Shown here: positions 1-64,000 of the stretch, in pieces
How positions within the stretch are numbered: position 1 is the stretch's first letter
Layout: every line of letters starts with the position of its first letter
Assembly: GCA_033812955.1 (NCBI GenBank)
Contig: JAPXSS010000006.1
Coordinates: forward strand, 1,911 to 65,910
Direction of reading: 5' to 3'
DNA length: 64,000 nt
Source: Syntrophobacteraceae bacterium
GTDB lineage: Bacteria; Desulfobacterota; Syntrophobacteria; Syntrophobacterales; Syntrophobacteraceae
Translations under genes and position numbers: made by a program
The notes under the pieces: generated by a model
Database searches by the model: none
Told to the model about the DNA's origin: nothing
Seen by the model: only the letters and a program-made list of their open reading frames with translations

Positions 1-669
1 ATGGCGTTCGAGATAAGGCCATGCTTCATGGGGGTGGCTCCTCGCATAAAGCAGACTGCACCTGATTCGCTCCTCCATCCACCGCGCGGTCTCGGCCCCC
101 AGCTCACGCTTGATGAGGATGCCGCCAAGAGGCAGCGGCAGCCCCGTCTCGCTCTCCCACCATGCTCCCAGATCGAGCACCTGCTTCAGCCCCCAGGCGG
201 GATAGGTAAATCGCCCCTCGTGAATGATCACCCCGGCGTCCGCCTCCCCGGTCGAGACCGCCCGCATGATGCGGTCAAAGGGCAGGACCATCCGATCCCC
301 CTGATGAAAGCCCGTCAGATCGAGCAGCAGGTTGGCCGTGGTGAGCATTCCCGGAACGGCGATGGTTTTATCCCGCAGATCCTCAACCGCCAGTTCTTCC
401 CGAGCTACCACCAGCGGTCCGCAGCCGCGTCCGACGGCTCCGCCCGAACGGAGCAGCCAGTAGTCATCGAGGAGGTGCAAGACGGCCGCAATGGAAACTT
501 TGGTCAGATCGAGCAGGCCCCGGCGGGCCTGCTGGTTGAGGATTTCGACGTCGGCTAAGGTGATCTGGAGGTCATAGGGTGCGATATCGATCTGGCCTTG
601 AGCAAGGGCAAAAAAGATGAAGGTATCATTGGGACAGGGAGAGTAGCCAAGGCGCAACCTTTTCTTCAT
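1..669 (-). CDS. mqnD: 1,4-dihydroxy-6-naphthoate synthase (futalosine pathway, MqnD-like); C-terminus lies outside the window
   Basis: Own translation of the minus strand from ATG 669-667: MKKRLRLGYSPCPNDTFIFFALAQGQIDIAPYDLQITLADVEILNQQARRGLLDLTK... The frame stays open to position 1, so it is missing from the ORF track. GxSPCPNDTF is the MqnD-family N-terminal signature. ATGA start/stop overlap with the upstream gene. Confidence 0.8.
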   Translation of the reverse strand, partial: MKKRLRLGYSPCPNDTFIFFALAQGQIDIAPYDLQITLADVEILNQQARRGLLDLTKVSIAAVLHLLDDYWLLRSGGAVGRGCGPLVVAREELAVEDLRDKTIAVPGMLTTANLLLDLTGFHQGDRMVLPFDRIMRAVSTGEADAGVIIHEGRFTYPAWGLKQVLDLGAWWESETGLPLPLGGILIKRELGAETARWMEERIRCSLLYARSHPHEAWPYLERH

Positions 670-1595
670 GCTTTGTACCCTCGGGACGGCCGTTGCATGG
701 CGTCTGCGGCACTCAGCCAGGTCATAATGATACCGTGGCAATGAGCAACACTCGTTTCCAGTTCCCAGGCTTCCTTGGCGCGGGTCCCGGCAAAGTTACT
801 GACACCCCGACATTCGATCATGGGAATGGTGAAACGGCAGCAGGTCTGGGCTACCGCGCTCCCTTCCATATTCTCGGCATAGGCGCCGTAGCGCCGAAAG
901 CGCTCACCCGCCACTTCGGGATCGCCGCTGGTCATGCCCACGGTGAGGCTGGGACCGTAGTGCAGGCGGAAGCCTTCGTCGTTCTCCGGAACAACGGAAG
1001 CACGCGGGAAGGAGGCTTGAGCCGGGACGGCCGAGGTCCGGCGGCCATCGACGCCCTCGGACCTCTCCAGGCCATCGGGCACGTAGAGACGAGCAGGGGA
1101 AGGAAGACGTCCCCGCCGTTGCCGATAGCACCCTGGCGGTGTTATCTTGATGAGCTTCCGCATCGCTTTGTTCCAACATAAAGGAACACGCTCGAAGAAC
1201 TCCTCGCCTCGATGGACGAGGATGGGAATCCCGATTCGGGAGACGGCCATAAGCCCGTCCCAAGTCAGCACTCCTTCGTCACCGCAAAGGACCCGGTCGG
1301 TTATCAACACGTCACCGATTCCGAGCGGTCCCCCGGAGTAGGCCCCGGTGCAGCCGAGATGCCAGACTTGGCTCACCGTCAGCCGTTCCAACAGGGATGC
1401 CGTGGTGATGGCGGCGTTGACTTTGCCCAAACCAGTGGCAGCTACAACCACGACGAGATGAGCGTAGTTGCCCCACCAGAGGGGCTGGCCTCTGAAAGCA
1501 AGCGTCCGGCGGTTCTGGAGGATCTCGGTCAGGGCGCGGATTTCCTGAGGGACTGCCCCGAGCAAGAGAACGTCAATATCGGGCATCCGGTGCAT
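666..1595 (-). CDS. mqnB: futalosine hydrolase-like nucleosidase (PNP/UDP_1 family)
   Basis: 309-aa ORF with nucleosidase motifs (ATGLGKVNAA, AENMEGSAVA). Translationally coupled to mqnD. About 70 aa longer than I expect for this family because of a low-complexity internal segment. Confidence 0.65.
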   Translation of the reverse strand: MHRMPDIDVLLLGAVPQEIRALTEILQNRRTLAFRGQPLWWGNYAHLVVVVAATGLGKVNAAITTASLLERLTVSQVWHLGCTGAYSGGPLGIGDVLITDRVLCGDEGVLTWDGLMAVSRIGIPILVHRGEEFFERVPLCWNKAMRKLIKITPPGCYRQRRGRLPSPARLYVPDGLERSEGVDGRRTSAVPAQASFPRASVVPENDEGFRLHYGPSLTVGMTSGDPEVAGERFRRYGAYAENMEGSAVAQTCCRFTIPMIECRGVSNFAGTRAKEAWELETSVAHCHGIIMTWLSAADAMQRPSRGYKA

Positions 1596-1754
1596 GCAGC
1601 GCTTCCTGGATCAATCGTTCACAAGGTGTTTCAGGTCAGGTGTTTCGGTCGAGTTCGGGACTTTGTCAACAGCTATTTTGTGGCCGGGGAATGATGCTGC
1701 CCGCCACAGGTGGCTGAGGACAACGCTGTCTGCTTACGGAAAAGCGCACGAAGA

Positions 1755-2075
1755 AGTCCCCCTTAGAAGGGGATTCAGGGGGATGTCCTGGTACTTGATT
1801 CCCCTGCCCCCCTCAAAGGGGGAATCCGCTGAGCTAAATCAGACAGCATTGCGGCTGAGGAAATGTCCAAACACAAAGGTCCCGGTTGACAGGATCGTAG
1901 GGTGGGCTGTGCCCACATGCTGCCTCATCGGTGGGCGCAGCCCACCTACGAGACGGCACTCTTGTCTCTGAACGATCATTAAGTGCCGCGCCCCAAGAAT
2001 AAGTGTCCAGGTGCTCATGACGTGGCACAGGCTTCTAGCCTGTGAGATACACGGGCGAGACGCCCATGGCACTAG
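1755..2075. repeat. cluster of GC-rich palindromic REP-like elements in an intergenic region
   Basis: Several short hairpins read directly from the sequence: CCCCTT-AG-AAGGGG, CCCCC-TCAAA-GGGGG, a 21-nt unit CGTAGGGTGGGCTGTGCCCAC (1896-1916) with an inverted imperfect copy at 1930-1950, and CACAGGCT-TCTA-AGCCTGTG near 2026-2045. No convincing ORF. Confidence 0.5.
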
Positions 2076-2251
2076 TAATGGTCACTTTATTCTGTAGCGC
2101 GGTACAGAGGAAGCGCGCTCTCGCGGTTGTCAAGGCTGCCCGAACCTGCTAGATTCCCAGTCCGTCCGGGTGATCGGCGGAAGCAGACCATGACAAGCCC
2201 GGAGCAAGGGATGACAGAGAGTATTGCCTGAAGGATGCGGATCAGCAGTCG

Positions 2252-3991
2252 ATGAAAGTCTATGTGGCCGAAACGGCGGGTTTCTGTAAAGGGGTAAAGG
2301 ATGCGCTGGAGGTGACCCTCGAGGCGGTCCAGAAGTGCCAGGAGGGTGAAAAGATCTGTACTTTCGGGCCCCTCATCCACAATCGGCAGGTGCTGGCCAT
2401 GCTCGAAGAAAAAGGAGTCAGCGAGCAGAACCATCTGGAGGAATGTGCGGGCAAAAAGGTGATCATTCGGGCCCATGGTATCCCCCCCCATGAGCGCCAG
2501 CGGCTGCATCGCATTGATGCCACCCTGCTTGATGCCACCTGCAAGCGGGTGGCGAAGGTTCATGCGGTGATCAAGAAGCATGCCCGACGAGGTTTTCATA
2601 CGGTTATCGTGGGCGATGCCGACCATGCTGAAGTGATTGGTTTGCTGGGGTATGCGGAAGAGCGCGGCCATGTCATCAATCGTCCGGAACAGGTGGACGA
2701 GCTCCCCGAGAGTTGGGAAAAGGTGCTGCTGGTTGCCCAGACCACTCAGAATGAAGAAGTCTTTGAAGAGATTCGCACTCGCTTTCTGCAGCGCTATCCC
2801 CACGCCTTGGTCAAGAATACCATCTGCGATTCGACCCAGCACCGGCAGGCTGAGGTGAGGCAGATGTGCCGCCAGGTTGCGGCGATGGTGGTGGTGGGAG
2901 GATACCACAGCGGCAATACCCTGCGGCTGGCGGATGTCGCCCGGGAATGCGGCGTCCCCACCTATCACATCGAAACGGAAGCGGAACTCAACCGGCAGGA
3001 AATGGCCCGGTACACCAGCGTTGGAGTTTCGGCGGGAGCCTCAACCCCCAATTGGATTATCCGGAATGTGGTGCAGTACCTGGAATCCATCCAGCCGGAA
3101 TCTTCCAACCTTCGTTATCGGCTCAAGCGGACCCTCGAACGACTTGCCTACGCCAATGCCTACGTGGCAGGGGGCGCAGCGCTCCTCTCCGCCTCGGCGC
3201 AGGCCCTGATGGATCTTCCCGCCTCTTTCGCCAACGCGGTCATGGCGGCCTGTTATGCCTTTGCCATGCACTCGCTCAACATTTACCTTGATCGCAATGC
3301 CATCGAATTGAACGATCCGGGGCGCGCCGCGTTTTACCATCGGTGGCGACCGGTCTTCACGGGAATCAGCGTCGTGGCCCTCTTCCTCGCCTTCGGGCTG
3401 GCCATGAAGAGCGGGGTCCTGGCCTTTCTAGCGATGGGCTTCCTGATTCTGTTCGGCCTGATCTATGCCGTCCCGGTGATTCTCCCCGCCCGCTGGCAGA
3501 ACCTTTCAGCGCTGAAAATCAAGGATATTCCCACCTCGAAAACGTTTTCCGTGCCCATCGCCTGGGCTACAGTAACGGTCATTGTGCCGCACCTGTCGTC
3601 CCTCACCGAAGCCTTTGCGTCCATGCTCTATACCTTCTGGGTGATCTTCCTGATCGTGCTGGTGCGGACGGCTTTGCTGGATCTCCTGGCGGTACGCGGC
3701 GACCGTCTGGTCGGGAAAGAGACGCTGGTGGTCCTGGTCGGTGAGAGAAGAACGGCCTGGTTCCTTACTGGAATCCTCACACTCTTGGCTCTTTCCACCG
3801 TCATCGGACCACTCGCAGGCTTCGCTACGGGCTTCGCCTATGTTCTCCTGCCGGTGGCGGCCGCCTATGGCTACCAGCTGCACAGGTGCTTCGCGAGCCG
3901 GCTGCGGGAGGACCCTCTTTGCGAAACCCTCATTGAATCGGTTCTGATCGGCTTTGGCGGGCTTGCCCTGCTCTGGCTCGCAATACGCTAG
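2252..3991 (+). CDS. ispH: 4-hydroxy-3-methylbut-2-enyl diphosphate reductase (IspH/LytB) fused to a C-terminal polytopic UbiA-like prenyltransferase domain
   Basis: N-terminal ~285 aa are typical IspH (MKVYVAETAGFCKGVKDA, IHNRQV, VVVGGYHSGNT). C-terminal ~290 aa are hydrophobic multi-helix with UbiA-like Asp-rich motifs (NIYLDRNAIELND; DLLAVRGDRLVGKETLVV). Confidence 0.85.
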   Translation: MKVYVAETAGFCKGVKDALEVTLEAVQKCQEGEKICTFGPLIHNRQVLAMLEEKGVSEQNHLEECAGKKVIIRAHGIPPHERQRLHRIDATLLDATCKRVAKVHAVIKKHARRGFHTVIVGDADHAEVIGLLGYAEERGHVINRPEQVDELPESWEKVLLVAQTTQNEEVFEEIRTRFLQRYPHALVKNTICDSTQHRQAEVRQMCRQVAAMVVVGGYHSGNTLRLADVARECGVPTYHIETEAELNRQEMARYTSVGVSAGASTPNWIIRNVVQYLESIQPESSNLRYRLKRTLERLAYANAYVAGGAALLSASAQALMDLPASFANAVMAACYAFAMHSLNIYLDRNAIELNDPGRAAFYHRWRPVFTGISVVALFLAFGLAMKSGVLAFLAMGFLILFGLIYAVPVILPARWQNLSALKIKDIPTSKTFSVPIAWATVTVIVPHLSSLTEAFASMLYTFWVIFLIVLVRTALLDLLAVRGDRLVGKETLVVLVGERRTAWFLTGILTLLALSTVIGPLAGFATGFAYVLLPVAAAYGYQLHRCFASRLREDPLCETLIESVLIGFGGLALLWLAIR

Positions 3992-4077
3992 AAGTTGTTT
4001 TCCCAGGCCTTTTTTCAAGACCTGAGACTGACTTCGGATCCATGATGTGACTCTGAGGGTGAAAAAGCATCAACAAC

Positions 4078-4929
4078 TTGGTAAGTGTCATCATCCCGAC
4101 GTTCAATCGATCCCGGCTTGTCGCCGAGGCCGTGGCTTCGGCCCTGGCGCAGGAAGCGGTCACGTTCGAAGTGATCGTAGTCGATGATGGGTCGGAGGAC
4201 GATACCCCGGCCGTGCTGACTTCCTTGGGGGTCGCCGTCAGGCCGGTGTTCCAGGCTCACGCCGGCGTCAGTGCCGCCCGCAATACCGGTATCCGCATGG
4301 CCCGCGGGGAATGGCTGGCGTTCCTGGATTCCGATGACCTCTGGCTGCCGCAAAAACTCCAGAAACAGCTCGACTTCTTCAGGACTCACCCCCACTACAA
4401 GATCTGCCAGACGGAAGAGACCTGGATCAGACACGGTTGCAGGCTAAATCCCAAAGGTTATCATCGGAAACCGCAGGGATATTGTTTCCCACGACTGCTG
4501 GAGCGCTGCTTGGTCAGTCCTTCAGCGGTGGTCATTCATCGGTCACTGTTTGAGGAAGTCGGGTTTTTCGATGAGTCCCTGCCAGCCTGCGAAGATTACG
4601 ATCTCTGGCTGCGCATAGGCTGCCGCCACCCCATCGGGCTGGTCGAGGAGCCCTTGACCGTGAAGCGAGGGGGGCACCCAGACCAGCTTTCCAGCACCGT
4701 CCCGGCGTTGGATCGCTACCGCATTCTGGCGCTCACCAAGCTGCTGCGCGTCCAACCCCTCACTGTCCACCAGCAGGACCAGGCACTACGGGTACTTGGG
4801 CGCATATGCCGGATCTACAGTGCCGGCTGCCGGAAACGGGGCCGCCAAGATGAGGCGAAAGCCTTTGCGGAACTCCCTGCGAAACTGGTCCGGGAACTGA
4901 GCCGGAAAGAGCCTCCTGGTGAAATCTAA
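4078..4929 (+). CDS. family 2 glycosyltransferase
   Basis: VSVIIPTFNRSRLV...VIVVDDGSEDDT...FLDSDDLW are GT2 signatures. TTG is the first available start, so the start is uncertain. Its stop codon overlaps the stop of convergent der. Confidence 0.8.
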   Translation: MVSVIIPTFNRSRLVAEAVASALAQEAVTFEVIVVDDGSEDDTPAVLTSLGVAVRPVFQAHAGVSAARNTGIRMARGEWLAFLDSDDLWLPQKLQKQLDFFRTHPHYKICQTEETWIRHGCRLNPKGYHRKPQGYCFPRLLERCLVSPSAVVIHRSLFEEVGFFDESLPACEDYDLWLRIGCRHPIGLVEEPLTVKRGGHPDQLSSTVPALDRYRILALTKLLRVQPLTVHQQDQALRVLGRICRIYSAGCRKRGRQDEAKAFAELPAKLVRELSRKEPPGEI

Positions 4930-6260
4930 GCTCCCTTTGCTCGTCGTTCCCGCCCTCGGAAAACGAGGCGAAGAGGCGATTTGTCAAGCCCGAAGGCTTC
5001 CCGGAACTGGTTGGTGAGATAGCGTTCATAGGAAAAGTGAATCGAATCGGGATAGTTGCAGAACAGGACGAAGGTTGGGGGGCGGGTTGAGGCCTGGGTG
5101 GCGTAAAAGAATTTGAGGCGTCGTCCCTTGACCACCGGCGGTTCATGCCGGCTCAGGGCTTCCGCTAGCCCGCGATTGAGAACGCCGGTGGTGACCCGCT
5201 GATTGTATTGCTGGAAGACCTCACGAACCGTCGGAATGATTCTGGCAACCCGCTTGCCGCTGAGCGCCGAGAAGGTGATGACGGGGGCGAAGGGGGAAAA
5301 GCGGAAGCGGTCGCGCACCTCTTCGAGCAGGCGCTTGGTCGATTTCGGGTCGTTTTCGACGGCATCCCATTTATTGATGCCGACGATGCAACCGCGATAG
5401 CGTTCCTGAATATAGCCCGCAATGTGCAGGTCCTGATCGGTGATGCCCTCGACAGCATCGATCAGAATCATGCTCACATGACTTCGGTCGATGCTCTGCA
5501 GGGCCCTAAAGATACTGACCTTTTCGAGCTTCTCCCGGATGCGGCCCTTGCGGCGGATGCCGGCTGTATCGATGAGGAGATAGCGTTGGCCGCCATGTTC
5601 GAGGACCGAATCCACCGCATCGCGGGTGGTCCCGGGCGTGGCGTTCACGATGACCCGCTGAGTTCCCAGCAGATGATTGACCAAAGTTGACTTGCCGACG
5701 TTGGGGCGGCCGATGATGGCCACCTTGATCGGCTCGATGGTTTGCTCGCCTTCATCCTCCTCGCGCGGTTCAGGCAGAAAGGCAGTGAGCTCGCTCATGA
5801 GCTCTTCTATCCCATGGCCGTGGGTGGCACTGGTGGGATAGAGCCGGTCGAGTCCCAGTTCGTAGAATTCGGCCAGATGGCGCTCCTGCCCTGGGCCGTC
5901 GATCTTGTTGACCGCAAAAAAAACCGGTTTCGCGGTCCGGCGGAGCTGCTGAACGAGATCCGTATCCTCCGGGTGCAAACCCGACTTGGCATCCGCCACG
6001 AACAGGATGATATCGGCTTCATCGAGAGCCAGCAGGATTTGCTCGCGCATCAGGACTTCCAGCCCGGAACTCTCCGAGGGCACGTAGCCACCCGTATCCA
6101 CAAGGGTAAAGGTCCTCCCCTCCCAGCTTATCCGGGCGTAGTTGCGATCCCGGGTGACCCCGGGCAGGTCTCCCACCAGAGCCAGGTTGGATCGACTCAT
6201 GCGGTTGAAAAGCGTGGATTTGCCCACATTGGGCCGACCAACTATGGCTACGACTGCCAT
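4926..6260 (-). CDS. der: ribosome-associated GTPase Der/EngA (two GTPase domains plus KH-like domain)
   Basis: Two G domains (GRPNVGKSTLFNR and GRPNVGKSTLVNH, DTGG/DTAG, NKID/NKWD). I prefer the start at MAVVAIVGRPNVGKS (6260); the track ORF extends to 6329. Confidence 0.9.
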   Translation of the reverse strand: MAVVAIVGRPNVGKSTLFNRMSRSNLALVGDLPGVTRDRNYARISWEGRTFTLVDTGGYVPSESSGLEVLMREQILLALDEADIILFVADAKSGLHPEDTDLVQQLRRTAKPVFFAVNKIDGPGQERHLAEFYELGLDRLYPTSATHGHGIEELMSELTAFLPEPREEDEGEQTIEPIKVAIIGRPNVGKSTLVNHLLGTQRVIVNATPGTTRDAVDSVLEHGGQRYLLIDTAGIRRKGRIREKLEKVSIFRALQSIDRSHVSMILIDAVEGITDQDLHIAGYIQERYRGCIVGINKWDAVENDPKSTKRLLEEVRDRFRFSPFAPVITFSALSGKRVARIIPTVREVFQQYNQRVTTGVLNRGLAEALSRHEPPVVKGRRLKFFYATQASTRPPTFVLFCNYPDSIHFSYERYLTNQFREAFGLDKSPLRLVFRGRERRAKGA

Positions 6261-7072
6261 GGATCGCTCGATTCCTGGTCGATTGTCATCCTCCCCTGCA
6301 TCCCCTGCCGCCACGAATCCGAGGCACAAGCAGGCAAAGCGTTCTCATCATGACCCTGAATTCACCCCCTGGCACGGTGTGCTGCTCTCGTCCCACTCGT
6401 TCCTTCGGGCAAAAGCCCCCCAAGGTCCCCAAATGACCTAGTAGGGTAGGCGGTTGGTCGCGTTTGGTCAAGGGCATAACAGCCGCGCTGGGGCAGGGGC
6501 GTTCAAAGCTGGTGGTGCCAACCTTCCGGAAGGCTGGCGGCAATCGTGGAGGTTGGCCGAGTATGCAGCGGAGCCTGGGCTTCGATCTGCGGAGCACCTC
6601 AATTGAAATCCGGGCTTTAGTAAAAAAAATCACTTGTCATCCATAAAGGCTTTGTGGTATGGGTTCAATCGAGCCTAAAAGGTTGTTGTGAAGATGCTCT
6701 AGCGCCTGAGCATTCGGGTTTTTGTGAGCGTACGGGGGAAGTGAAGTGGGGATCATTGGTAAAACCAACCCCGGCGGCATTGGCATAAAACCCTTATCTT
6801 TTATCTCTCTTTGCTGAGGAACTTCGAGCTGTCGCGGATGGCGGCTGCTCATATACGGTATTGATGCGCTTTGCTGAGAGCCGCTTTTAGGATCGGAATG
6901 TGAGAGCATGTCCGCAAAATCCGGTTGGTATGATCGAGTGTCCGGCTTCCTGCGGGGGGAAGGACACTTTTTTTGTTTAACCGCCTGGGCTTTCATCACA
7001 AGCAGGCCCAGGTGAGTCATCGGGAAGACCCTCAACACGATACCCTAACCCTTCAGGAGATGTTTAATTCAC

Positions 7073-7642
7073 ATGCAGCAGACTGGTTTAAGTCCTGACT
7101 TTAATTTCCTGGAAGAGGTGGAAGCCGCTGGACCGTTTAACGTTTCCGAGTGCTTCCAATGCCGCAAGTGCACCAATGGATGCCCAGCCACATTCGCCAT
7201 GGATCTTTTCCCTGATCAGGTCATTCGCTTGGCGATCCTGGGCTTGAAGGAGGAGGTCCTGCGTTCGAAGACAATTTGGGTGTGCGCCTCCTGCGAAACC
7301 TGTACCACGCGCTGTCCCAACGGCGTGAGGATCGCGGAGGTGATGGATTTCTTTAAGGAAATGGCAGTGATGCAGGGGGCAGCCATCCCACAGCGCCAGA
7401 TCATTACGCTCCACCGGACGTTCCTGGACAACTTCCGAAACACCGGGCGCGTCTTTGAGGGGGGCCTGATGGGAGCCTATATGCTCCGGAGCGGTCAGAT
7501 CGGCAGCATGCTCAAGACGGGAGCGTGGAAGGACCAGCTTCAGTTGGGATGGAAGATGTTCCAAAAGGGTCGTATGCCTCTTTTTCCTACATCCATTGAA
7601 GGAAAGGCTGAGGTCGCTGCCATTCTTCGTAGATCAAAATAG
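7073..7642 (+). CDS. hdrC: heterodisulfide reductase subunit C
   Basis: Two 4Fe-4S motifs (CFQCRKCTNGCP, CASCETCTTRCP). Size and position immediately upstream of hdrB fit HdrC. Confidence 0.85.
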   Translation: MQQTGLSPDFNFLEEVEAAGPFNVSECFQCRKCTNGCPATFAMDLFPDQVIRLAILGLKEEVLRSKTIWVCASCETCTTRCPNGVRIAEVMDFFKEMAVMQGAAIPQRQIITLHRTFLDNFRNTGRVFEGGLMGAYMLRSGQIGSMLKTGAWKDQLQLGWKMFQKGRMPLFPTSIEGKAEVAAILRRSK

Positions 7643-7657
7643 ACAGGGAACTCCATT

Positions 7658-8518
7658 ATGAAGGTCACTTACTACCCGGGTTGTTCTTTGGAAGGTACGG
7701 CTCGCGATTATGCCGACTCTATCCACGGTGTTTGCACTCATTTTGGCATCCAACTGGAGGAAATACCGGATTGGAACTGTTGTGGGTCCACCGCGGCTCA
7801 CTGCATCAATCACAAGGCCAGTATCGAGCTTGGAGCACGCAACCTGAAACTGGCGGCGCGCCGTTCCAATGCTGACATGCTGGTACCCTGCCCGCTCTGC
7901 TACAATCGCTTGAAAACGGCAGCTTGGGCACTCGAGGAAGAGAAGACCCACCAGTACGATATTCAGTTGGATGCTCCCACACCCAAGATCTGGGACCTGG
8001 CAAACTTCTTTGCCACCGACGTGATGCTGGCAAGACTGAGGGAGAACGTCAAGAAGCCCCTCGAGGGCCTCAAGGTGGTTTGCTACTACGGTTGCATGGC
8101 CAGTCGGCCGCCACATATCACCAAAGCCACGGACTACGAGAATCCCCAGAGTATGGACCGGATTGTCAAGGCTCTCGGCGGGAAAGCCCTTCCTTGGCCC
8201 TACAAGACCGACTGCTGCGGGGCGAGCCTCATGCTCTCCCGCCCCGATATGGGGCACAAGCTGGTGGGCAAACTTTATGACATGGCACAGCGGGTGGGTG
8301 CCCAGGCAATCGTGGTCTCATGCCAGATGTGCCAGTCAAACCTCGACATGTATCAGAAGCAGATTGAAGCGGAATGGGGCCGCAGTTTTGCTCCCCCCAT
8401 TCTGTATTTCACGGAATTGATTGGTCTCGCCTGTGGTCTGCCGGCTGTCGAATCGTGGCTCTCACGGCATATCACAGACCCTCGGCCGGTCCTTCGCGAG
8501 GCCAGGCTGGTTGCCTAA
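7658..8518 (+). CDS. hdrB: heterodisulfide reductase subunit B (two CCG domains)
   Basis: YYPGCSL...NCCGS and YYGC...DCCGAS, the duplicated CCG-domain pattern of HdrB. Confidence 0.9.
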   Translation: MKVTYYPGCSLEGTARDYADSIHGVCTHFGIQLEEIPDWNCCGSTAAHCINHKASIELGARNLKLAARRSNADMLVPCPLCYNRLKTAAWALEEEKTHQYDIQLDAPTPKIWDLANFFATDVMLARLRENVKKPLEGLKVVCYYGCMASRPPHITKATDYENPQSMDRIVKALGGKALPWPYKTDCCGASLMLSRPDMGHKLVGKLYDMAQRVGAQAIVVSCQMCQSNLDMYQKQIEAEWGRSFAPPILYFTELIGLACGLPAVESWLSRHITDPRPVLREARLVA

Positions 8519-8556
8519 CGGAATGCATGTCTTTCATAATTTAAGGAAGTAGAAGC

Positions 8557-11500
8557 ATGGCTGGAGCACAGAAGGTTGGTGCAGTAACCGTTATTGGCGG
8601 AGGCATCGGCGGTATCCAGTGCGCCCTGGACATCGCGAACTCCGGTTTCAAGGTTTACCTTGTAGAAGAACAACCCAATATCGGCGGGGTGATGTCACAG
8701 CTTGACAAGACTTTTCCCACCAATGATTGTTCTTCGTGCATGATGGGCCCCAAGCTGGTTGAAATTGCCACGCATCGGAACATCGACATTTTGACACGGA
8801 CCACCGTCGAGAGCATATCCGGCGAACCGGGAGATTTTACCCTCAAGCTCAACCATCATCCTCGCTATATTATGCTGGATAAGTGCACGGGCTGCGGGGA
8901 ATGCGCCAAGGTGTGTCCCATTAACATGCCCGCCGACTTTAATCTGGGCCTAAACGAACGCCAGGCCATCTACCGAAATTATCCCCAGGCGGTCCCGGCG
9001 GGATTCAGCATCGATAAGAAAGACAAATCGCCCTGTACCAATGCCTGCCCGAACAGTGTCAACGCCCATGGGTATGTGGCCCTGATCGCCCAGGGAAAAT
9101 ACGTCGAGGCGATGAAAGTCATCATGCGCAACCTGCCGTTACCGGGTGTCATTGGCAGGATTTGCCCTCATCCCTGTGAGGAAGCCTGCCGCCGCGGTGA
9201 GGTGGACAGTCCGCTTTCCATCTGCGCGCTGAAACGCTTTGTGGCAGACCAGGTGGACATCGAAGAGCTGCCGATTCCCGAGATTGAGAAACGGGACGAG
9301 AAGGTGGCCATCATCGGTTCCGGTCCCGCAGGACTCACGGCCGCCTATTTCCTGGCCCTCGATGGCTATCAGGTCACGATCTTCGAAGCGCTTCCCGTAG
9401 CGGGCGGGATGCTGCGTGTGGGCATCCCCGACTACCGGCTGCCGCCTGAGGTTCTCGAGAAGGAAATCCGTGCCATCACCAGGCTGGGTGTAGACATTAA
9501 ATTCAATACCCGCCTGGGTAAGGATTTCACTATCGATGAGCTGCAGGCTCAGGGATATAAAGCGGTTTATATAGGCATTGGCGCCCATCAGAGCCAGAAG
9601 CTCAATGTTCCCGGCGAAGACGCGGAAGGCGTGATGCACGGGGTGGAGTTCCTGCGTCGTGCCAACCTCCATGAATCCAATCTGGTAAAGGGGAGGGTGA
9701 TCATCGTTGGTGGCGGTGACGTGGCCATTGACGCAGCTCGCGTAGCGACGAGGCTGGGAGCATCGAAGGTGAGCATCTTCTACCGCCGGACTCGCACCGA
9801 AATGCCGGCCCGCGAAAACGAAATCGAAGACGCCCTGGCCGAGGGTGTGGATATCCAGTATCTTACCGCCCCCGCCGAAGTGGTGGTCAAGGACGGCAGG
9901 GTGAGCGGGATGAAATGCATTCGGATGGAGCTTGGAGAGCCCGATACCTCGGGCCGAAGACGTCCGGTACCCATTAGCGGCAGTGAATTCGAGGTCCAGG
10001 CAGAGCTGATCATTCCCGCCATCGGCCAGGCGCCGGATTCGCTGTTCCTGGCGGAGAAGGAAGGTTTGACTTTGACCCGCAAGGGTACTATTGAAGCCGA
10101 TGCCATCACCCTGGCTACCAACAAGGACGGGGTTTTCGCCGGTGGTGATGCACAGACCGGCCCGTGGATCGCTATTGGCGCCGTTGCCCATGGGCGGGAA
10201 GCGGCCATCTCCATCAGTCGCTATCTCAAGGGTGAGGACATCGCGGCCGGGCGGGAGCCGCTGGATTTCCCGCAGGAGGATTTCCGGCCGATTCCGGAAG
10301 AGATCGAGAAGGTCCCTCGGGCTGAGCAGGCTACCATCCCCATGGCCAAACGGAAATCAACCTTTGACGAAGTCGAGCTCGGGTTGACCGAAGAGCAGGC
10401 TAAGGCGGAAGCGCAGAAATGTCTCGACTGTATGGTCTGCTGCGAATGTCTGCAGTGCGTGGATGCGTGTCTTGCCAAGGCGATCAACCACGACATGCAT
10501 CTGGAAGTTGAGGAAATCAAGACGGGCGCTGTCATTTTCGCCCCCGGTTTTAAGCCGTTCGATGCACGGACCAAGCCTGAACTAGGTTATGGTTTGTGGC
10601 CCAATGTGATCACCAGCCTGGAGTACGAGCGCATTCTTTCTGCGGCCGGTCCCTTTGGCGGTCACATCCAGCGCCTCTCGGATGGCAAGAAGCCCCACCG
10701 GATCGCCTGGATTCAGTGCGTGGGCTCACGTGACAGCAGCATCGGCAATGACTACTGCTCCTATGTTTGCTGCATGTACGCCACCAAGCAGGCCATGATC
10801 ACCAAAGAACATGAGGCTGATATCGATACCACCATCTTTTACATCGATATGCGGGCCCAGGGGAAAGGGTTTGACCGCTTCTACGAGAGGGCGCGTGACG
10901 AGACCGGCGTGCGTTTCGTGCGCTCCATGGTCTCTCGAGTGTTGCCGGTACCAGAAACCGACCAGTTGATGGTGACCTATTCGGATGACAAGAGCGTCCT
11001 GCGTGAGGAAGTGTTTGACATGGTGGTGCTCTCCATCGGTCTTTGTGCTCATCCGTCAACAGGGGAACTGGCGAAAACCCTGGGGGTGGGGCTCAATTCG
11101 TTCGGTTTCTGCTCGAGCGATACCATGGATCAGGTGGCGACGTCGAAGCCCGGCATTTACGTCTGCGGTGTCTCTCAAGGACCCAAAGACATTCCCGATA
11201 CCGTCCAGCAAAGCAGCAGTGCCGCTGCCTGTGCCACCGCCCTCCTTGCCGAGGCCCGAGGAACGATGATCACCCCGCCGCCGGTTTATGAGGAGCGGGA
11301 CATCACGGGGGAAAAGCCACGGATCGGCGTTTTCGTCTGCCATTGCGGCATCAACATTGCCGGAGTGGTGGATGTGGAAGCTGTGGTCCAGTATGCCATG
11401 ACCCTGCCGGGAGTGGAGTATGCCACCCGCGCCATGTTCACTTGCTCCACTGACAATCAGAAGGAAATCAAGCGGCTGATCGATGAACATCGGCTCAACC

Positions 11501-12984
11501 GGGTCATTGTAGCGTCGTGTACACCTCGTACCCATGAACCGCTCTTCCGCAGTACCCTGCGGGAAGCGGGGTTGAATGCCTATTTGTTCGACTTGGCCAA
11601 CATCCGGGAACAGGATTCCTGGGTCCATATGTCGGAACCGGAGGCGGCAACGAACAAGGCCAAGGACCTCGTCCGCATGTCGGTGGCTCGCGCCGCTTTG
11701 TTGGAGCCGTTGAGCGACTATACCTACGAAGTCGTACAGCGGGGACTGGTGATTGGCGGTGGCTTGACTGGGCTCACTGCAGCCCTCTCCATTGCGGAAC
11801 AGGGGTTCCCTGCCGTTCTGGTGGAACGTAGTGCGGAACTTGGAGGGAATTCCAAGACCCTTTACTATACCGACGAGGGATCGACGCCTTCCAAGTATGT
11901 ACAGGACCTGATCAAGCAGGTGGAAGCTAATGCGCTCATTACAATCCATAAAGAAGCCGAGGTGAGCGCCATTACCGGAAGCTGCGGCAATTTCACGAGT
12001 ACGATTACCCACAATGGCAACACCGAGGAGCTGAATCACGGGGTGGTGATCGTGGCGACCGGTGGCCAGGAATACAAGCCGACGGAGTACCTCTACGGGC
12101 AACACCCGCAGGTGATGACGCAGCATGAGTTTGAAGCGCTACTGCAAAACGAGCCTGCACGAGCCGCGAAGTACCAACGGGTCGTCATGATTCAGTGCGT
12201 GGGGTCCCGGGAACCGGATAATTCCTACTGTAGTCGCGTCTGTTGTACGGCTGCCATGAAGAACAGCCTGAAGCTCAAGGCTCTGAACCCCAAGGCGCAG
12301 ATATCGGTGCTCTATCGCGACATCCGCACCTTCGGCTTCAAGGAACTCACTTATCAGGAGGCCCGGCAGAAAGGGGTCCGGTTCTTCCGCTTCGAATATG
12401 AAAACAAGCCTAAAGTCGAAGCCATTGGTGAGCGTTTGCAGGTGACGGTGGCCGATGCTCAGCTTAACCGCCCGTTTCGTCTGGATGCCGATCTGCTCGT
12501 TTTGAGCGCTGCCATTCGGCCGCGGGAGGAGGGGAAGAAGCTGGGCGAGACGCTGCGCGTACCGTTCGATCAGGATGGGTTCTTCCTGGAGGCGCATTTG
12601 AAACTGCGCCCTCTGGATTTTCCGACCGCAGGCTATTTTGTCTGCGGTCTGGCAAAGGGCCCCTCCTTTGCCAACGAAGCTATTGCGCAGGCGAAGGGCG
12701 CGGTTTCCCGGGCACTTGCCATTCTGTCCAAGAAGGAAATCGTCAAAGAAGGCATGATGACCCAGATCAATCCCGAGCTCTGTCGTGCTTGTGGGGAATG
12801 TGAGCAGACTTGTCTTTTCAACGCAGTGAAAGTAACGGATATGCCCGACGGCCGCCGCCAGGCCATGGTCGACCTGGCGCTCTGTACCGGCTGTGGCGCC
12901 TGCAATGTAGCTTGCCCCACCGGCGCAGCATCGCTGGCTCATTTCCGCGACACGCAGGTGAATGCAGAGATTCGGGCCCTATAG
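8557..12984 (+). CDS. hdrL: large HdrA-type fusion protein (HdrL-like): HdrA-like FAD domain interrupted by a GltD/NfnB-like NAD(P)H oxidoreductase module, followed by a second HdrA-like unit
   Basis: N-terminus VIGGGIGGIQCALD...[18 protein letters not shown] (Cys at 8737-8739). GltD-like insert around 9028-10230 (ICPHPCEEACRRG, VAIIGSGPAGLTAAYFLA, IIVGGGDVAIDAAR, VFAGGDA). Then [21 protein letters not shown], a second GGGLTGL FAD site and a second IQCVGSRE, with C-terminal 2x CxxCxxCxxxCP. Confidence 0.85.
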   Translation: MAGAQKVGAVTVIGGGIGGIQCALDIANSGFKVYLVEEQPNIGGVMSQLDKTFPTNDCSSCMMGPKLVEIATHRNIDILTRTTVESISGEPGDFTLKLNHHPRYIMLDKCTGCGECAKVCPINMPADFNLGLNERQAIYRNYPQAVPAGFSIDKKDKSPCTNACPNSVNAHGYVALIAQGKYVEAMKVIMRNLPLPGVIGRICPHPCEEACRRGEVDSPLSICALKRFVADQVDIEELPIPEIEKRDEKVAIIGSGPAGLTAAYFLALDGYQVTIFEALPVAGGMLRVGIPDYRLPPEVLEKEIRAITRLGVDIKFNTRLGKDFTIDELQAQGYKAVYIGIGAHQSQKLNVPGEDAEGVMHGVEFLRRANLHESNLVKGRVIIVGGGDVAIDAARVATRLGASKVSIFYRRTRTEMPARENEIEDALAEGVDIQYLTAPAEVVVKDGRVSGMKCIRMELGEPDTSGRRRPVPISGSEFEVQAELIIPAIGQAPDSLFLAEKEGLTLTRKGTIEADAITLATNKDGVFAGGDAQTGPWIAIGAVAHGREAAISISRYLKGEDIAAGREPLDFPQEDFRPIPEEIEKVPRAEQATIPMAKRKSTFDEVELGLTEEQAKAEAQKCLDCMVCCECLQCVDACLAKAINHDMHLEVEEIKTGAVIFAPGFKPFDARTKPELGYGLWPNVITSLEYERILSAAGPFGGHIQRLSDGKKPHRIAWIQCVGSRDSSIGNDYCSYVCCMYATKQAMITKEHEADIDTTIFYIDMRAQGKGFDRFYERARDETGVRFVRSMVSRVLPVPETDQLMVTYSDDKSVLREEVFDMVVLSIGLCAHPSTGELAKTLGVGLNSFGFCSSDTMDQVATSKPGIYVCGVSQGPKDIPDTVQQSSSAAACATALLAEARGTMITPPPVYEERDITGEKPRIGVFVCHCGINIAGVVDVEAVVQYAMTLPGVEYATRAMFTCSTDNQKEIKRLIDEHRLNRVIVASCTPRTHEPLFRSTLREAGLNAYLFDLANIREQDSWVHMSEPEAATNKAKDLVRMSVARAALLEPLSDYTYEVVQRGLVIGGGLTGLTAALSIAEQGFPAVLVERSAELGGNSKTLYYTDEGSTPSKYVQDLIKQVEANALITIHKEAEVSAITGSCGNFTSTITHNGNTEELNHGVVIVATGGQEYKPTEYLYGQHPQVMTQHEFEALLQNEPARAAKYQRVVMIQCVGSREPDNSYCSRVCCTAAMKNSLKLKALNPKAQISVLYRDIRTFGFKELTYQEARQKGVRFFRFEYENKPKVEAIGERLQVTVADAQLNRPFRLDADLLVLSAAIRPREEGKKLGETLRVPFDQDGFFLEAHLKLRPLDFPTAGYFVCGLAKGPSFANEAIAQAKGAVSRALAILSKKEIVKEGMMTQINPELCRACGECEQTCLFNAVKVTDMPDGRRQAMVDLALCTGCGACNVACPTGAASLAHFRDTQVNAEIRAL

Positions 12985-13041
12985 CAGGTGATGTTTGGAT
13001 TGAGGCTGTTTGCCCTGAGCTGATAACCGAGAGGAATGTCA

Positions 13042-13482
13042 ATGGCTGAAACATTCGAACCCAAAATTGTAGCCTTCGTGTGTAACTGGTGCGCCTATGC
13101 CGGCGCCGATCTGGCTGGGGTGGGTCGCATGCAGTACCCCACCAACGTGCGTCTCATCCGTTTGATGTGCACGGGCAGAATCAATCATGCCTTCCTGCTG
13201 AACGCTTACCAGGCAGGAGTGGACGGAGTCATGGTATCCGGGTGACACATCGGGGACTGCAATTACCTGGGAGGTAATGAAAAGTGTCTGAAGGTGGTTG
13301 AGGATACCCATAAAGTCCTCCGGCTGTTGGGTGTGGACGAACGGTATCTTTTTCTGAAATGGGTTTCAGCTTCGGAAGGGCCGATTTTTGCCGAGACGAT
13401 TCGAAATTACACCGAACTGTTGAAGCAACTGGGTAGAAATCCGCTGGCCGAGGCGCATAGCAGTGTCGCGAGTGCGGCCTGA
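13042..13482 (+). CDS. mvhD: MvhD-like [2Fe-2S] electron-transfer protein, selenoprotein (1 in-frame UGA at 13243-13245)
   Basis: Track ORFs 13036..13245 and 13294..13482 share one frame, separated only by TGA. Joined: [26 protein letters not shown]...[21 protein letters not shown]... The UGA sits where MvhD has the Cys of GCHxGxCHY. RBS AGAGGA lies before ATG 13042. Confidence 0.85.
13244..13288 (+). promoter_or_regulatory. putative bacterial SECIS hairpin for mvhD copy 1
   Basis: Core stem ATTACC(13262-13267)/GGTAAT(13273-13278), loop TGGGA. Outer pairing GACAC(13244-13248)/GTGTC(13284-13288). Confidence 0.5.
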
Positions 13483-13536
13483 CCGGGCTGTACGCAGACG
13501 GCTGCCGACGATTCCTCATAAACCGAATATGCCCTG

Positions 13537-14676
13537 ATGGAAGAGGCTATGATGATCAGTCTGGAACAAATCAGTTATTGCATGGAGTGTGGGGTCTGCA
13601 CGGGAAGTTGCCCCATCAGCAGATCGTTGACCTCTTTTTCGCCACGCCAGATGATAAAACGCTCGTTGATGGACCATGACGAGACGGTGGTGCAGGGGCG
13701 GGAGCTCTGGGCCTGCCTGACCTGCGCGCGCTGCAGCACCCGCTGTCCGGCGCAGATCGACTTCCCGGAGTTTGCCAGGGCCCACCGCGAACTGGCGCGC
13801 AAGGGAGGGAACCTGCCCCAGTTGAGCCATCACGGAACACTTCAGGCGATCGCAGCACTGCAAACCGCTAACATCAAGCAGCAGCGGACCGATTGGGCGA
13901 CCGAGGCGGGGACCTTCAAGGACAAGGGGGATGTTTTCTGTTTTGTTGGCTGCGCCCCGTACTTCGAAGCCGTCCTGAAGCCGGGTGAGGGTTCCCTGGA
14001 AGTGCCCAAAGCGGTTCTAGGGATACTCAACCGCATGGGCATCGAACCGGCCATCAGCAACGATGAGCGCTGCTGCGGGCATGATGCTCTGTGGAGCGGA
14101 GACGAGGCCACGTTCAAGCAGCTGGCGGCCATGAACCTCGAAGTCATCCGCGGCTCCGGGGCGAAGACGGTGCTGTTCAGTTGTCCCGAAGGCTATACCA
14201 CCTTCAAAAACCAGATCCCCAAGTACTTTGGCGATCTGCCCTTTGAGGTCCTTCACGTGACCGAATTCTTCGCCCGTGAGTTGCCTGCCTCCGGCGTGAA
14301 ATTCTCCCCCTGTACCAACAACGGGAAAGGCGGGGTGACGTATCAAGACCCGTGCCGGCTGGGTCGCGTGGCCGGGATCTACGAGGCGCCGCGGGAGCTG
14401 ATTCGGCTTGTTCCCGACGCCAGGTTCGAAGAAATGCCGCGCAACCGCGAAAATGCTCTTTGCTGCGGTACCAGTGCCTGGATGGAATGCTCCAACTGTT
14501 CTAAATCCATCCAGATCGAGAGGCTGCAGGAAGCGCGTGACGCCGGAGCCCACACGCTCATTACGAGCTGTCCCAAATGCCGCATCCATCTGAGTTGCGG
14601 TCAGCAGAACACTGATTTGACCGACCTGGAAGTGGTCGATCTCTTCGCTTTTCTTCTACAGCACATTGAATCGTGA
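13537..14676 (+). CDS. HdrC/HdrB fusion-type Fe-S oxidoreductase (2x[4Fe-4S] plus two CCG domains; HdrD/GlpC-like)
   Basis: CMECGVCTGSCP and CLTCARCSTRCP, then FVGCAPYF...CCGHD and YQDPCRLGR...CCGTS. The start could instead be ATG 13549 or 13552. Confidence 0.75.
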   Translation: MEEAMMISLEQISYCMECGVCTGSCPISRSLTSFSPRQMIKRSLMDHDETVVQGRELWACLTCARCSTRCPAQIDFPEFARAHRELARKGGNLPQLSHHGTLQAIAALQTANIKQQRTDWATEAGTFKDKGDVFCFVGCAPYFEAVLKPGEGSLEVPKAVLGILNRMGIEPAISNDERCCGHDALWSGDEATFKQLAAMNLEVIRGSGAKTVLFSCPEGYTTFKNQIPKYFGDLPFEVLHVTEFFARELPASGVKFSPCTNNGKGGVTYQDPCRLGRVAGIYEAPRELIRLVPDARFEEMPRNRENALCCGTSAWMECSNCSKSIQIERLQEARDAGAHTLITSCPKCRIHLSCGQQNTDLTDLEVVDLFAFLLQHIES

Positions 14677-14687
14677 CCAATGGAGGT

Positions 14688-14753
14688 TTCTCAAGATTAC
14701 TTGATCATGAAGTGCACGAATATGTTATAGATAACATTTTGCAATCTTGAGAA
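14688..14753. promoter_or_regulatory. nested inverted repeats in the hdrA copy-1 upstream region (candidate operator or terminator)
   Basis: Perfect 11-bp arms TTCTCAAGATT (14688-14698) and AATCTTGAGAA (14743-14753) enclose an AT-rich perfect palindrome ATGTTAT-AG-ATAACAT (14722-14737). Confidence 0.3.
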
Positions 14754-14871
14754 TACGTTTACAGTGGGGTTACTGGGCGTTTTCGGTGGAAACGCCCCAC
14801 CGTCACCACTGTATGGTTACAAGAGCGAACTTCGATAAGGATGATTTGAAACCCAAAAGGAGACCCTATTC

Positions 14872-16404
14872 GTGAAGCGGGATGTGTTGGTGATTGGGGG
14901 TGGTATTGCAGGCATTCAGGCATCTTTGGACCTGGGTGAAATGGGGTTTCAGGTGCATCTCGTGGAACGGTTGCCAAGTATTGGCGGTAAGATGGCGCAG
15001 CTTGACAAGACGTTTCCCACCAATGATTGCGCCTTGTGAATTCTCGCGCCAAAGCTGATGGATGTCGGTCGACATCCCAACATCCGGTTGCTGGCCTACT
15101 CGGAAGTGGAAAAAGTGGAGGGGGAAATCGGGGATTTTCACGTCACGGTGCGCAAGAAGGCCCGTTATGTTGATGAAAATAAATGCACGGGGTGTGGGAC
15201 ATGCGCCGAGAAGTGTCCGACGGTAACTTCCGACGTCTACAACCTCGGGCTTGGCAAAGCCAAGGCCATCTATAAGTACTTTGCCCAAGGGATTCCATCC
15301 GCTTATACCATCGACGCCAATGCGTGCCGACAGCTCCAGGGGAAGAAGTGCGGTGTTTGCGCCAAGGTCTGTCAGGCCGGCGCCATCGATTACAAGATGC
15401 AGGAAAAGATCGTCGAACTCGACGTTGGCGCCATCATTGTGGCGACCGGCTACGATCTCTTCGATGCTCGCAGGATTCCTGAGTATGGCTATGGGAGGCT
15501 GCCCAACGTGGTCACGGCCCTGGAATTCGAGCGGTTCCTTTCGGCCAGCGGACCGACCCACGGGCACGTCTATCGCCGTTCGGACCTGGCCCTGATGGAT
15601 GCTCTGCCCGAGGCGGAAAAGAGCCAGCAGAAAGCGGCCAGGGGCCTTGAACAGTTGGAAAAGAAAGGCGGGATGAGTTCCGCCGATTTTTATACCAAGT
15701 ATGAGGCCGGTGAACTGCAAGGCGAAGAGTACGACAAGTGGGCCGAGCAGGTTAAGGTTTCCCGCGCCGCCACAGAAAAGCTCGATGCCATGAAGGCGAA
15801 AGTCGAGCAGATCGAGGGTGCGCATCGGCTGGCCTTCATCCAGTGCGTGGGCTCCCGCGACCTTCGCTTCAACCAGTACTGTTCCGGCTTCTGCTGCATG
15901 CACGCCATCAAGGAGGCGATCATTGGCCTGGAACATGATCGGGAAGCGGAAGTCTATATTTTCGGGATGGATATCCGTGCGGTCGGGAAGAATTTTGAAG
16001 AGTATCGAAATCGGGGAGCGAACGAAGCCGGCATCAAATTCGTTCGAAGCCGGGTGGCCGAGATCTACGAGGACAAGGATCACACTCCAATCCTCGTTTA
16101 CGAAGACACCAAGGAGCGCCGGGTGAAGCAGCTGCCGGTAGATCTGGTGATCCTGGCCACCGCCTGCCAGCCCAGCGAAGGGTTAGTGAAGCTAGCGGAG
16201 ATTTTGGGCATTAAGACCAACAACTTTGGCTTCATCGACACCGCCTCATATCTGCCTCTCGATACCTCACGGCCGGGCATCTTCGTTTGCGGTTGTGCCC
16301 AAAGCCCAATGGATATTCCCGAATCGGTTGCTCAGGCGAGCAGTGCCGCTGCCATGGCAGCCCAGGTGTTGTCAGGCCCTGAGACCGAATGTCTCGCCTC
16401 CTGA
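14872..16404 (+). CDS. hdrA: HdrA-like FAD/Fe-S flavoprotein, selenoprotein (UGA at 15037-15039), copy 1
   Basis: Own translation from GTG 14872 (RBS AAGGAGA 14857-14863): [68 protein letters not shown]..., in frame with track ORF 15058..16404. The UGA replaces the second Cys of the HdrA TNDCxxC motif (HdrL has Cys there). Confidence 0.85.
15060..15077 (+). promoter_or_regulatory. putative SECIS hairpin for hdrA copy 1
   Basis: GGATGTCG-GT-CGACATCC, perfect 8-bp arms starting 21 nt after the UGA. The apical pairs probably open to give a larger loop. Confidence 0.4.
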
Positions 16405-16418
16405 AGGAGAACATGTCA

Positions 16419-18140
16419 ATGACTGGTGATACCGAGAAGACCGCAGAGCTCAACGGCAAGGAAGTCAAGACGGGCGTTTTCGTCTGTCACTGTGGTTCCA
16501 ATATTGCGGGCCTCCTGGATTGCGAGGCGCTCGTCGACTATGCATCCAAGCTGCCCAACGTGGCTTATGCCAAGAACAATCTCTACACCTGTTCCGAAGC
16601 GGGCATTGCCGAGATCATGAATGCCATTAAGGACCATGGGCTCACCCGCGTCGTGGTGGCATCCTGTTCGCCCCGCACCCATATGCCGCTCTTCAAGAGT
16701 GCCTGCGCCGAGGCCGGTTTGAACCCCTACCTCTTTGAAATGGCCAACATTCGGGACCAGTGTTCGTGGGTGCACATGCACGAAAAGAGTGAGGCCAACC
16801 TCAAGGCTCGTGATCTGATCCGGATGGCGGTGGCCAAAGCCGAATATCTTCAGCCGCAGCAGGACATTGAAGCCTCGCTGGTGCGCAAAGCGCTCGTTAT
16901 CGGTGGGGGAATTGCCGGTCTGTCGGCTACCGTAGCACTGGCCAATATGGGAACGGAAGTGATCCTGGTGGAGAAGGCGGCCGAGCTTGGCGGGCTGTTG
17001 CGGCGTATCAACCGCGTCGGTCCCCGTGGCGACAAGGCTTCCGAGTTGCTCAGGAAACTGGTTGAGCAGGTCCAGGCAAAGCCGCAGGTGACCACGTTGT
17101 TGGAGAGCGAGCTGGCTGCGGTCGGCGGCGTGGTGGGCAATTATGAGGTCACGTTGCGCGGGAGAGATGGCGCGGAGCGGAAGGAGACCGTCGGGTGCAT
17201 CGTGGTGGCCACGGGGGCGGTGCCGTTCATCCCGGAAGGAATGTATGGGTATAACGGGAAGAACGTGATCACCCAGATTGACCTGGAAGAGAAGCTCCGG
17301 GATGGGACCCTCGAGGCCAAGCGGATCGTCATGATTCAGTGTGTGGGCGCCAGGTCGCCCGAGCGCACCTATTGTGGAAGGATTTGTTGCCAGACTGCCA
17401 TTAAAAACGCTCTCTACATCAAGGAGCTCAATCCCGAGGCGTATGTTCACATCCTCTATCGCGACATTCAGATGTATGGCACTGACAACGAACGGATGCT
17501 TTGGGATTCGCGCGGCAAGGGCGTTCGCTACGACATCTATACCGAGGAACGGCCGCCGATGGTGAAGGACGGGGTGGTGGAGGTTTATCAACCCCTGTTG
17601 GGTGAGGTGGAAGAGATTCCGTTTGATCTCCTGGTACTTTCGACCCCGCTGCTGGCACCGTCAGATTCGGCGGCGGTCGCCAACTTGATGCGCATCCCTG
17701 TCGATCAGAACGGCTTCTATCTCGAAGCCCATGCGAAGCTTCGTCCTCTGGACTTTGCCAGCGACGGAATCTTCCTCTGCGGCACGGCGCGCTATCCGGC
17801 AACGGTCAGGGAAGCCCAGGCCCAGGGGTTGGGTGCCGCCTCGCGCACCAGTACGGTACTCTCGAAGGAGAAACTTGTTTTCAGCGCGCTCGTCTCTTAT
17901 GTTACCGAAAAGTGTGACGGCTGTGCTTTGTGTATCGATTTGTGTCCGTATTACGCAATCTCCACTGAAGAGTATGAGGATGAAGGGGGCCGGAAGCACA
18001 AGCGAGTTAAGTCGGACAACATCCTTTGCAAGGGATGCGGGGTGTGTGCGGCCACCTGTCCCAAAGGAGGCATCATTGTGCACGGATTCACCGGGGAGCA
18101 GATTCGGGCCCAGGTGGATGCCGCTCTCGAAGCGGTCTAG
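16419..18140 (+). CDS. second HdrA-like subunit (N-terminal Cys-cluster domain, FAD domain, C-terminal 2x[4Fe-4S] ferredoxin domain), lacks the TFPTNDC motif, copy 1
   Basis: [74 protein letters not shown] 16404-16410 favours ATG 16419 over 16389 or 16413. Collinear with the C-terminal half of HdrL. Confidence 0.8.
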   Translation: MTGDTEKTAELNGKEVKTGVFVCHCGSNIAGLLDCEALVDYASKLPNVAYAKNNLYTCSEAGIAEIMNAIKDHGLTRVVVASCSPRTHMPLFKSACAEAGLNPYLFEMANIRDQCSWVHMHEKSEANLKARDLIRMAVAKAEYLQPQQDIEASLVRKALVIGGGIAGLSATVALANMGTEVILVEKAAELGGLLRRINRVGPRGDKASELLRKLVEQVQAKPQVTTLLESELAAVGGVVGNYEVTLRGRDGAERKETVGCIVVATGAVPFIPEGMYGYNGKNVITQIDLEEKLRDGTLEAKRIVMIQCVGARSPERTYCGRICCQTAIKNALYIKELNPEAYVHILYRDIQMYGTDNERMLWDSRGKGVRYDIYTEERPPMVKDGVVEVYQPLLGEVEEIPFDLLVLSTPLLAPSDSAAVANLMRIPVDQNGFYLEAHAKLRPLDFASDGIFLCGTARYPATVREAQAQGLGAASRTSTVLSKEKLVFSALVSYVTEKCDGCALCIDLCPYYAISTEEYEDEGGRKHKRVKSDNILCKGCGVCAATCPKGGIIVHGFTGEQIRAQVDAALEAV

Positions 18141-18199
18141 AGTCGTTGGCGGAGTCTGTTCAGTAGCTCGTTGATTTTCTGAGAAAGGAGTTTCCCTCG

Positions 18200-18631
18200 A
18201 TGTCTGATGATTTCAAACCGGTCATCTTAGGGTTCTTGTGTACGTGGTGAGCATACGCTGCTGCTGACCTGGCTGGGGTCAGTCGTATGCAGTATCCGTC
18301 GAACCTGCGGATAGTGCGGGTCATGTGTTCGGGGATGGTCAGTCCTGACATTGTGGTGCGTGCCTTGGACAAAGGCGCAGATGGCGTTCTGGTGGTTGGG
18401 TGACACCTCGGCGAATGTCATTACCTGGAAGGTAATCAAAAGGCAAACGCTCGGCAAGAAGCGACCAAGATTGTCCTCGAAAACCTTGGAATCGATACCG
18501 ACCGGTTTCTAACCGCTTGGGTATCGTCGGCGGAAGCTCCCAAGTTTGCGGAGGTGGTTACAGCTTATGTGAACCATATCAAAGAGTTGGGGCCAAATCC
18601 TCGGAAGCAGCAAAAAGCGGAAGCCGCCTGA
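18200..18631 (+). CDS. mvhD: MvhD-like protein, selenoprotein with two in-frame UGA codons (18248-18250 and 18401-18403)
   Basis: Own translation from ATG 18200 (RBS AAAGGAG): MSDDFKPVILGFLCTW-U-AYAAADLAGVSRMQYPSNLRIVRVMCSGMVSPDIVVRALDKGADGVLVVG-U-HLGECHYLEGNQK...PNPRKQQKAEAA*. No plus-strand ORF is listed in the track for this gene, because the two UGAs cut it into sub-60-aa pieces. Confidence 0.85.
18251..18290 (+). promoter_or_regulatory. putative SECIS hairpin (first UGA of mvhD copy 2)
   Basis: GCATACG(18251-18257)/CGTATGC(18284-18290) outer stem. CTGACC(18264-18269)/GGTCAG(18277-18282) inner stem, loop TGGCTGG. Confidence 0.5.
18420..18436 (+). promoter_or_regulatory. putative SECIS hairpin (second UGA of mvhD copy 2)
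   Basis: ATTACC/GGTAAT stem, loop TGGAA. Same element as downstream of the equivalent UGA in mvhD copy 1. Confidence 0.5.
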
Positions 18632-18676
18632 TCATGAGGATATCTCGCGGAGGCACCGAAACTTAAGAGGTGTTAC

Positions 18677-19603
18677 ATGGCAGCTAGGGTAGCGGAAGAG
18701 TGGTTGAACGCCTGTGCGGGTTGTGAGATCTCGGTGGTAGATCTGGGTGAGCGTTTGCTGAAGGTATTGGAGCTCGTCGAGTTCGTTCACATCCCGGTGC
18801 TGATGGATCACAAATATTACGGTCAGTTGGGGGAGGGAAAGCATATTCACATCCCCGAAGCGGATGTGGGAATCATCAGTGGCAGCATCCGCAATACTGA
18901 GCATCTCGAAGTGGCCGAGGAGATGCGCAAGCAGTGCAAGATCATTGTGGCCTTGGGCACCTGTGCGACTCACGGGGGGATCCCGGCCTTGGCCAATTCC
19001 TACCAAAACCAGGAGATGTATGATCGGTATTACTCAACCGAGACTACCGATATACCTAACTCTTTTCCAACCGATGGGCTCCCGCCGTTGCTGGACGCCT
19101 GCTACGCGTTGGATGAAAAGATCAAGGTGGACGTCTACCTGCCCGGTTGTGCTCCCCATCCGGACCAAGTTTTTGTCGGGCTGGCGGCTCTTCTCGGGCT
19201 CATGCCGCTGGCACTGCCTGACAAGAGTGTCTGCGATACCTGTCCCACAGTCAGAGAGGGGAAGGGACAGGTTAAGCAACTACAGCGATTCCTGCATTCG
19301 CCCCATTATGGAGCGCCCGACGAACCGTTGGATAAGATGCGCTGCCTATTGGAGCAGGGGTTTCTCTGCATGGGACCAGTGACCAAAGCCGGCTGCGGTG
19401 GTGACGGGGTTGTTCCGCGCTGCATCATTGCCCGGGTGCCGTGCCGGGGCTGCTATGGGCCAGTGGAGCACGACGGCAACCAGCTCCTGGACATGCTCAA
19501 TGCGCTGGCGTCCAATGGCATCGATATCAAGTCTCTGCCCGAGTATGCTTCTCTGTTGCGTTTTTCCGGGGCCCACCATCTGCTGACGCCGCGGAAGAAA
19601 TAG
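18677..19603 (+). CDS. mvhG: [NiFe(Se)] hydrogenase small subunit, group 3c (MvhG-like)
   Basis: NACAGCEISVVD, ALGTCATHGGIPA, multiple C-terminal Cys clusters (CDTCP, CMGPVTKAGCGG, CRGC). No Tat signal, consistent with a cytoplasmic enzyme. Confidence 0.85.
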   Translation: MAARVAEEWLNACAGCEISVVDLGERLLKVLELVEFVHIPVLMDHKYYGQLGEGKHIHIPEADVGIISGSIRNTEHLEVAEEMRKQCKIIVALGTCATHGGIPALANSYQNQEMYDRYYSTETTDIPNSFPTDGLPPLLDACYALDEKIKVDVYLPGCAPHPDQVFVGLAALLGLMPLALPDKSVCDTCPTVREGKGQVKQLQRFLHSPHYGAPDEPLDKMRCLLEQGFLCMGPVTKAGCGGDGVVPRCIIARVPCRGCYGPVEHDGNQLLDMLNALASNGIDIKSLPEYASLLRFSGAHHLLTPRKK

Positions 19604-19618
19604 AGGGAGGATGAGAAT

Positions 19619-21064
19619 ATGGCGCGAGTAATCAACATTGCTCCCATAACCCGCATCGAGGGGCACGGCTCGGTCGAGATCCAGCTTGATGACGGGGGGA
19701 GTGTAAGCAGTACCAAAGTGCACTACATGTCGCTACGGGGCTTTGAGAAGTTCATCGAGGGCAAGCCTGCAGAAGAAGTGCCCCGGATTGTGACCCGCAT
19801 TTGCGGTATTTGCCCGTGGCATCACCACATGGCTTCGAACAAGGCTGTGGATCGCTGTTTTGGCGTGACCCTGCCACCGACTGGGTGGAAGCTGCGGGAA
19901 TTTGCCCAGACCATGGCCCATGCTGAAGACAAGCTGCTGCACTTCTACTTTCTAGCGGCGGCGGACTTTGTGATGGGACCGGACGCCCCCTATGAGGTGC
20001 GAAATGTTATCGGGGTTGCCAAAGCCAATCCCGAGCTGGCCACCAAAGCGGTCCAGATGCGCTACATGGCGAAAATGATTCTTGAAAAACTGGGCGGCAA
20101 GGCCATTCATCCCCATGCCGCGGTAGCAGGCGGTTTCTGCCGGCCCCTGCTCAATTCTGAACGGCTGGAATTCCTGGAGAAACTCAAGGTGCTGCTGGAA
20201 TTCTCGCACGATACCCTCAAGTTTGCCAAAGCGAACGTGTTTCCCAAATACCTCGATGTGGTCAAGACCCTTGGGGTCATCAACACCGGTTTCCTTGGCA
20301 CTGTGGATGAGAAGGGCAACCTTGCCCTCTTCGACGGCAAGCTGCGCCTGATGAAAGCCGACGGCTCCTTCGTGGATTTCAGTCCCCAAGACTACATCGA
20401 TTATCTGGGCGAAGCAGTGGTACCCTTCTCGTATGGCAAGTTTCCGTATGCCCGCTCTTGGAATGAGGGCTTTTCTCTCGATATCGACAATCCCAAGGGC
20501 ATCTACCGGTGCAATTGTCTTGCCCGGATCAATGCCTGCGACGCAATCTCGACGCCGCGGGCCCAGGCGGAGCTGGAAGAGTTTCGCAAGGCTTTCGGGC
20601 GCCCGGCGCAGTTAACCCTGCTCTATCACTGGGCGCGGCTGATCGAGGATGTGTATGCCTACGAGCATGCCATCGAGCTGCTGGAAGACCCGGCAATTTG
20701 CGACACGGACATTCGGGCAAAGGTGGAACCCAAGGCAGGAAGAGGGGTGGGCTGTGTGGAAGCTCCCCGCGGGACCCTGATTCACGACTACACCACGGAT
20801 GACAACGGTTTGATCAAGCACGCCAACCTCATCGTGGGGACGACGCACAATCTGGGCCCCATTAATATGAGCGTCAATCAGGCCTCCAAGATGTTGATCA
20901 AGAACGGTGAGGTGAACGAGGGCATCCTCAACATGATTGAGATGTCGATACGCGCCTACGACCCCTGAATTAGCTGCGCCACTCATTGCCTGGATGGCAA
21001 TAATGGGTTCTCGATCAAAGTCATCGACGCCAAGGGTGAAATCATCACCAGGCGGCCTGCGTAG
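19619..21064 (+). CDS. mvhA: [NiFeSe] hydrogenase large subunit, group 3c (MvhA/Vhu-like), selenoprotein (UGA at 20966-20968)
   Basis: RIEGHG and RICGICPWHH N-terminal Ni-site motif. Track ORF stops at TGA 20966, but reading on gives AYDP-U-ISCATHCLDGNNGFSIKVIDAKGEIITRRPA* (TAG 21062-21064). That is the DPCxxCxxH C-terminal Ni-site motif with Sec in the first position. Confidence 0.85.
20985..21001 (+). promoter_or_regulatory. putative SECIS hairpin for mvhA
   Basis: ATTGCC/GGCAAT stem with loop TGGAT, 17 nt after the UGA. Confidence 0.45.
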
Positions 21065-21129
21065 CATTGAAGGGGCAATGCCCCTGAGGCAGGGGGGGTT
21101 AGGAGTTAACCGGACCTGAGTAAAGAAGC

Positions 21130-21164
21130 GGGGGTAGTTCTCAGCGAGCTACCCCCCTGGTTTT
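21130..21164 (+). terminator. rho-independent terminator-like hairpin after mvhA
   Basis: GGGGGTAG(21130-21137)/CTACCCCC(21149-21156), 11-nt loop, followed by CTGGTTTT. Confidence 0.5.
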
Positions 21165-21188
21165 CCGGGAAAGAGCTTTAGCGGGGGT

Positions 21189-21821
21189 TCAGCTTATCAC
21201 CCACACCGCGATGTCCTGCGCCACCTGCGTGAGCTTGGCGGCAATTCGCCCGATCTGGAATTCTTCAACCTCGGATACGCCGCGCCGACCCACGACAATG
21301 GTCCCGTAGCGGCCGTTGCGGGCTTCATTGAGAAGGGCCGTTGACCGGCTGACCACTCCCGAGATCACCTTGGTGTTGATTTTGGCTGGATCGGCTCCCA
21401 TGGCGGTCAAGGATTTGGAGAGTTTTTCGAACATCGGCTAGATCGCGTCCTGAGCATCATCCTGGAGCTTCTGGAGGATGTAAGTCTCGTCTTCCTGTGG
21501 AAATCTAACCACATGAGCCGGCGTTACCTGCGGTTCACCCTTGCCCAACATCCTGCCGACGAAATTCGCGGCCCGCATGGATCCCCAGGAATTGTCCACA
21601 CTCGCAAGGATTTTGCCTCCCTTCGATTTTCCGCCTACCAGATAAACCGTCGGGCCAACCACATTCAACCGTACCTTGCTAGCAATGCTGTCATGAATGG
21701 TATCATCCGCGGCCCCGATGCCCCTACGTCCCATGGCCACAAGGTCGCAGCCGAACCGGCACTCTTCGAGGATGTCTCTGGCAAAGCCGTTCTTGCGCTT
21801 TTGAATGAGGATTATCAGTTT
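21189..21821 (-). pseudogene. remnant of a tandem universal stress protein (UspA family) gene: 5' truncated, with an in-frame TAG
   Basis: Track ORFs 21438..21740 and 21189..21434 share one frame, split by TAG (21440-21438). Together they give one Usp domain (...GRYGTIVVGRRGVSEVEEFQIGRIAAKL...). The frame upstream reads ...ARDILEECRFGCDLVAMGRRGIG (C-terminus of another Usp domain) but hits a stop at 21824-21822 with no start codon. Confidence 0.5.
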
Positions 21822-21890
21822 CTAATATATGCTTCAACAGACATACAGCGTGATTAGCCGTGATTGTCCTCAAAATCAGGCAAAGAATTG

Positions 21891-21919
21891 TTGATATCCA
21901 CAAAAAAATGAAGTATATT
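21891..21919 (+). promoter_or_regulatory. candidate sigma70-type promoter facing hdrA copy 2
   Basis: TTGATA(21891-21896)-N17-TATATT(21914-21919) in the less GC-rich spacer. It would give a ~430-nt leader. Confidence 0.3.
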
Positions 21920-22359
21920 GCTATCGATTGTGAATGTTCACCCTCAAATTCTCCGCAGAAGCTCGGTGGAAAAAGCTGACAATTATGGGCGCCTCCTCGG
22001 AAAAGCTGCTTTTCGTATGTCTTCGCACAGGGCGGAGAAATATGATGGGCTGGGAGAGGGTGGAAGTTTCTCAACCACCGCGAGTCAAAATTGGCACCCT
22101 CCGATCCCACGCATCCAGCCTGGGGACGACTCCGATAACGCGCCAAAATGGTCTGTATAATGAGGCATGGATTGGAATGAGGTCGTCGTCAACCTCATTC
22201 GCCAGGCTACGCTTTGTCTCCACCCGGCGTTGTCGAGGTTGGGCTCGAGGAGGACGGATGCTTGTGGCTCCAGAAGGCAGGGAGACCTTGTCTCCGATGT
22301 TCTTTTGAAATAGGTCGAACAACGACGGATGGTTTGAAACCCAGAAGGAGACCCTACTC

Positions 22360-23889
22360 GTGAATCGCGACGTGTTAGTGATTGGGGGAGGAATTGCGGG
22401 CATGCAAGCCTCTCTGGACCTGGGTGAAATGGGATTCCAGGTGCATCTGGTGGAGCGATTGCCAAGCATTGGCGGCAAGATGTCGCAGCTTGACAAAACG
22501 TTTCCCACCAATGATTGCGCCCTTTGAATCCTGGCGCCGAAGCTGATGGATGTCGGTCGACATCCCAAGATCCGGTTGCTGGCCTACTCAGAGATTGAAA
22601 AAATTGACGGTGAAATAGGGAATTTTCACATCACGGTTCGCAAAAAAGCCCGTTATGTCGATGAAAAGAAATGCACGGGTTGCGGGACGTGTGCGGAAAA
22701 GTGTCCGACGGTAACTTCCGACGTCTACAACCTCGGGCTTGGCAAAGCCAAGGCCATCTATAAGTACTTTGCCCAAGGGATTCCGTCCGCCTATACCATC
22801 GACGCCAATGCGTGCCGACAACTCCAGGGGAAGAAGTGCGGTGTTTGCGCCAAGGTCTGTCAGGCCGGCGCCATCGACTACAAGCAGCAGGAGCAGATCA
22901 TCGAGTTCGAGGTGGGGGCCATCATTGTGGCCACCGGTTATGATCTCTTCGATGCTACGAAAATCCCGGAATATGGTTACGGGCGACTGCCCAACGTGGT
23001 CACCGCCCTGGAATTCGAACGGTTCCTCTCCGCCAGCGGCCCCACGCATGGTCACGTCTATCGCCGTTCGGACCTGGCCCTGATGGATGCTCTGCCCGAG
23101 GCGGAAAAGAGCCAGCAGAAAGCGGCCAGGGGCCTTGAACAGTTGGAGAAGAAAGGCGGGATGAGTTCCGCCGATTTCTATGCCAAGTATGAGGCTGGTG
23201 AACTGCAAGGCGAAGAGTACGATAAGTGGGCCGAGCAGGTTAAGGTTTCCCGCGCCGCCATGGAAAAGCTCGAGACCATGAAGGCGAAAGTCAACCAGAT
23301 CGAGGGCGCGCATCGGCTGGCCTTCATCCAGTGCGTGGGGTCCCGCGACATTCGCTTCAATAAGTACTGTTCAGGCTTTTGCTGCATGCATGCCGTCAAA
23401 GAGGCCATCATTGGCCTGGAACACGACAGGGACGCCGAAGTCTACATATTCGGCATGGATATCCGCGCGGTCGGAAAGAACTTCGAGGAGTACCGCAATC
23501 GTGGTGCCGGTTCCGGGATCCAGTTCATCAGGAGCCGGGTGGCCGAAATTTACGAGGACAAAGATCACACTCCCATCCTCGTTTATGAGGACACCAAAGA
23601 GCGGCTGGTGAAGCAAATGCCGGTGGACCTGGTGATTCTGGCCACCGCTTGCCAGCCCAGTGAAGGGATAGTCAAAATGGCGGCCACGGTGGGTATCGAA
23701 ACCAACGATTTCGGCTTCATCAAGACCGCCTCTTACCCGCCGCTCAGCACCTCGCGGCCGGGAGTCTTCGTCTGCGGCTGTGCGGTAAGTCCCATGGATA
23801 TTCCTGAATCGGTTGCTCAGGCCAGCAGTGCCGCGGCCAGAGCAGCTCAGGTTCTGTCAGGTTCTGAGACCGAACGTCTCGCCTCCTGA
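22360..23889 (+). CDS. hdrA: HdrA-like FAD/Fe-S flavoprotein, selenoprotein (UGA at 22525-22527), copy 2
   Basis: Own translation from GTG 22360 (RBS AAGGAGA): [68 protein letters not shown]..., in frame with track ORF 22546..23889. Same geometry as copy 1 (Sec at codon 56). Confidence 0.85.
22548..22565 (+). promoter_or_regulatory. putative SECIS hairpin for hdrA copy 2
   Basis: Identical GGATGTCGGTCGACATCC element at the same offset as in copy 1. Confidence 0.4.
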
Positions 23890-23903
23890 AGGAGAACAAG
23901 TCA

Positions 23904-25622
23904 ATGAGTGGTGATACGGAGAAGACAGCAGAGTTCAACACCAAGGATGCACGGATCGGCGTTTTTGTCTGTCATTGCGGTTCCAATATTGCGGGCCTCC
24001 TGGACTGCCCGGCCTTGACCGAATATGCATCCGGGCTGCCCAACGTGGTTTTTACCAAGAATAATCTCTACACCTGTTCCGAAGCGGGCATTGCCGAGAT
24101 CATGAACGCCATTAAGGACCATGGGCTCACCCGCGTCGTGGTGGCCTCCTGCTCGCCGCGCACCCATATGCCGCTCTTCAAGAGCGCGTGCGCCGAGGCG
24201 GGGCTCAATCAGTACCTGTTCGAAATGGCCAACATTCGGGATCAGTGCTCCTGGGTTCACGCGCAGGATCAAGAATTGGCCCAGATCAAAGCCATGGACT
24301 TGATCCGGATGGCGGTGGCCAAAGCCAGGTTCCTGGAACCGGCTGAGGACATCGAGTCCTCCCTGGTGCGCCGTGCCATGGTCATTGGTGGCGGGGTGGC
24401 CGGGCTGTCGGCGGCCGGCGCTCTGGCGGACATGGGGATGGAAGTGATCCTGGTGGAAAAGCAGGCAGAACTCGGCGGCCTGCTGCGTCGGATCAATCGC
24501 ATTGGCCCGGGCGGCGAAAAGGCTTCCGAGCTGCTGGGTATGCTGGTGGCGGACTTTAAGTCCAAGCCAAGGGCCAAGGCGCTGCTGGAGAGTGAAGTGT
24601 CGGCAGTGAGTGGGGTGGTTGGCAATTACGAGGTGACCATTCGCGACAAAAGTGGTGAGATGCAGACGGAAACGGTGGGCTGCATTGTCGTTGCCACCGG
24701 AGCGCTGCCGTTCACTCCCGAAGGACTGTACGGGTACAACGGAAAGAATGTGATCACCCAGATTGAACTGGAAGAGAAGCTTCGGGACGGCACCCTCGAC
24801 GCCAAACGGGTGGTCATGATCCAGTGCGTTGGTGCCAGATCGCCTGAGCGGACCTATTGTTCGCGGATCTGCTGCCAGACGGCTATCAAGAACGCTCTCT
24901 ACATCAAAGAGCTCAATCCCGAGGCTCATGTCCATATCCTCTATCGTGACATCCAGATGTACGGCACCGACAACGAACGGATGCTGTGGGACTCACGCGG
25001 CAAGGGCGTTCATTACGATGTTTACGATGTTGAGCGGCCGCCGGTGGTGAAGGACGGGGTGGTTGAGGTTTATCAGCCGCTGCTGGGTGAGGTGGGGCAG
25101 ATTCTTTTCGATCTGCTGGTGCTCTCGACTCCCCTGGTGGCCCCTGCAGATGCGCAGGACGTTGCCAACCTGATGCGCATTCCCGTGGACCAAAATCGTT
25201 TCTACCTGGAGGCCCATGCCAAACTGCGGCCGTTAGATTTTGCCACCGACGGGGTCTTCCTGTGCGGGACAGCACGCTATCCGGCAACCGTAGGGGAAGC
25301 CCAGGCCCAGGGGCTGGGGGCGGCGTCGCGGGCTGCGACCGTGCTGTTCAAAGACAAGCTGGTAGCCAGCGCCTTGATCTCTCAGGTGACGGAGCGTTGC
25401 GACGGCTGTGGTGCCTGTGTCGAGCTCTGCCCTTACCATGCGCTCAGTCTCGAGGAGTACGAACAAGACGGACGGAAACTCAAGCGCAACAAGGTCGACA
25501 AAATGTTATGCAAGGGGTGCGGAGTGTGCGCCGCCACCTGTCCCAAAGGGGGCGTGGTGGTCTGTGGATTCACTCGCACGCAGCTCCAGGCCCAAGTGGA
25601 TGCAGCGCTCGAAGCGGCTTAG
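23904..25622 (+). CDS. second HdrA-like subunit, copy 2
   Basis: Collinear paralogue of 16419..18140 (VFVCHCGSNIAG, VIGGGVAGLSA, MIQCVGARS, CDGCGACVELCP, CKGCGVCAATCP). RBS AAGGAGA lies 8 nt upstream. Confidence 0.8.
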   Translation: MSGDTEKTAEFNTKDARIGVFVCHCGSNIAGLLDCPALTEYASGLPNVVFTKNNLYTCSEAGIAEIMNAIKDHGLTRVVVASCSPRTHMPLFKSACAEAGLNQYLFEMANIRDQCSWVHAQDQELAQIKAMDLIRMAVAKARFLEPAEDIESSLVRRAMVIGGGVAGLSAAGALADMGMEVILVEKQAELGGLLRRINRIGPGGEKASELLGMLVADFKSKPRAKALLESEVSAVSGVVGNYEVTIRDKSGEMQTETVGCIVVATGALPFTPEGLYGYNGKNVITQIELEEKLRDGTLDAKRVVMIQCVGARSPERTYCSRICCQTAIKNALYIKELNPEAHVHILYRDIQMYGTDNERMLWDSRGKGVHYDVYDVERPPVVKDGVVEVYQPLLGEVGQILFDLLVLSTPLVAPADAQDVANLMRIPVDQNRFYLEAHAKLRPLDFATDGVFLCGTARYPATVGEAQAQGLGAASRAATVLFKDKLVASALISQVTERCDGCGACVELCPYHALSLEEYEQDGRKLKRNKVDKMLCKGCGVCAATCPKGGVVVCGFTRTQLQAQVDAALEAA

Positions 25623-25802
25623 AGTTTGGCAGGGTGTTGAAAAATCTTCCCCAACGTCTCCCCGGCGAAACCCGGAGTACAGAAAACCATGCGGAACCTG
25701 GATGTCGGTTTTCACCGGCATGACGGACAGAGCCTTCGATGCACTTTTTCAACAGCCTGCTAGAGGAGTACTCACAAACAGGTAAGAAAGGAGTTTTCCC
25801 CC

Positions 25803-26222
25803 ATGTCCGATGAGTATGTTCCCACCATTGTTGGATTCCTCTGCACGTGGTGAGCGTACGCCGCTGCTGACCTGGCTGGGGTCAGTCGTTCGCAGTACCC
25901 TCCCAATCTGCGTATCGTCCGGATGATGTGCTCCGGGATGGTCAGTCCCGACCTGGTGGTACGCGCCCTGTCCAAAGGTGCCGACGGCGTGCTGGTGCTG
26001 GGATGCCACCTGGGTGAGTGTCACTACATGGAAGGCAATTTCAACGCGGCCAAGCGGATGGCGGTAATCAAGAATCTGCTCGCCTTTACCGGGATCGACC
26101 CGGCGCGGCTCAGGGTGGAATGGGTATCGTCCGCCGAAGCGCCCAAACTGGTCGAGATTGTTATCGACTTCACCAACCAGATCAAAGATCTCGGACCCTC
26201 CCCGTTGAAGGCTGTGGCCTGA
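25803..26222 (+). CDS. mvhD: MvhD-like protein, selenoprotein (one UGA at 25851-25853; Cys at the second site)
   Basis: Own translation from ATG 25803: MSDEYVPTIVGFLCTW-U-AYAAADLAGVSRSQYPPNLRIVRMMCSG...GVLVLGCHLGECHYMEGN..., in frame with track ORF 25923..26222. Confidence 0.85.
25854..25893 (+). promoter_or_regulatory. putative SECIS hairpin for mvhD copy 3
   Basis: CTGACC(25867-25872)/GGTCAG(25880-25885), loop TGGCTGG. Outer GCGTACG/CGTTCGC with one mismatch. Homologous to the 18251-18290 element. Confidence 0.45.
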
Positions 26223-26256
26223 TGGAGACTGACATTGATCGGGCTGTCAAGGATCA

Positions 26257-27081
26257 ATGAGAAAGGCTCTTTTTATGGTTGAAAAGATCAAAGCAAGAGT
26301 TCAGGAACTGTTGGCGTCCGGCAAGATCAAAGGTTTCCTCGGTCTCCGCGAAAGGTACGGCCACGTCGGCCCTTACCTTTTTACCGATCCCAATGACCTC
26401 GACGGAATGTCCGTCGGCGATGGGGCAAAACCCGGCGATACCCGCTATTCGCTCAACAAACAACTCATCAGGCTGGTCCATTCTTATCAGGACGACGCTT
26501 TCGGCGTGTTGGTGCGCGGCTGCGATGAGCGCGGGCTGAAAACCCTGATTGCCTCCAACCAGCTCGACCCGGCACGGGTGGTTTCCGTCGGTTTGGCCTG
26601 CCCCCAGGAACTGGCCGATGCCTGCGAGTGTATGAAGCCCTTTCCCGATGAGTACGTTGCGGGTGAGCCATCCGAAGGGCGGCCTTTTGCCGGAGTGGCT
26701 CAGATCGAGGCCATGGCCATGGAGGAGCGTTTCAAGGTCTGGCTGGCCGAGTTCGCCAAATGCGTCAAGTGCTATGGCTGTCGCGATGTCTGTCCGATGT
26801 GCTACTGCAAGGAATGCACCCTGGGAGGCAAGGATTTTGTGAACGTCGGCACCCTGCCGCCGCAAAATCCCATCTTCCACATCACCCGCGCGCTCCACAT
26901 GGCAGGAAGATGCATCGACTGTGGGCTGTGTAATGAAACCTGCCCTGCGGATATCCCACTACGAACGCTCTACAAGAAGATCGCAGACCTTGTTGACCAG
27001 GAGTACCAGTATCGGCCGGGCTATGGCGAACCCAAGGCCAGCCTGACCATTCACGGCCTCGGTGATTCCCCACAACACTGA
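26257..27081 (+). CDS. 2x[4Fe-4S] Fe-S protein, putative electron-transfer partner of the formate dehydrogenase
   Basis: CVKCYGCRDVCPMC and CIDCGLCNETCP ferredoxin-type motifs in the C-terminal half. The N-terminal half was not recognised. The role is inferred only from its position between mvhD and fdhA. Confidence 0.5.
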   Translation: MRKALFMVEKIKARVQELLASGKIKGFLGLRERYGHVGPYLFTDPNDLDGMSVGDGAKPGDTRYSLNKQLIRLVHSYQDDAFGVLVRGCDERGLKTLIASNQLDPARVVSVGLACPQELADACECMKPFPDEYVAGEPSEGRPFAGVAQIEAMAMEERFKVWLAEFAKCVKCYGCRDVCPMCYCKECTLGGKDFVNVGTLPPQNPIFHITRALHMAGRCIDCGLCNETCPADIPLRTLYKKIADLVDQEYQYRPGYGEPKASLTIHGLGDSPQH

Positions 27082-27094
27082 GAGGAGCATTGGT

Positions 27095-29131
27095 ATGAAT
27101 TACCGGAATGTACTGACCACGTGCACCTACTGCGGCTGCGGGTGCACTCTCTATCTCGAGGTTTTGGGCGGCCACCTGGTGAACACGATTCCCTGCAAGA
27201 CCAGCAATCTCAACGAAGGCAAGCTTTGTGTCAAAGGCTGGAACGTCCACGAATTCGTTGAGAGCTCGAATCGCCTGACTCAGCCGTTGCTGCGTAAAGA
27301 TGGCAAGCTGGCCCCGGTTTCCTGGGATGAGGCGCTGGATTTTATTGCCAAACGGCTGAAGGAAATCAAAGAGGCCAACGGCCCTGATAGCATTGCCTTT
27401 CTGGCCTCGGCCAAGGTGACCAACGAGGAAAACTACCTCATCCAGAAGTTCGCGCGAGCGGCAGTGGGAACCAACAATGTCGACCACTGCGCCCGTCTCT
27501 GACACTCCTCGACGGTGGCAGGACTTGCTGCCTCGTTTGGGAGTGGGGCGATGACCAACTCTATCGCCGAAATCGAAAACGCCGATTGCATCATCGTGAT
27601 TGGTTCCAATACCCCATCGAATCACCCGCTGGTCGCAACCCGTATTTACCGCGCCCAGGCAAAGGGGGCGAAACTGGTGGTGGTAGACCCCCGCAAGGTT
27701 CCCTTGGCAAAGAACGCCACCCTGTATGTGCAGCACAAGCTTGGTACTGATGTGGCGCTGATCAACGGGATCATGAACGTCATCCTCACTAACGGCTGGC
27801 ACAACGAGGCCTTCATCAAGGAGCGGACCGAGGGCTTCGAGGAACTCCGCAAGGTGGTCGAACAGTATCCACCGGAGCGTGCGGCGGAGATCACCGGGGT
27901 TTCGGCCGATGACATTCGCACCATCGCCGAATGGTACGCTAAGGCCAAGGCCAGCTCCATTGTCTATTGCATGGGCATCACCCAGCACACGACCGGGGTG
28001 GACAACGTCAAATCCCTGGCCAACCTGGCCATGCTGACCGGCAACATCGGCCGGGAATCGACGGGCGTCAACCCGCTGCGCGGCCAGAACAACGTGCAGG
28101 GGGCCTGCGATATGGGTGGGCTGCCCAACGTCTATCCCGCCTACCAGCCGGTGAACAACCCGGATATTCAGAAGAAGTTCGAAGCCGCCTGGCATGCCAA
28201 ACTCTCCGATAAGATCGGGCTCACTATTCCAGGGGTCCTCGAAGGCTTGTCCGCGGGTATGGTGAAGGCGGTCTACATCGTCGGCGAGAATCCCATGGTG
28301 AGCGACCCTGACGTAAACCACGTGGAAAAGGCCCTGCGCGAAGCGGAGCTGCTGGTGGTCCAGGACATCTTCCTCACCCCGACGGCCGAACTGGCGCATG
28401 TGGTGCTACCCGGCGCCTCCTTTGCCGAAAAGGACGGCACCTTCAGCAACACCGAACGGCGCGTTCAGCGGGTGCGCAAAGCGATTGAACCCATCGGAGA
28501 GTCGCGGGCGGACTGGGAGATCCTCCAGGATCTCTCCACCCGCTTCGGCTACCCCATGAAATACGAGTCCCCGGCCGAAATCATGGCAGAGGTAGCTACG
28601 GTCGCCCCATCCTACGGGGGCATCAGCTACGACCGGCTCGAGGGTGAAGGTCTCTTCTGGCCCTGCGTCAACAAGGACCATCCGGGTACGAGAGTCCTCC
28701 ACCAGGGCAAATTCTCGCGTGGCTTGGGGCTCTTTCATGCAATCGATTTCAAGCCGCCGGCGGAACAGATCGATACCGAATATCCCTTCTGGCTCACCAC
28801 CGGGCGGGTTCACGTGCATTACCATACCGGCACCATGACCCGCAACTCCCCTTCCCTTCATGCGGAAATGCCCGAGGGTTTCCTCGAAATCAACCCGCAG
28901 GATGCCAAAGCACTTGGGGTGAGAGCGGGGGATAGGGTGAAGGTGAGTTCCCGGCGTGGGGAAATGGTGACGCGGGTGGACTGCACCAAGCGGGTAACTC
29001 CCGGAATGGTCTTCATGCCGTTCCATTTTGTAGAAACGTGCGCCAACATCCTGACCAACCCGGCCAATGATCCCATTGCCAAGATTCCCGAGTACAAGGT
29101 GTGCGCGGTGAAGCTGGAAAAGGCGGCATGA
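27095..29131 (+). CDS. fdhA: formate dehydrogenase catalytic subunit (molybdo/tungstopterin), selenoprotein (UGA at 27500-27502)
   Basis: MNYRNVLTTCTYCGCGC (N-terminal 4Fe-4S). Track ORFs 27062..27502 and 27515..29131 share one frame; joined they read NVDHCARL-U-HSSTVAGL, the canonical FdhA/FdhF Sec active-site motif. RBS GAGAGGAG lies before ATG 27095. Confidence 0.9.
27504..27544 (+). promoter_or_regulatory. putative SECIS hairpin for fdhA
   Basis: ACTCC(27504-27508)/GGAGT(27540-27544) outer stem. GGCAG(27517-27521)/CTGCC(27528-27532) apical stem, 6-nt loop GACTTG. Begins directly after the UGA, as in fdhF-type SECIS. Confidence 0.55.
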
Positions 29132-29180
29132 TTCGCCGGATCGTCAGGAACAGACAGAAAAGACCAACCCGGTACCGGGT

Positions 29181-29216
29181 GAGCTCGTTCCCGAGCGGCA
29201 GCTTGGGAACGAGCTC
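29181..29216 (+). terminator. strong hairpin downstream of fdhA (terminator-like, no clear U-tract)
   Basis: Perfect 12-bp stem GAGCTCGTTCCC(29181-29192)/GGGAACGAGCTC(29205-29216), 12-nt loop. Confidence 0.4.
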
Positions 29217-29459
29217 AACAAATGGTTTGAAAAGGATCTCGATTCCCGTTTAGGGGAGTCACCTTCATTGCAGTCTCTGGCATCTTGAGATACCTCTTGA
29301 TTTCTTCTTTCTATTCACATGTGGTGAATCTTGCCGGTTCAAACGGTCTCCTCGAATTGGAAGTACTGCCATCGATCACGATGCGTGGAACAGGTGCCGG
29401 GGCTTTGTCAGACTGTGCAGGTGGAGCCTGGCGAGAGTGATTTTCCGTAAGCTGACGCG

Positions 29460-29970
29460 CTATCCCTGAACGGTGAGTTTTTCAATGATCCAGAGATGCT
29501 CCGGATAGGCTGCCAGCAGGCTCTCGCGGTCACCCAATTCAAAATCCTCGTATTTGAAGCCGGGCGCTACCGTGCATCCCACTAGCGAGTAGGATGCGGG
29601 GTCATCGACGATTGCACCGAACCAGCAGCCGCCGAGAATAGAGATCTGGAAGCGTTCGCCGTGTTCAGGGTCAGCTCCCAGTCTCCAGCGTAGAAGTGTT
29701 CCCGAGTCATCGATCACATAGAGGGTCATGGCACTGCCAGCATAAAAATGCCAGATCTCATCGGCTTTCAGACGATGAAACCGCGAGACTTCGTGGCCCG
29801 GCAAGAGGTAGTGGATAGCCGTGGCAAACAGGCGAGGGCCGCGAAATCGCTCCGGGAGATGCTCTCTCGCGATTTGGTTCCCTCGCCTCATAGGTTCTCC
29901 TGAAATAGCCCCCTTCAGGGTGCCTGGAAAGCTGTAAGGCTTCGATCCAGTAGTCAGCATTCCGACTCAT
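29460..29970 (-). pseudogene. DUF985-type cupin with an apparent frameshift near 29880-29895
   Basis: N-terminus MSRNADYWIEALQLSRHPEGGYFRRTYEA (start ATG 29970, RBS GGGAGG) is in the frame of ORF 29758..30081. The rest (RLFATAIHYLLPGHEVSRFHRLKADEIWHFYAG...) is in the frame of ORF 29460..29960. The switch falls around GAGGCGAGGGAACC. Confidence 0.55.
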
Positions 29971-30014
29971 CACGGAACCTCCCGGTTTCCCCTCAAGCCT
30001 GATGGCGATAGTTA

Positions 30015-32639
30015 TTACTCGGAGGGTACTCCACGCCCCCAGCCCCTCGGTTGACCTTGACCGCCGCCATCTCGCTGCCATTGGCCGCCCCCACCGCCCC
30101 GAGCCCTGGAGTCAAGTTGCGATGCCTGGGGCTGCTGCGGGGTAACCTGCTGGGACGGCGCCACCCATCGCTGGGTTGCGGCCGGTGCCTGCCGCCCAAC
30201 CGCCCTTCCGCTCGCTTCCAGCGGCGGACTTACGGTTCGTGCTGCCGGTCGGCGTACCTCACCACGTGTGCCCGAAGGGGCGGTCCGCTGGCTCCCGCTG
30301 CTCGGGGCTTGGATGGCTGGACCTCCCGGTTGTTGGCTCTGGAGCTCGCGTCCGCTCTGAGGCGGTTGGACCCGCTGGGTCTCGTTTCTTGGGACCTGGA
30401 TGGCCCGACCTCCCGGCTGCGAACCCTGCGGCTCTCCTCCTCCCTGCAACGTTGGTCTGTGCGGGCGACTGCCCGGGGTGGTCGCGGTCGTCGGTTCGCC
30501 TTGATCCGGGGACAGGGTACGCTCGGGTCGTGAATCCGGGTAGCGCCGATCCTGGCCGGTTGCCCGGCCTCTCGAACCGACCTCACCCCCCCCCGGTGAT
30601 GGCTGGTCCGGCTGCGGTCCGGGCCGGCGCATGGTGCGGCTGCGGTCCAGCGGTGACGGGACTTTGCCCGGTTCGGTCGATGTTCCTTCGCCTCCCGCCC
30701 GGGGGGTTCCGACGCCGGGTTCATCCAGCACTCTTGGCTGCCCCGCTTCGGTAGCCCCCCGTTTCTGCCCCGGAGGTGTCGGTCTGAAACGTGGGGTTTC
30801 GCGGGTTGATTTTCCCGTAGGCCCTTCTTTGTCCGTGCGCTCTTCACCGCCGGGTTTCGGCGGCCTCACCCGCTCCCCTTCGGTTGGGGACCGCTGCTCC
30901 CGGGATACAGTGGGGACTTCACCCCCCTTTGGCGACCGTCGGGGTTGCTGTTCATCCATTGCCGGTCTTCCCCAGTCTGGAGCCGAGGGCTGCCGTTCAG
31001 ACCCGAGCCGGTCGGCTCGGACTTCGGACTCACGACCCGGTGCGGCAACGATGGGAGAAGGCGGTTTAGACCTGGCTCGCAGCTCCCGCTGAGGCAGCTG
31101 CAGATCGCTCGTGGCTCTGCCAGCGTCAGACGGGCGGACAAGGCGGTCGGTGACCCGGGGGGCCTCGATGCGGGCCTCGTTGAGCGGCCTGCCGGGCTGG
31201 AAGGCGGCCACCTCCTGCTGAATGGCGCGGGCATTTCCTCCTGCCGTTCTGCGTGCCATCTGCTGGTTGTGGGATATCCGGTTCAGGACACCGTCGTGCG
31301 GCTTGTATTGGACCCTGGCGTTGGTGAAGCGGTGACGATCCCGCATGGTGTCGTAATTATGAATGACCCTGTTGTTCACTACGGGAGCGGCATGGTAGTT
31401 CTTGATGATGTTATTCCGGTTGATGTTGGTGATTCTCACGTTCTGATAATTGTCCACCCCGTAGAAATGGTTCCGCTTAACGATGACCGCCTTGTTGGCA
31501 TAGCGGTAGCGGTTGATGTTGATATTGGTGATATTGACATTATTGACCACAACCGTTCTCGGTCCCCAGCGGCGGTGACAATAGTAGGGTTCAAAGGGAG
31601 CCAGCGGAATCCAGCCGATATTGACTCCCGAATGGATCCACCCCACGCGGCCTGGATACCAGCCAAAGCCAAGGCCCAGCATGGGCCCTATTTCCACCTG
31701 GACGCTCACGACCGGCGGCGCCCAGTACCAGAAGTTGCCAGCGTACACCCAGTTGCCATAATGGTGGGTCACGTAGCCGAAAGGCTCATAAGGAATCCAG
31801 CACTGGTCGCCGTAGTAGGCCGACCATCGACCGGCAGTGAACGGGGCCCACCCGGCCGCAACGGTTGGGCGCCAGAACGGCCGATAGCGCCCTTCATAGT
31901 AGACCTGTTCCCACCTTCCGTTCTCATCGAGGGCATAGGACTCATCATGCAGGCTGGGCGGGAGGTAGCGCACCGATTCGCCGCGCACTTCCGTTCGTTT
32001 GGTCCAGAGCTGGTCGCGTTGGCTGTTCCAGTCATCCCAGTCAACGTCGACATAGCCCTGGCCCGAGCTGACCTGCTGGCCGTCGGTGACCATTGAGGCC
32101 CCCCCGGCGGTGACTTCATACCGGGACTGATCGCCGTCCAGGATCAAATCGACCTTGCCTTTCAGGGCGATGACTTCGAGAGACCGATCACCGACGTAAA
32201 GATCAAACACGCTATTGGCCGGTGCCACCACATAACCGAAAGGCGAGGTTGCGCGGATGATACCCTGGGAGTCCCGGTTGTAGAACCGTGCCATGCCTGC
32301 GGCAACGTCGATTTCGGTAAGGTCCGTGCGCAGAGTGATGAGCTGGATCTGAGTGCTGCTGCCAACCCTGATCCAGGTGTTGTTGGGCATGATGAATTCC
32401 GCTTTACCCGCGGCGTCGGAATAGAGGGAATCCTCCAGGCCAAAGGGGGCATCCCTGACCGTTGCCACCCAGTCCTTCTCCTCGGGTACGTACCGGAGCA
32501 GCTGACCCTCGACGTGGGCAATGCGGCCCACCAGGGTTCCTTCTCCGGCTTCCCCGCTGGCTGCGGGAGCCTGGGACGCCCCGGCTGCCGCAAGCATGAG
32601 TACGAATATAACAAGGAAGCATTTCCTCAACGCTTTCAT
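30015..32639 (-). CDS. secreted FecR-domain-like protein with Trp/Tyr-rich central region and a ~400-aa Pro/Gly/Arg/Gln-rich disordered C-terminal tail
   Basis: Start chosen at MKALRKCFLVIFVLMLAAAGASQA (signal peptide; RBS GGAAGGAGAA upstream). The FecR-like segment GKAEFIMPNNTWIRVGSSTQIQL and aromatic repeats (YGNWVYAGNFWYWAPP, GWYPGRVGWIHSG) follow. The family call is tentative. Confidence 0.55.
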   Translation of the reverse strand: MKALRKCFLVIFVLMLAAAGASQAPAASGEAGEGTLVGRIAHVEGQLLRYVPEEKDWVATVRDAPFGLEDSLYSDAAGKAEFIMPNNTWIRVGSSTQIQLITLRTDLTEIDVAAGMARFYNRDSQGIIRATSPFGYVVAPANSVFDLYVGDRSLEVIALKGKVDLILDGDQSRYEVTAGGASMVTDGQQVSSGQGYVDVDWDDWNSQRDQLWTKRTEVRGESVRYLPPSLHDESYALDENGRWEQVYYEGRYRPFWRPTVAAGWAPFTAGRWSAYYGDQCWIPYEPFGYVTHHYGNWVYAGNFWYWAPPVVSVQVEIGPMLGLGFGWYPGRVGWIHSGVNIGWIPLAPFEPYYCHRRWGPRTVVVNNVNITNININRYRYANKAVIVKRNHFYGVDNYQNVRITNINRNNIIKNYHAAPVVNNRVIHNYDTMRDRHRFTNARVQYKPHDGVLNRISHNQQMARRTAGGNARAIQQEVAAFQPGRPLNEARIEAPRVTDRLVRPSDAGRATSDLQLPQRELRARSKPPSPIVAAPGRESEVRADRLGSERQPSAPDWGRPAMDEQQPRRSPKGGEVPTVSREQRSPTEGERVRPPKPGGEERTDKEGPTGKSTRETPRFRPTPPGQKRGATEAGQPRVLDEPGVGTPRAGGEGTSTEPGKVPSPLDRSRTMRRPGPQPDQPSPGGGEVGSRGRATGQDRRYPDSRPERTLSPDQGEPTTATTPGSRPHRPTLQGGGEPQGSQPGGRAIQVPRNETQRVQPPQSGRELQSQQPGGPAIQAPSSGSQRTAPSGTRGEVRRPAARTVSPPLEASGRAVGRQAPAATQRWVAPSQQVTPQQPQASQLDSRARGGGGGQWQRDGGGQGQPRGWGRGVPSE

Positions 32640-33504
32640 CAGAGTTCTCCTTCCCCCGAAAAGTGGTTCCGCTCGTACCGACGCACACGCCGCCAAACAG
32701 CTTTCAAGGTCACGCTGCAAGGCTAAGCGGATGCGGGCCACACCGAATATTATGGCTCCGCTCCTGATCCAAAGCAACAATCGTTCCATTCGGCTAATCA
32801 GCTGGAATGAAACAGTTCACGGGGATGAGCAGGAGACCGGAAGCAGGATTGGCGTGCCAAAGTTACGAATCGTGCCTGCCCGGTTACGTTTTTTACCCAG
32901 TGAGGCAACCGCCCCTGCTGCGTTTCCATATACCCTGGTCCTCGTCGTTCGGCATTTGAGGTTATCTCTGCGTGTCTTTGAGTGAAAACGCAGGCTCTGC
33001 AATTGACACAGAGGGCATCGCCGAGGCGAAGAGCCTGGGTGTAACGGTCAAGCTGTCTCGATACCTCCCGAGTATTTCGTGCGACTCGCGGAATGTCTCT
33101 ACTGCGGCCTCTTTCGGGACTCTATGAAGAGCCCCCTGGCGAGTGCGCCACCCGCTTCCATCCCTGTTGTGACCAGAGGCGTGGAAGTCTTTGCTGCTCT
33201 GCGGCAGTGGTGGTCGTTGACTCCTCGGTGGGGGCATGCTAGCTTACCGCATTAGGCGCACTTTTTTGCCTTGGCCTGCGGGATTTGGGATGCACCCGGA
33301 GATATCAGAAATAACCTGGTGCTGAATGGATAATTGGATTAGCGACAAAATCAACCATCCCTTTCGAAAAATTCTGTTTGTAACCCATTGCCTTCTTCCA
33401 CCGACTAACAGTCAGGTGTCTGGAAAGATCGCTGAACTCCCGGGCACCGAGCTGAGGTTGGGATATCGGTTGATCGTTAATCATTTAATCAAGAAGGAGA
33501 AAGA

Positions 33505-33852
33505 ATGAAACATGTTAAGCTGGTGGTGATGGTTGGATTGGTGATGATGTTTTTCGTTGCGGGAATGGCGCTTGCCCAGGGCGGCGGTCAGGGGAAGGGT
33601 GCCCAGGGAACTCTTAAGCTGGGCTGTCAAGAGCGTTTTGATGCCCTCGACACCAACAAGGATGGACAGGTCACCAAGGAAGAGTTCATGGCCACTCCCC
33701 ATTACCGGAGTGATCCGGACCAGACCTTCGAATCGATGGATGCCAACGGCGATGGCAGCCTGACCAAGGACGAATTCTGCGCGGACAAAGGCAGGGGCCA
33801 GGGAAAGGGCCAAGGTGCGGGTTACGGCAGAGGCCAGGGAGCCAAACCGTAA
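33505..33852 (+). CDS. small secreted EF-hand calcium-binding protein
   Basis: Signal peptide MKHVKLVVMVGLVMMFFVAGMALA. Two canonical EF loops, DTNKDGQVTKEE and DANGDGSLTKDE. Strong RBS AAGGAGA. Confidence 0.7.
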   Translation: MKHVKLVVMVGLVMMFFVAGMALAQGGGQGKGAQGTLKLGCQERFDALDTNKDGQVTKEEFMATPHYRSDPDQTFESMDANGDGSLTKDEFCADKGRGQGKGQGAGYGRGQGAKP

Positions 33853-34414
33853 TACCTGCAAGGCTCGATAAAGATACCGTCGGCTGGGTTCCGCCCGCTG
33901 GTACCGTTTGCCACGAGGAATCGAGGGACGCGAGCCGCCATCTCTCTTCATTACATTGTTATCACCTGTCGATGACACCCTGTACCTGCACGACGCGGAC
34001 CATGTGGCCCTGTGGAAGCGAGTGCAGCGCCACATCATGGGCCAGCAGCGGCTGGCCAATCAGCCTCGCAACGCTCAGGGGGAAGTAGTCGACTCCTGGT
34101 AGTATTGTTCGATCACAGCTTCATCGAGGGCGTCCACCGAAGGGCGCCCTCTTTTTTTCAGAAGCGGTGGCGCTTGTTCGGATGTTTTGACTCGCTTTTC
34201 CATCACGACAGGACGGTCACTTGAAGAATCAGAGAGTCAATTCACTTTTTCGGGGTACAGGTATGAGATTCAAGGGCTGCCGAGGCGACGGAAATTCTCT
34301 TCAATAGGTCTTCCCGCTGTTACGCTGTAGAATACCCCTGGCAGGGACATCTCTCCTCTATTGCCAAATAGGCACGGTTGGGCGAAGGTACGTCTGCAGG
34401 AAGGTAATGGCAGG

Positions 34415-35175
34415 ATGGATCAAGGAGAGCGGGAACCGCCACTGGAAGAGATTGAATAGACTCTCGACCAGATCGTGAAGGGTCAAGTCCCGGAAGATAA
34501 CATCTTAGAGCAGTGGAGGGTTTTCGGGAAAGGCTTGCCTTTCGCAGAACTTCTCAAACCATGCAGGATCGGAGATGGCATTGCGACGATCAGCTCCGCA
34601 GATTTTGACCGACCCATGCGGCTTCATGGCCAGGTGTCCTCTGCCGGTAGAACCATGTAGTTCGAGCCGGCTTCAGACGCTGCGACCCGTATGTTTAAGG
34701 ATCTCAATGCCACATTGAGCGAAGAAAAACCCGTCACCTTTGAAGAGCTGAAGGAAACTGCCGAGAGCGACAGGACCGCCTAAAATTCGTCACGTTCATA
34801 CTCAATTTGGAGCGATTTGCGTTCCTGGATAGCTTGACAGCGATCATGAGGCAAAACGCCGGTGACCAGAAAACGATTCTTTCCTCCTCTACCCATTTCA
34901 ACCCGGTTGACTTACTCTGCGACGTGCGGAATTACCGAGGAGAGAACTTCAATCTGCCTGAGTTCTCAGACAAAAACATGGGATTCATCACCATCAAATC
35001 CAAGGACGACACGGAGCTCAAGGCCATGGAACTGACCAGGTTGTGGAATGGCGTGATGGCTTTCTGGAACACGATATTCGCGGAGGTTCCCACGAGCACC
35101 TTCAATCCGGTGAAAACGGTCAACGATCTTCTACGTTGGGAACATCAGCCTTCGGGGCTGAATCGCTGGTTGTGA
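34415..35175 (+). pseudogene. decayed DUF4301-family gene (in-frame stops, frameshift, about half the gene deleted)
   Basis: MDQGEREPPLEEIE*TLDQIVKGQVPEDNILEQWRVFGKGLPFAELLKPCRIGDGI...RTM*FEPASDAATRMFKDL... (stops at 34457, 34657, 34781). A C-terminal fragment in another frame reads FNPVDLLCDVRNYRGENF...LWNGVMAFWNTIFAEVPTSTFNPVKTVNDLLR. The family was recognised from memory of DUF4301 conserved blocks. Confidence 0.55.
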
Positions 35176-35277
35176 GTGGGTATTGCCTATTCAATACAGC
35201 ACTGAGAGAACGACGCTGGCCCTGGTTTTGCTGTCGTGATTCACCCGCAATGAGTTCATTTCAAGGAAGGAACTTAC

Positions 35278-36747
35278 ATGATCGTACCGCTGATTCTTTG
35301 CGGAGGATTTGGGACTCACTTGTGGCCTCTGTCGAGGGAGCTTTATCCCAAGCAAGTGATTTCGATGATGGGAGGAGGCCTTTCCCTGCTACAGGAAACG
35401 GTGACCCGTCTCGGGGCATTTCAGGGCCTGGAAAAGCCAATCGTGCTTTGCAACGAGGAGCATCGGTTCATGGCAGCCGCACAGATCCAGGCCCTGGGTG
35501 TCCAGGCCGGGTCGATCATTCTAGAACCCCAGGCACGGAACACGGCACCGGCGCTGGCCGCGGCGGCACTGGAAGTCATGAATGACGGTGAAGATCCGCT
35601 CTTGCTGGTCTTTCCGGCGGATCATTTCTTCGACAGAATCGAACCCCTGACGCAGGCTGTCCATAACGTCCGCAGCCTCGCCGAAAGGGGAGAAATCGTG
35701 GCTTTCGGCATCCGCCCCACTGAACCCTCTCCCGGCTATGGGTACATCGAGCAAGGTGAGGAGATTCCCCTGGATATGATCGACGTGCCACCATCCTGCC
35801 GGGCGTATCGGGTTCAGTCATTCTACGCCAGTCCGCCCCCCACCGCCGCATCCGGTTTCGTGGCATCTCAGCGTCATTATTGGAACAGTGGCATTCTCAT
35901 GGTCAAGGCCTCGGTCCTTTTACGAGAACTGAGGGAATTTGCGCCGGAGGTCCTGGAATGGTGTACACGGGCTCACACCAGGGCCTATCGAGACATGGAT
36001 TTTGTCCGCCTGGAATCGGAAGCGTTTGCCGCCTGCCCCAGTGCCTCTATCGACAGGGTTTTGATGGAAAAGACGAGGAGCGCCGTGATGGTGCCTCTGG
36101 ACAGTCGCTGGCGCGACCTGGGAGCCTGGAGCGACCTCTATAAGGTTCACGACAAGGATGTGGCAGGCAATGTCCTGATCGGTGACGTCATCACCCACAA
36201 GGTCCGCAACAGCTACCTGCATGCCACCAGTCGCATGGTTGCCGCTGTCGGGGTGGAGGATCAGGTCGTGATTGAGACCAAAGATGCGGTCTTCATTGCC
36301 CCTTTCGACCGTGTTGACGAGGTGGATGTGATCGTGAGTCGACTTCAGGCGAGTAACAGAGAGGAGGCCAGAGTACACCCCAAGGTTTACCGGCCTTGGG
36401 GAGCCTACGAAAGCATCGATCTCGGTGAGCGTTTTCAGGTGAAACGCATCACCGTGAATCCGGGCGGCAAACTCTCCCTTCAGAAGCACTATCACCGGGC
36501 CGAACACTGGGTGGTCGTAAAAGGCACCGCGAAGATTACCAGAGATACCGAGGAAATGGTTCTCATGGAAAACCAGTCGACCTATGTTCCGCTCGGGACC
36601 ATTCATCGCCTGGAGAACCCTGGGGATATTCCCCTTGAGCTCATTGAAATTCAAACGGGCAGCTATCTGAAGGAGGACGATATTGTCCGGCTGGACGACG
36701 TCTATGGGAGGACAGAACCGGAGTCGAAAAACCGAAAGGAAGCATGA
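35278..36747 (+). CDS. manC: bifunctional mannose-1-phosphate guanylyltransferase / mannose-6-phosphate isomerase (type II PMI-GMP)
   Basis: LCGGFGTHLWPLSRELYPKQ nucleotidyltransferase N-terminus. C-terminal cupin with RPWGAYESID, KRITVNPGGKLSLQKHYHRAEHWVVVKGTA. Confidence 0.85.
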   Translation: MIVPLILCGGFGTHLWPLSRELYPKQVISMMGGGLSLLQETVTRLGAFQGLEKPIVLCNEEHRFMAAAQIQALGVQAGSIILEPQARNTAPALAAAALEVMNDGEDPLLLVFPADHFFDRIEPLTQAVHNVRSLAERGEIVAFGIRPTEPSPGYGYIEQGEEIPLDMIDVPPSCRAYRVQSFYASPPPTAASGFVASQRHYWNSGILMVKASVLLRELREFAPEVLEWCTRAHTRAYRDMDFVRLESEAFAACPSASIDRVLMEKTRSAVMVPLDSRWRDLGAWSDLYKVHDKDVAGNVLIGDVITHKVRNSYLHATSRMVAAVGVEDQVVIETKDAVFIAPFDRVDEVDVIVSRLQASNREEARVHPKVYRPWGAYESIDLGERFQVKRITVNPGGKLSLQKHYHRAEHWVVVKGTAKITRDTEEMVLMENQSTYVPLGTIHRLENPGDIPLELIEIQTGSYLKEDDIVRLDDVYGRTEPESKNRKEA

Positions 36748-36778
36748 ACAGGGCAACTCTTCGCTGGTTCTTATCGGG

Positions 36779-37141
36779 ATGAGTCTATATCCGGTAATCT
36801 TGACAGTGGCTGCGTATTTCTTTAGGAAGAAGGTCTGTGTTGAGCTTGACCCGAAAACGCTGGCGGTTGTCGTCATTGCCAACAATTGTGACGATGCAAC
36901 GGCAGCGGAAGCACGGGGAGCAGGCGCTGAGGTTCTCGAGCGGGCTGATCCGGTGTACCACGGCAAAGAGCAGGCCCCGGATTGGTTCCTGAAAGAACAC
37001 GCGGAGATGGGACTGTCCCGAACGAGACGGATTATTGGCGAGCACCATGGCAGTATGACGATTGATAGCATGCCAGGCCTGGGAATCAAAGTGGGGATCC
37101 GGATACCTCGACTGGCTGCTTTTCCTGCGATCAACAAGGGA
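36779..37141 (+). pseudogene. mosaic of gene fragments (GT2 glycosyltransferase piece plus histidine-kinase C-terminal piece), in frame with the downstream STAS gene
   Basis: LAVVVIANNCDDATAAEARGAGAEVLERADPVYHGKEQA resembles an internal GT2 block. GLSRTRRIIGEHHGSMTIDSMPGLGIKVGIRIP resembles the G2-box end of an HATPase_c kinase domain. Neither is full length. Confidence 0.4.
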
Positions 37142-37492
37142 ATGAGTTCCATGGAAATCAGTGAAGAGCGTATTGGTAAAGTAACGGTCTTGAAGCTGAC
37201 TGGCCGTCTGGACTCCGTTTCAGCCCCGGGACTGAAGGATAGGGTGAAAGCCTGCGCCAGAGACGGCCAACTCCATCTGGTCATAGACATGGCCGGGATC
37301 GATTTTGTGGACAGTTCGGGTCTGGGCAGTCTCGTGGCTTCGCTGCGATCGTTGAATAAGGGGGCAGGGGATATGCGGCTTGCCGCGCTGCAGGACCGGG
37401 TGCGCGCGGTATTTGAGCTCATTCGCCTGCATCAGATTTTCGAGATTTTTGACAGTGCCGACACTGCTGTTGACAGCTTTCGAAACGCCTAG
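37142..37492 (+). CDS. STAS-domain anti-sigma-factor antagonist (SpoIIAA/RsbV-like)
   Basis: VTVLKLTGRLDSVSAPGLKD...LVIDMAGIDFVDSSGLGSLV (conserved DSSGLG phospho-Ser loop). The start could be ATG 37142 or 37151. The open frame extends upstream to 36683. Confidence 0.8.
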   Translation: MSSMEISEERIGKVTVLKLTGRLDSVSAPGLKDRVKACARDGQLHLVIDMAGIDFVDSSGLGSLVASLRSLNKGAGDMRLAALQDRVRAVFELIRLHQIFEIFDSADTAVDSFRNA

Positions 37493-37506
37493 GGGAAGTT
37501 CTCAAC

Positions 37507-37950
37507 ATGATCAAGCCCACTGTTGAGGTTGTCCTGCAATGTGCGCAACGCCTGGATCTTTTACATCTGGCAACGGAAATGTCGCGGCTCATCTGCACAA
37601 CTCTCTCAGCCTCAGACCTGGAACAGGACCTCGTGGACAACGTCGAACTGGCGGTGAGCGAAGCATGCACCAATGCGATGCGTCATAGCCGGACAGGAGA
37701 CGCCAACGCCACGATGATCGTCCACTTTGAGCTCTACGAAGACCGACTGGTCGTCGAGGTCAAAGATCAGGGGGCCGGGTTTGATCTCGACAAGGTCCCT
37801 CCCCCGAATTTTACGGAGCACCCTGACGGCGGCTACGGCCTGTACCTGATGCAAACGATCATGGATGAACTTTTTTATACCAGAGGCAGTGAATACAACA
37901 CCCTCACCATGAAGAAGTACTTTCGAAAAGTGGGAACATTCCCGTCATGA
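37507..37950 (+). CDS. anti-sigma factor / serine protein kinase (RsbW/SpoIIAB-like, HATPase_c_2)
   Basis: N-box VSEACTNAMRHS, G-boxes VKDQGAGFD and GGYGLYLM. Directly downstream of the STAS gene. Confidence 0.8.
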   Translation: MIKPTVEVVLQCAQRLDLLHLATEMSRLICTTLSASDLEQDLVDNVELAVSEACTNAMRHSRTGDANATMIVHFELYEDRLVVEVKDQGAGFDLDKVPPPNFTEHPDGGYGLYLMQTIMDELFYTRGSEYNTLTMKKYFRKVGTFPS

Positions 37951-37959
37951 AAGATGCGC

Positions 37960-38478
37960 GGTTTCCGAAGTTGACCAGCACCAAGGCGGCTCTTCAGGCT
38001 TCCATCCTTTACCATTTCAGGTATTCCCCGGGCCATGAATGGGGCAGTCGCAGAACCAGCGAGATTTGGCACTGGCGGTACGCGACCGGTTGATAGACCG
38101 GCTGCTTTCTCGATTCTATGCCATCGCTTGGGATGCCAGGATTCGGCTATGGCATCCACTACGAATACGACCTCTTCAAACAGGAAATTGACAACGGCTA
38201 TCAACGCGAGAAACCGGATAACTGGCTCGCTGACCGGACACCGTGGGAGATAGAGCGGAACGACGAGGCCTGTATCATTGCGGTTTATGGCCGGATCGAA
38301 CATGCTTGTGATCGTTCGGGCAACTACAACCCCATGTGGCTCGACTGGAAGGTTCTCATGCGGCGGCAGGACCGTCGCCGGCAAAGAGGCCTCAGGCACC
38401 GGCAACATGAAATTCGCGTTCAACGGCGCCCTCACCATCGGGACGCTGCATGGTGCCGACATCGAAATCGAGGAGTAA
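37960..38478 (+). pseudogene. glgP: heavily deleted and frameshifted glycogen/alpha-glucan phosphorylase remnant
   Basis: Fragments in three frames: RDLALAVRDRLIDRLL; FLDSMPSLGMPGFGYGIHYEYDLFKQEIDNGYQREKPDNWL..PWEIER; and the PLP-site block [32 protein letters not shown]. More than 600 aa of a normal GlgP are missing. Confidence 0.6.
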
Positions 38479-38480
38479 CG

Positions 38481-39302
38481 ATGGACGATTTTTGCAAACA
38501 GCTTGAGGAGGCGGCCGGGTTCATTCGCTCCAGGATGGGAAACCCGCCCGAGATCGGCTTGATTCTCGGGACAGGCCTCGGTGCGGTCGCCGAAGCGATG
38601 GAACTTGATGCGCTCATTCCCTATAAAGAGATCCCCCACTTTCCGGTATCGACCGCACCTAGCCATGAAAGTCGCCTGCTCTGCGGGCGGTGGCAAGGGA
38701 AGCCGGTGATCTCCATGCAGGGGCGGTTCCATCTTTTTGAAGGCTATACGGCGCAGCAGATCTCCTTTCCGATCCGGGTGATGAAGGCGCTCGGGGTGGG
38801 GACGTTGATCATCTCCGCCGCGGCTGGCGGGCTCAACCCCCAGTTCCGCGCCGGAGAGTTGATGCTGATCACCGACCACATCAACCTCACCGGCCACAAC
38901 CCCCTGCGCGGCCCCAACCTGGATGCGTGGGGGCCACGCTTTCCGGACATGGCCGAACCCTATCGCCGGCAACTGCAGGACCTGGCGGTGAGGATCGCGC
39001 TCGCCGAGAAGCTCATGCTCCATCGGGGAGTCTATGTCGGGCTGCTCGGCCCAAGCCTGGAAACTGCCGCCGAGACCCGTTTCCTTCGGGCTATCGGGGC
39101 GGATGCAGTGGGCATGTCGGTGGTTATGGAAGTGATCACCGCCGTCCACTGTGGCTTGGAGGTCCTGGGGTTCGCGGTGATCACCAATGTCAATCTGCCG
39201 GACTGCTACCAGCCGGCAGCCCTGGAAGACATTGTGGCCACGGCGGAACAGGCTGGGCCAAAGCTCATGAGCCTGGTCACCAGGCTCGTGGAACATCTGT
39301 AA
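38481..39302 (+). CDS. punA: purine nucleoside phosphorylase (trimeric PNP family)
   Basis: MQGRFHLFEGY, GPSLETAAETRFLRAIGADAVGMSVVMEV, VITN. RBS GAGGAG before ATG 38481. The track ORF 38118.. includes the upstream pseudogene frame. Confidence 0.85.
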   Translation: MDDFCKQLEEAAGFIRSRMGNPPEIGLILGTGLGAVAEAMELDALIPYKEIPHFPVSTAPSHESRLLCGRWQGKPVISMQGRFHLFEGYTAQQISFPIRVMKALGVGTLIISAAAGGLNPQFRAGELMLITDHINLTGHNPLRGPNLDAWGPRFPDMAEPYRRQLQDLAVRIALAEKLMLHRGVYVGLLGPSLETAAETRFLRAIGADAVGMSVVMEVITAVHCGLEVLGFAVITNVNLPDCYQPAALEDIVATAEQAGPKLMSLVTRLVEHL

Positions 39303-39317
39303 GGATCGAGGGAAGAC

Positions 39318-40652
39318 ATGGTGCGTTCGAATGAATCGGAACCGACAACCGCGGATCTCCTGCTCCTCAACGGGCTGGTGCTGACGCTGGACGACCGGGA
39401 TCAGCGCTTTGACCCGGGTGGGGTAGCGGTGCGCAGCGGAGAAATCGTCGCGGTCGGCCCCAAAGAATCCGTGCAGACGGCTTTCCGTGCCGTCAAAACC
39501 CTGGATGTGACCGGCTGTGTGGTGATGCCCGGCTTGGTCAATGCCCACACCCACGCTGCCATGACCATCTTTCGCGGCCTCGCCGACGACCTCCCCTTGA
39601 TGGAATGGCTGCATCAGCATATCTTTCCCGCCGAACGGCGACTCACCGAAGAGTGGATTTACTGGGGCACCATGCTCGCCTGTGCCGAAATGATTCTCTC
39701 CGGCACAACCACCTTTTGTGACATGTATCTGTTCGAACACAAAGTGGCGGAAGCCGCCCGCGACGCCGGTATGCGCGCCCTGGTCGGCGAGGTGCTCTAC
39801 GATTTTCCCTCACCTCACTATGGCCCCATCGAAAACGGTCTCGAATTTACGGAATCCCTGATCCACCGGTGGCGCGACGATCCCCTCGTGCGCATCGCCG
39901 TGGAACCTCACGCCCTCTACACCTGTTCGCCGCCCGTGCTGCAGCGCTGCTTCGAACTGGCGGAGCGCTACGAGGTGCCGCTCATCACGCACGTGTCTGA
40001 AAACCAAGCCGAGGTGGAGGAAATCATCCAGCGCTACGGACACCGCCCGGTGGCGCACCTGGAACGCCTCGGGATGCTCAGCCCGCGCCTGATCGCCGAC
40101 CACTGCGTGGCCCTCGACGACCAGGATCTGGAGCTGCTGGCCCAACGGGGCGTCCAGGTGGTGCACAATCCGGAGAGCAACATGAAGCTGGCTTCCGGCA
40201 TTGCACCGGTTACCCGACTGCTGGCAATGGGGGTGAACGTGGCGCTCGGAACCGATGGTTGTGCCAGCAACAACGATCTCGACCTTTTCGGGGAGATGGA
40301 TACCTGCGCCAAGCTCCACAAGGCGGTAACCCTCGACCCGACGGTGCTCCCCGCCTCAACCGTGCTCCGCATGGCCACCCGCAACGGCGCCAAAGCCCTC
40401 GGCTGGGAGGGCGAAATTGGTGAACTTTCACTCGGCAGGCTGGCCGACCTCATCGTGGTGGACTTCAGACAGCCTCATCTGACCCCGGTTTATGAACCCA
40501 GAAGCCACCTGGTTTACGCCGCCCGCGGTTCCGATGTGCGCCACAGCATCATCCACGGCCGCCTGGTGATGGAAGACCGAAGGTTGCTCACCATGGATCG
40601 TGACGAGGTGATGCAGCGTGTCCGCACCTTCGCCCGCACCATCAAATCCTGA
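39318..40652 (+). CDS. mtaD: MtaD-type amidohydrolase (5-methylthioadenosine/S-adenosylhomocysteine deaminase family)
   Basis: VMPGLVNAHTHAAMTIFRGLADDLPLMEWL, HVSE, ALGTDGCASNNDLD. Metal-ligand pattern of the MtaD subgroup of amidohydrolases. Confidence 0.8.
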   Translation: MVRSNESEPTTADLLLLNGLVLTLDDRDQRFDPGGVAVRSGEIVAVGPKESVQTAFRAVKTLDVTGCVVMPGLVNAHTHAAMTIFRGLADDLPLMEWLHQHIFPAERRLTEEWIYWGTMLACAEMILSGTTTFCDMYLFEHKVAEAARDAGMRALVGEVLYDFPSPHYGPIENGLEFTESLIHRWRDDPLVRIAVEPHALYTCSPPVLQRCFELAERYEVPLITHVSENQAEVEEIIQRYGHRPVAHLERLGMLSPRLIADHCVALDDQDLELLAQRGVQVVHNPESNMKLASGIAPVTRLLAMGVNVALGTDGCASNNDLDLFGEMDTCAKLHKAVTLDPTVLPASTVLRMATRNGAKALGWEGEIGELSLGRLADLIVVDFRQPHLTPVYEPRSHLVYAARGSDVRHSIIHGRLVMEDRRLLTMDRDEVMQRVRTFARTIKS

Positions 40653-42009
40653 AGGGGAGAGATCATCCCTGAGTGCAGAAGGAAAGCCGGGCTGCCGTGA
40701 GGTCGATCTGCTGCTGACCAATATCGAGTGGCTGGTCACCGGGGATGAGGCCATGAGCTGCCTGCCGTCGGGAGCCATCGCCATCGACAGGTCGGAGGTG
40801 GTTGGGGTCGGCTCGACCCATCTGCTTCGAACCGATTTCTGCGGCCGCCGCGAAACGGACCTCTCCGGCTTTCTGGTACTTCCCGGGTTGATCAATGCCC
40901 ACACCCACGCCGCCATGACCTGCTTTCGGGGGCTGGGCGACGATTTGCCGCTGGCCCGGTGGCTCCACGAAGTCATCTTTCCGGCGGAAGCAGCCCATGT
41001 GAATCCGGCAATGGTCTACCGGGGAACTCTGCTGGCCTGCGTGGAGATGCTGAAAAACGGGATCACCACCTTCTGCGACGGCTACTTCTTTGAAGAAACC
41101 ACAGCCCGGGCGGTGTTGGAGAGCGGCATGCGGGCAGTCCTGGGCCAGGGTGTGCTCGATTTTCCCACTCCCGATCAGCCCGACCCGGCCCGCTCCCGCG
41201 AGCGGGTGGAAGCCTTTCTCGACTCCTTTCCCCGGGATGCCGACCGTCTCCGCCCTTCGATTTTCTGCCACACGCCCACCACCTGCCGCGCCGAGACGCT
41301 GCAATGGGCTAAGAAACTCTGCCGGGAGCACGGCATTCTGTTTCAGACCCATCTTTCGGAAACCGCGGTCGAGGTTGAGGCCATCCTTCAGCAGCATGGG
41401 GAACGGCCGGTATTCTATCTGGATCGCTTGGGGGTTCTCGACGGCGATACTCTCTGTGCTCATGGAGTGTGGTTGGAGGCAGAAGAAATGGAGCTGCTGG
41501 CAGGCCGTGGCGTCAAGCTTTCACACAATGCCGAAAGCAACATGAAACTGGCCTCTGGCGTGGCCTCCATTCCTGCACTGCTCGCGGCCGGGATCGTAAT
41601 CGGCCTGGGAACCGATGGCTGCGCCAGCAACAACAATCTCGATCTTTTCACCGAGATGGACAAGGCGGCCAAGCTTCAGAAAGTGGTCCAGCGTGACCCG
41701 ACCGCCTGCCCGGCCCCGCAGGTGCTGCGGATGGCTACGCGGGACGGCGCCGCCGCGCTCGGCTGGCAGGACCAAATCGGGAGCCTGGAGGTGGGCAGAA
41801 AGGCTGACCTCGTTGCCATCGATCTTGATCAACCTCATCTCACCCCCCTATACAACCCTATTTCCCATCTCGTCTACGCGGTGAAGGGAAGTGACGTCCG
41901 CCACGTGTGGGTGAACGGCCGGCAGGTGGTCCAGGATCGGCGGGTGCTCACCGTCGACGAAGACGAAGCGGTCGCCGCGGTGAGAGCATTCCTGACGGGA
42001 ATCACTTGA
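40618..42009 (+). CDS. second MtaD-type amidohydrolase paralogue
   Basis: VLPGLINAHTHAAMTCFRGLGDDLPLARWL, HLSE, GLGTDGCASNNNLD. GTG 40618 is the only in-frame start and overlaps the upstream gene by 35 nt, so the start is uncertain. Confidence 0.75.
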   Translation: MSAPSPAPSNPEGERSSLSAEGKPGCREVDLLLTNIEWLVTGDEAMSCLPSGAIAIDRSEVVGVGSTHLLRTDFCGRRETDLSGFLVLPGLINAHTHAAMTCFRGLGDDLPLARWLHEVIFPAEAAHVNPAMVYRGTLLACVEMLKNGITTFCDGYFFEETTARAVLESGMRAVLGQGVLDFPTPDQPDPARSRERVEAFLDSFPRDADRLRPSIFCHTPTTCRAETLQWAKKLCREHGILFQTHLSETAVEVEAILQQHGERPVFYLDRLGVLDGDTLCAHGVWLEAEEMELLAGRGVKLSHNAESNMKLASGVASIPALLAAGIVIGLGTDGCASNNNLDLFTEMDKAAKLQKVVQRDPTACPAPQVLRMATRDGAAALGWQDQIGSLEVGRKADLVAIDLDQPHLTPLYNPISHLVYAVKGSDVRHVWVNGRQVVQDRRVLTVDEDEAVAAVRAFLTGIT

Positions 42010-42202
42010 GGCCGGAGCGAATCCGCGCCTGTTATCCTCGTTTAGCTTAAGAAGTTTTGCTTTTTTGTATTAACCGCAGCGAGCACTGACAGAAGCAGTC
42101 TACGCGTCCTCTGCATCTCTGCGGTAAAAGCAAGTTTTCAACCTTCACAGATGGAGCATGCCGTTGTGGCAGGCTTGCCAGGTCTTGGCCGGAAGAGTCT
42201 CC

Positions 42203-42922
42203 TCATTTCTTCAAGTAGGCTTCCAGAGCCTTCTGATTGAACCCCCCTATCTTCACGCCGCTGTCCAGGATGAACATGGGAGTCGAGTTGACTCCCATGG
42301 CGTCGGCAGTGGCCTTATGTTTCTGCAGCAGTTGCTCACCCGCCTCACATTTCTCTCCGGGGGGGCCCTGATCACCATGACCGGCGTCCAACGCCGCTAC
42401 GCGGTCCTGATTGCACAGAATCTTGACACTCTTTTCCCCGGCCTGGGGATGCATGGGAAGAGGATAGAAAAAAACATAGAGAGTATAATCGCTCTGGGTC
42501 TTCAGCCATTCGTAGCTCTTACGACAGTAGGGACAGTCAAGGTCCGTAAACAAGTAGAGTTTCTTGGCGCCGTTTCCCCGGGTGATCGTGATCGCATCCT
42601 GGAGAGGCAGTTTCGATACATCGACCTTGTTGACCTGATCGAAGCGTTCCTTGGTAAGATTCATCTTGTCCTTGTTGATGAGATTGCCGCCCGAGATGAG
42701 ATAGCGACCATCCTTGGTCACGTACAGGATTTGCTTATCCCGTCCGGGCATGGTGGCCACTACCTCGTAGATGCTTCCCAGGTCATTGGCTTCCACCACC
42801 TGGATTTCTGTCTCGAACAGGCTCTTGATGATCGGCAGTTCTCGCACCTTCTTGGAGACATCGGCCGCTTGCAGCGGCGGGGTAAGGACCAGCAGCAGTA
42901 CAGTCAGGAATGCTCGTTTCAT
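42203..42922 (-). CDS. periplasmic thiol:disulfide interchange protein (DsbC/DsbG-like)
   Basis: Signal peptide MKRAFLTVLLLVLTPPLQA (start at 42922, RBS GGAGG). Thioredoxin-fold CPYC active site in FTDLDCPYCRK. Confidence 0.7.
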   Translation of the reverse strand: MKRAFLTVLLLVLTPPLQAADVSKKVRELPIIKSLFETEIQVVEANDLGSIYEVVATMPGRDKQILYVTKDGRYLISGGNLINKDKMNLTKERFDQVNKVDVSKLPLQDAITITRGNGAKKLYLFTDLDCPYCRKSYEWLKTQSDYTLYVFFYPLPMHPQAGEKSVKILCNQDRVAALDAGHGDQGPPGEKCEAGEQLLQKHKATADAMGVNSTPMFILDSGVKIGGFNQKALEAYLKK

Positions 42923-43374
42923 GCTACCTCCGAAAGAAGTTCTGTTCAGCACGCAGGCTGAAGTCAGTTATCCTCATAGCACAACGGCCATGAGGAAACT
43001 ACTTGAATCTTCATGGGCGAAACCCCGAGTGGCCCATCAGGAACCGTCATCGCGGCACCGCGCAGCTCAACTGGCAGCAGGAAGGCCTTTTCCTTCTTCT
43101 GCGCTTTTTGCCCGTCAATCTTTTCCTTGTCACAACATCGCTTCTGGGGTTATTCAAGGTACGGGGGACAGAAGGGGGTACTCACTGCCGATCGGGTTGG
43201 CAGGAATTCAGTTCCCGGGCGACACGGTCGACTTGGCGCCCTGCGCCCTTCTGGCACATCAGTTGCCGTGCGCCTCATGAGAACCGCACCACACAAATGG
43301 GTGTCCGATTTTCATCCGCCATACCCGCGACTCATGGTCACTCTAATCTGTGGCGCAGTTATGAGGAGGAAATC

Positions 43375-44337
43375 ATGATCAGAAAGAGACCACCATCCCT
43401 CCGCTGGTTCAGCGAGTCGATCGGGTCGAGCCTCGAAATTCGTTACCTCTGTGACCGGGTTGTCTTCAACGGTCACTCTCTCTATCAAAAGATTGTTCTG
43501 GTTGACAGTCTCGTGCATGGGCGCATGCTGTTCCTCGACGGCATCTGCCAGTCCTCTGCCAACGATGAATTCATCTACCATGAGATGCTGGTCCACCCGG
43601 CGCTTTTCAGCCATCCGGCACCCCGGACGGTTCTGGTGGTAGGAGGTGCTACCGGCGCAAGCCTGCGGGAAATCTTTCGCCATCCGGGGATCGACCGGGT
43701 GGTGATGGTGGATATCGATGGTGAACTGATTGAAATCTGTAAACGCTATGCCACTCAGTGGCACGAAGGCAGCTTCGACGACCCCCGGCTCGAGCTGATC
43801 ATCGAAGACGGTCGTCACTACCTGGAACAGAGCTCTGAACGGTTCGACTGTATCATCCTCGATCTCAGCGACCCATTTGACAGTAGCCCCGCTTCTCTAC
43901 TTTTCACCAGGGAATTTTACCAGGCTGTCAACCGGCGCCTGGGTCCACAGGGAACGGTTACCGTCCAGGCTCAGGGAATCAGCCCCGAGGACACCGTCAT
44001 CCATGCCCGGATCACCAACACCCTCAAGAGTGTGTTTCCCGTGGTCTGCGCCTACCCTTATACTCTGCACTGCTTTCACCGGCCGGATGCGCATGTGCTG
44101 GCCTCGCGGGACCCCAACTGGGCCCTGGCTGCCCTGGTTCAGCGGGCCGAAGCGACTCCCCTCCCGCTGCGCTATTTCTCCCCGGAAATCGCCCGCGGGA
44201 TGTTCAATCTGCCCCCTTACCTGTATCAGGCTTATGAGACCTTCACTGAAATACTGACCGACGAGCTGATGCAGGTTGCGGGGGCCGGCGCACCAGGCGG
44301 CAGCCGCCCGGTCCAGGCATCCGGGACCGTGGCGTAG
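43375..44337 (+). CDS. speE: spermidine synthase-like aminopropyltransferase
   Basis: LFLDGICQSSANDEFIYHEMLVHP, VLVVGGATGASLREI, MVDIDGELI, IILDLSDP. RBS GAGGAGG before ATG 43375. The upstream part of track ORF 43003.. has no recognisable similarity. Confidence 0.8.
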   Translation: MIRKRPPSLRWFSESIGSSLEIRYLCDRVVFNGHSLYQKIVLVDSLVHGRMLFLDGICQSSANDEFIYHEMLVHPALFSHPAPRTVLVVGGATGASLREIFRHPGIDRVVMVDIDGELIEICKRYATQWHEGSFDDPRLELIIEDGRHYLEQSSERFDCIILDLSDPFDSSPASLLFTREFYQAVNRRLGPQGTVTVQAQGISPEDTVIHARITNTLKSVFPVVCAYPYTLHCFHRPDAHVLASRDPNWALAALVQRAEATPLPLRYFSPEIARGMFNLPPYLYQAYETFTEILTDELMQVAGAGAPGGSRPVQASGTVA

Positions 44338-44438
44338 GTCCGCTGTCTGCAAGGGTTTCGGGGGCTCCTCGGGGGGGCGGCCACGGTGCGCCAGGCAACC
44401 GGCCCAAGCTGGAGCACCTCACCACGGTGGCAGAGCGA

Positions 44439-44466
44439 TTGACATTCTCTCCATTAATTTTATATG
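44439..44466 (+). promoter_or_regulatory. candidate sigma70-type promoter
   Basis: TTGACA(44439-44444)-N16-TATATG(44461-44466), ~45 nt upstream of the carboxynorspermidine dehydrogenase start. Confidence 0.3.
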
Positions 44467-44508
44467 AAACCCTTCGTCCAGGAGCTACTTGCTAATAAGG
44501 AGGATGGC

Positions 44509-45687
44509 ATGAGCAGAGTGCTGATCGTCGGCGCCGGAGGCGTGGGTGGGGTAGTGACCCACAAATGCGCCCAATTCCCGGAGGTTTTCAGTGAGATTGT
44601 CCTGGCGAGCCGCACCCTCGCAAAGTGTGAGGCGATCAGGAAGCAGCTCGCCCGGCCCATCCAGACCGCTCAAGTTGACGCCGACAACGTCGGGGAAATG
44701 GTCGCCCTGATCAACAAGGTTCGCCCGGATGTGCTCATCAATGTGGCCCTGCCCTACCAGGACCTGAGCATTATGGATGCCTGCCTGGAGACCGGCGTTC
44801 CCTATATCGATACCGCATGCTACGAACCTCCGGACGAGGCCCGCTATTCCTACACCTGGCAGTGGGAGTATCAGGAACGCTTTGCCGAGAAGGGCCTCAT
44901 GGCGCTGCTGGGCTGCGGGTTTGACCCGGGGGTTACCAACATCTACATCGCCCACGCCCTCAAGCACCATTTCGACGAGATCGATTTCGTGGACATTGTG
45001 GACTGTAACGCCGGGCAGCACGGCTTTGCCTTCGCTACCAACTTCAACCCGGAAATCAACCTGCGGGAAGTGACCGCACGCGGCCGTTACTACGAAAACG
45101 GGCAGTGGATCGAAACCGAACCCCTGTCGGTCCACAAACCCGTCGACTATCCGGAGATCGGCCCCCGGGAATCCTATCTGATGTATCACGAAGAGCTGGA
45201 ATCGTTGGTGAAGCACATCCCGGGCATCAAGCGGATCCGGTTCTGGATGACCTTTTCCCGGGAATACCTGACCCACCTGAGAGTCCTCGAAAACGTGGGC
45301 ATGACGCGGATCGATCCGGTCACCTACCAAGGCGTCGAGATCGTTCCGCTCAAGTTCCTGAAGGCGCTCCTGCCGGAACCCTCCGCCCTGGGAGAGACCT
45401 ATACCGGCAAAACCTGCATCGGCTGCCTCATCGAAGGCCGCAAAGCAGGCAAAGTTCGGAAATACTTCGTTTACAACATTTGCGATCACGCCGCCTGCTA
45501 CCGGGAAGTGCGCGCCAATGCGGTATCGTACACGGCTGGTGTGCCGCCCGTCCTCGGGGCCGCCCTGGTGCTGAACGGCACCTGGGCGGGCGCCGGGGTC
45601 TTCAATGTAGAACAGCTCGATCCGACCCCCTTCATGGCCAAGATCGGGCACTACGGCCTGCCGTGGAAGGAGGTCTTTCTTGAGTAG
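44509..45687 (+). CDS. carboxynorspermidine/carboxyspermidine dehydrogenase (saccharopine dehydrogenase family)
   Basis: MSRVLIVGAGGVGGVVTHKCAQ, IDTACYEPPD, GCGFDPGVTN. RBS AAGGAGG before ATG 44509. Confidence 0.85.
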   Translation: MSRVLIVGAGGVGGVVTHKCAQFPEVFSEIVLASRTLAKCEAIRKQLARPIQTAQVDADNVGEMVALINKVRPDVLINVALPYQDLSIMDACLETGVPYIDTACYEPPDEARYSYTWQWEYQERFAEKGLMALLGCGFDPGVTNIYIAHALKHHFDEIDFVDIVDCNAGQHGFAFATNFNPEINLREVTARGRYYENGQWIETEPLSVHKPVDYPEIGPRESYLMYHEELESLVKHIPGIKRIRFWMTFSREYLTHLRVLENVGMTRIDPVTYQGVEIVPLKFLKALLPEPSALGETYTGKTCIGCLIEGRKAGKVRKYFVYNICDHAACYREVRANAVSYTAGVPPVLGAALVLNGTWAGAGVFNVEQLDPTPFMAKIGHYGLPWKEVFLE

Positions 45688-45802
45688 GGACGCTCTGAGA
45701 ACAAGTTGCACGGATTTGGACCATCTTTTCATCCACCAAATCACACGAAGATTCCCGAAGTCACGCAAAGCAAGCGTTTCCTGTTGCTGAGGCGGTAATT
45801 CC

Positions 45803-46936
45803 ATGTTTGATTTAGAAAATGTGCCAACTCCCTGCTATGTGCTTGACGAAGCACGGCTGCTGCAAAATCTCACGGTACTGGACGACGTCCAGCACCGCAC
45901 GGGCTGTAGAATCATCCTGGCACTCAAGAGTTTTGCCATGTTCGGGGTGTTCCCTCTGATCCGGGAATATCTCCGGGGAGTCGCCGCCAGTTCCCTTCAC
46001 GAAGCCCGCCTGGGGTATGAGGAATTCGGCGGAGAGGTACACGTCTTTGCCCCCGCTTACCGGGAAACCGAATTTAGCGAACTGCTCAGCTACAGCCACC
46101 ATCTCGTCTTCAATTCTTTCTCCCAGTGGCAGTGGTTCAAACCTCGCCTGGCCACTGCCGGAAAATCGGTCGCCTGCGGGATTCGAGTGAACCCTGAACA
46201 CTCCGAAGTCGCGGTTCCCCTGTACGATCCCTGTGCCCCGTTTTCGCGGCTCGGCGTAACCCGCCAGAATTTCCTCGAAAAGGACCTTGACGGGATCACC
46301 GGCCTGCATTTTCATACCCTTTGCGAACTGAATGCCGATTCCCTGGCACGGACCCTCAAGGCCTTTGAAGACAAATTCGGTGAGTTCATCCCGAGGATGC
46401 AATGGGTCAATTTCGGTGGAGGACACCACATCACGCGGCCGGACTATCGCGTCGACCTCCTCTGTGAACTCATCAACGATTTTAAGCAACGCTACCCGGT
46501 AGATGTCTATCTCGAACCGGGCGAAGCCGTGGTGCTCAATGCCGGGGTGCTCGTGGCCTCGGTCCTGGACGTCCTTCACAATCAAAAAGACCTCGCGATC
46601 CTGGACGCTTCGGCCGCAGCTCATACCCCTGATGTCATCGAAATGCCGTACCGCCCCGAAATCGAAGGAGCGGGCAGCTGGGGGCAACTGGCCCACTCCT
46701 ATCGCCTGGGCGGCCCCACCTGCCTGGCAGGAGACGTTTTCGGCGACTATTCCTTTGCTCAACCCCTGGCGGTGGGCTCACGGCTGGTTTTTACCGACAT
46801 GGCCCACTACACCATGGTAAAGAACAATACCTTTAACGGCGTCGGCCTGCCAGCCATCGCCATCCGGGACATGCAGAAGCGGATTCGCATAGTGCGCCAG
46901 TTTGGGTACGAAGACTACCGCAACCGACTCTCGTGA
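45803..46936 (+). CDS. nspC: carboxynorspermidine/carboxyspermidine decarboxylase
   Basis: VPTPCYVLDEARLLQNL, ALKSFAMF, HFHTLCE, GGGHHIT. PLP-dependent decarboxylase next to the dehydrogenase. Confidence 0.85.
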   Translation: MFDLENVPTPCYVLDEARLLQNLTVLDDVQHRTGCRIILALKSFAMFGVFPLIREYLRGVAASSLHEARLGYEEFGGEVHVFAPAYRETEFSELLSYSHHLVFNSFSQWQWFKPRLATAGKSVACGIRVNPEHSEVAVPLYDPCAPFSRLGVTRQNFLEKDLDGITGLHFHTLCELNADSLARTLKAFEDKFGEFIPRMQWVNFGGGHHITRPDYRVDLLCELINDFKQRYPVDVYLEPGEAVVLNAGVLVASVLDVLHNQKDLAILDASAAAHTPDVIEMPYRPEIEGAGSWGQLAHSYRLGGPTCLAGDVFGDYSFAQPLAVGSRLVFTDMAHYTMVKNNTFNGVGLPAIAIRDMQKRIRIVRQFGYEDYRNRLS

Positions 46937-47067
46937 CGATTGGCATGGTTCCTCCCTTCCCTACCCGGCGGCTCCCGACGACGTCTTGCCCGGCAGGCGG
47001 GAAGGTGATGCCGCTGCAATCTTCAACCCGGCCCCCTGATCACCGTACAATAACGGAGGCACTGACA

Positions 47068-47439
47068 ATGCCCATCTATGAATACCGCTGCCGTAAGTGC
47101 GGCAAGAAGAACGAAGTCATCACCTTTCGCATCTCGCAGGAGGTCACGGCTACCTGTCAGCGTTGCGGTAGCGAGCTGCTGGATCGAATTCCGTCGAGGG
47201 TGCGGGTGCGCCTGTCGGAAGAAACGCGCATGGAGCGTTTGGCCGATCCGTCTCGCCTGGGTGGCCTGGATGAGAACGACCCCAAAAGCATGATCCGCTG
47301 GATGAAACAGATGGGTCAGGAGATGGGCGATGAACTCGGCGGAGAAGATATGGATGCCATGATCGAGGAAGCGATGGAGGAAGAAGCCCGAGGAGGTCCT
47401 GCCGCGGGCGGGAGCCTTCCTCCCGGGGATGACCTCTAA
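47068..47439 (+). CDS. FmdB-family zinc-ribbon protein with acidic C-terminal tail
   Basis: MPIYEYRCRKCGKK...CQRCGS (CxxC...CxxC). RBS ACGGAGG upstream. Confidence 0.75.
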   Translation: MPIYEYRCRKCGKKNEVITFRISQEVTATCQRCGSELLDRIPSRVRVRLSEETRMERLADPSRLGGLDENDPKSMIRWMKQMGQEMGDELGGEDMDAMIEEAMEEEARGGPAAGGSLPPGDDL

Positions 47440-47628
47440 ATTGCAGGCTTTCGACTCCCATCAAAAATCATCCACGAAGGCACCCCAAGAAACACGAAAA
47501 AAGCTTGAGAGACCCTTCGTGTGCCCTCGCGACCAGTTGTGGGGGACGAAGGCTTTTCGTCGATAGCTCAGAACCAGCCTCCTTCAGCAGGAATCGCTGC
47601 GGTTGGACAGGGTGATTACCAGTTGAAA

Positions 47629-49965
47629 TCACCTTCCTTTCAATCGGGTTGCGGTTTCTTCCAGTGCTTCGGCGGGCAAAAAGGTGCTTCGGAGTGCCTC
47701 CAGTTCGTCGAGCATGGCCTGAGTGATCCGGCGGGCCTGGGTCAGACTCTCCTGCGCTGACTGCCGTTCGGTTTCCACTGTTTGCCCCCGCTTGAGCAGA
47801 TCACTCAGATCGACTTGGGCCATTTGCGCTCTGAGCTCGAATTCCCGAAGCAGCCGACCGGTTTCCTCATCGGCGATTCGGAAGAGATAGTCGGACTTGA
47901 AACGCTGCCGGTACTCCTCGAAGGCCTGAAGGAGCTCTGTGGTGGCTTCCTTCTTGAGGAGCCTGGTGGCCTCCTCGATCATGCTTTCCTGCCGCTTGCT
48001 GCCGAACAACAAGTCCCGAGTCTTTCCCAGGTGAGTGCGGAAATCGCCCAGCAAGCGGGTGAGGCTTGCCAACCCCAGTTTCATCAGGAGCAGCCCGCGG
48101 CCGCTCGTCCCCTGATCCAGAAAGGCACTGAAAGTGGGCGGCACCGCCAGATTTCCCACCTCCCAGGCGTCTTTCGGCGGTTCGAGGGTGGCGTCGCAGT
48201 CGCTGTCAAAGAACCCCGTTTCACGATAATAATCGTCGAGAGCCGCGGCAAAGAGGGCCCAGAACGACTCGCCCCCACCCCTCAGCCGTTCGCACAGGAG
48301 GGCTTCCTCCTTCTTGGCAAATTCGATGACCTGCAGGTTCACTTTTTCCACCAGAAAGCGTGCCAGGGACTGCCGGAATTCCCGATAGAGACGATGGAAC
48401 TGCTGAAAGAGCCAACGGTAGTCCAGCTGGCCATGAGCCCCGTTGAACTCAACCGGGTATTGCGTGACCGTCTCGAGGGTTTCCTTGACGATGCGGCTCT
48501 GCCCGGGGTCAAAGAAGGCATCCACCGCCTGGTCAATTTCGTGGTGCAAGGAGATCCTCAAGCCCAGGATCGCATTCTTGAGGGTCTCGAAGGCTCCCCA
48601 CAGCCTGGCCTGTTGGGCGTCAAGTTCTTCCGCCGTGTGCCGGACCGTCTCCCGGCTCTGCTCCAGCAGCTGGCTCTGCGCGGCGACGGTGTGCATGACA
48701 CTGTTGGCAATCATCCCGAGGCGGCTGAGCCCGCTGCCACAGAGCACCCGGAAGCGCTGGTCGCAGACCTCCCGGCTCAATGATTCACGAAAGGCGCTGA
48801 ACCCTGCTTCACTGGCTTTCACCAGGGGGGTATCCCCTTTCCATAACCGCAGGTGGCGCCGTTCACGCTCTGAAGCCGATCCCTTGAGTTGCCCGAGCAG
48901 GAGGTGGAGGGCCGAAAAGACAAAAAAGCGCGGCTCGGGAACCATCCACGAGAGTTCGCTGCGGACCCGGACCGCCAGTCGTTCCAGATCCTCCAGGGCC
49001 GGATGGTCGTCGAGATTGGCATTCAGGACAAAAAACGTTTGAGGAAACATCCTGAGGGTGCGGATGAAGTCCAGGAGTCGAAAGTCGGCTTCCCGTAACC
49101 CGGCCCGGCTGCTGATGATGTACAGGATAAAGTGGCTTTTCAGCAAATACTGCTGGAGGAGGGCAAAGTGGAGGGGATTGGGGGAGTCGATCCCCTGGCA
49201 GTCGGCGAGTTCTATCGATTCTCCCAGCCAGGCTACGGGGTAGTGCAGTTCCATGTCCCTCAGATAAACCGCCTGCCCTTCAGAGCCCACATATTGCTGG
49301 TGTTCGCCCAGGGTATCCTGGTCGAAGACGATCCGACTGGCCTCCTCACCAAGGAACTGGTGGACGCGGTCATAGCCTTCCAGGTATCCACTCAGGATCA
49401 GGTGGCTCGGGTCCAGGTGGCCCTCTCGTCGTCGTCCTTCCTCCTGCATCTCGGCCAGCAGCACCTTGAGTCGCTCGCGATCGTCAGCCTCCCTGAGGTC
49501 GTAGGTGCGATCCTCTGCCATCGGATCCGGGGTCGAGATCACGAGCTGCACCGCAGCGTTCAGCTCTTCCAGAACCTGGGACCAGGGTTTGAATTCGACC
49601 CAGCCTTTGGCATCCTGACCGGTCACCAGGCGGGTGATGAAAGCCGTGATGATCCCCGCCCCCCGCTTGAGCAGGTCGCGGCCGACCAGGGCGTTGACCA
49701 GAGTGCTCTTGCCGGACTTGACCGTTCCCACCACGGCAAGCCGCAGGAGAGGATCTTCGAGGGAAGAACGGACTTGGATCAGCTGTTCCTGCCAGCGGAT
49801 CGCCGCCGCTGGCTCAACCACCTCACAGGCTGCCATTTCCTGGATGGTCTCAGCGAGAATCACCGCCCGCTGTTCGATTTTCCTCTTGAGCTCCCGGTAG
49901 TCGTTGAGCTCCCGTCGCCGTCCAGGCTTGGCGGCAGCTGAAGGCTTCTTCTTCCTTGGCGGCAC
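47629..49965 (-). CDS. bacterial dynamin-like GTPase
   Basis: G1 VVGTVKSGKSTLVNAL, G3-like LADCQGIDSP, then a long helical stalk. 778 aa. Confidence 0.7.
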   Translation of the reverse strand: MPPRKKKPSAAAKPGRRRELNDYRELKRKIEQRAVILAETIQEMAACEVVEPAAAIRWQEQLIQVRSSLEDPLLRLAVVGTVKSGKSTLVNALVGRDLLKRGAGIITAFITRLVTGQDAKGWVEFKPWSQVLEELNAAVQLVISTPDPMAEDRTYDLREADDRERLKVLLAEMQEEGRRREGHLDPSHLILSGYLEGYDRVHQFLGEEASRIVFDQDTLGEHQQYVGSEGQAVYLRDMELHYPVAWLGESIELADCQGIDSPNPLHFALLQQYLLKSHFILYIISSRAGLREADFRLLDFIRTLRMFPQTFFVLNANLDDHPALEDLERLAVRVRSELSWMVPEPRFFVFSALHLLLGQLKGSASERERRHLRLWKGDTPLVKASEAGFSAFRESLSREVCDQRFRVLCGSGLSRLGMIANSVMHTVAAQSQLLEQSRETVRHTAEELDAQQARLWGAFETLKNAILGLRISLHHEIDQAVDAFFDPGQSRIVKETLETVTQYPVEFNGAHGQLDYRWLFQQFHRLYREFRQSLARFLVEKVNLQVIEFAKKEEALLCERLRGGGESFWALFAAALDDYYRETGFFDSDCDATLEPPKDAWEVGNLAVPPTFSAFLDQGTSGRGLLLMKLGLASLTRLLGDFRTHLGKTRDLLFGSKRQESMIEEATRLLKKEATTELLQAFEEYRQRFKSDYLFRIADEETGRLLREFELRAQMAQVDLSDLLKRGQTVETERQSAQESLTQARRITQAMLDELEALRSTFLPAEALEETATRLKGR

Positions 49966-50021
49966 TCTGCAACTCCTCGTCGGTGGTCAGCAAGCTGACC
50001 GGCTATCATGAAAGCAAAGCG

Positions 50022-50049
50022 AACATCGAACACTCAACATTGAACATTG
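50022..50049. repeat. four tandem heptamers AACAYYG between miaA and the dynamin-like gene
   Basis: AACATCG AACACTC AACATTG AACATTG read directly, with a degenerate fifth unit AATAAGA. 57-84 nt upstream of the dynamin-like start codon. Confidence 0.6.
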
Positions 50050-50065
50050 AATAAGAAACTGGATA

Positions 50066-50998
50066 TCACGAAGTTGCCGTCCTGTTAAGCCATTCCAGGA
50101 TTCCCTGCCGGTCGTCCGCCTGCATCCAGCGGAATTCCGGATCTCCTCGGAACCAGGTCAGCTGACGCTTGGCGTAGTGGCGTGTCGCCCGTTCCATGTC
50201 AGTGACGGCCGAAGCCAGGGGACAGGCCCCCAGAAGATGCGCCGCCAGCTGCTTGTAGCCCACCGCCTGCATGGACTTCAGCTCAGGACCATAGCCCATG
50301 GCCAGCAGGCGGCGTACTTCCGCCAGCAACCCCTGCTCCAACATCTGCCGGACTCGCCGGTTGATTCGCTCATACAAGACATTTCGGTCGCGGTATAGGA
50401 AAATCTTGACGGTTCGGTAGATTGTTTGCTGGAAACGGTGTTGCGACTGCCAGCAGGAAAGAGGGATGCCCGTCAGGTACTGAACCTCGAGCGCTCGCAG
50501 AACACGCTGCCGATCATGGGGATGGAGCCGCCGGCCCGCCTCGGGATCAACCCGTCCTAATTTCTGGTAAAGCCTTTCGAGGCCATGTTCTTCCAATTCC
50601 CGCCGCAGCTGTTCCCGAATCGCCGGATCACGGGGAGCGGCCGGGCAGATCCCCCGCGTCAGAACTTTCATGTAGAGCCCCGTACCCCCGACGACGAGCG
50701 GCACCTTACCCCGGTTCCGGAGGGATTCGATCACGGGCCGGGCGAGCTCCGCATAGCGCGCAGCATCGAAAGGTTCATCCGGGTCGGCTACGTCCAAGAG
50801 ATGATGAGCAACCAGCGCCCGTTCTTCCGGGGTGGGTTTGGCGGTGCCGATCTCCATATAACGATAGACCTGCATGGAATCACAATTGATGATCTCGGCA
50901 CCAAGGCGGTGGGCAATTTCGAGGGCCAGTTGGGTCTTTCCCACCGCAGTGGGCCCGGCCAGCAGGACGACAGGCGGGAGCGAGGACGAAGGAAGCAT
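50066..50998 (-). CDS. miaA: tRNA dimethylallyltransferase
   Basis: VVLLAGPTAVGKTQLALEIA...EIINCDSMQVYRYMEIGTAKPT, the typical MiaA N-terminus. Confidence 0.9.
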   Translation of the reverse strand: MLPSSSLPPVVLLAGPTAVGKTQLALEIAHRLGAEIINCDSMQVYRYMEIGTAKPTPEERALVAHHLLDVADPDEPFDAARYAELARPVIESLRNRGKVPLVVGGTGLYMKVLTRGICPAAPRDPAIREQLRRELEEHGLERLYQKLGRVDPEAGRRLHPHDRQRVLRALEVQYLTGIPLSCWQSQHRFQQTIYRTVKIFLYRDRNVLYERINRRVRQMLEQGLLAEVRRLLAMGYGPELKSMQAVGYKQLAAHLLGACPLASAVTDMERATRHYAKRQLTWFRGDPEFRWMQADDRQGILEWLNRTATS

Positions 50999-51114
50999 TC
51001 AACAACTTTCAAAGACACGGCTTGAGCGTCGCGCGCGGCGCGTTGCGGGTTATGCCTCACAGGCTGCGGCTTGCCGAGGTTCCGCTGCCGGTATCCAGCT
51101 TCACGAGATCAGCT

Positions 51115-52944
51115 TCAGGTCCGGTGGAACATGCGGGCAATCTCCGTATGGGTGAGCTTTAACCAGAGTGGCCGCCCGTGAGGACAGGAAGCAACGATTT
51201 GGGTCCGGTCGAGGGTTTCCAGGAGATGGCGCACCTCTTCGGCGAGGAGCCGCTGATTGGCCTTGATCGCCCGGTGGCAGGCGGCCGTTTTGGCCAGCTC
51301 GGCGAGGAGGTTCACCTGAGGGTTCCGATCGTCCTCGGAGGCGCTCTCCAGCAGCTCCCGAAGCAACCCCTCCGGCGAACAGTCGCCCAGGACCGCAGGA
51401 ACCGAGTGGACCACGAAGGCGTCTCCCCCGAAGGGTTCGATCGCAAACCCAAGTTGCGCGAGACGCTCGAGCCAGGCTCTCAGCTTGGCGGCCTCCCGGG
51501 GCAGAAGTTCCACCACCACCGACTGAATCAGCCTCTGGGAAGGCTCACGGGATGAGGTCCCAGCAAGCCGGTCGAACAGGATCCGTTCATGAGCCGCATG
51601 CTGATCGATGATGATGAGCCCATCCTCGGCTTCGAACAGGAGATAGCTTCCCGCCAGCTGTCCCAGGAACGGTAGCTGAGAGAAACAAGGCTGGGCGGCG
51701 AAGGTCAGATGCATTCCTGGCTGATCGGCAAATCCTTCCTGTTCGCCGGTCTCAACGATTCGCCAGGGTTCTGCCGGCGCCGGGCCCCTGGAGGCAGCGC
51801 CAACAACGGTCGGAATTTCTGGGGGGGTGCCGGGAGATGGCTCCAATCCGCCGCTCATGGGTACCTGGCTTTCCCAGGTGCAGGCAGTATGGAAAAAGGA
51901 CCGGGCTGCCTGCAAAGGCACCAGGCCGGCGGAGGGAACCCGAGCCTCCGGTGCGAGGGAGCCTTCGAGAGCCTGCCGCAGAGCCTGGCGAACTGTCTCC
52001 ATGATTTCGCCGGGATTCCGGAATCGAATTTCGCGCTTGGTCGGGTGAACGTTCACATCGACCTGGGGGGCCGGGACTTCCACAAAGAGGACGACAGCGG
52101 GGTATTTGCCTTTGGCGATAACCGTTTCATAGGCACTGAGGACCGCCCGGTTGAGCAGCCGATCCCATACCGCTCTGCCGTTGACGTAGATAAAGAGATG
52201 GCCGGCGCCCGGGCGCTGCACCTCAGGAGCACTCATCAGACCATGAACCTTGAGCGACGGGGTTTCTAGGAGAAAGGGCCGAAGCTGAGACAGGAGCCTG
52301 GTCCCCAGCACCTGGCCGGCACGTTCCCCCATGTCCTGAACCTGCGGGAAGTCGTAGAGTTGCCGATCCTGGTGCATCACCCGGAAATGGACCTCCGGGT
52401 TCGCCATGGCCAACCGCAACACCTGATCGCTTATGTGGGAGAGCTCATTGTCAACGGAGCGCAGGAATTTGCGCCGGGCCGGTAGGTTATAGAAAAGATC
52501 GCGTACGGTGATGGCAGTTCCTGCCGGACAGCCGGTTTCCCGGACGTCCTTGAGCGTTCCGCCATCCATGCGAATGGCTATCCCCGAGAGGGATGCGGCT
52601 TCCCGTGTCACCATTTCGAAACGGCTGACCGCCGCAATGCTCGGCAACGCCTCCCCGCGGAAACCAAGGGAACGAATGGCCTGGAGATCCTCGATGGCCT
52701 TGATCTTGCTGGTGGCATGCCGTTCCAGCGCCAGGAGGGCATCGTCGGAAGACATTCCGGACCCGTCATCCACCACCCGGATCTCCTTGCGCCCGCCTTG
52801 GAGGATAGCCAGGGAGATCTTCCGGCCACCCGCATCGAGGCTGTTTTCGAGGAGTTCCTTAACGACCGCTGCGGGCCTTTCGACCACCTCACCGGCAGCA
52901 ATCTGATTGCAAAGGATATCAGGCAAGATACTGATCCGGGACAA
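51115..52944 (-). CDS. mutL: DNA mismatch repair protein MutL
   Basis: ILPDILCNQIAAGEVVERPAAVVKELLENSLDAG, GFRGEALPSIA, C-terminal dimerisation region. Confidence 0.9.
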   Translation of the reverse strand: MSRISILPDILCNQIAAGEVVERPAAVVKELLENSLDAGGRKISLAILQGGRKEIRVVDDGSGMSSDDALLALERHATSKIKAIEDLQAIRSLGFRGEALPSIAAVSRFEMVTREAASLSGIAIRMDGGTLKDVRETGCPAGTAITVRDLFYNLPARRKFLRSVDNELSHISDQVLRLAMANPEVHFRVMHQDRQLYDFPQVQDMGERAGQVLGTRLLSQLRPFLLETPSLKVHGLMSAPEVQRPGAGHLFIYVNGRAVWDRLLNRAVLSAYETVIAKGKYPAVVLFVEVPAPQVDVNVHPTKREIRFRNPGEIMETVRQALRQALEGSLAPEARVPSAGLVPLQAARSFFHTACTWESQVPMSGGLEPSPGTPPEIPTVVGAASRGPAPAEPWRIVETGEQEGFADQPGMHLTFAAQPCFSQLPFLGQLAGSYLLFEAEDGLIIIDQHAAHERILFDRLAGTSSREPSQRLIQSVVVELLPREAAKLRAWLERLAQLGFAIEPFGGDAFVVHSVPAVLGDCSPEGLLRELLESASEDDRNPQVNLLAELAKTAACHRAIKANQRLLAEEVRHLLETLDRTQIVASCPHGRPLWLKLTHTEIARMFHRT

Positions 52945-53100
52945 TTATCGTCTCCTTTGAGCATAGCTTATGATCTGCCTCTATTATAGATTTCCCGGCA
53001 GCCCGCCTCAAGGCCTTCTTGTGCCCTAGCGTTATCAGGCAGGACAGGACCACCAGCCCCAGCAGGGTTTCCCGGAAAACTTCCTAACTCTTTAAATCTG

Positions 53101-53129
53101 TTGACAGATATCGGTCATTCCAGTATGCA
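53101..53129 (+). promoter_or_regulatory. candidate sigma70-type promoter
   Basis: TTGACA(53101-53106)-N17-TATGCA(53124-53129) in the mutL / 53314-gene divergent intergenic region. Confidence 0.35.
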
Positions 53130-53313
53130 GTAAAATCAGGATGAACTCTGATGCTACCCCGCACTGCTTTTGAAGTGCTGTTCAGAAATGGACGGTCGCG
53201 ACGGATGACCCGGTGGGGGATGCCGGCGGGAGCAGGACGGAAGGCCTGCACCCTTTCAGCTGCCGAGCAGACCCGACGGTCTTTGGGTTGGAAGAAAAGA
53301 GGCGAGGCCCCGC

Positions 53314-54762
53314 ATGAACGCAGCCCCCTATCAAGCCCTGGTGAATCTTCTCAGCAACGTGCTGGAGGCCTACACCACCGCTTTTTACCTTTTCGACCCC
53401 CGCTCCGGCCAGCTCAACCTGATAGCCTCGCAGTCGCTCAGTCGCTTTGTCCGCGAGACCTCCTCCCTGCCGATCGAACAGAGCGGCATCCTCTCCCAGG
53501 TTCAGAAAGTGGGCCAGACCGTCCACCTCGACAAGCTGCAGGATACTTCCCTGACCCTGCCAACCACCGTCCCCTTCTACCGCGAAGGAGAATCCCACCT
53601 CAAGGCCATCTACGCCATGCCGGTGGGGGACGGCGACGGGGTGCTCTACGTGGACACCAAATACGGCTGGGGCTTTTCCGACAAACAGCAGAAGTGGATT
53701 CGGGAAATCGCCACGGTCCTGCAACAGCTCGTCGAACGCCACAACTGGGTGGCACAGCAACAATGCTCTGCCGGAATATTGCAGTTCTGGTACCGGGTGG
53801 ATGAAATTGCCCGCAAGGAACTTGCCTTTCTGGACTCCTGCCGACGCTTTGTGAGCGAGTGCTGCCAACTGCTCGAGATGGACTACGGTTTCATTGCCCT
53901 CAGAGAAGTCGGGCAACCTCAGTACCATGTCCTGGCGGGCACTTCGAACGCTCCGCAGAGCCTCTTCGAGCAGCATTTCCTCATCAAACAGGGGCTCGCC
54001 GGGTGGATCTTCGAGCAGGCGAAAATGCTGCAGATGCCAAAGCTCAATCCCCACACTCCCGAACATTTTCTCTTCACACCGGCCGAAGGCCTGCCTCATC
54101 ACGGCACCCTCTGGGGCCTGCCCGTGGCCATGGCCCTGGGACATACCCTGGCTCTCCTGTTCCTGGCGCGGACTTCCAGGGAAATGAACCCCGATTGCCA
54201 GCGTGCCGTAACCTGTGCCGCTCATGCGTTTGCCCTTTACCTTGACTGCCTCAACCTGAAGGAGGAATGCGACCAGTTACGGAGCTATGACCTGGCGACA
54301 GGCCTTCTCAATGCCGCCACGTTCGACTCCCAACTTGAGCACCTGCTGGCATCTTCCATGCAAACCAGCAGCCATTTCACTCTTGCCCTGATGCAGTTCG
54401 AGCCTTGGCACATGTTGCACACGACCGCATCTCCCAGACACATCGAAAAGTGTCAGCAGGAACTGGTCTGGAGCCTGCGGGCGCTGGTGCCGTCGGACAA
54501 CCTGGTAGCACTTATAGCGGAGAACCGGTTCGGCTTTCTCTTTCCGCGAATGACATTTCGCGATGCCCAAGCCATCCTCACCCATGTCACGGACCGGGGG
54601 AAGCAGGTCCTGGCCGGGATCTACAAAGGGATGCGGGTGCGCTCGTATGTTGGAGTCGTCGGCTACCCTCAGGATGGAACCAGAATCGAAGAACTCTGGC
54701 CACTGGTCTATCGGCGCCTCTACCGGGGCATCCATGCCCCCGCCAACAATGCTGAATTATAA
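53314..54762 (+). CDS. signalling protein with a degenerate GGDEF-like C-terminal domain and GAF-like N-terminal region(s)
   Basis: YDLATGLLNAATFDSQLEHLL resembles the GGDEF-domain start (D.LTGL.NR). ENRFGFLFP occupies the GG(D/E)EF position. The N-terminal domain assignment is tentative. Confidence 0.5.
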   Translation: MNAAPYQALVNLLSNVLEAYTTAFYLFDPRSGQLNLIASQSLSRFVRETSSLPIEQSGILSQVQKVGQTVHLDKLQDTSLTLPTTVPFYREGESHLKAIYAMPVGDGDGVLYVDTKYGWGFSDKQQKWIREIATVLQQLVERHNWVAQQQCSAGILQFWYRVDEIARKELAFLDSCRRFVSECCQLLEMDYGFIALREVGQPQYHVLAGTSNAPQSLFEQHFLIKQGLAGWIFEQAKMLQMPKLNPHTPEHFLFTPAEGLPHHGTLWGLPVAMALGHTLALLFLARTSREMNPDCQRAVTCAAHAFALYLDCLNLKEECDQLRSYDLATGLLNAATFDSQLEHLLASSMQTSSHFTLALMQFEPWHMLHTTASPRHIEKCQQELVWSLRALVPSDNLVALIAENRFGFLFPRMTFRDAQAILTHVTDRGKQVLAGIYKGMRVRSYVGVVGYPQDGTRIEELWPLVYRRLYRGIHAPANNAEL

Positions 54763-54931
54763 GGGGAATTGCAGGTTGCGAGGCACGCGCTACGGGTTGG
54801 AATCAGATCGGCCGAGTTTCCGGTCTCCGGCTGCCAGTTTCCAATTGACCGAACCCCGCATCCTTTATAGACTCTAGGCCCGCCTGGTAAAGGTGGAATG
54901 CAGATGACCCGGCCGCAAAGAAGAGCTCGAC

Positions 54932-55954
54932 ATGCTTGAACGCCTCCTGAGTTTCTTTTGCAGAGATCTGGCCATGGACCTCGGTACGGCCAACACCCTC
55001 ATCTACCTCCGAGGGAAGGGTGTTGTCCTGAACGAACCTTCGGTGGTGGCAATCAACCAGGATAGCCACCAGGTGATCGCCGTCGGCCAGGAAGCGAGCA
55101 ACATTGTCGGGCGCCATGGGCAGCGGATTGTAACCATTCGTCCGCTCAAAGACGGGGTCATCGCCGATTTTGAAGTCACCAGCGTGATGATCAAGTATTT
55201 CCTGGCAAAGGTTGTGAAAACCCGCCAGCTGATCCGCCCCCGGCTCGTGGTGGCGGTGCCGACGGGGATCACTTCCGTGGAAAAGCGGGCGGTCATTGAA
55301 GCGGCCCAGCAGGCAGGGGCGAGGCAGATTCACCTGATCGAAGAACCCATGGCAGCCGCCATTGGCGCCGGTCTGCCGGTGGATCAGCCCTTTGGCAATA
55401 TGATCGTCGACATTGGTGGCGGCACCACGGAAGTCGCGGTTATCTCCATGTTTGCCGTCGCCTACAGCGAATCGGTACGGGTGGCCGGGGACGAGGCCAA
55501 TGAGGCCATATTGCGTTATGTGCAGCGGGAACGCCAGATGATCATCAGTGAGGTCATGGCGGAACGGGTCAAGATGAGGATCGGTTCGGCCGTGCCACTG
55601 ACCACTCCTGAGACCATGGAAATCACCGGCAAGGAGATCTTGAGCGGTATTCCCAAGTCCTTCACGGTAACCGATGAAGAGATCCGGCGGGCAATCAAGG
55701 ATCCCGTGATCGTGATCGTGGAGGCGGCGAAGCGAGCGCTTGAAAAGACGCCCCCCGATCTGGCCGGCGATATTCACGAGAAGGGATTCTGGCTGGCGGG
55801 CGGAGGCGCCTTGATCCGGGGCCTCGACCAACTGCTGCACGAAGTCACCAACCTCAAGGTCAACGTAGCCGACGACCCCCTCACCGCTGCCGCCCGCGGT
55901 GCTGGCATGGTCATCGAACATGCTGATTTCTTTCGTCCGGTTTTTATCGCCTGA
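54932..55954 (+). CDS. mreB: rod shape-determining protein MreB
   Basis: DLAMDLGTANTLIY, NEPSVVA, DIGGGTTEVAVIS, GGGALIRGLD. Confidence 0.9.
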   Translation: MLERLLSFFCRDLAMDLGTANTLIYLRGKGVVLNEPSVVAINQDSHQVIAVGQEASNIVGRHGQRIVTIRPLKDGVIADFEVTSVMIKYFLAKVVKTRQLIRPRLVVAVPTGITSVEKRAVIEAAQQAGARQIHLIEEPMAAAIGAGLPVDQPFGNMIVDIGGGTTEVAVISMFAVAYSESVRVAGDEANEAILRYVQRERQMIISEVMAERVKMRIGSAVPLTTPETMEITGKEILSGIPKSFTVTDEEIRRAIKDPVIVIVEAAKRALEKTPPDLAGDIHEKGFWLAGGGALIRGLDQLLHEVTNLKVNVADDPLTAAARGAGMVIEHADFFRPVFIA

Positions 55955-56061
55955 CGGTCTTGGTGCTTGACTGTTGGCTGTTCGCCGGTGATGCTTGGGT
56001 TATGATTACCGGTCACTGACCGTTGTCAGATGATTGCTTTTTTTAAGGCAAGGAGTGCGCC

Positions 56062-56739
56062 ATGTATGTCGGCTGGAACATGAAGACGAATCTTGTCACC
56101 GTTTCCCCTGAGACATCCATCTTCAAGGCGCGGGAACTGATGGATACCCGCAAGGTCTCACAATTGCCGGTCACCGACGGTCGGGCTCACCTGCTGGGCA
56201 TCGTGACGGACCGGGACTTGCGGCAGGCCTGGGCTTCTCCCGCGACCACGCTGAGCATCCATGAACTCACCTATGTCCTCCAGAAGCTGACGGTGGGCAA
56301 TATCATGACCAAGAAGGTCATTACAGCCACCCCGGCCATGACCATCGAGAGTGCGGCGCGGCTCATCCATGACCACAAGTTCAGTGCCCTGCCGGTGCTC
56401 AAGGATGACCGCCTGGTAGGCATCATCACTATAACCGACCTCCTGGAAGTGCTCCTCACAGCCTTGGGAATGAGTGAAGACAGCAGTCGCCTCTCGCTTC
56501 TCGTCCGCGACCGGATCGGAGTGCTGGCAGAGGCTGCCGGTTGTATGCAGCGCTCGGAGATCAATATCCGCAGCGTGATAATTGTCCCTCTCCCGAGCTA
56601 CGAAGGGATTTGGCAGCTGATCCTGCGGGTGGCAATGACAGATGCCGCCAAGGCCGCCGAAGCGCTCCAGGAAGCGGGATTCAAGGTCGTCACCCACTAC
56701 GTGGAGGATCTCACTCCCTACCTGCCTGATCCCGCCTAG
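56062..56739 (+). CDS. CBS-pair plus ACT-like domain protein (AcuB-like)
   Basis: Two CBS motifs (MDTRKVSQLPVTD..LLGIVTDRD; HDHKFSALPVLKDDRLVGIITITD) followed by an ACT-like C-terminal segment. Confidence 0.7.
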   Translation: MYVGWNMKTNLVTVSPETSIFKARELMDTRKVSQLPVTDGRAHLLGIVTDRDLRQAWASPATTLSIHELTYVLQKLTVGNIMTKKVITATPAMTIESAARLIHDHKFSALPVLKDDRLVGIITITDLLEVLLTALGMSEDSSRLSLLVRDRIGVLAEAAGCMQRSEINIRSVIIVPLPSYEGIWQLILRVAMTDAAKAAEALQEAGFKVVTHYVEDLTPYLPDPA

Positions 56740-56835
56740 TCAGCAGTGAAAGATGAGCCACTCGGCGGCCGCGTAACCCTCTTGGACGAAACCAGCGGTT
56801 TTGCCGACTCCCGTCCATGACGCCGGAATCAGACC

Positions 56836-57456
56836 ATGGCTGACGTGATCGACCTCCCCCAACGGTTCCCTCCCCACCAGGACAACCTCATTGTCCTCGA
56901 ACCCCTGGAATGGCGCCGCGCCGACTGGTTGACCGGCTACATCCTGCTCTGCACAAGGCCGGAATCCGAGCGGTTTGAAGCGCATCGGATCGAGGCCTGC
57001 CGGGTCAAGGGCCACCAGCATATCGGCTCCGTTCCCAATCACTTCCGGCTCGACGAAGGCTATCATTTCACCGCTATGGGCCTCTTTCGCCACCGTCATG
57101 ACGAAGTCGCCCTGCGGCGGGTCTATTACCTTGCCGGGCTCATGGAAGCGGTCACCAATGCACCTTCGTCGATCCTCCGGACCGACCTCCTGCGCCGAGT
57201 CTACCAGGCCATTTTAGAGGAACGGGAGCGCCTGGGGGTCCTCTGGCGCGGGCAGGTGCGCCATTTCCTGCTGCCGCTGCACCCCGAGTACTACAATCCG
57301 ACGCTGTTCTTCCATCGGATCGGCAGCGCCGAATCCCTGAAGGACCTCTTCCAGGTCATTCAGGCCGAAACCAACGCGCAGCTGGACATCCTCGCCCGCT
57401 TCTATGTGTTCTATCTGCCGGAACGAATGCTCGCCCAGGCATTCCCATCGCCTTAA
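56836..57456 (+). CDS. hypothetical protein
   Basis: 206-aa ORF, the only long frame here that is not antisense to a recognised gene. No motif recognised. Confidence 0.4.
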   Translation: MADVIDLPQRFPPHQDNLIVLEPLEWRRADWLTGYILLCTRPESERFEAHRIEACRVKGHQHIGSVPNHFRLDEGYHFTAMGLFRHRHDEVALRRVYYLAGLMEAVTNAPSSILRTDLLRRVYQAILEERERLGVLWRGQVRHFLLPLHPEYYNPTLFFHRIGSAESLKDLFQVIQAETNAQLDILARFYVFYLPERMLAQAFPSP

Positions 57457-57501
57457 CGGCCTCCGCGCCCGCCTCAGTTCGCGGCCATCCGGTGAAGCAC
57501 C

Positions 57502-58443
57502 TCAACCTTGTTCTGATGACATTAGCCCGGCCATGACCTGGTAGACCTGCACGGGACGGCGAATGTTCTTGAAATGATGTCGGCCTGCCGGTTCGAGGCG
57601 GAATGCCTGTCGGACTCGCCGGTAGGTTTCGGGGCCAACCAGGATCGCCCCATCGGTGGCGAGGGCACTGATTCTGGCAGCAAGATTGGTCACACGTCCT
57701 GAAGCGGTAAAGGTCCACCGTACTCCGGTGAGACCCTCGAACCGGGTTGACCCCACCGAGGCCAGCCCTGAGTTGATGCCCATGTTGATCGCAACCGGCG
57801 CCAACAAGCTGCGGTGCTGCGCGTTGATCAACCCGGTGCGGTCATGCATGCCGATAGCCGCGCGAACCGCATTGGCGGCATGGGTCTTCGGGTCTTGATG
57901 GCGAAAAATGATCATGAGACCATCTCCCGCCGTCTCGTTGATGTCCCCGTCGTTTTCAAGGATCACATCGAGGAAGCCGGAAAAGTAGGTTTCTATCAGG
58001 TAATTTACCTTGTCCTGAGCAAGCTGCTCGCTCATCCGGGTATAGCCGGCGGCATCCAGAAAGAGCACGCTGACGTCTTCGTCGCGCTTTGCCAGAGCGG
58101 GATTTGTGGGGTTGTTTTCGATCAGCGCGGTGACTTGGCGAGGGACGAATTTGGTGAGCTGGTCTTTGATGGTTTCGAGCAGGCGGACTTTCGACAGGGT
58201 CGCTTCGAGTTCTCGATTCCTTGCGGCCAGCTCCTCGATGATCTGCTCGAGGTGGAATTCCCGGGCTTCAACCTGAACCAGCATCATCCCGAACGATTCA
58301 GCCAGTTCCCCGATGGCGGGTGGATACTTCCCCGGCCTGGTCAGCTCGAGCAGATCGTCAACTTGCCGGTAATCTCCTCCTGCCACCTTCCGTGCAAGGT
58401 CCACCAGCAGCGGGATGACCCCCGCCAGTTGGTTGCATGCCAT
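57502..58443 (-). CDS. class III adenylate/guanylate cyclase with N-terminal HAMP-like/coiled-coil segment, no TM helix
   Basis: VSVLFLDAAGYTRMSE (metal-binding Asp), NETAGDGLMIIF, INMGINSGLASVG, WTFTASGRVTNLAAR. Confidence 0.8.
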   Translation of the reverse strand: MACNQLAGVIPLLVDLARKVAGGDYRQVDDLLELTRPGKYPPAIGELAESFGMMLVQVEAREFHLEQIIEELAARNRELEATLSKVRLLETIKDQLTKFVPRQVTALIENNPTNPALAKRDEDVSVLFLDAAGYTRMSEQLAQDKVNYLIETYFSGFLDVILENDGDINETAGDGLMIIFRHQDPKTHAANAVRAAIGMHDRTGLINAQHRSLLAPVAINMGINSGLASVGSTRFEGLTGVRWTFTASGRVTNLAARISALATDGAILVGPETYRRVRQAFRLEPAGRHHFKNIRRPVQVYQVMAGLMSSEQG

Positions 58444-58452
58444 GGTGAAGCC

Positions 58453-58785
58453 TCAATGATAAGGAGGTGGAACCTTCTCGAAGGTCATCATCCTGGTGCC
58501 AGGAAGGCTGATGCGGATAGCACCCTTGTCCAGGGTGCCGACGATGACGCCTCCGCCTTTGGTATTCACTCTGAGCTCATCATCCTTTACATACCAGGCA
58601 AAGGAAACTTCTTCGTCGTTCACCCTCCAGATGCCAACTCCATTGGGTTTGAGTTCCATCATGATGTGGGCGGGTTTCTGCGAATCACCCGAGTCCGCCT
58701 GATAGGTACCCATAACCTGGTCTTTCGACCCACATGAGACGATGATGAACAACAGCAGGCAAAGGGTACAGAGCTCTAACCGCAT
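58453..58785 (-). CDS. small lipoprotein of unknown function
   Basis: MRLELCTLCLLLFIIVSCGS, a lipobox (IVSC) after a hydrophobic signal peptide. 10 nt from the cyclase start. Confidence 0.5.
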   Translation of the reverse strand: MRLELCTLCLLLFIIVSCGSKDQVMGTYQADSGDSQKPAHIMMELKPNGVGIWRVNDEEVSFAWYVKDDELRVNTKGGGVIVGTLDKGAIRISLPGTRMMTFEKVPPPYH

Positions 58786-58822
58786 GATTGGTCCTGATCT
58801 TGTAAACATTTAACAACGGTCC

Positions 58823-59320
58823 TCAAACCGAGGGAGAGGCAACTCTGATTCTACCGGACTCGGCAAGCCCTCCCTTGCGGAAGGTCAGGAAGCGGTCACA
58901 ATAGTAGACCTGGATAGCACCGATGAGCATGACCGCATTTTCGATGATTTTCCTCCAACCGATGGGTTCCCCCACCGTATCGTAACAGCCGCAGCTGATG
59001 GGGGCACCCCAGTACATGTTGATCAGGACCATGACATCGAACAGAATGAGCATGAACCCAATCAGGATGATGCTGGCCCGTGTCAGGAACCCGAGGATCA
59101 GAAAGAGCCCGCAGACCAATTCAAGCCAGGGCAGGACCACAGCTCCCAGGTTGAGCACGGAGTAGGGGACAAGACGGTAGTTGGCGACAGCTTCAGCAAA
59201 CTGGGCCGGGTATGGAATCTTGCTCATACTTGCATAGATGAAAAAGCCGCCAATCCCGAACCTGATCAACAACGCCAGATAAGGATTCGCCAGGAGTCGT
59301 CGGAGATACACCCGGATCAT
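58823..59320 (-). CDS. MauE/DoxX-family integral membrane protein
   Basis: Four hydrophobic helices, WLELVCGLFLILG, C-terminal ISCGCYD (CGC motif typical of MauE-like proteins). 4-nt overlap with the upstream gene. Confidence 0.65.
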   Translation of the reverse strand: MIRVYLRRLLANPYLALLIRFGIGGFFIYASMSKIPYPAQFAEAVANYRLVPYSVLNLGAVVLPWLELVCGLFLILGFLTRASIILIGFMLILFDVMVLINMYWGAPISCGCYDTVGEPIGWRKIIENAVMLIGAIQVYYCDRFLTFRKGGLAESGRIRVASPSV

Positions 59321-60240
59321 TTCTTTGCCTTCCCCTCCACTGGATACCCCTGCTGTTCCCAGGCAGGCAGACTTCCTTCCAGGATTCGCACGTTCCGATG
59401 ACCACGGAGCAGCAGCTTTTCCGCCAGTTCCAGGTCATAATGCCGGCTGATGGTGTTGCCGTAGACAACGATGTCCCGGTCTTTGTCTTCGTCTGCAAGA
59501 GTCATCATGTACACGATGTCAAACAGTGGGAGGGGCATATTGCGTGCCCCTCTGATGTGGCGCAGTTGAAAGAAATTCTCGGGCATGGCATCCAGCATGA
59601 GGGCCTTGCCGGCCTGAAGTTCTGTCATGGCGGCAGCCGCGCTTATGGTGGGAATGCTGGTCCGATCTGCGGCAGCCGGGAAGAGTGGGATAGCGTGGGG
59701 ATTGGAGAAGTTAAAGATGATTGCCAGAACAACACTGATCCCGATGACCACCAGGAAGTCGAGCCACGAAACCCGCGACGCCCGGTAAGCCTCACGAGCC
59801 TCTAATTCGAGGAGCTTTTCATCCCTGATGAGCCAGCGCCGCAATTCCTTGAAAAACACTTTGGAGGTTTCCGGGAATTCCCGCAGGATGCGATCGAACT
59901 CATCTTTTGACAAGACCAGCAGGTGTGTCACCTCGAGCGCCTCGGCGTTGGCTGACCGCGGCTCACCAGTGAGCAGCGCCATTTCGCCGAAAGACTCGGA
60001 GGGGCCGGGATAGGACAGGGTGGTCTCTACACCGTCTTTGCTTTTACGAAAGATTCTTACCCGCCCTGACCGGATGATGTAGAGACCGTCACCGGGATCA
60101 CCTTCCCTTAGGATGGTGCTATGTGGCGGGACAACCAGAGGCCTGACGGTTCGGGCGATCGCTTCGAGCGCGTCCCTGGGCAGGTCTCGAAAAATTGGGT
60201 TGCCCGCGAGGAACTCCGCCGCGTTCTGAATCTCTTTCAT
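59317..60240 (-). CDS. cyclic-nucleotide-binding domain - TM helix - rhodanese-like domain protein (rhodanese catalytic Cys absent)
   Basis: cNMP site FGEMALLTGEPRSANAEA. TM segment WLDFLVVIGISVVLAIIF. Rhodanese-like C-terminus with IVVYGNTISRHYD where active rhodaneses have a CxxGxR loop. Confidence 0.7.
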   Translation of the reverse strand: MKEIQNAAEFLAGNPIFRDLPRDALEAIARTVRPLVVPPHSTILREGDPGDGLYIIRSGRVRIFRKSKDGVETTLSYPGPSESFGEMALLTGEPRSANAEALEVTHLLVLSKDEFDRILREFPETSKVFFKELRRWLIRDEKLLELEAREAYRASRVSWLDFLVVIGISVVLAIIFNFSNPHAIPLFPAAADRTSIPTISAAAAMTELQAGKALMLDAMPENFFQLRHIRGARNMPLPLFDIVYMMTLADEDKDRDIVVYGNTISRHYDLELAEKLLLRGHRNVRILEGSLPAWEQQGYPVEGKAKK

Positions 60241-60242
60241 GG

Positions 60243-60818
60243 TCAGCGCTGCGTTTTGTGGATTTCTCTGAGCTCCTTCAACAATCCATCAAAATCCTTG
60301 ATCTCTCCCAGATGAGACAGGAGAATCTTGCCGTCTCCGGAGAGCAGAACCATGGCGGGTGTCCCCGGCACTTCAACGACCTCGGCCACCGTCAGCCGGT
60401 CGTCCGGAAAAACGGGAAACGGTGTGTTGGTGCTCTTCTTGAAAGCCTCGACTTGGGTCTTGTTGTTGCCGATGGCGACTGCGATCATTTTCACATCCCG
60501 AGACAGCGCGGCGTCAGTCCGGATCACCTTGTGGAGCCTGTTGAGAACGGGGGCGTTGGCGAGGCAATGAGTGCAGAATACATCCATGAACTCAACGAAA
60601 ACCATTTTCGAAGACACATCGGAAAGCCTGAAGGGTCCCATGCCTTTCAGCCCGAGATACTTCTGCACTTCCGGAGATTCGGGAGGAGGCAGGGTGAACG
60701 CGGGGAGCGAGCTTCCCGGCGCCAGCCCCTCTGCCAGCACCATCGAACCAGGGCCACCCAGCAGGATGAAGAACAAACCGATCAGGAAAAGCGACTGCAA
60801 CAATCGTTTCTGCTTCAT
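60243..60818 (-). CDS. secreted or membrane-anchored TlpA/redoxin-like thioredoxin-fold protein
   Basis: Signal/anchor MKQKRLLQSLFLIGLFFILLGG (start 60818, RBS AAGGAGAA). CxxC active site in FMDVFCTHCLANAP. Confidence 0.7.
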   Translation of the reverse strand: MKQKRLLQSLFLIGLFFILLGGPGSMVLAEGLAPGSSLPAFTLPPPESPEVQKYLGLKGMGPFRLSDVSSKMVFVEFMDVFCTHCLANAPVLNRLHKVIRTDAALSRDVKMIAVAIGNNKTQVEAFKKSTNTPFPVFPDDRLTVAEVVEVPGTPAMVLLSGDGKILLSHLGEIKDFDGLLKELREIHKTQR

Positions 60819-61054
60819 GCAACTATTCTCCTTGGGACCATCTTGTTTCACCCACCGGACCTGTTGCGCGGAAGCGCGACGGGGCCGGTTACAGAATGCG
60901 ATTCCACAGCAGCGCATGCCCTCCCCCAGCTCGTTCCTTCACGGTCCGATATCGGGGGAAGGCTGTCTGAATGTATACAGTATCGGCAGATATGTTCAAA
61001 AGGAAAAGTCAGAAATGCAGGTGAGTTTTTCCCCACCCCGCAGGCCTGCAGTTC

Positions 61055-63328
61055 TCAGTAGATGCGACTGGCGGCAGTGGCTTCCACCACCCCGACGGTG
61101 GTCAGATTCACCACCTCTTCCACCGAAAAACCGTACGGCCGAGGATGCACCGGGAGGCGGGTGCCTGTCAGCAGCGGGCCGATCAGAACCGCTTCCTCGA
61201 CCATACATTGGAGTAGATCTAGAGCAATATTACCGGATTGCAGATCGGGAAAAATGAGCACGTTGGCGTCGTTTTTGAGTTCCGAGAAGGGGAAATACTT
61301 CTGGCGGCGAATGCTGTTCAGGGCGGTGCTAAGCTGCACTTCACCGTCTATCACCAAATCCGGTGCCAGTTCCTTGGCAATGGCCGTAGCTTGACGAACC
61401 TTGCGCGTGAAGGGGTGGTCGACCCCACCATAGCTGGAAAAGGAAAGCATCGCCACGCGCGGTTCAATGCCCAGGGAACGGGCTCGGTTGGCGGCGAACA
61501 AGGCGGTTTCCGCCAGATCTTCGGCATCCGGATTGATATTCACCCCGCAGTCAGCCAGAAAATAGACGTTCTTGTGCAGAAGGACCATATGATGGCTGGA
61601 GATTTTTCGCACTCCCGGGGCTGTCCCGATCACTTCTAGAATGGTTCGCAAAGAATCCGCATAGTGGATGGCAACGCCGCCGATCATCATGTCAGCGGCC
61701 CCGGTGTGAAGCATGAGGGCCGCGAAATAATCGCGCTGACGCATGCGTTCCCGCGCCGCATCCAGGATGATGCCCCGTCGTCGCCGCATCCGGTAGTATT
61801 CTTCCACATATGTTTCGAACAGCGGACTGCGGTCGGGATCGATGATCTGAACCCCACCGAGATCGAGATCGAGCCGATGGATGAGCTCACGAATGCTCTC
61901 TTCCGCCCCCAGCAGGATCGGACTGGCGACCCCCTCGTTCACCAGGATCGAGCAGGCTCGTACAATCTGCTCGCTGTCCCCGCTGGAGAAGACCACCTTG
62001 AGATTCTTCTGCCGGGCCTTCATGACCAAGCCGCGCAGCGTCTCGCGCTCCGTCCCCAGGCGCACGATCAGGCTCTCACGATACGGCTCGGTTTCCACCG
62101 AGATGCGGGCCACTCCTTCCTCGATGGCCTGTTGCGCCACCGCGATCGACTCGCGCAGCAGGATGCGGGGATCTATGGGCTTGGGCAGCAGGTATTCAGG
62201 GCCAAAACTGAAGTGCTCATAGCCGTAGGCCCGTTCCACCTCTTCGACAATCTCCTCCCGCGCCAGTTCGGCCAGGGCCCGGGCTGCCGCGATGAGCATC
62301 CCTTCGGTGATCTGGGTAGCCTGAACATCCAAGGCTCCCCGAAAGATGTACGGAAAGCTCAGGGTGTCCAGGATCGCGTTGGGATACTGCCCCAGACCGG
62401 TTGCCACGATGACGTCCCGGCGGCTGGCACGGGCAGCTTCGTAGCTGATCTCGGGTTCGGGGATGGCCAGGGGGAAGAGTATGGGATAGGGGTTCATGGA
62501 GCGCACCATTTCCTGGGTCACTAACCCGCCGGCAGAGGCCCCCAAGAAAATATCCGCGCCCTTGATACCTTCGGCCAGAGAGCGGGCGGGATGATTCTGG
62601 GCAAAGACCCGCTGGTGCTCACGCAGGTCATTCCGATCCGGATGCAGCAGGCCGGTGCGGTCATAGCAGAGCAGGTTTTCCGGCTGCACTCCCAGCTGCC
62701 GGAAGAGTCTGGCACAGCCCGTGCCCATGTTGCCGATGCCGTTGATCACCACCCGGGCTTCCTCGATGTTCTTATCCACGAGATCGAGGGCGTTGATCAG
62801 GGCAGCAGCCGCCACCACCGCGGAGCTGTAGATATTCTGGTGGAAGACGGGAATGTTCATGGCCTCGCTGAGCCGGTCGTAGATGTAGAGGCCCTCGGGA
62901 AAATGAATGTCCTTGAGGATGATCCCGCCAAAGGTGGGTTCCAGGGCCAGGACCGTCTCGATGAAGCGTTCGGGATCCGTGATGTTCAACTCGAGATCGA
63001 ACACATCGATATCCGCCAGCCGCTTGAACAGGACGACCATCCCCTCCTGAATCGGTTTGGCGGCCTCCGGACCGACGTTGCCCAGATCCGGTACGGCCGT
63101 GCCATTGGTAATGACTCCCACCAGGTTGGCACGCGTGGTGTACCGAAAGATCTTCGATGGGTCTTCGGCAATGGCCGCCGAGGCGAAGACCGCCCCGGGC
63201 AGATAGGCAAAGCGCAACTCACGCGGGGTCAGACATGGTTTGGTGGCCCTCAGTTCAATTTTACCGGGGCGGTCACCTTCGTGGTAATTGAGGGCGTCCT
63301 TGGCTCGAATCATAAACTGGTCTCCCAA
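61055..63328 (-). CDS. maeB: NADP-dependent malic enzyme (malic enzyme domain plus PTA-like C-terminal domain)
   Basis: [58 protein letters not shown]. The C-terminal half is phosphotransacetylase-like. The start may be 63313. Confidence 0.9.
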
Positions 63329-63330
63329 AG

Positions 63331-64000
63331 TTACTTGTTGCAGGTTGAAAAGGGATACTGCTGGGTAGTTTCCCGCAGCAGCGCCGGAAAGGTTCCGACC
63401 GGCCTGGCCTGGAGAATCCAGAGTTTGGCGCCTTCGATCCCGAATTCGATATCGAGGGGATGCCCGTAGGCAGTTTCAAGACGATCGGCGATGGCCACCA
63501 GTTCCGCCAGCTCAACGTATTCCATGGCAGGGCGAAGGCGCTGGTGGTAGAGGGTGGGCGAACGGTACGTGCCGAACCCGGCACGGCTGTCGAACATCAC
63601 CTGTTCCCGCTTGTCGGCTGTGATGTAACGAAACCGCAGCGGCGCACTCTGCAGGTTGTCGGTTTTGGCCACCACGATCTGGTCGGCGGCTACAATCCCC
63701 GACACAATGCCCTCTCCAAGCCCCAGCCCGACACTGATCACCATCTCCCGCAATTTGTCTTCGGCGATGTTCACCGTTTGGAGGACCCCCGAGACGCGCG
63801 ACCAGGCATTGCGCTGGATAATGATGCCGCCGACGACCCGGTCCAGTCTGGTACCCAGGACCAGACGGTTGTGAATCGCCCGCTCCGTCCAAAGACCGCT
63901 CCAGGCCCGTTTGAGATATTCCAGGAGCTGTTCGTGACCGCGTATGTACAGAAAAGTCTCGAACTCCCCGGCACGCGTGAAATTCTCGGTATCCTCCTCA
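63331..64000 (-). CDS. PEP/pyruvate-binding (PPDK_N-type) domain protein, N-terminus outside the window
   Basis: Own extension of track ORF 63331..63774. The frame is open to 64000: EEDTENFTRAGEFETFLYIRGHEQLLEYLKRAWSGLWTERAIHNRL...RVSGVLQTVNIA...LDIEFGIEGAKLWILQARP, the ATP-grasp N-domain pattern of PEP synthase/PPDK. Confidence 0.75.
   Translation of the reverse strand, partial: EEDTENFTRAGEFETFLYIRGHEQLLEYLKRAWSGLWTERAIHNRLVLGTRLDRVVGGIIIQRNAWSRVSGVLQTVNIAEDKLREMVISVGLGLGEGIVSGIVAADQIVVAKTDNLQSAPLRFRYITADKREQVMFDSRAGFGTYRSPTLYHQRLRPAMEYVELAELVAIADRLETAYGHPLDIEFGIEGAKLWILQARPVGTFPALLRETTQQYPFSTCNK

Follow-up and report, generated by a model that had tools for sequence, protein, structure and literature searches.

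The closest structurally described systems are the methanogen complexes MvhADG-HdrABC (PDB 5ODC) and Fdh-MvhD-HdrABC (PDB 7BKB), which combine an HdrA-type FAD protein, an MvhD adaptor, and either a group-3c-like [NiFe(Se)] hydrogenase or a formate dehydrogenase as the donor. [quoted passage not shown] In S. fumaroxidans, the Fhl-f and Fhl-h proteins were detected, with higher abundance in syntrophic growth (PMC5947623). The window analyzed here is a 64,000-nt stretch from a Syntrophobacteraceae bacterium (GCA_033812955.1, contig JAPXSS010000006.1, positions 1,911-65,910, forward strand), an uncultured organism whose genome (G000) is a MAG. It holds an Hdr-type, presumably flavin-based electron-bifurcating or confurcating supercluster. 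This locus seems to correspond to the Fhl-f (Sfum_1795-1806)/Fhl-h (Sfum_1791-94) cluster of S. fumaroxidans MPOB, a locus-tag equivalence that we infer from features including position and gene count. A single-contig genome, G015, was taken as MPOB. Gene families and core order agree between G015 and the window, with HdrL-like, mvhD0, hdrD, and Sec-hdrA, followed in G015 by hdrA2-mvhD-FeS-fdhA and hdrA2-mvhD-hydS-hydL, and protein identity to the window is 71-81%.

Gene content of the locus and its two cassettes

All features lie on the + strand unless stated otherwise. The conserved core locus begins with an HdrL-like giant fusion (8557..12984) of HdrA-like, GltD/NAD(P)H, and HdrA2-like modules (Pfam/NCBIfam: HdrA/HdrA2, glutamate synthase small subunit), which is conserved ahead of the cassettes in every relative compared. 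It is followed by mvhD0 (13036..13479; PF02662 FlpD, E 1.9e-44), a third MvhD paralog with Cys at the first site and Sec at the second (UGA 13243; UGA at the same codon in 9 genomes), whose proteins form a separate clade (support 100/100). Next is an HdrD-like protein (13537..14676) with fused HdrC-type 2x[4Fe-4S] and CCG domains (PF02754 CCG, E 1.1e-25; Fer4; NCBIfam TfrB, HdrC, DsrK-like). It is the sole HdrB/C-type acceptor module of the locus; cassette 2 itself encodes none. Synteny showed that the order HdrL-mvhD0-hdrD-hdrA-hdrA2-mvhD-{donor} is conserved among relatives. We found tRNA-Sec and SelB in the genome, as well as SECIS-like hairpins after UGA codons of the locus, and the UGA positions are conserved across homologs.

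By domain content, each cassette encodes a split, complementary HdrA pair, Sec-HdrA plus HdrA2. Sec-HdrA of cassette 1 (hdrA_1, 14872..16404; HdrA HMMs) has the FAD/thioredoxin-reductase fold with an inserted ferredoxin domain. When aligned to residues 146-571 of 5ODC HdrA, its Sec56 (UGA 15037-15039) falls on Cys197, and the codon-56 UGA is conserved in 19/19 homologs. The second copy (hdrA_2, 22360..23889) is 96% identical to its ortholog in G006 and has an in-frame TGA at codon 56 too (22525-22527), just as a prior inspection of the letters, hereafter the sequence-only reading, had stated for both copies. HdrA2 is the complementary half. It aligned to methanogen HdrA residues 10-243 and 324-654 with the inserted ferredoxin domain skipped, so that hdrA2_1 (16419..18140) encodes an N-terminal cluster domain, an FAD domain, and a C-terminal 2x[4Fe-4S] ferredoxin domain, all without the inserted domain and Cys197. 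The formate-type hdrA2_2 spans 23904..25622. The hdrA stop, RBS, and hdrA2 start have the same geometry in both copies (...CTCGCCTCC TGA AGGAGAAC..ATG), and the start of hdrA2_1 is therefore probably 16419 rather than 16389, where the ORF opens. The RBS of mvhD, GAAAGGAGTTT, is likewise the same in both, which confirms the identical start geometry and shared RBS reported earlier for hdrA2 and mvhD.

Each cassette continues with a Sec-MvhD adaptor and one donor. The hydrogenase-type mvhD_1 (18200..18631; PF02662, E 3.7e-51) has two Sec codons (UGA 18248, 18401), each followed by a SECIS-like hairpin. The formate-type mvhD_2 (25803..26222) has Sec at codon 17 and Cys at codon 68, after which the hairpin is degraded. 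The sequence-only reading had overlooked all three of these mvhD Sec codons. Its assignment of a NiFeSe hydrogenase to copy 1 and FeS-fdhA to copy 2 agrees with our Pfam and NCBIfam searches. Cassette 1 encodes a VhuG/MvhG-like hydrogenase small subunit (18677..19603; PF01058; NCBIfam VhuG 207 bits, below cut-off) and a VhuA-like [NiFeSe] hydrogenase large subunit, hydL (19619..21064; PF00374, NCBIfam VhuA 447 bits, VhuU), with a fused VhuU-like Sec C-terminus (UGA 20966, motif DP-U-ISCATH). Cassette 2 encodes an FeS electron-transfer protein (26257..27081), which gave weak Fer4 matches only and is syntenic in all formate-type loci, and a Sec formate dehydrogenase alpha subunit, FdhA (27062..29131, or possibly from ATG 27095; TIGR01591, 886 bits, above cut-off). 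The fdhA UGA (27500-27502) lies within an Rfam SECIS_3 match at 27497-27555, whose 55.9 bits (E 7e-11) fall short of the gathering score, 63.

Between the cassettes, hydL is followed by a terminator-like hairpin (21130..21156; 11-bp stem with 7 GC pairs, T-rich tail), the top match of our scan but a consensus match only. Next is the remnant of a universal-stress-protein (usp) gene on the - strand (21192..21807; PF00582 in relatives), in which ∼680 nt are deleted and the reading frame is split. The gene is intact (310 aa, PF00582) in G006 and G001, interrupted in G002, and also adjoins hydL in S. fumaroxidans. Upstream of cassette 2, we found a weak, candidate promoter-like site (21891..21919; TTGATA-17-TATATT, 10/12 matches), just downstream of which lies a unitig from an RNA run (21943-22249), itself weak evidence.

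The spacer between hdrA2 and mvhD is 180 nt in copy 2 versus 59 nt in copy 1, consistent with the ∼120 extra nt noted earlier, and it is ∼61-63 nt in three sister species. It holds an unstranded ∼130-nt repeat element (25630..25759) with terminal inverted repeats (CAGGGTGTTGAAAAA / TTTTTCAACAGCCTG) that is present in at least 20 copies in the genome (nhmmer) and not in the same spacer of G006, G001, and G002. An independent DNA unitig (X3, 25040-25886) spans the insertion and an RNA unitig (X8, 25442-25684) enters it. The extra sequence is a strain-specific insertion of a dispersed repeat, unrelated to the duplication.

Extent and ancestry of the repeat

Alignment of the window against itself by blastn gave 81.5% identity between 14839-18150 and 22327-25630 (3317 nt, 18 gap positions) and 77.3% identity between 18182-18436 and 25785-26039 (255 nt). 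Similarity had been said to begin in the leader, and we indeed found near-identity from ∼33 nt before each hdrA GTG start and none upstream. The shared leader of cassette 1 (14839..14871, including the RBS AAGGAGA) and that of cassette 2 (22327..22359) mark a 5′ edge that is sharp and identical across all species of the genus; every one of them has this ∼35-nt leader ahead of both hdrA copies, and other genera are without it. Divergence between the copies grows from 5′ to 3′, with 90.8% amino acid identity (dS 0.58) for hdrA, 79.4% (1.08) for hdrA2, and 67.6% (1.68) for mvhD, and patches of pS ∼0.1 occur within the comparison.

The sequence-only reading had explained the repeat by cassette duplication followed by donor swapping. 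Taken at its simplest, one lineage-specific duplication of leader-hdrA-hdrA2-mvhD would have been followed by replacement of the downstream donor genes, the 3′ end diverging faster as it adapted to a new donor. The collinear nucleotide similarity over 3.6 kb and the identical start and RBS geometry fit such an event, as does the grouping of hdrA and most of hdrA2 by genus: all hdrA copies from the genus fall into a single clade (support 100/99), and so do both types of its HdrA2 over residues 1-480 (100/100), where AU tests rejected monophyly of the formate type (p = 3.8e-4) and of the hydrogenase type (p = 3.6e-74). The phylogenies of HdrA2 481-end and MvhD, however, group by donor. Hydrogenase-type and formate-type sequences from across genera separate on one branch (100/98), and genus monophyly is rejected at a cost of 95.7 lnL (p-AU 2.9e-8); the split at residue 480 was one of four segments set before the trees were seen, and the merged partitions for these AU tests were picked after the first trees. 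Individually, mvhD_1 falls within a hydrogenase-type clade spanning genera (100/99), and the C-terminal segment of hdrA2_2 clusters with formate-type copies of other genera (95/91).

Pairwise identities divide at the same place, and the comparison by which the sequence-only reading proposed to refute itself, the copies with each other versus homologs in other genomes, comes out mixed. For hdrA (91%) and HdrA2 1-480 (81% aa), the copies are closer to each other than to homologs of other genera (69-78%). For HdrA2 481-end (70%) and MvhD (67%), the copies resemble each other less than each resembles its same-donor homologs elsewhere, at 72-88% for the formate type and 72-76% for the hydrogenase type in most genera, with one hydrogenase-only relative, L068, at 65-70%; mvhD_2 alone is 72-80% identical to formate-type MvhD of other genera. 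Along HdrA2, a sliding profile showed that the closest relative switches from paralog to ortholog at residue ∼479. The donor-specific 3′ block thus delimited by the identity drop, profile, trees, and AU tests comprises, in the final ∼100 residues of HdrA2, the linker and C-terminal ferredoxin domain (17846..18140 in hdrA2_1; ∼25330 to the gene end in hdrA2_2), and paralog identity there falls from ∼0.8-0.9 to 0.60-0.74 in all four species. Profiles, trees, and AU tests place the swap or recombination junction within hdrA2, at about codon 476-486, rather than after mvhD.

Fast divergence could not yield derived similarity shared with other genera across ∼240 residues, and in S. fumaroxidans and G016 a single hdrA already accompanies both donor-specific hdrA2-mvhD pairs. 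A single duplication is therefore very improbable. The parts of the repeat differ in age, so the earlier interpretation was only partly right: the cassettes are paralogous and carry different donors, and donor modules are exchanged among relatives, but the cassettes did not arise by one duplication of the whole hdrA-hdrA2-mvhD unit.

Among the genomes compared, two hdrA copies in the order hydrogenase-usp-formate were found only in the window's genus, g1, where G000, G001, G002, and G006 have the cassettes and G004 has fragments; G003, G005, and G007 yielded no cassette ortholog, through absence or possibly incompleteness. G015 and G016 have the formate module, then the hydrogenase module, and a single hdrA. 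They are the only two genomes outside the genus with both donor modules, and all close relatives are MAGs. Among relatives, the donor part consists of a hydrogenase, of FeS-FdhA, of both together, or of FeS by itself.

Under another possible origin, an ancestor that had only the hydrogenase module would have received a whole formate-type cassette (leader-hdrA-hdrA2-mvhD-FeS-fdhA) behind usp, through horizontal transfer or translocation, and conversion alone would have homogenized hdrA and most of hdrA2. Loci with just one donor type, hydrogenase or formate, do occur in related genera, and each has an hdrA of its own; usp marks the old 3′ boundary of the hydrogenase module in S. fumaroxidans and L089, with the formate cassette beyond it in the genus; and conversion between the copies is demonstrably active. 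Local duplication nevertheless fits the sharp, identical 5′ edge and genus-only leader at least as well, the cassette borders carry no compositional or mobile-element signature of transfer, and paralog divergence is similar for hdrA and hdrA2 1-470 (dS 1.06 and 0.82 in G006), as one event predicts. We regard independent acquisition as unlikely. It differs from our preferred explanation solely in the origin of the second hdrA.

Gene conversion between the copies

Two recent conversion tracts in hdrA_1 carry copy-2 sequence. Tract A (15211..15389) was recognized in the identity profile. Over 15205-15345, it is 96.5% identical to G000 copy 2 and 77% to the G006 ortholog, with flanks at 93-97.5%, and 15211-15296 contains zero mismatches to copy 2. 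Tract B (15565..15851) covers the ∼80-aa insert of HdrA and is 94.4% identical to copy 2 of the same strain; against G006, the values are 88.5% for copy 2 and 70.8% for copy 1. Each of its 11 diagnostic sites shows the copy-2 state, and almost all of the remaining ∼167 sites show that of copy 1. Neither tract is present in the 96%-identical sister species, and G002 copy 2 contains patches of the opposite conversion direction. In the 5′ block, paralog dS (0.54-1.06) does not exceed ortholog dS across the species of the genus (0.42-0.98). Paralog dS in the 3′ block is 1.4-2.6. Within-genome identity is also raised at the 5′ end of hdrA2 in S. fumaroxidans and G016. The 5′ similarity is partly upheld by ongoing gene conversion.

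Near-identical tracts, or even the second cassette, could in principle reflect mis-joined reads of two strains or paralogs in a metagenome bin, given that the MAG comprises 226 contigs at 5% contamination and that Logan unitigs break inside the repeat. Yet four other genomes of the genus have the same two-cassette order, on contigs that include ones of 1.2 Mb, 1.09 Mb, and 251 kb, and the tracts are 94-96%, not 100%, identical to copy 2. Runs of separate studies supplied unitigs that pass through the 5′ edge of tract B with no mismatch (X3, 15360-15659; X6, 15492-15594), and an X3 unitig spans the repeat-element insertion. Since Logan unitigs are short and undirected, they support the tract junction without phasing the whole gene. 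We give an assembly artifact next to no credence.

Proposed history, function, and comparison with known systems

Taken together, these results make a mosaic history of this Fhl-f/Fhl-h counterpart probable, in which a conversion-homogenized 5′ leader-hdrA-hdrA2 segment is joined to an old donor-end pair. The oldest layer would be the HdrA2 C-terminal ferredoxin domain with MvhD, a family-level pair of donor-specific paralogs. In the genus stem, leader, hdrA, and HdrA2 codons 1 to ∼480 would then have been duplicated or homogenized, either by a leader-hdrA-hdrA2(5′) duplication fused to the pre-existing donor block through unequal crossing-over or by one long conversion. This event would have supplied both donor modules with an hdrA and a transcription unit of their own, with the 5′/3′ junction at a domain boundary inside hdrA2; for the sharpness of that boundary, we infer a selective reason. 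The youngest layer consists of short tracts still exchanged between copies, including the two in hdrA_1 of this strain.

With the MvhADG-HdrABC and Fdh-MvhD-Hdr structures of methanogens as a guide, we predict the composition of the complexes, their electron path, and their physiological direction. Electrons would pass from the donor, the [NiFeSe] hydrogenase or FeS plus Sec-FdhA, to MvhD, the HdrA2 C-terminal ferredoxin domain, and FAD, and the flow may be reversed in a syntroph. The remaining branches would lead to ferredoxin and the single upstream HdrD-like protein.

In S. fumaroxidans, one hdrA serves both modules, formate then hydrogenase, within a single run of genes. The window's genus differs in a second hdrA preceded by a separate leader, in the reversed order, and in usp plus terminator-like and promoter-like sites between the cassettes. 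Methanococcus Hdr/Vhu-Vhc sets, whose Hdr complexes take either hydrogenase or Fdh, resemble the window in their duplicated HdrA and MvhD-type genes, their selenoproteins, and the feeding of H2 or formate into one bifurcating core. Their paralogs are Sec versus Cys isoforms under selenium regulation, rather than dedicated to a donor, and they are not known to show a mosaic or conversion pattern.

The window's HdrA proteins match the 5ODC/7BKB chains with E 1e-94 to 1e-125 and share the Cys197 position, where the window has Sec. Two complementary genes here correspond to the homodimer of a four-domain HdrA in methanogens, a fused HdrD-like protein, with one gene for the two cassettes, to HdrB plus HdrC, and an unrelated 274-aa FeS protein takes the place of FdhB; unlike methanogens, the host is a bacterium without CoM-S-S-CoB. 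ANME archaea and Moorella have complementary HdrA pairs, in tandem or fused, for which a heterodimer was predicted, and HdrA2 and Sec-HdrA match their pattern exactly (Chadwick et al. 2022, PMC9012536). Compared with those pairs, the window has Sec at the Cys197 position, the pair twice in tandem with different donors, and conversion between the pairs.

The repeated cassette and its selenocysteine codons

Self-comparison of the window aligned 14839-18150 with 22327-25630 (81.5% identity over 3317 nt) and 18182-18436 with 25785-26039 (77% over 255 nt), both collinear. When the sequences upstream of the two cassettes were aligned, they proved unrelated up to ~33 nt 5′ of each GTG start and almost identical from there on. 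The similarity that the sequence-only reading had traced from the leader through three gene pairs is therefore borne out. Translating the gene pairs with UGA read as Sec placed hdrA at 14872-16404 in copy 1 and 22360-23889 in copy 2, with UGA at codon 56 of both, as had been claimed. The hdrA2 genes (16419-18140 and 23904-25622) contain no Sec codon, while the mvhD genes (18200-18631 and 25803-26222) contain two UGA codons in copy 1 and one in copy 2. The identical start geometry noted earlier also held, since the two copies have the same arrangement of hdrA stop, RBS, and hdrA2 start and the same mvhD RBS. Because both copies share the TGA-RBS-ATG geometry, we discarded a donor-specific hdrA/hdrA2 junction (overlap in hydrogenase-type and a 14-17-nt spacer in formate-type loci); a longer hdrA2_1 ORF from 16389 was set aside as an ORF-extension artefact. 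Family matches agreed with the donor ends first proposed: VhuG/VhuA-like [NiFeSe] hydrogenase genes follow copy 1, and a gene for a 274-aa FeS protein followed by a Sec formate dehydrogenase gene (FeS-fdhA) follows copy 2.

Codon 56 of hdrA is UGA in 19/19 homologues, and Sec56 aligns with Cys197 of the methanogen HdrA in structure 5ODC. A hairpin with a UGG-type loop was found 3′ of each UGA and was degraded or lost where codon 68 of mvhD_2 encodes Cys. Against Rfam, the whole window gave no match at the gathering threshold, and by E-value only SECIS_3 at fdhA was obtained (55.9 bits, E 7e-11, below the gathering score). The genome encodes tRNA-Sec (on contig C36) and SelB (385 bits, above the family cut-off). 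Within the MvhD family, UGA codons lie at 13243 in mvhD0, a third paralogue located upstream, at 18248 and 18401 in mvhD_1, and at 25851 in mvhD_2. At the same two cluster-region positions the Sec/Cys pattern reads C/U in mvhD0, U/U in mvhD_1, and U/C in mvhD_2. This pattern is paralogue-specific across genera; the hydrogenase-type MvhD of Syntrophobacter fumaroxidans and of the related genome G016 has the first Sec only, which implies gain or loss of the second Sec inside the hydrogenase lineage. Automatic ORF calling splits every selenoprotein gene of the locus.

The surplus of ~120 nt reported between hdrA2 and mvhD of copy 2 is also present, the spacer being 180 nt here versus ~61-63 nt in the sister species (G006) and in two further genomes of the genus (G001 and G002). 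It is accounted for by an element of ~130 nt at 25630-25759, in which 15-nt terminal inverted repeats enclose a core that folds strongly; it is found at this position in this strain only. At least 20 dispersed copies of the family occur elsewhere in the genome, for instance at C127:6429-6561, C1:43466-43593, and C4:26519-26646. An independent DNA unitig spans the element and an RNA unitig extends into it from hdrA2_2; the element appears to be co-transcribed with the cassette. Neither this insert nor the leader matched Rfam, and the extra ~120 nt is unconnected with the duplication.

Mosaic history and ongoing gene conversion

Divergence between the copies climbs steadily from 5′ to 3′, with amino acid identity and dS of 90.8% and 0.58 for the hdrA pair, 79.4% and 1.08 for hdrA2, and 67.6% and 1.68 for mvhD. 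Synonymous divergence is not uniform either: dS was 0.95 for hdrA2 1-470 and 2.6 for hdrA2 471-end, and there are patches with a pS of ~0.1. A sliding profile changed from paralogue-closest to orthologue-closest at HdrA2 residue ~479, where nucleotide identity between the copies dropped from 0.8-0.9 to 0.60-0.74 in all four species. Paralogue dS in the block 5′ of this point (0.54-1.06) was no higher than orthologue dS between the species of the genus (0.42-0.98), and in the 3′ block it was saturated (1.4-2.6).

Gene trees conflicted in the same way. MvhD sequences fell into hydrogenase-type and formate-type groups, each including other genera, whereas hdrA and whole hdrA2 grouped by genus. 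We cut HdrA2 into four segments before inspecting any tree, and found that residues 481-582, the C-terminal ferredoxin domain, clustered by donor and the first three segments by genus or even by genome. The conflict was then tested for significance with an enlarged taxon set. For HdrA2 481-end plus MvhD, one branch parted 10 hydrogenase-type from 8 formate-type sequences (100/98), and monophyly of the eight sequences of the genus was rejected (ΔlnL 95.7, p-AU 2.9e-8). For HdrA2 1-480, those eight sequences grouped together (100/100), and monophyly was rejected for the formate type (p = 3.8e-4) and for the hydrogenase type (p = 3.6e-74). Plain identities agreed with the trees on this conflict between the 5′ and 3′ blocks. 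The phylogeny of each gene, which the sequence-only reading had proposed as a check, thus gave a divided answer, in that the copies are each other's closest relatives for hdrA and HdrA2 1-480 but not for HdrA2 481-end plus MvhD. A donor signal was sought in hdrA and none was found, both copies being equally distant from hydrogenase-only and formate-only genera, and this fits with the single hdrA that serves both donors in S. fumaroxidans. As for the ancestor of the 5′ block, the mid-segment tree (80/88) and an identity 1-3% higher to the formate type lean weakly toward a formate-type rather than a hydrogenase-type origin.

The earlier interpretation of one cassette duplication followed by donor swapping survives in part. 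The paralogous repeat is real and non-trivial, but a single event fails to explain non-uniform dS, a 3′ block that sorts by donor, and the AU result. The data instead most probably record three layers, in which an old donor-specific hdrA2(3′)-mvhD pair is the first, duplication or homogenization of leader-hdrA-hdrA2(5′) at the genus level, with its junction at a domain boundary, is the second, and short conversions that continue are the third. Whole-gene trees would misdate the duplication here, in either direction, which calls for caution in annotating Hdr paralogues and in their phylogeny.

Gene conversion between the cassettes is still active. Nearly all neighboring proteins are 95-98% identical between the window and its sister species, G006, but hdrA_1 reaches only 88%, because of two stretches of that gene. 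Tract A (15211-15389), measured over 15205-15345, matches copy 2 of the window at 96.5% and copy 1 of G006 at 77%; for tract B (15565-15851), measured over 15546-15850, the corresponding values are 94.4% and 70.8%. The sequence that flanks the tracts or separates them matches G006 copy 1 at 93-97.5%. At diagnostic sites, where the other species have one fixed state in copy 1 and a different one in copy 2, hdrA_1 of the window's genome has the copy-2 state at 11/11 tract B sites and the copy-1 state at nearly all of the other ~167. Copy 2 of G002 carries patches of copy-1 state, implying that conversion has gone in both directions. Within-genome identity is raised at the 5′ end of hdrA2 in S. 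fumaroxidans and G016 too.

Mis-assembly of the tracts, or even of the second cassette, is unlikely, since the tracts differ from copy 2 at some positions, an edge of tract B is spanned without mismatch by unitigs in sequencing runs from different studies, and the two-cassette order recurs on megabase contigs. The crossing of the 5′ edge is seen in unitigs of public runs X3 and X6, while those of X1 and X3 extend as far as the 3′ edge, in pieces of ≤300 nt. Conversion also bears on a charged insert of ~80 residues at 15586-15822 (HdrA residues 239-317) and 23074-23310, which methanogen HdrA lacks (between 5ODC residues 374 and 379). The two hdrA paralogues of G006 diverge most strongly within this insert (66-72% at the nucleotide level). 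Here it is near-identical between the copies because it lies inside tract B; its conservation between these copies thus reflects recent history and not constraint.

Locus order in relatives and transcription

Across 41 related genomes and 77 named loci, the order HdrL-like fusion-mvhD0-hdrD-like-Sec-hdrA-hdrA2-mvhD-donor forms a conserved core with a variable donor end. The donor is hydrogenase only at loci L064, L065, L067, L089, and L068 (the last with only the small subunit found), FeS-FdhA only at L061 (genome G017), L060, L069, and L071, and FeS alone in G012, G024, and others. In G013, the contig ends after mvhD of a hydrogenase-type cassette. Both donors with one hdrA, the formate module leading into the hydrogenase module, occur in G015 and G016; both donors with two hdrA genes, ordered hydrogenase-usp-formate, occur in the window's genus (G000, which is the window's genome, G001, G002, G006, and fragments of G004). 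We searched x-type loci (L062 of G012) for a third donor and found none, the FeS gene there being followed by unrelated genes, for a Tim44-like protein and an M50 protease. Other Syntrophobacteraceae (L050, L051, L052, and L053) have a more distant locus type in which an hdrD-like gene is flanked by two tandem HdrA-HdrA2-MvhD sets; no donor genes were found near these sets, and the window's genome showed no such locus at comparable identity. The nearest loci come from digesters and similar habitats, and most public runs containing the sequence are metagenomes of anaerobic digesters, wastewater, and sludge.

An opposite-strand gene for a universal stress protein (usp) parts the cassettes in the window's genus. 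Since usp adjoins hydL in S. fumaroxidans too, the formate cassette of the genus is located past the former 3′ end of that genus's hydrogenase module. In the window, usp is a frameshifted remnant (21192-21807, minus strand) whose 5′ end was removed by a deletion of ~680 nt, while G006 and G001 retain an intact tandem-Usp gene (310 aa). Besides this remnant, a terminator-like hairpin that follows hydL and, at 21891-21919, a promoter-like site lie between the cassettes. Exact-match unitigs from an activated-sludge metatranscriptome (X8) map to the long region 5′ of hdrA_2 (21943-22249) and to cassette 2 itself at several places; on cassette 1 there is a single short piece (14961-15187). The hairpin, usp remnant, promoter-like site, and bias of X8 unitigs toward cassette 2 faintly suggest that the two cassettes are transcribed separately, and there are hints of a ~430-nt 5′ UTR and independent expression of the formate cassette. 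Directly 3′ of fdhA on the minus strand, 30015-32789 encodes a 924-aa protein with DUF6600 as its sole match and no homologue at that position in the relatives' loci examined.

Proposed donor docking and relation to known systems

All four HdrA domains are present but spread over two proteins, for which NCBIfam HdrA models scored below their cut-offs. Sec-HdrA aligns to residues 146-571 of 5ODC methanogen HdrA, corresponding to the FAD fold with its inserted ferredoxin domain, whereas HdrA2 has neither the inserted domain nor Cys197, its alignment to 8RVU covering residues 10-243 and 324-654. A passage of Chadwick et al. (PMC9012536) describes the same complementarity in tandem HdrA genes and infers heterodimers; taken with our alignments, it leads us to infer one HdrA/HdrA2 heterodimer per cassette. 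[quoted passage not shown] Here, MvhD belongs to PF02662 (E 3.7e-51 for mvhD_1 and 1.9e-44 for mvhD0), and in each cassette mvhD immediately precedes the donor genes. A search for an HdrB/HdrC (CCG-domain) acceptor yielded one fused HdrD-like gene (13537-14676) upstream of cassette 1 and none in cassette 2. Each heterodimer would be fed, or in a syntroph drained, via MvhD by hydrogenase or FeS-FdhA, with the remaining branches presumably leading to ferredoxin and the single upstream HdrD-like protein. Further upstream, 8557-12984 encodes a 1475-aa HdrL-like protein in which an HdrA-like half, containing a ~400-aa GltD/NAD(P)H module, is fused to an HdrA2-like half. At least seven further HdrA-HdrA2 fusions of ~900-1500 aa are encoded in the genome (on contigs C2, C3, C47, C61, and C78), some with in-frame TGA.

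The two cassettes amount to a natural experiment, in which copies in the same genome swap sequence freely as far as a domain boundary and no further. The block that resists homogenization would touch the donor, and this suggests that selection for donor-specific docking may keep it distinct. [quoted passage not shown] A stricter version, which we consider rather doubtful, is that the conversion boundary is a functional module border, with donor specificity residing entirely in MvhD and that domain, the Sec-HdrA/HdrA2 flavin core interchangeable between donors, and homogenization blocked by selection exactly at the docking module. If this were true, the cassettes could share or mix cores, coupling formate with H2 inside a single cytoplasmic particle that would act as a confurcating machine akin to formate-hydrogen lyase, and natural recombinants would provide a ready map for re-wiring bifurcating enzymes to new donors. 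In digesters and sediments, syntrophic propionate oxidizers live on a narrow energy margin in which Hdr-type electron bifurcation or confurcation plays a central part, and the locus bears on how one flavin core couples to H2, formate, and NAD(P)H in bacteria.

The closest known system is that of S. fumaroxidans MPOB (very probably G015, locus L047), which has the same families as the window locus in one gene string, 71-81% identical. The G015 locus is very probably the Fhl-f/Fhl-h cluster seen in S. fumaroxidans proteomes (PMC5947623), and its chromosomal position (~2.19 Mb) and gene counts (4 and 12) suggest that it corresponds to tags Sfum_1791-1806. What appears to be new is the second hdrA together with the mosaic and the sharpness of its boundary; the enzyme family, the counterpart in S. 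fumaroxidans, the selenoproteins, and the idea of a split HdrA were known before.

Follow-up and report, generated by a model that had tools for sequence, protein, structure and literature searches.

The 64,000-nt stretch of DNA that we analyzed (the window) belongs to a MAG of the Syntrophobacteraceae that was recovered from an anaerobic digester. Five minus-strand genes at positions 57502 to 60818 encode, in order, a TlpA-like thioredoxin-fold protein, a protein joining a cNMP-binding domain to a rhodanese domain through a TM helix, a MauE/DoxX membrane protein, a small lipoprotein and a class III cyclase (Table 1). Reading frames, motifs and spacing agreed with the original prediction. The rhodanese gene lies 2 nt downstream of the TlpA-like gene and shares a 4-nt ATGA overlap with the MauE gene, whereas 13 nt (37 nt counted from the second Met) separate the MauE and lipoprotein genes and 9 nt separate the lipoprotein and cyclase genes.

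Table 1. Positions of genes, domains and motifs in the window
Feature	Position	Strand	Basis or remark
Candidate operon promoter, weak sigma-70-like TTGAAC-16 nt-TATACA	60972..60999	-	Direct reading of sequence
Putatively exported TlpA/ResA-like thioredoxin-fold protein, 191 aa	60243..60818	-	Pfam Redoxin, AhpC-TSA, Thioredoxin_8
CTHC of TlpA-like protein, residues 82-85	60564-60575	-	
cNMP-TM-rhodanese protein, predicted single-pass, 307 aa	59317..60240	-	Pfam, hydropathy, AF2 model
cNMP-binding domain, residues 36-121	59878..60135	-	PF00027, 92.5 bits
Phosphate-binding cassette (PBC) FGEMALLTGEPRSA	59950-59991	-	Within cNMP-binding domain
Sole predicted TM helix, residues 159-178	59707..59766	-	Hydropathy, AF2
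Rhodanese-homology domain, residues 202-296	59353..59637	-	PF00581, 49.7 bits
Rhodanese active-site loop IVVYGNTISR, residues 257-266	59443-59472	-	Gly261 at catalytic Cys position
MauE/DoxX four-helix membrane protein, 165 aa	58823..59320	-	PF07291, 91 bits
CGC of MauE, residues 110-112	58985-58993	-	TM3-TM4 loop
Small lipoprotein, lipobox Cys26 (58732-58734)	58453..58809	-	Lipobox IVSC, AF2
Soluble class III nucleotidyl cyclase, 313 aa	57502..58443	-	PF00211
Cyclase catalytic domain	57532-58089	-	
Cyclase motif NETAGDG (Glu170)	57919-57939	-	

The 236-bp gap that follows the malic enzyme gene contains a TTGAAC/TATACA element that was absent from the output of a consensus promoter scan. Metatranscriptome contigs from four runs (unstranded, from a related strain about 95% identical) covered every gene junction of the operon, and in three of the four runs contigs ended at 60948-60964, upstream of the TlpA-like gene and just downstream of the element. 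That the element is the operon promoter is suggestive only. Since one of the unstranded contigs runs into the convergent neighboring gene, DNA carry-over is possible.

The TlpA-like protein matched Redoxin (7.8e-09) and AhpC-TSA (5.5e-08) in Pfam, contains a cis-Pro GTP motif and has an N-terminus that resembles a signal peptide. An AAGGAG sequence precedes its ATG at 60818 by 9 nt, and alignments of its orthologues begin at the same Met. Every full-length orthologue in the alignment retains the CxxC motif, and the enclosed dipeptide varies (CTHC, CPHC, CPQC, CPLC). In MauE the CGC motif is accompanied by Lys34 and Glu67; the motifs that hold this Lys and Glu are conserved among aligned members, and 65 of 66 cassette MauE proteins keep the CGC. 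The lipoprotein has no match in Pfam or NCBIfam. Its mature portion of about 90 aa is modeled as an eight-stranded beta-barrel with no further Cys (AF2 pLDDT 86.7), for which the best Foldseek match in the PDB had an E value of 0.011.

The 307-aa protein, which contains no cysteine, matched cNMP_binding (1.6e-26) and Rhodanese (5.3e-13) in Pfam. Its AF2 model (pLDDT 77.8) consists of a cNMP-binding domain (residues 1-121), a helix (123-155), a TM helix (159-179) and the rhodanese domain (196-301), with low confidence in the juxtamembrane helix (pLDDT about 50-60). Hydropathy identified one hydrophobic segment (residues 154-182), and the three K/R residues before the TM helix and one after it are consistent with an N-in, C-out orientation; a conserved FN..NP.G motif follows the helix directly. 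The single predicted TM segment would place the sensor in the cytoplasm and the rhodanese outside it, an arrangement whose simplest reading is a cytoplasm-to-envelope switch, in line with the original proposal. The PBC is intact, and among aligned members its Gly and Glu are invariant and its Arg is retained in most. The rhodanese domain can be aligned with the Cys-less Alr3790 rhodanese and with plain C-x4-C TM-rhodaneses of related bacteria. Absence of the catalytic Cys, also part of the prediction, extends to every cassette member, in which the loop reads G-x4-R; its VYG is invariant in 14/14 and 30/30 aligned members. At least 566 clusters at 90% identity share the cNMP-TM-rhodanese architecture.

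We surveyed 78 Desulfobacterota loci from several orders. In 77 of them the rhodanese gene is followed by the MauE gene, with the ATGA overlap in 43, and the TlpA-like and lipoprotein genes are each present in 64. All three accompany the rhodanese gene in 58 loci, in the order TlpA, rhodanese, MauE, lipoprotein; recurrence of this order across several orders is more than chance would give. One subclade retains the rhodanese-MauE pair alone. MauE is therefore the hub of the cassette. Conservation of the neighborhood thus held for a four-gene unit, or at least for its central pair, but not for the cyclase, which is operon-linked only in this genus. A literature search found no paper on the architecture, in agreement with its being a system not previously described.

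Comparison of the loci also showed that the rhodanese protein can take different cytoplasmic modules. While the TM helix and Cys-less rhodanese stay constant, the N-terminal input is a cNMP-binding domain, a HisKA+REC module, or one or two unassigned modules, and cassettes of the last kind are preceded by Peripla_BP_6, a sCache histidine kinase and REC-STAS. Such swapping of inputs agrees with an envelope switch. On the cytoplasmic side, none of the sensor-rhodanese variants carries a DNA-binding, kinase or cyclase domain that could serve as output. The plain TM-rhodaneses of related bacteria (170-190 aa, loop YCDGE.C) are 28-33% identical to the TM and rhodanese part of the fusion, and 4 of the 10 examined adjoin MauE or a CDF-MauE fusion. 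Where paired with MauE they share the layout of our locus, a TM helix and periplasmic rhodanese just before MauE, but have two loop Cys and no sensor in place of G-x4-R and a cNMP domain. The fusion thus appears to derive from a MauE-associated rhodanese that lost its catalytic activity and gained a sensor.

What MauE may do is suggested by the finding that MauE proteins from Desulfatibacillum and Caldithrix substitute for DsbB in Escherichia coli in a manner that requires the CXC motif (Gonzalez et al., bioRxiv 10.64898/2026.03.05.709764). The cassette MauE has the CXC (CGC), Lys and Glu features pointed out in that preprint, sharing four helices, a periplasmic CGC between TM3 and TM4, Lys in TM1 and Glu in TM2, and its host genome likewise has no Pfam match to DsbB or VKOR. 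As in the MauE/MauD pair, an exported CxxC thioredoxin-fold protein is encoded nearby, although the methylamine dehydrogenase context of the mau cluster is absent and the thioredoxin is no MauD orthologue. Other differences are that the cassette motif reads CGCYD rather than the common CGCFG, orthology to the tested MauE proteins not being established, and that the lipoprotein and sensor-fused rhodanese are extra components that the preprint does not mention. The logic of a quinone-linked membrane enzyme with a periplasmic CxxC carrier is that of DsbB-DsbA and VKOR-thioredoxin, but the membrane enzyme comes from an unrelated family. We know of no second-messenger-binding subunit in either of those systems.

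The original prediction had instead invoked the mycobacterial pairing of DoxX with a rhodanese. The M. tuberculosis DoxX-SseA-SodA complex is reportedly a membrane oxidoreductase of thiol homeostasis, and the two cases share a DoxX-superfamily membrane protein and a rhodanese-family protein. However, SseA is an active, Cys-containing sulfurtransferase on the cytoplasmic side, whereas the protein here crosses the membrane once and its rhodanese has no Cys and is predicted to face the periplasm, and our membrane protein scored far higher against MauE (91 bits, 9.5e-26) than against DoxX (34.8 bits, 2.6e-08). The comparison is a poor one; a better parallel is MauE in the role of a DsbB-like, disulfide-forming enzyme whose partner has a thioredoxin fold (bioRxiv 10.64898/2026.03.05.709764).

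We propose, at about even odds, that the locus encodes a MauE-type periplasmic thiol-disulfide module controlled from the inside by a second messenger. Quinone-linked MauE would exchange disulfides through its periplasmic CGC with the TlpA-like CxxC protein, which would then act on envelope substrates, with the lipoprotein as an accessory subunit. The 307-aa regulator, its rhodanese stripped of redox cysteines, resembles an inactivated version of the C-x4-C membrane rhodanese and has probably kept the ability to bind MauE, through which it would gate, block or scaffold MauE-thioredoxin exchange. Binding of a cyclic nucleotide to the N-terminal domain would be transmitted through the long helix and TM helix, such that the state of the rhodanese is set from the cytoplasm; in this genus, the cyclase at the operon end would supply the messenger. 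If so, envelope protein oxidation could be steered from inside the cell in relatives of sulfate-reducing bacteria. Of the cNMP switch on an extracytoplasmic disulfide relay proposed at the outset, the conserved cassette, Cys-less rhodanese and swappable inputs favor the core; the switch need not be self-contained, and DoxX-SseA is a poor analogy.

Inside-out signaling by c-di-GMP has reportedly been found in LapD-LapG of Pseudomonas fluorescens. Both receptors would join a cytoplasmic nucleotide-binding part through helices and the membrane to an inert periplasmic domain whose only plausible job is to bind a periplasmic partner. The ligand here would be a cNMP rather than c-di-GMP, one TM helix replaces two, the domains are CNB and rhodanese rather than HAMP, GGDEF, EAL and the LapD periplasmic domain, and the target would be a thiol-redox enzyme rather than the protease LapG. 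Thus the likeness is one of mode of action and not of family membership.

Oxidation is the more likely direction of the module, a direction that was shown for two other MauE proteins only (bioRxiv 10.64898/2026.03.05.709764). Conversely, the TlpA-like protein might act in reduction or isomerization, keeping particular envelope Cys reduced, such as those needed in cytochrome c or copper-protein maturation, with MauE passing it electrons from the reduced menaquinol pool and the sensor-rhodanese still regulating. TlpA/ResA-type proteins are mostly reductants, the best NCBIfam models (ResA, DsbE, StoA and TlpA) all describe reductive enzymes, although all scored far under their cut-offs (48 bits versus 170 for ResA), the host is a strict anaerobe from digesters, and the same preprint cites work raising the possibility that MauE is a reductase. 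We nevertheless consider this reading unlikely, as two MauE proteins, one of the same phylum, rescue oxidative folding in ΔdsbB E. coli, a genome without a DsbB or VKOR match needs some oxidant, and the CxxC motifs include DsbA- or PDI-like C.HC forms (CTHC here, CPHC in relatives).

The cyclase bears on the identity of the messenger. It matched Guanylate_cyc (4.5e-16) and has no TM segments, and its helical N-terminus (residues 1-118) gave no Pfam match at E values up to 1. The key residues D130, D174, N253, R257, Glu170 and Thr246 are all kept, including the Glu, in orthologues of 62-98% identity. Its class III core, with the two metal-binding Asp and an Asn/Arg pair, is shared with Cya2, the guanylate cyclase of Synechocystis (2W01), and with CyaB of Pseudomonas aeruginosa (3R5G, class IIIb), but our cyclase is soluble and without a CHASE2 or TM sensor, its N-terminal ~118 aa being unassigned. 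At the base-specifying position Glu170 aligned with Glu488 of Cya2, where CyaB has Lys, whereas the Thr at the second specificity position aligned with that of CyaB. The E488K substitution converts Cya2 from GC to AC. Because Glu rather than Lys occupies this site, cGMP is at least as likely as cAMP, and the Glu/Thr pair, which to our knowledge occurs in no characterized enzyme, favors cGMP or a mixed specificity over classic cAMP synthesis.

The distribution of the cyclase supports its link to the cassette in part. Among relatives that have the cNMP cassette, 8 of 14 carry an orthologue and the other 6 have none, against 0 of 27 relatives without the cassette (counts that ignore shared ancestry); in most genomes with the cassette the cyclase is unlinked or absent. 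Other cyclases were recruited independently next to the cassette at least twice (L048, L050, L051). Besides the operon, this genome encodes another five cyclase domains and roughly three more cNMP-binding proteins, which makes cross-talk likely. This multiplicity, the lack of a cyclase near most cNMP-type cassettes and loss of the PBC Arg in a few family members (P0036, P0044, P0074) would also fit a rhodanese protein that is a constitutive subunit or tether of the MauE complex, with a cytoplasmic domain affecting only stability, localization or oligomerization, ungated chemistry and a cyclase that serves other receptors. This appears improbable, since N-terminal swaps to REC or to modules fed by a histidine kinase plus REC-STAS are hard to explain without signaling, most members keep the PBC, and the cyclase orthologue is confined to genomes with the cassette.

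A similarly improbable reading, if anything slightly more so, is that the cassette acts not on proteins but on small inorganic compounds of sulfur, selenium or a metalloid (thiosulfate, polysulfide, arsenic-thiol compounds), with the Cys-less rhodanese binding or sensing anions and MauE/DoxX a DoxD-like quinone oxidoreductase. MauE does pass the DoxX model, the loop retains the rhodanese Arg that normally aids anion binding, and C-x4-C TM-rhodanese-MauE pairs of relatives directly follow ACR3-like transporters or adjoin CDF-MauE fusions. However, no sulfur-, selenium- or arsenic-metabolism genes were found near sensor cassettes, a partner with a thioredoxin fold and a CxxC motif is a usual feature of protein thiol-disulfide exchange, and the MauE experiments concern protein disulfides (bioRxiv 10.64898/2026.03.05.709764).

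Finally, the periplasmic rhodanese with MauE, TlpA and the lipoprotein might sense envelope redox and alter cNMP affinity or partner binding inside, buffering or relaying inward, as is usual for single-pass receptors and as the weak likeness of the lipoprotein to the N-domain of the envelope-stress sentinel NlpE (E 0.03) might suggest, but this is very unlikely given that every variant lacks an output domain in the cytoplasm, that domains of the cNMP-binding and REC types act as receivers, and that the periplasmic domain has no Cys for redox sensing. The lipoprotein family itself is small, with only 273 clusters at 50% identity in 1.84 billion proteins, and the three small, distant members whose neighbors were checked all still follow MauE.

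The five minus-strand genes of the operon were confirmed as open reading frames, all but the lipoprotein gene with family matches (table), and with the predicted CTHC, IVVYGNTISR and CGC motifs, as well as the lipobox. An NCBIfam search named no equivalog for any of the five. Tight packing was also borne out: in gene order, the first junction is a 2-nt gap, the second an ATGA overlap, the third 13 nt (or 37 nt) and the fourth 9 nt. An AAGGAG sequence 9 nt before it, together with orthologue alignments starting at the same point, supports 60818 as the start of the TlpA-like gene. Since the operon is preceded by a 236-bp gap, beyond which lies a malic enzyme/PTA gene, and is followed by a convergent ORF, the five genes are delimited on both sides. 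The convergent ORF was not counted as a member of the system because it matches no family and, of the related loci that were examined, only that of a 97%-identical relative has it beside the cassette.

Features of the operon and its flanks (window positions)
Feature	Position	Strand	Evidence
TlpA-like protein	60243-60818	-	Pfam Redoxin/AhpC-TSA/Thioredoxin_8
cNMP-TM-rhodanese protein	59317-60240	-	Pfam cNMP_binding 1.6e-26 and Rhodanese 5.3e-13
MauE protein	58823-59320	-	Pfam MauE 9.5e-26; DoxX 2.6e-08
Lipoprotein	58453-58809	-	Lipobox IVSC; no Pfam match
Class III cyclase	57502-58443	-	Pfam Guanylate_cyc 4.5e-16
Convergent ORF, 206 aa	56836-57456	+	No Pfam or NCBIfam match; downstream of cyclase gene
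Weak element TTGAAC-16-TATACA	60999-60972	-	Read from sequence; metatranscriptome ends 60948-60964 just downstream

The DNA recurs in anaerobic digester metagenomes, and homologues carry the Syntrophobacteraceae label. Metatranscriptome contigs from four runs, about 95% identical, bridge all the gene junctions; those of three runs stop just downstream of the weak element listed in the table, with zero coverage beyond. A promoter consensus scan reported no promoter, this element included, and a terminator scan found terminators no more commonly than in shuffled sequence. Because the RNA contigs are unstranded and one of them runs into the convergent gene, co-transcription of the operon is supported, not proven.

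Full-length proteins joining a cyclic nucleotide-binding (cNMP) domain, a transmembrane (TM) helix and a rhodanese domain were found in 13 of 40 relatives at 50-97% identity. A profile of the TM and rhodanese portion retrieved 78 loci, every one from Desulfobacterota, spanning Syntrophobacteraceae, Desulfobacterales, Desulfarculales, Desulfosudaceae, Desulfovibrionaceae and Desulfonatronovibrio. The original prediction took all five genes as one unit. We found that four of them form a conserved neighbourhood, the cyclase link being lineage-specific: the MauE gene follows the rhodanese gene at 77 of the 78 loci, the TlpA-like gene precedes it at 64, the lipoprotein gene follows MauE at 64, and all three accompany the rhodanese gene, in four-gene order, at 58. 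The rhodanese stop and MauE start codons share an ATGA overlap at 43 loci, and in one subclade the rhodanese-MauE pair stands alone. At a distant locus (L116:1376-4423), TlpA-like, MauE and lipoprotein genes occur without the rhodanese protein and are directly followed by an FGE-sulfatase (formylglycine-generating-enzyme-like) gene. From the 77/78 adjacency, the overlaps, the pair-only subclade and this distant locus, we conclude that MauE is the hub of the conserved unit. In several cassettes the lipoprotein gene is followed by a TolC-like outer-membrane efflux (OEP) gene (L072:8310-9860, L075:5499-7016 and L105:8363-10021), and at another locus, L122, OEP and HlyD-like genes follow MauE.

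The MauE protein scores 91 bits against PF07291, for which the curated cut-off is 27. Its CGC motif (residues 110-112) follows the third hydrophobic helix, in the TM3-TM4 loop, and is kept in 65 of 66 cassette MauE proteins; the charge distribution, together with the topology prediction of a recent preprint on the family, suggests that it faces the periplasm. Cassette MauE also has Lys34 in TM1 (SKIPYP), Glu67 in TM2 (PWLELV) and a Tyr or Phe after CGC, while the conserved Gly that follows this aromatic residue is Asp. According to that preprint, ΔdsbB E. coli regains motility and PhoA activity when given MauE of either Desulfatibacillum aliphaticivorans or Caldithrix abyssi, function depends on both Cys residues of the CGC in the TM3-TM4 loop, the TM1 Lys and TM2 Glu are conserved, and thioredoxin-fold domains are fused to about 8% of MauE proteins (bioRxiv 10.64898/2026.03.05.709764). 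Replacement of DsbB was demonstrated only for B8FLW7 and H1XRV2, and rhodanese goes unmentioned (bioRxiv 10.64898/2026.03.05.709764). The preprint supports the function of cassette MauE at the family level only. None of the loci from the TM-rhodanese genome scan was a Desulfatibacillum locus. Neither DsbB nor VKOR gave a match in this genome (95% complete), which has two MauE genes, one in the cassette and one fused to a cation diffusion facilitator (CDF) transporter.

The TlpA-like protein has the features of an exported thioredoxin fold, with CTHC, a cis-Pro GTP motif, a signal-peptide-like N-terminus and the Pfam matches listed in the table. The CxxC and cis-Pro were kept in all full-length aligned orthologues; the dipeptide varies and includes the DsbA-like CPHC. 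The protein fell below the NCBIfam cut-offs for ResA (48 bits vs 170), DsbE (20 vs 123) and TlpA (17 vs 230), and MauD was not among its NCBIfam matches, so that by sequence it is TlpA-like in a broad sense only. A rival to the proposed disulfide formation is that the module runs in the reductive rather than the oxidative direction.

The rhodanese fold of the cNMP-TM-rhodanese protein is clear (PF00581, 49.7 bits; an alpha/beta domain at residues 196-301 of the AlphaFold2 model). As predicted, it has no catalytic Cys: Gly261 occupies the first position of the expected C-x4-R loop, and the whole protein is Cys-free. Among aligned family members this Gly is invariant and the loop always reads V-Y-G, never Cys, identifying the domain at the sequence level as a rhodanese-homology domain and not an enzyme. 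The earlier comparison with the DoxX-SseA complex is a weak one. Membership in that complex was rejected because it requires an active rhodanese sulfurtransferase and the catalytic Cys is missing here; in addition, the membrane protein scores primarily as MauE.

Ten relatives' genomes encode 170-190-aa TM-rhodanese proteins in which the loop is YCDGE.C (C-x4-C). These proteins are 28-33% identical to the TM-rhodanese part of the cNMP fusion, and in the alignment Gly261 and Arg266 stand opposite their first and second loop Cys, respectively. Four of the ten lie after an ACR3-like transporter and adjoin MauE or a CDF-MauE fusion. This alignment and the MauE adjacency suggest that the sensor protein derives from a rhodanese often adjoining MauE and has lost its redox function and been fused to a sensor. 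The ACR3-like transporter, the YCDGE.C TM-rhodanese and MauE or CDF-MauE occur in that order at L122:1233-4592, L128:1607-4500 and L126:1969-5645, with a universal-stress-type ORF between transporter and rhodanese at L122. A second locus in this genome, outside the window (L113:4611-6170, contig C8), encodes a 519-aa His-rich CDF fused to a C-terminal MauE with the motif CGCF, after a truncated ACR3-like ORF; L125 and L126 carry the same fusion after a C-x4-C TM-rhodanese. The transporter-rhodanese-MauE order hints that MauE-rhodanese pairs are linked to arsenic or metal handling. Small-molecule sulfur or metalloid chemistry is a rival to protein disulfide formation as the output of the cassette.

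The C-terminal 160 residues of the sensor-rhodanese proteins, comprising the TM helix, an FN..NP.G motif and the rhodanese domain, are constant among the loci, and the N-terminal module varies. It is a cNMP domain in proteins of about 307 aa and HisKA+REC in those of about 536 aa, whereas proteins of 386 or 582 aa carry one or two modules, each about 180 aa long, without family assignment. A GAF assignment for these modules was dropped, as a PDB profile search gave only the GAF domains of NifA and DevS at E 0.4-1. Cassettes with these modules have Peripla_BP_6, sCache/PAS histidine kinase and REC-STAS genes on the same strand upstream of the TlpA-like gene, and the resulting seven-gene unit was seen at L086, L088, L097 and about 12 other loci. 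In the window protein there is a single hydrophobic segment, richer in K/R on its N-terminal side. The AlphaFold2 model (mean pLDDT 77.8, lower in the linker) places the cNMP domain at residues 1-121, a long helix at 123-155, the TM helix at 159-179 and the rhodanese domain at 196-301. The cNMP domain scores 92.5 bits against PF00027. Its phosphate-binding cassette reads FGEMALLTGEPRSA, in which the Gly and Glu are invariant and the Arg is present in most aligned family members, suggesting that it may bind a ligand. In three proteins of the alignment (P0036, P0044 and P0074) the Arg is replaced by Met or Ile (GDPMSA, GEPMSA and GEPISA), and these may no longer bind cyclic nucleotide. The N-terminal domains with an assignment (cNMP-binding and HisKA+REC) are of kinds typical of signalling in the cytoplasm, and none of the sensor-rhodanese variants has an effector output domain that could be recognised. 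The simplest reading would have information run from the cytoplasm to the periplasmic domain, with outside-in sensing as the rival.

The operon cyclase is soluble and, when aligned to CyaB and Cya2, has the metal-binding residues D130 and D174 and the transition-state residues N253 and R257. Residues ~1-118 gave no Pfam match at E up to 1, and a pattern-based guess that they contain a HAMP domain was dropped. The base-specifying position is Glu170, compared with Lys in P. aeruginosa CyaB and Glu in Cya2 (2W01), and the second specificity site is Thr246. The E488K substitution converts the guanylate cyclase Cya2 into an adenylate cyclase (PMC5995499). All eight orthologues have Glu170 and not the adenine-specifying Lys; orthologues are 62-98% identical and also keep D130, D174, N253, R257 and Thr246. 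Of this genome's six cyclase domains, only that of the operon has Glu at this position. Two others without the Lys have Asp (VVDFLGD) or Arg (IGRFLGD) (contigs C11:40864-41334 and C52:696-1211), and one further domain, on C198, contains an in-frame TAG.

The original prediction held that this cognate cyclase and the sensor form a self-contained switch. The linkage is real, the cyclase being operon-linked in this genome and in the relatives G006, G004, G003 and G002, but orthologues in G024, G013 and G009 are unlinked, with no cassette-related genes among their neighbours. In the congener G001, a 32-residue remnant (L035:8343-8438) that is 81% identical to cyclase residues 92-123 directly follows the lipoprotein gene, and the operon cyclase appears to have decayed there. 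Orthologues occur in 8 of 14 relatives with the cNMP cassette vs 0 of 27 without it (Fisher's test 3e-5, uncorrected for phylogeny). Elsewhere, other same-strand cyclases adjoin cNMP-type cassettes (L048, L050 and L051): Glu again occupies the base-specifying position in the large zinc-ribbon-cyclase-AAA-TPR proteins of L050 and L051, and Gly does so in the 477-aa proteins of L048 and L051. CHASE2 cyclases with Lys adjoin REC-type cassettes. Taken together, these observations indicate that the cyclase-cassette link is lineage-specific. The claim of self-containment was not supported: with about three other cNMP-binding proteins in this genome, the system is not closed.

We propose a mechanism in four steps. 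The cyclase would make a cyclic nucleotide, with Glu170 favoring cGMP, and the nucleotide would bind the intact cassette FGEMALLTGEPRSA, as its conserved residues suggest. The resulting change would then reach the dead rhodanese in the periplasm by way of the long helix and the TM helix, a step suggested by the architecture and by domain swapping; a rival is that the rhodanese protein is a purely structural subunit. Finally, the dead rhodanese would bind MauE and control its exchange with the TlpA-like CxxC protein, consistent with the gene coupling and the C-x4-C paralogues. We give the four-step mechanism as a whole roughly even chances. The proposed likeness to LapD-type receptors is in mechanism only: the HAMP domain, degenerate GGDEF-EAL and LapG-binding periplasmic domain of LapD gave no Pfam match here.

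There is a realistic chance that the system is a new class of inside-out transducer. A fuller version, which we consider rather unlikely, is that the sensor-TM-rhodaneses are pseudoenzyme copies of a MauE-associated rhodanese whose MauE binding is switched by interchangeable inputs (cGMP/cAMP, phosphorylation or partner-switching), and that in this genus periplasmic disulfide formation is switched on or off by cGMP from a dedicated Glu-type cyclase; an anaerobe would then regulate its oxidative protein folding, and cGMP would have a new role in bacteria. Systems that form disulfides (DsbB, VKOR and now MauE) are regarded as constitutive housekeeping machinery, and to our knowledge very few examples exist of signals passing from inside to outside through the bacterial inner membrane. 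If the reading is correct, a second-messenger receptor subunit lets bacteria tune envelope protein oxidation from the cytoplasm, a cyclic-mononucleotide case joins those few, a common dead-rhodanese domain and an annotation-free lipoprotein family gain a function, and possible cGMP signalling is indicated in Desulfobacterota, whose members are central to anaerobic digestion and syntrophy. Because the cassette parts are small and usable in E. coli K-12 ΔdsbB, the idea lends itself to a direct test. The individual parts are all known domains, and disulfide formation by MauE is itself a recent description. Our literature search on MauE/DoxX with rhodanese and on cNMP-rhodanese proteins returned nothing relevant, in agreement with the prediction that the architecture is undescribed, and we found no published description of a Cys-less sensor-fused rhodanese subunit, interchangeable inputs, a dedicated lipoprotein or a Glu-type cyclase partner.

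The lipoprotein, which we treat as an accessory subunit, has no Pfam or NCBIfam match and no Cys other than that of the lipobox. Its model is a small eight-stranded barrel (pLDDT 86.7), for which Foldseek returned nothing from the PDB below E 0.01; the weak matches were potempin E, the NlpE N-domain, YedD and FABPs, at TM ~0.5. The family comprises 273 clusters at 50% identity among 1.84 billion proteins, and 32 of the 401 genomes sampled from the phylum have it. Gene neighbours were looked up for three small distant members, and all three still follow MauE. On a short contig without MauE nearby, a 534-aa protein (P0207, L114:225-1829) contains five tandem copies of the lipoprotein domain.
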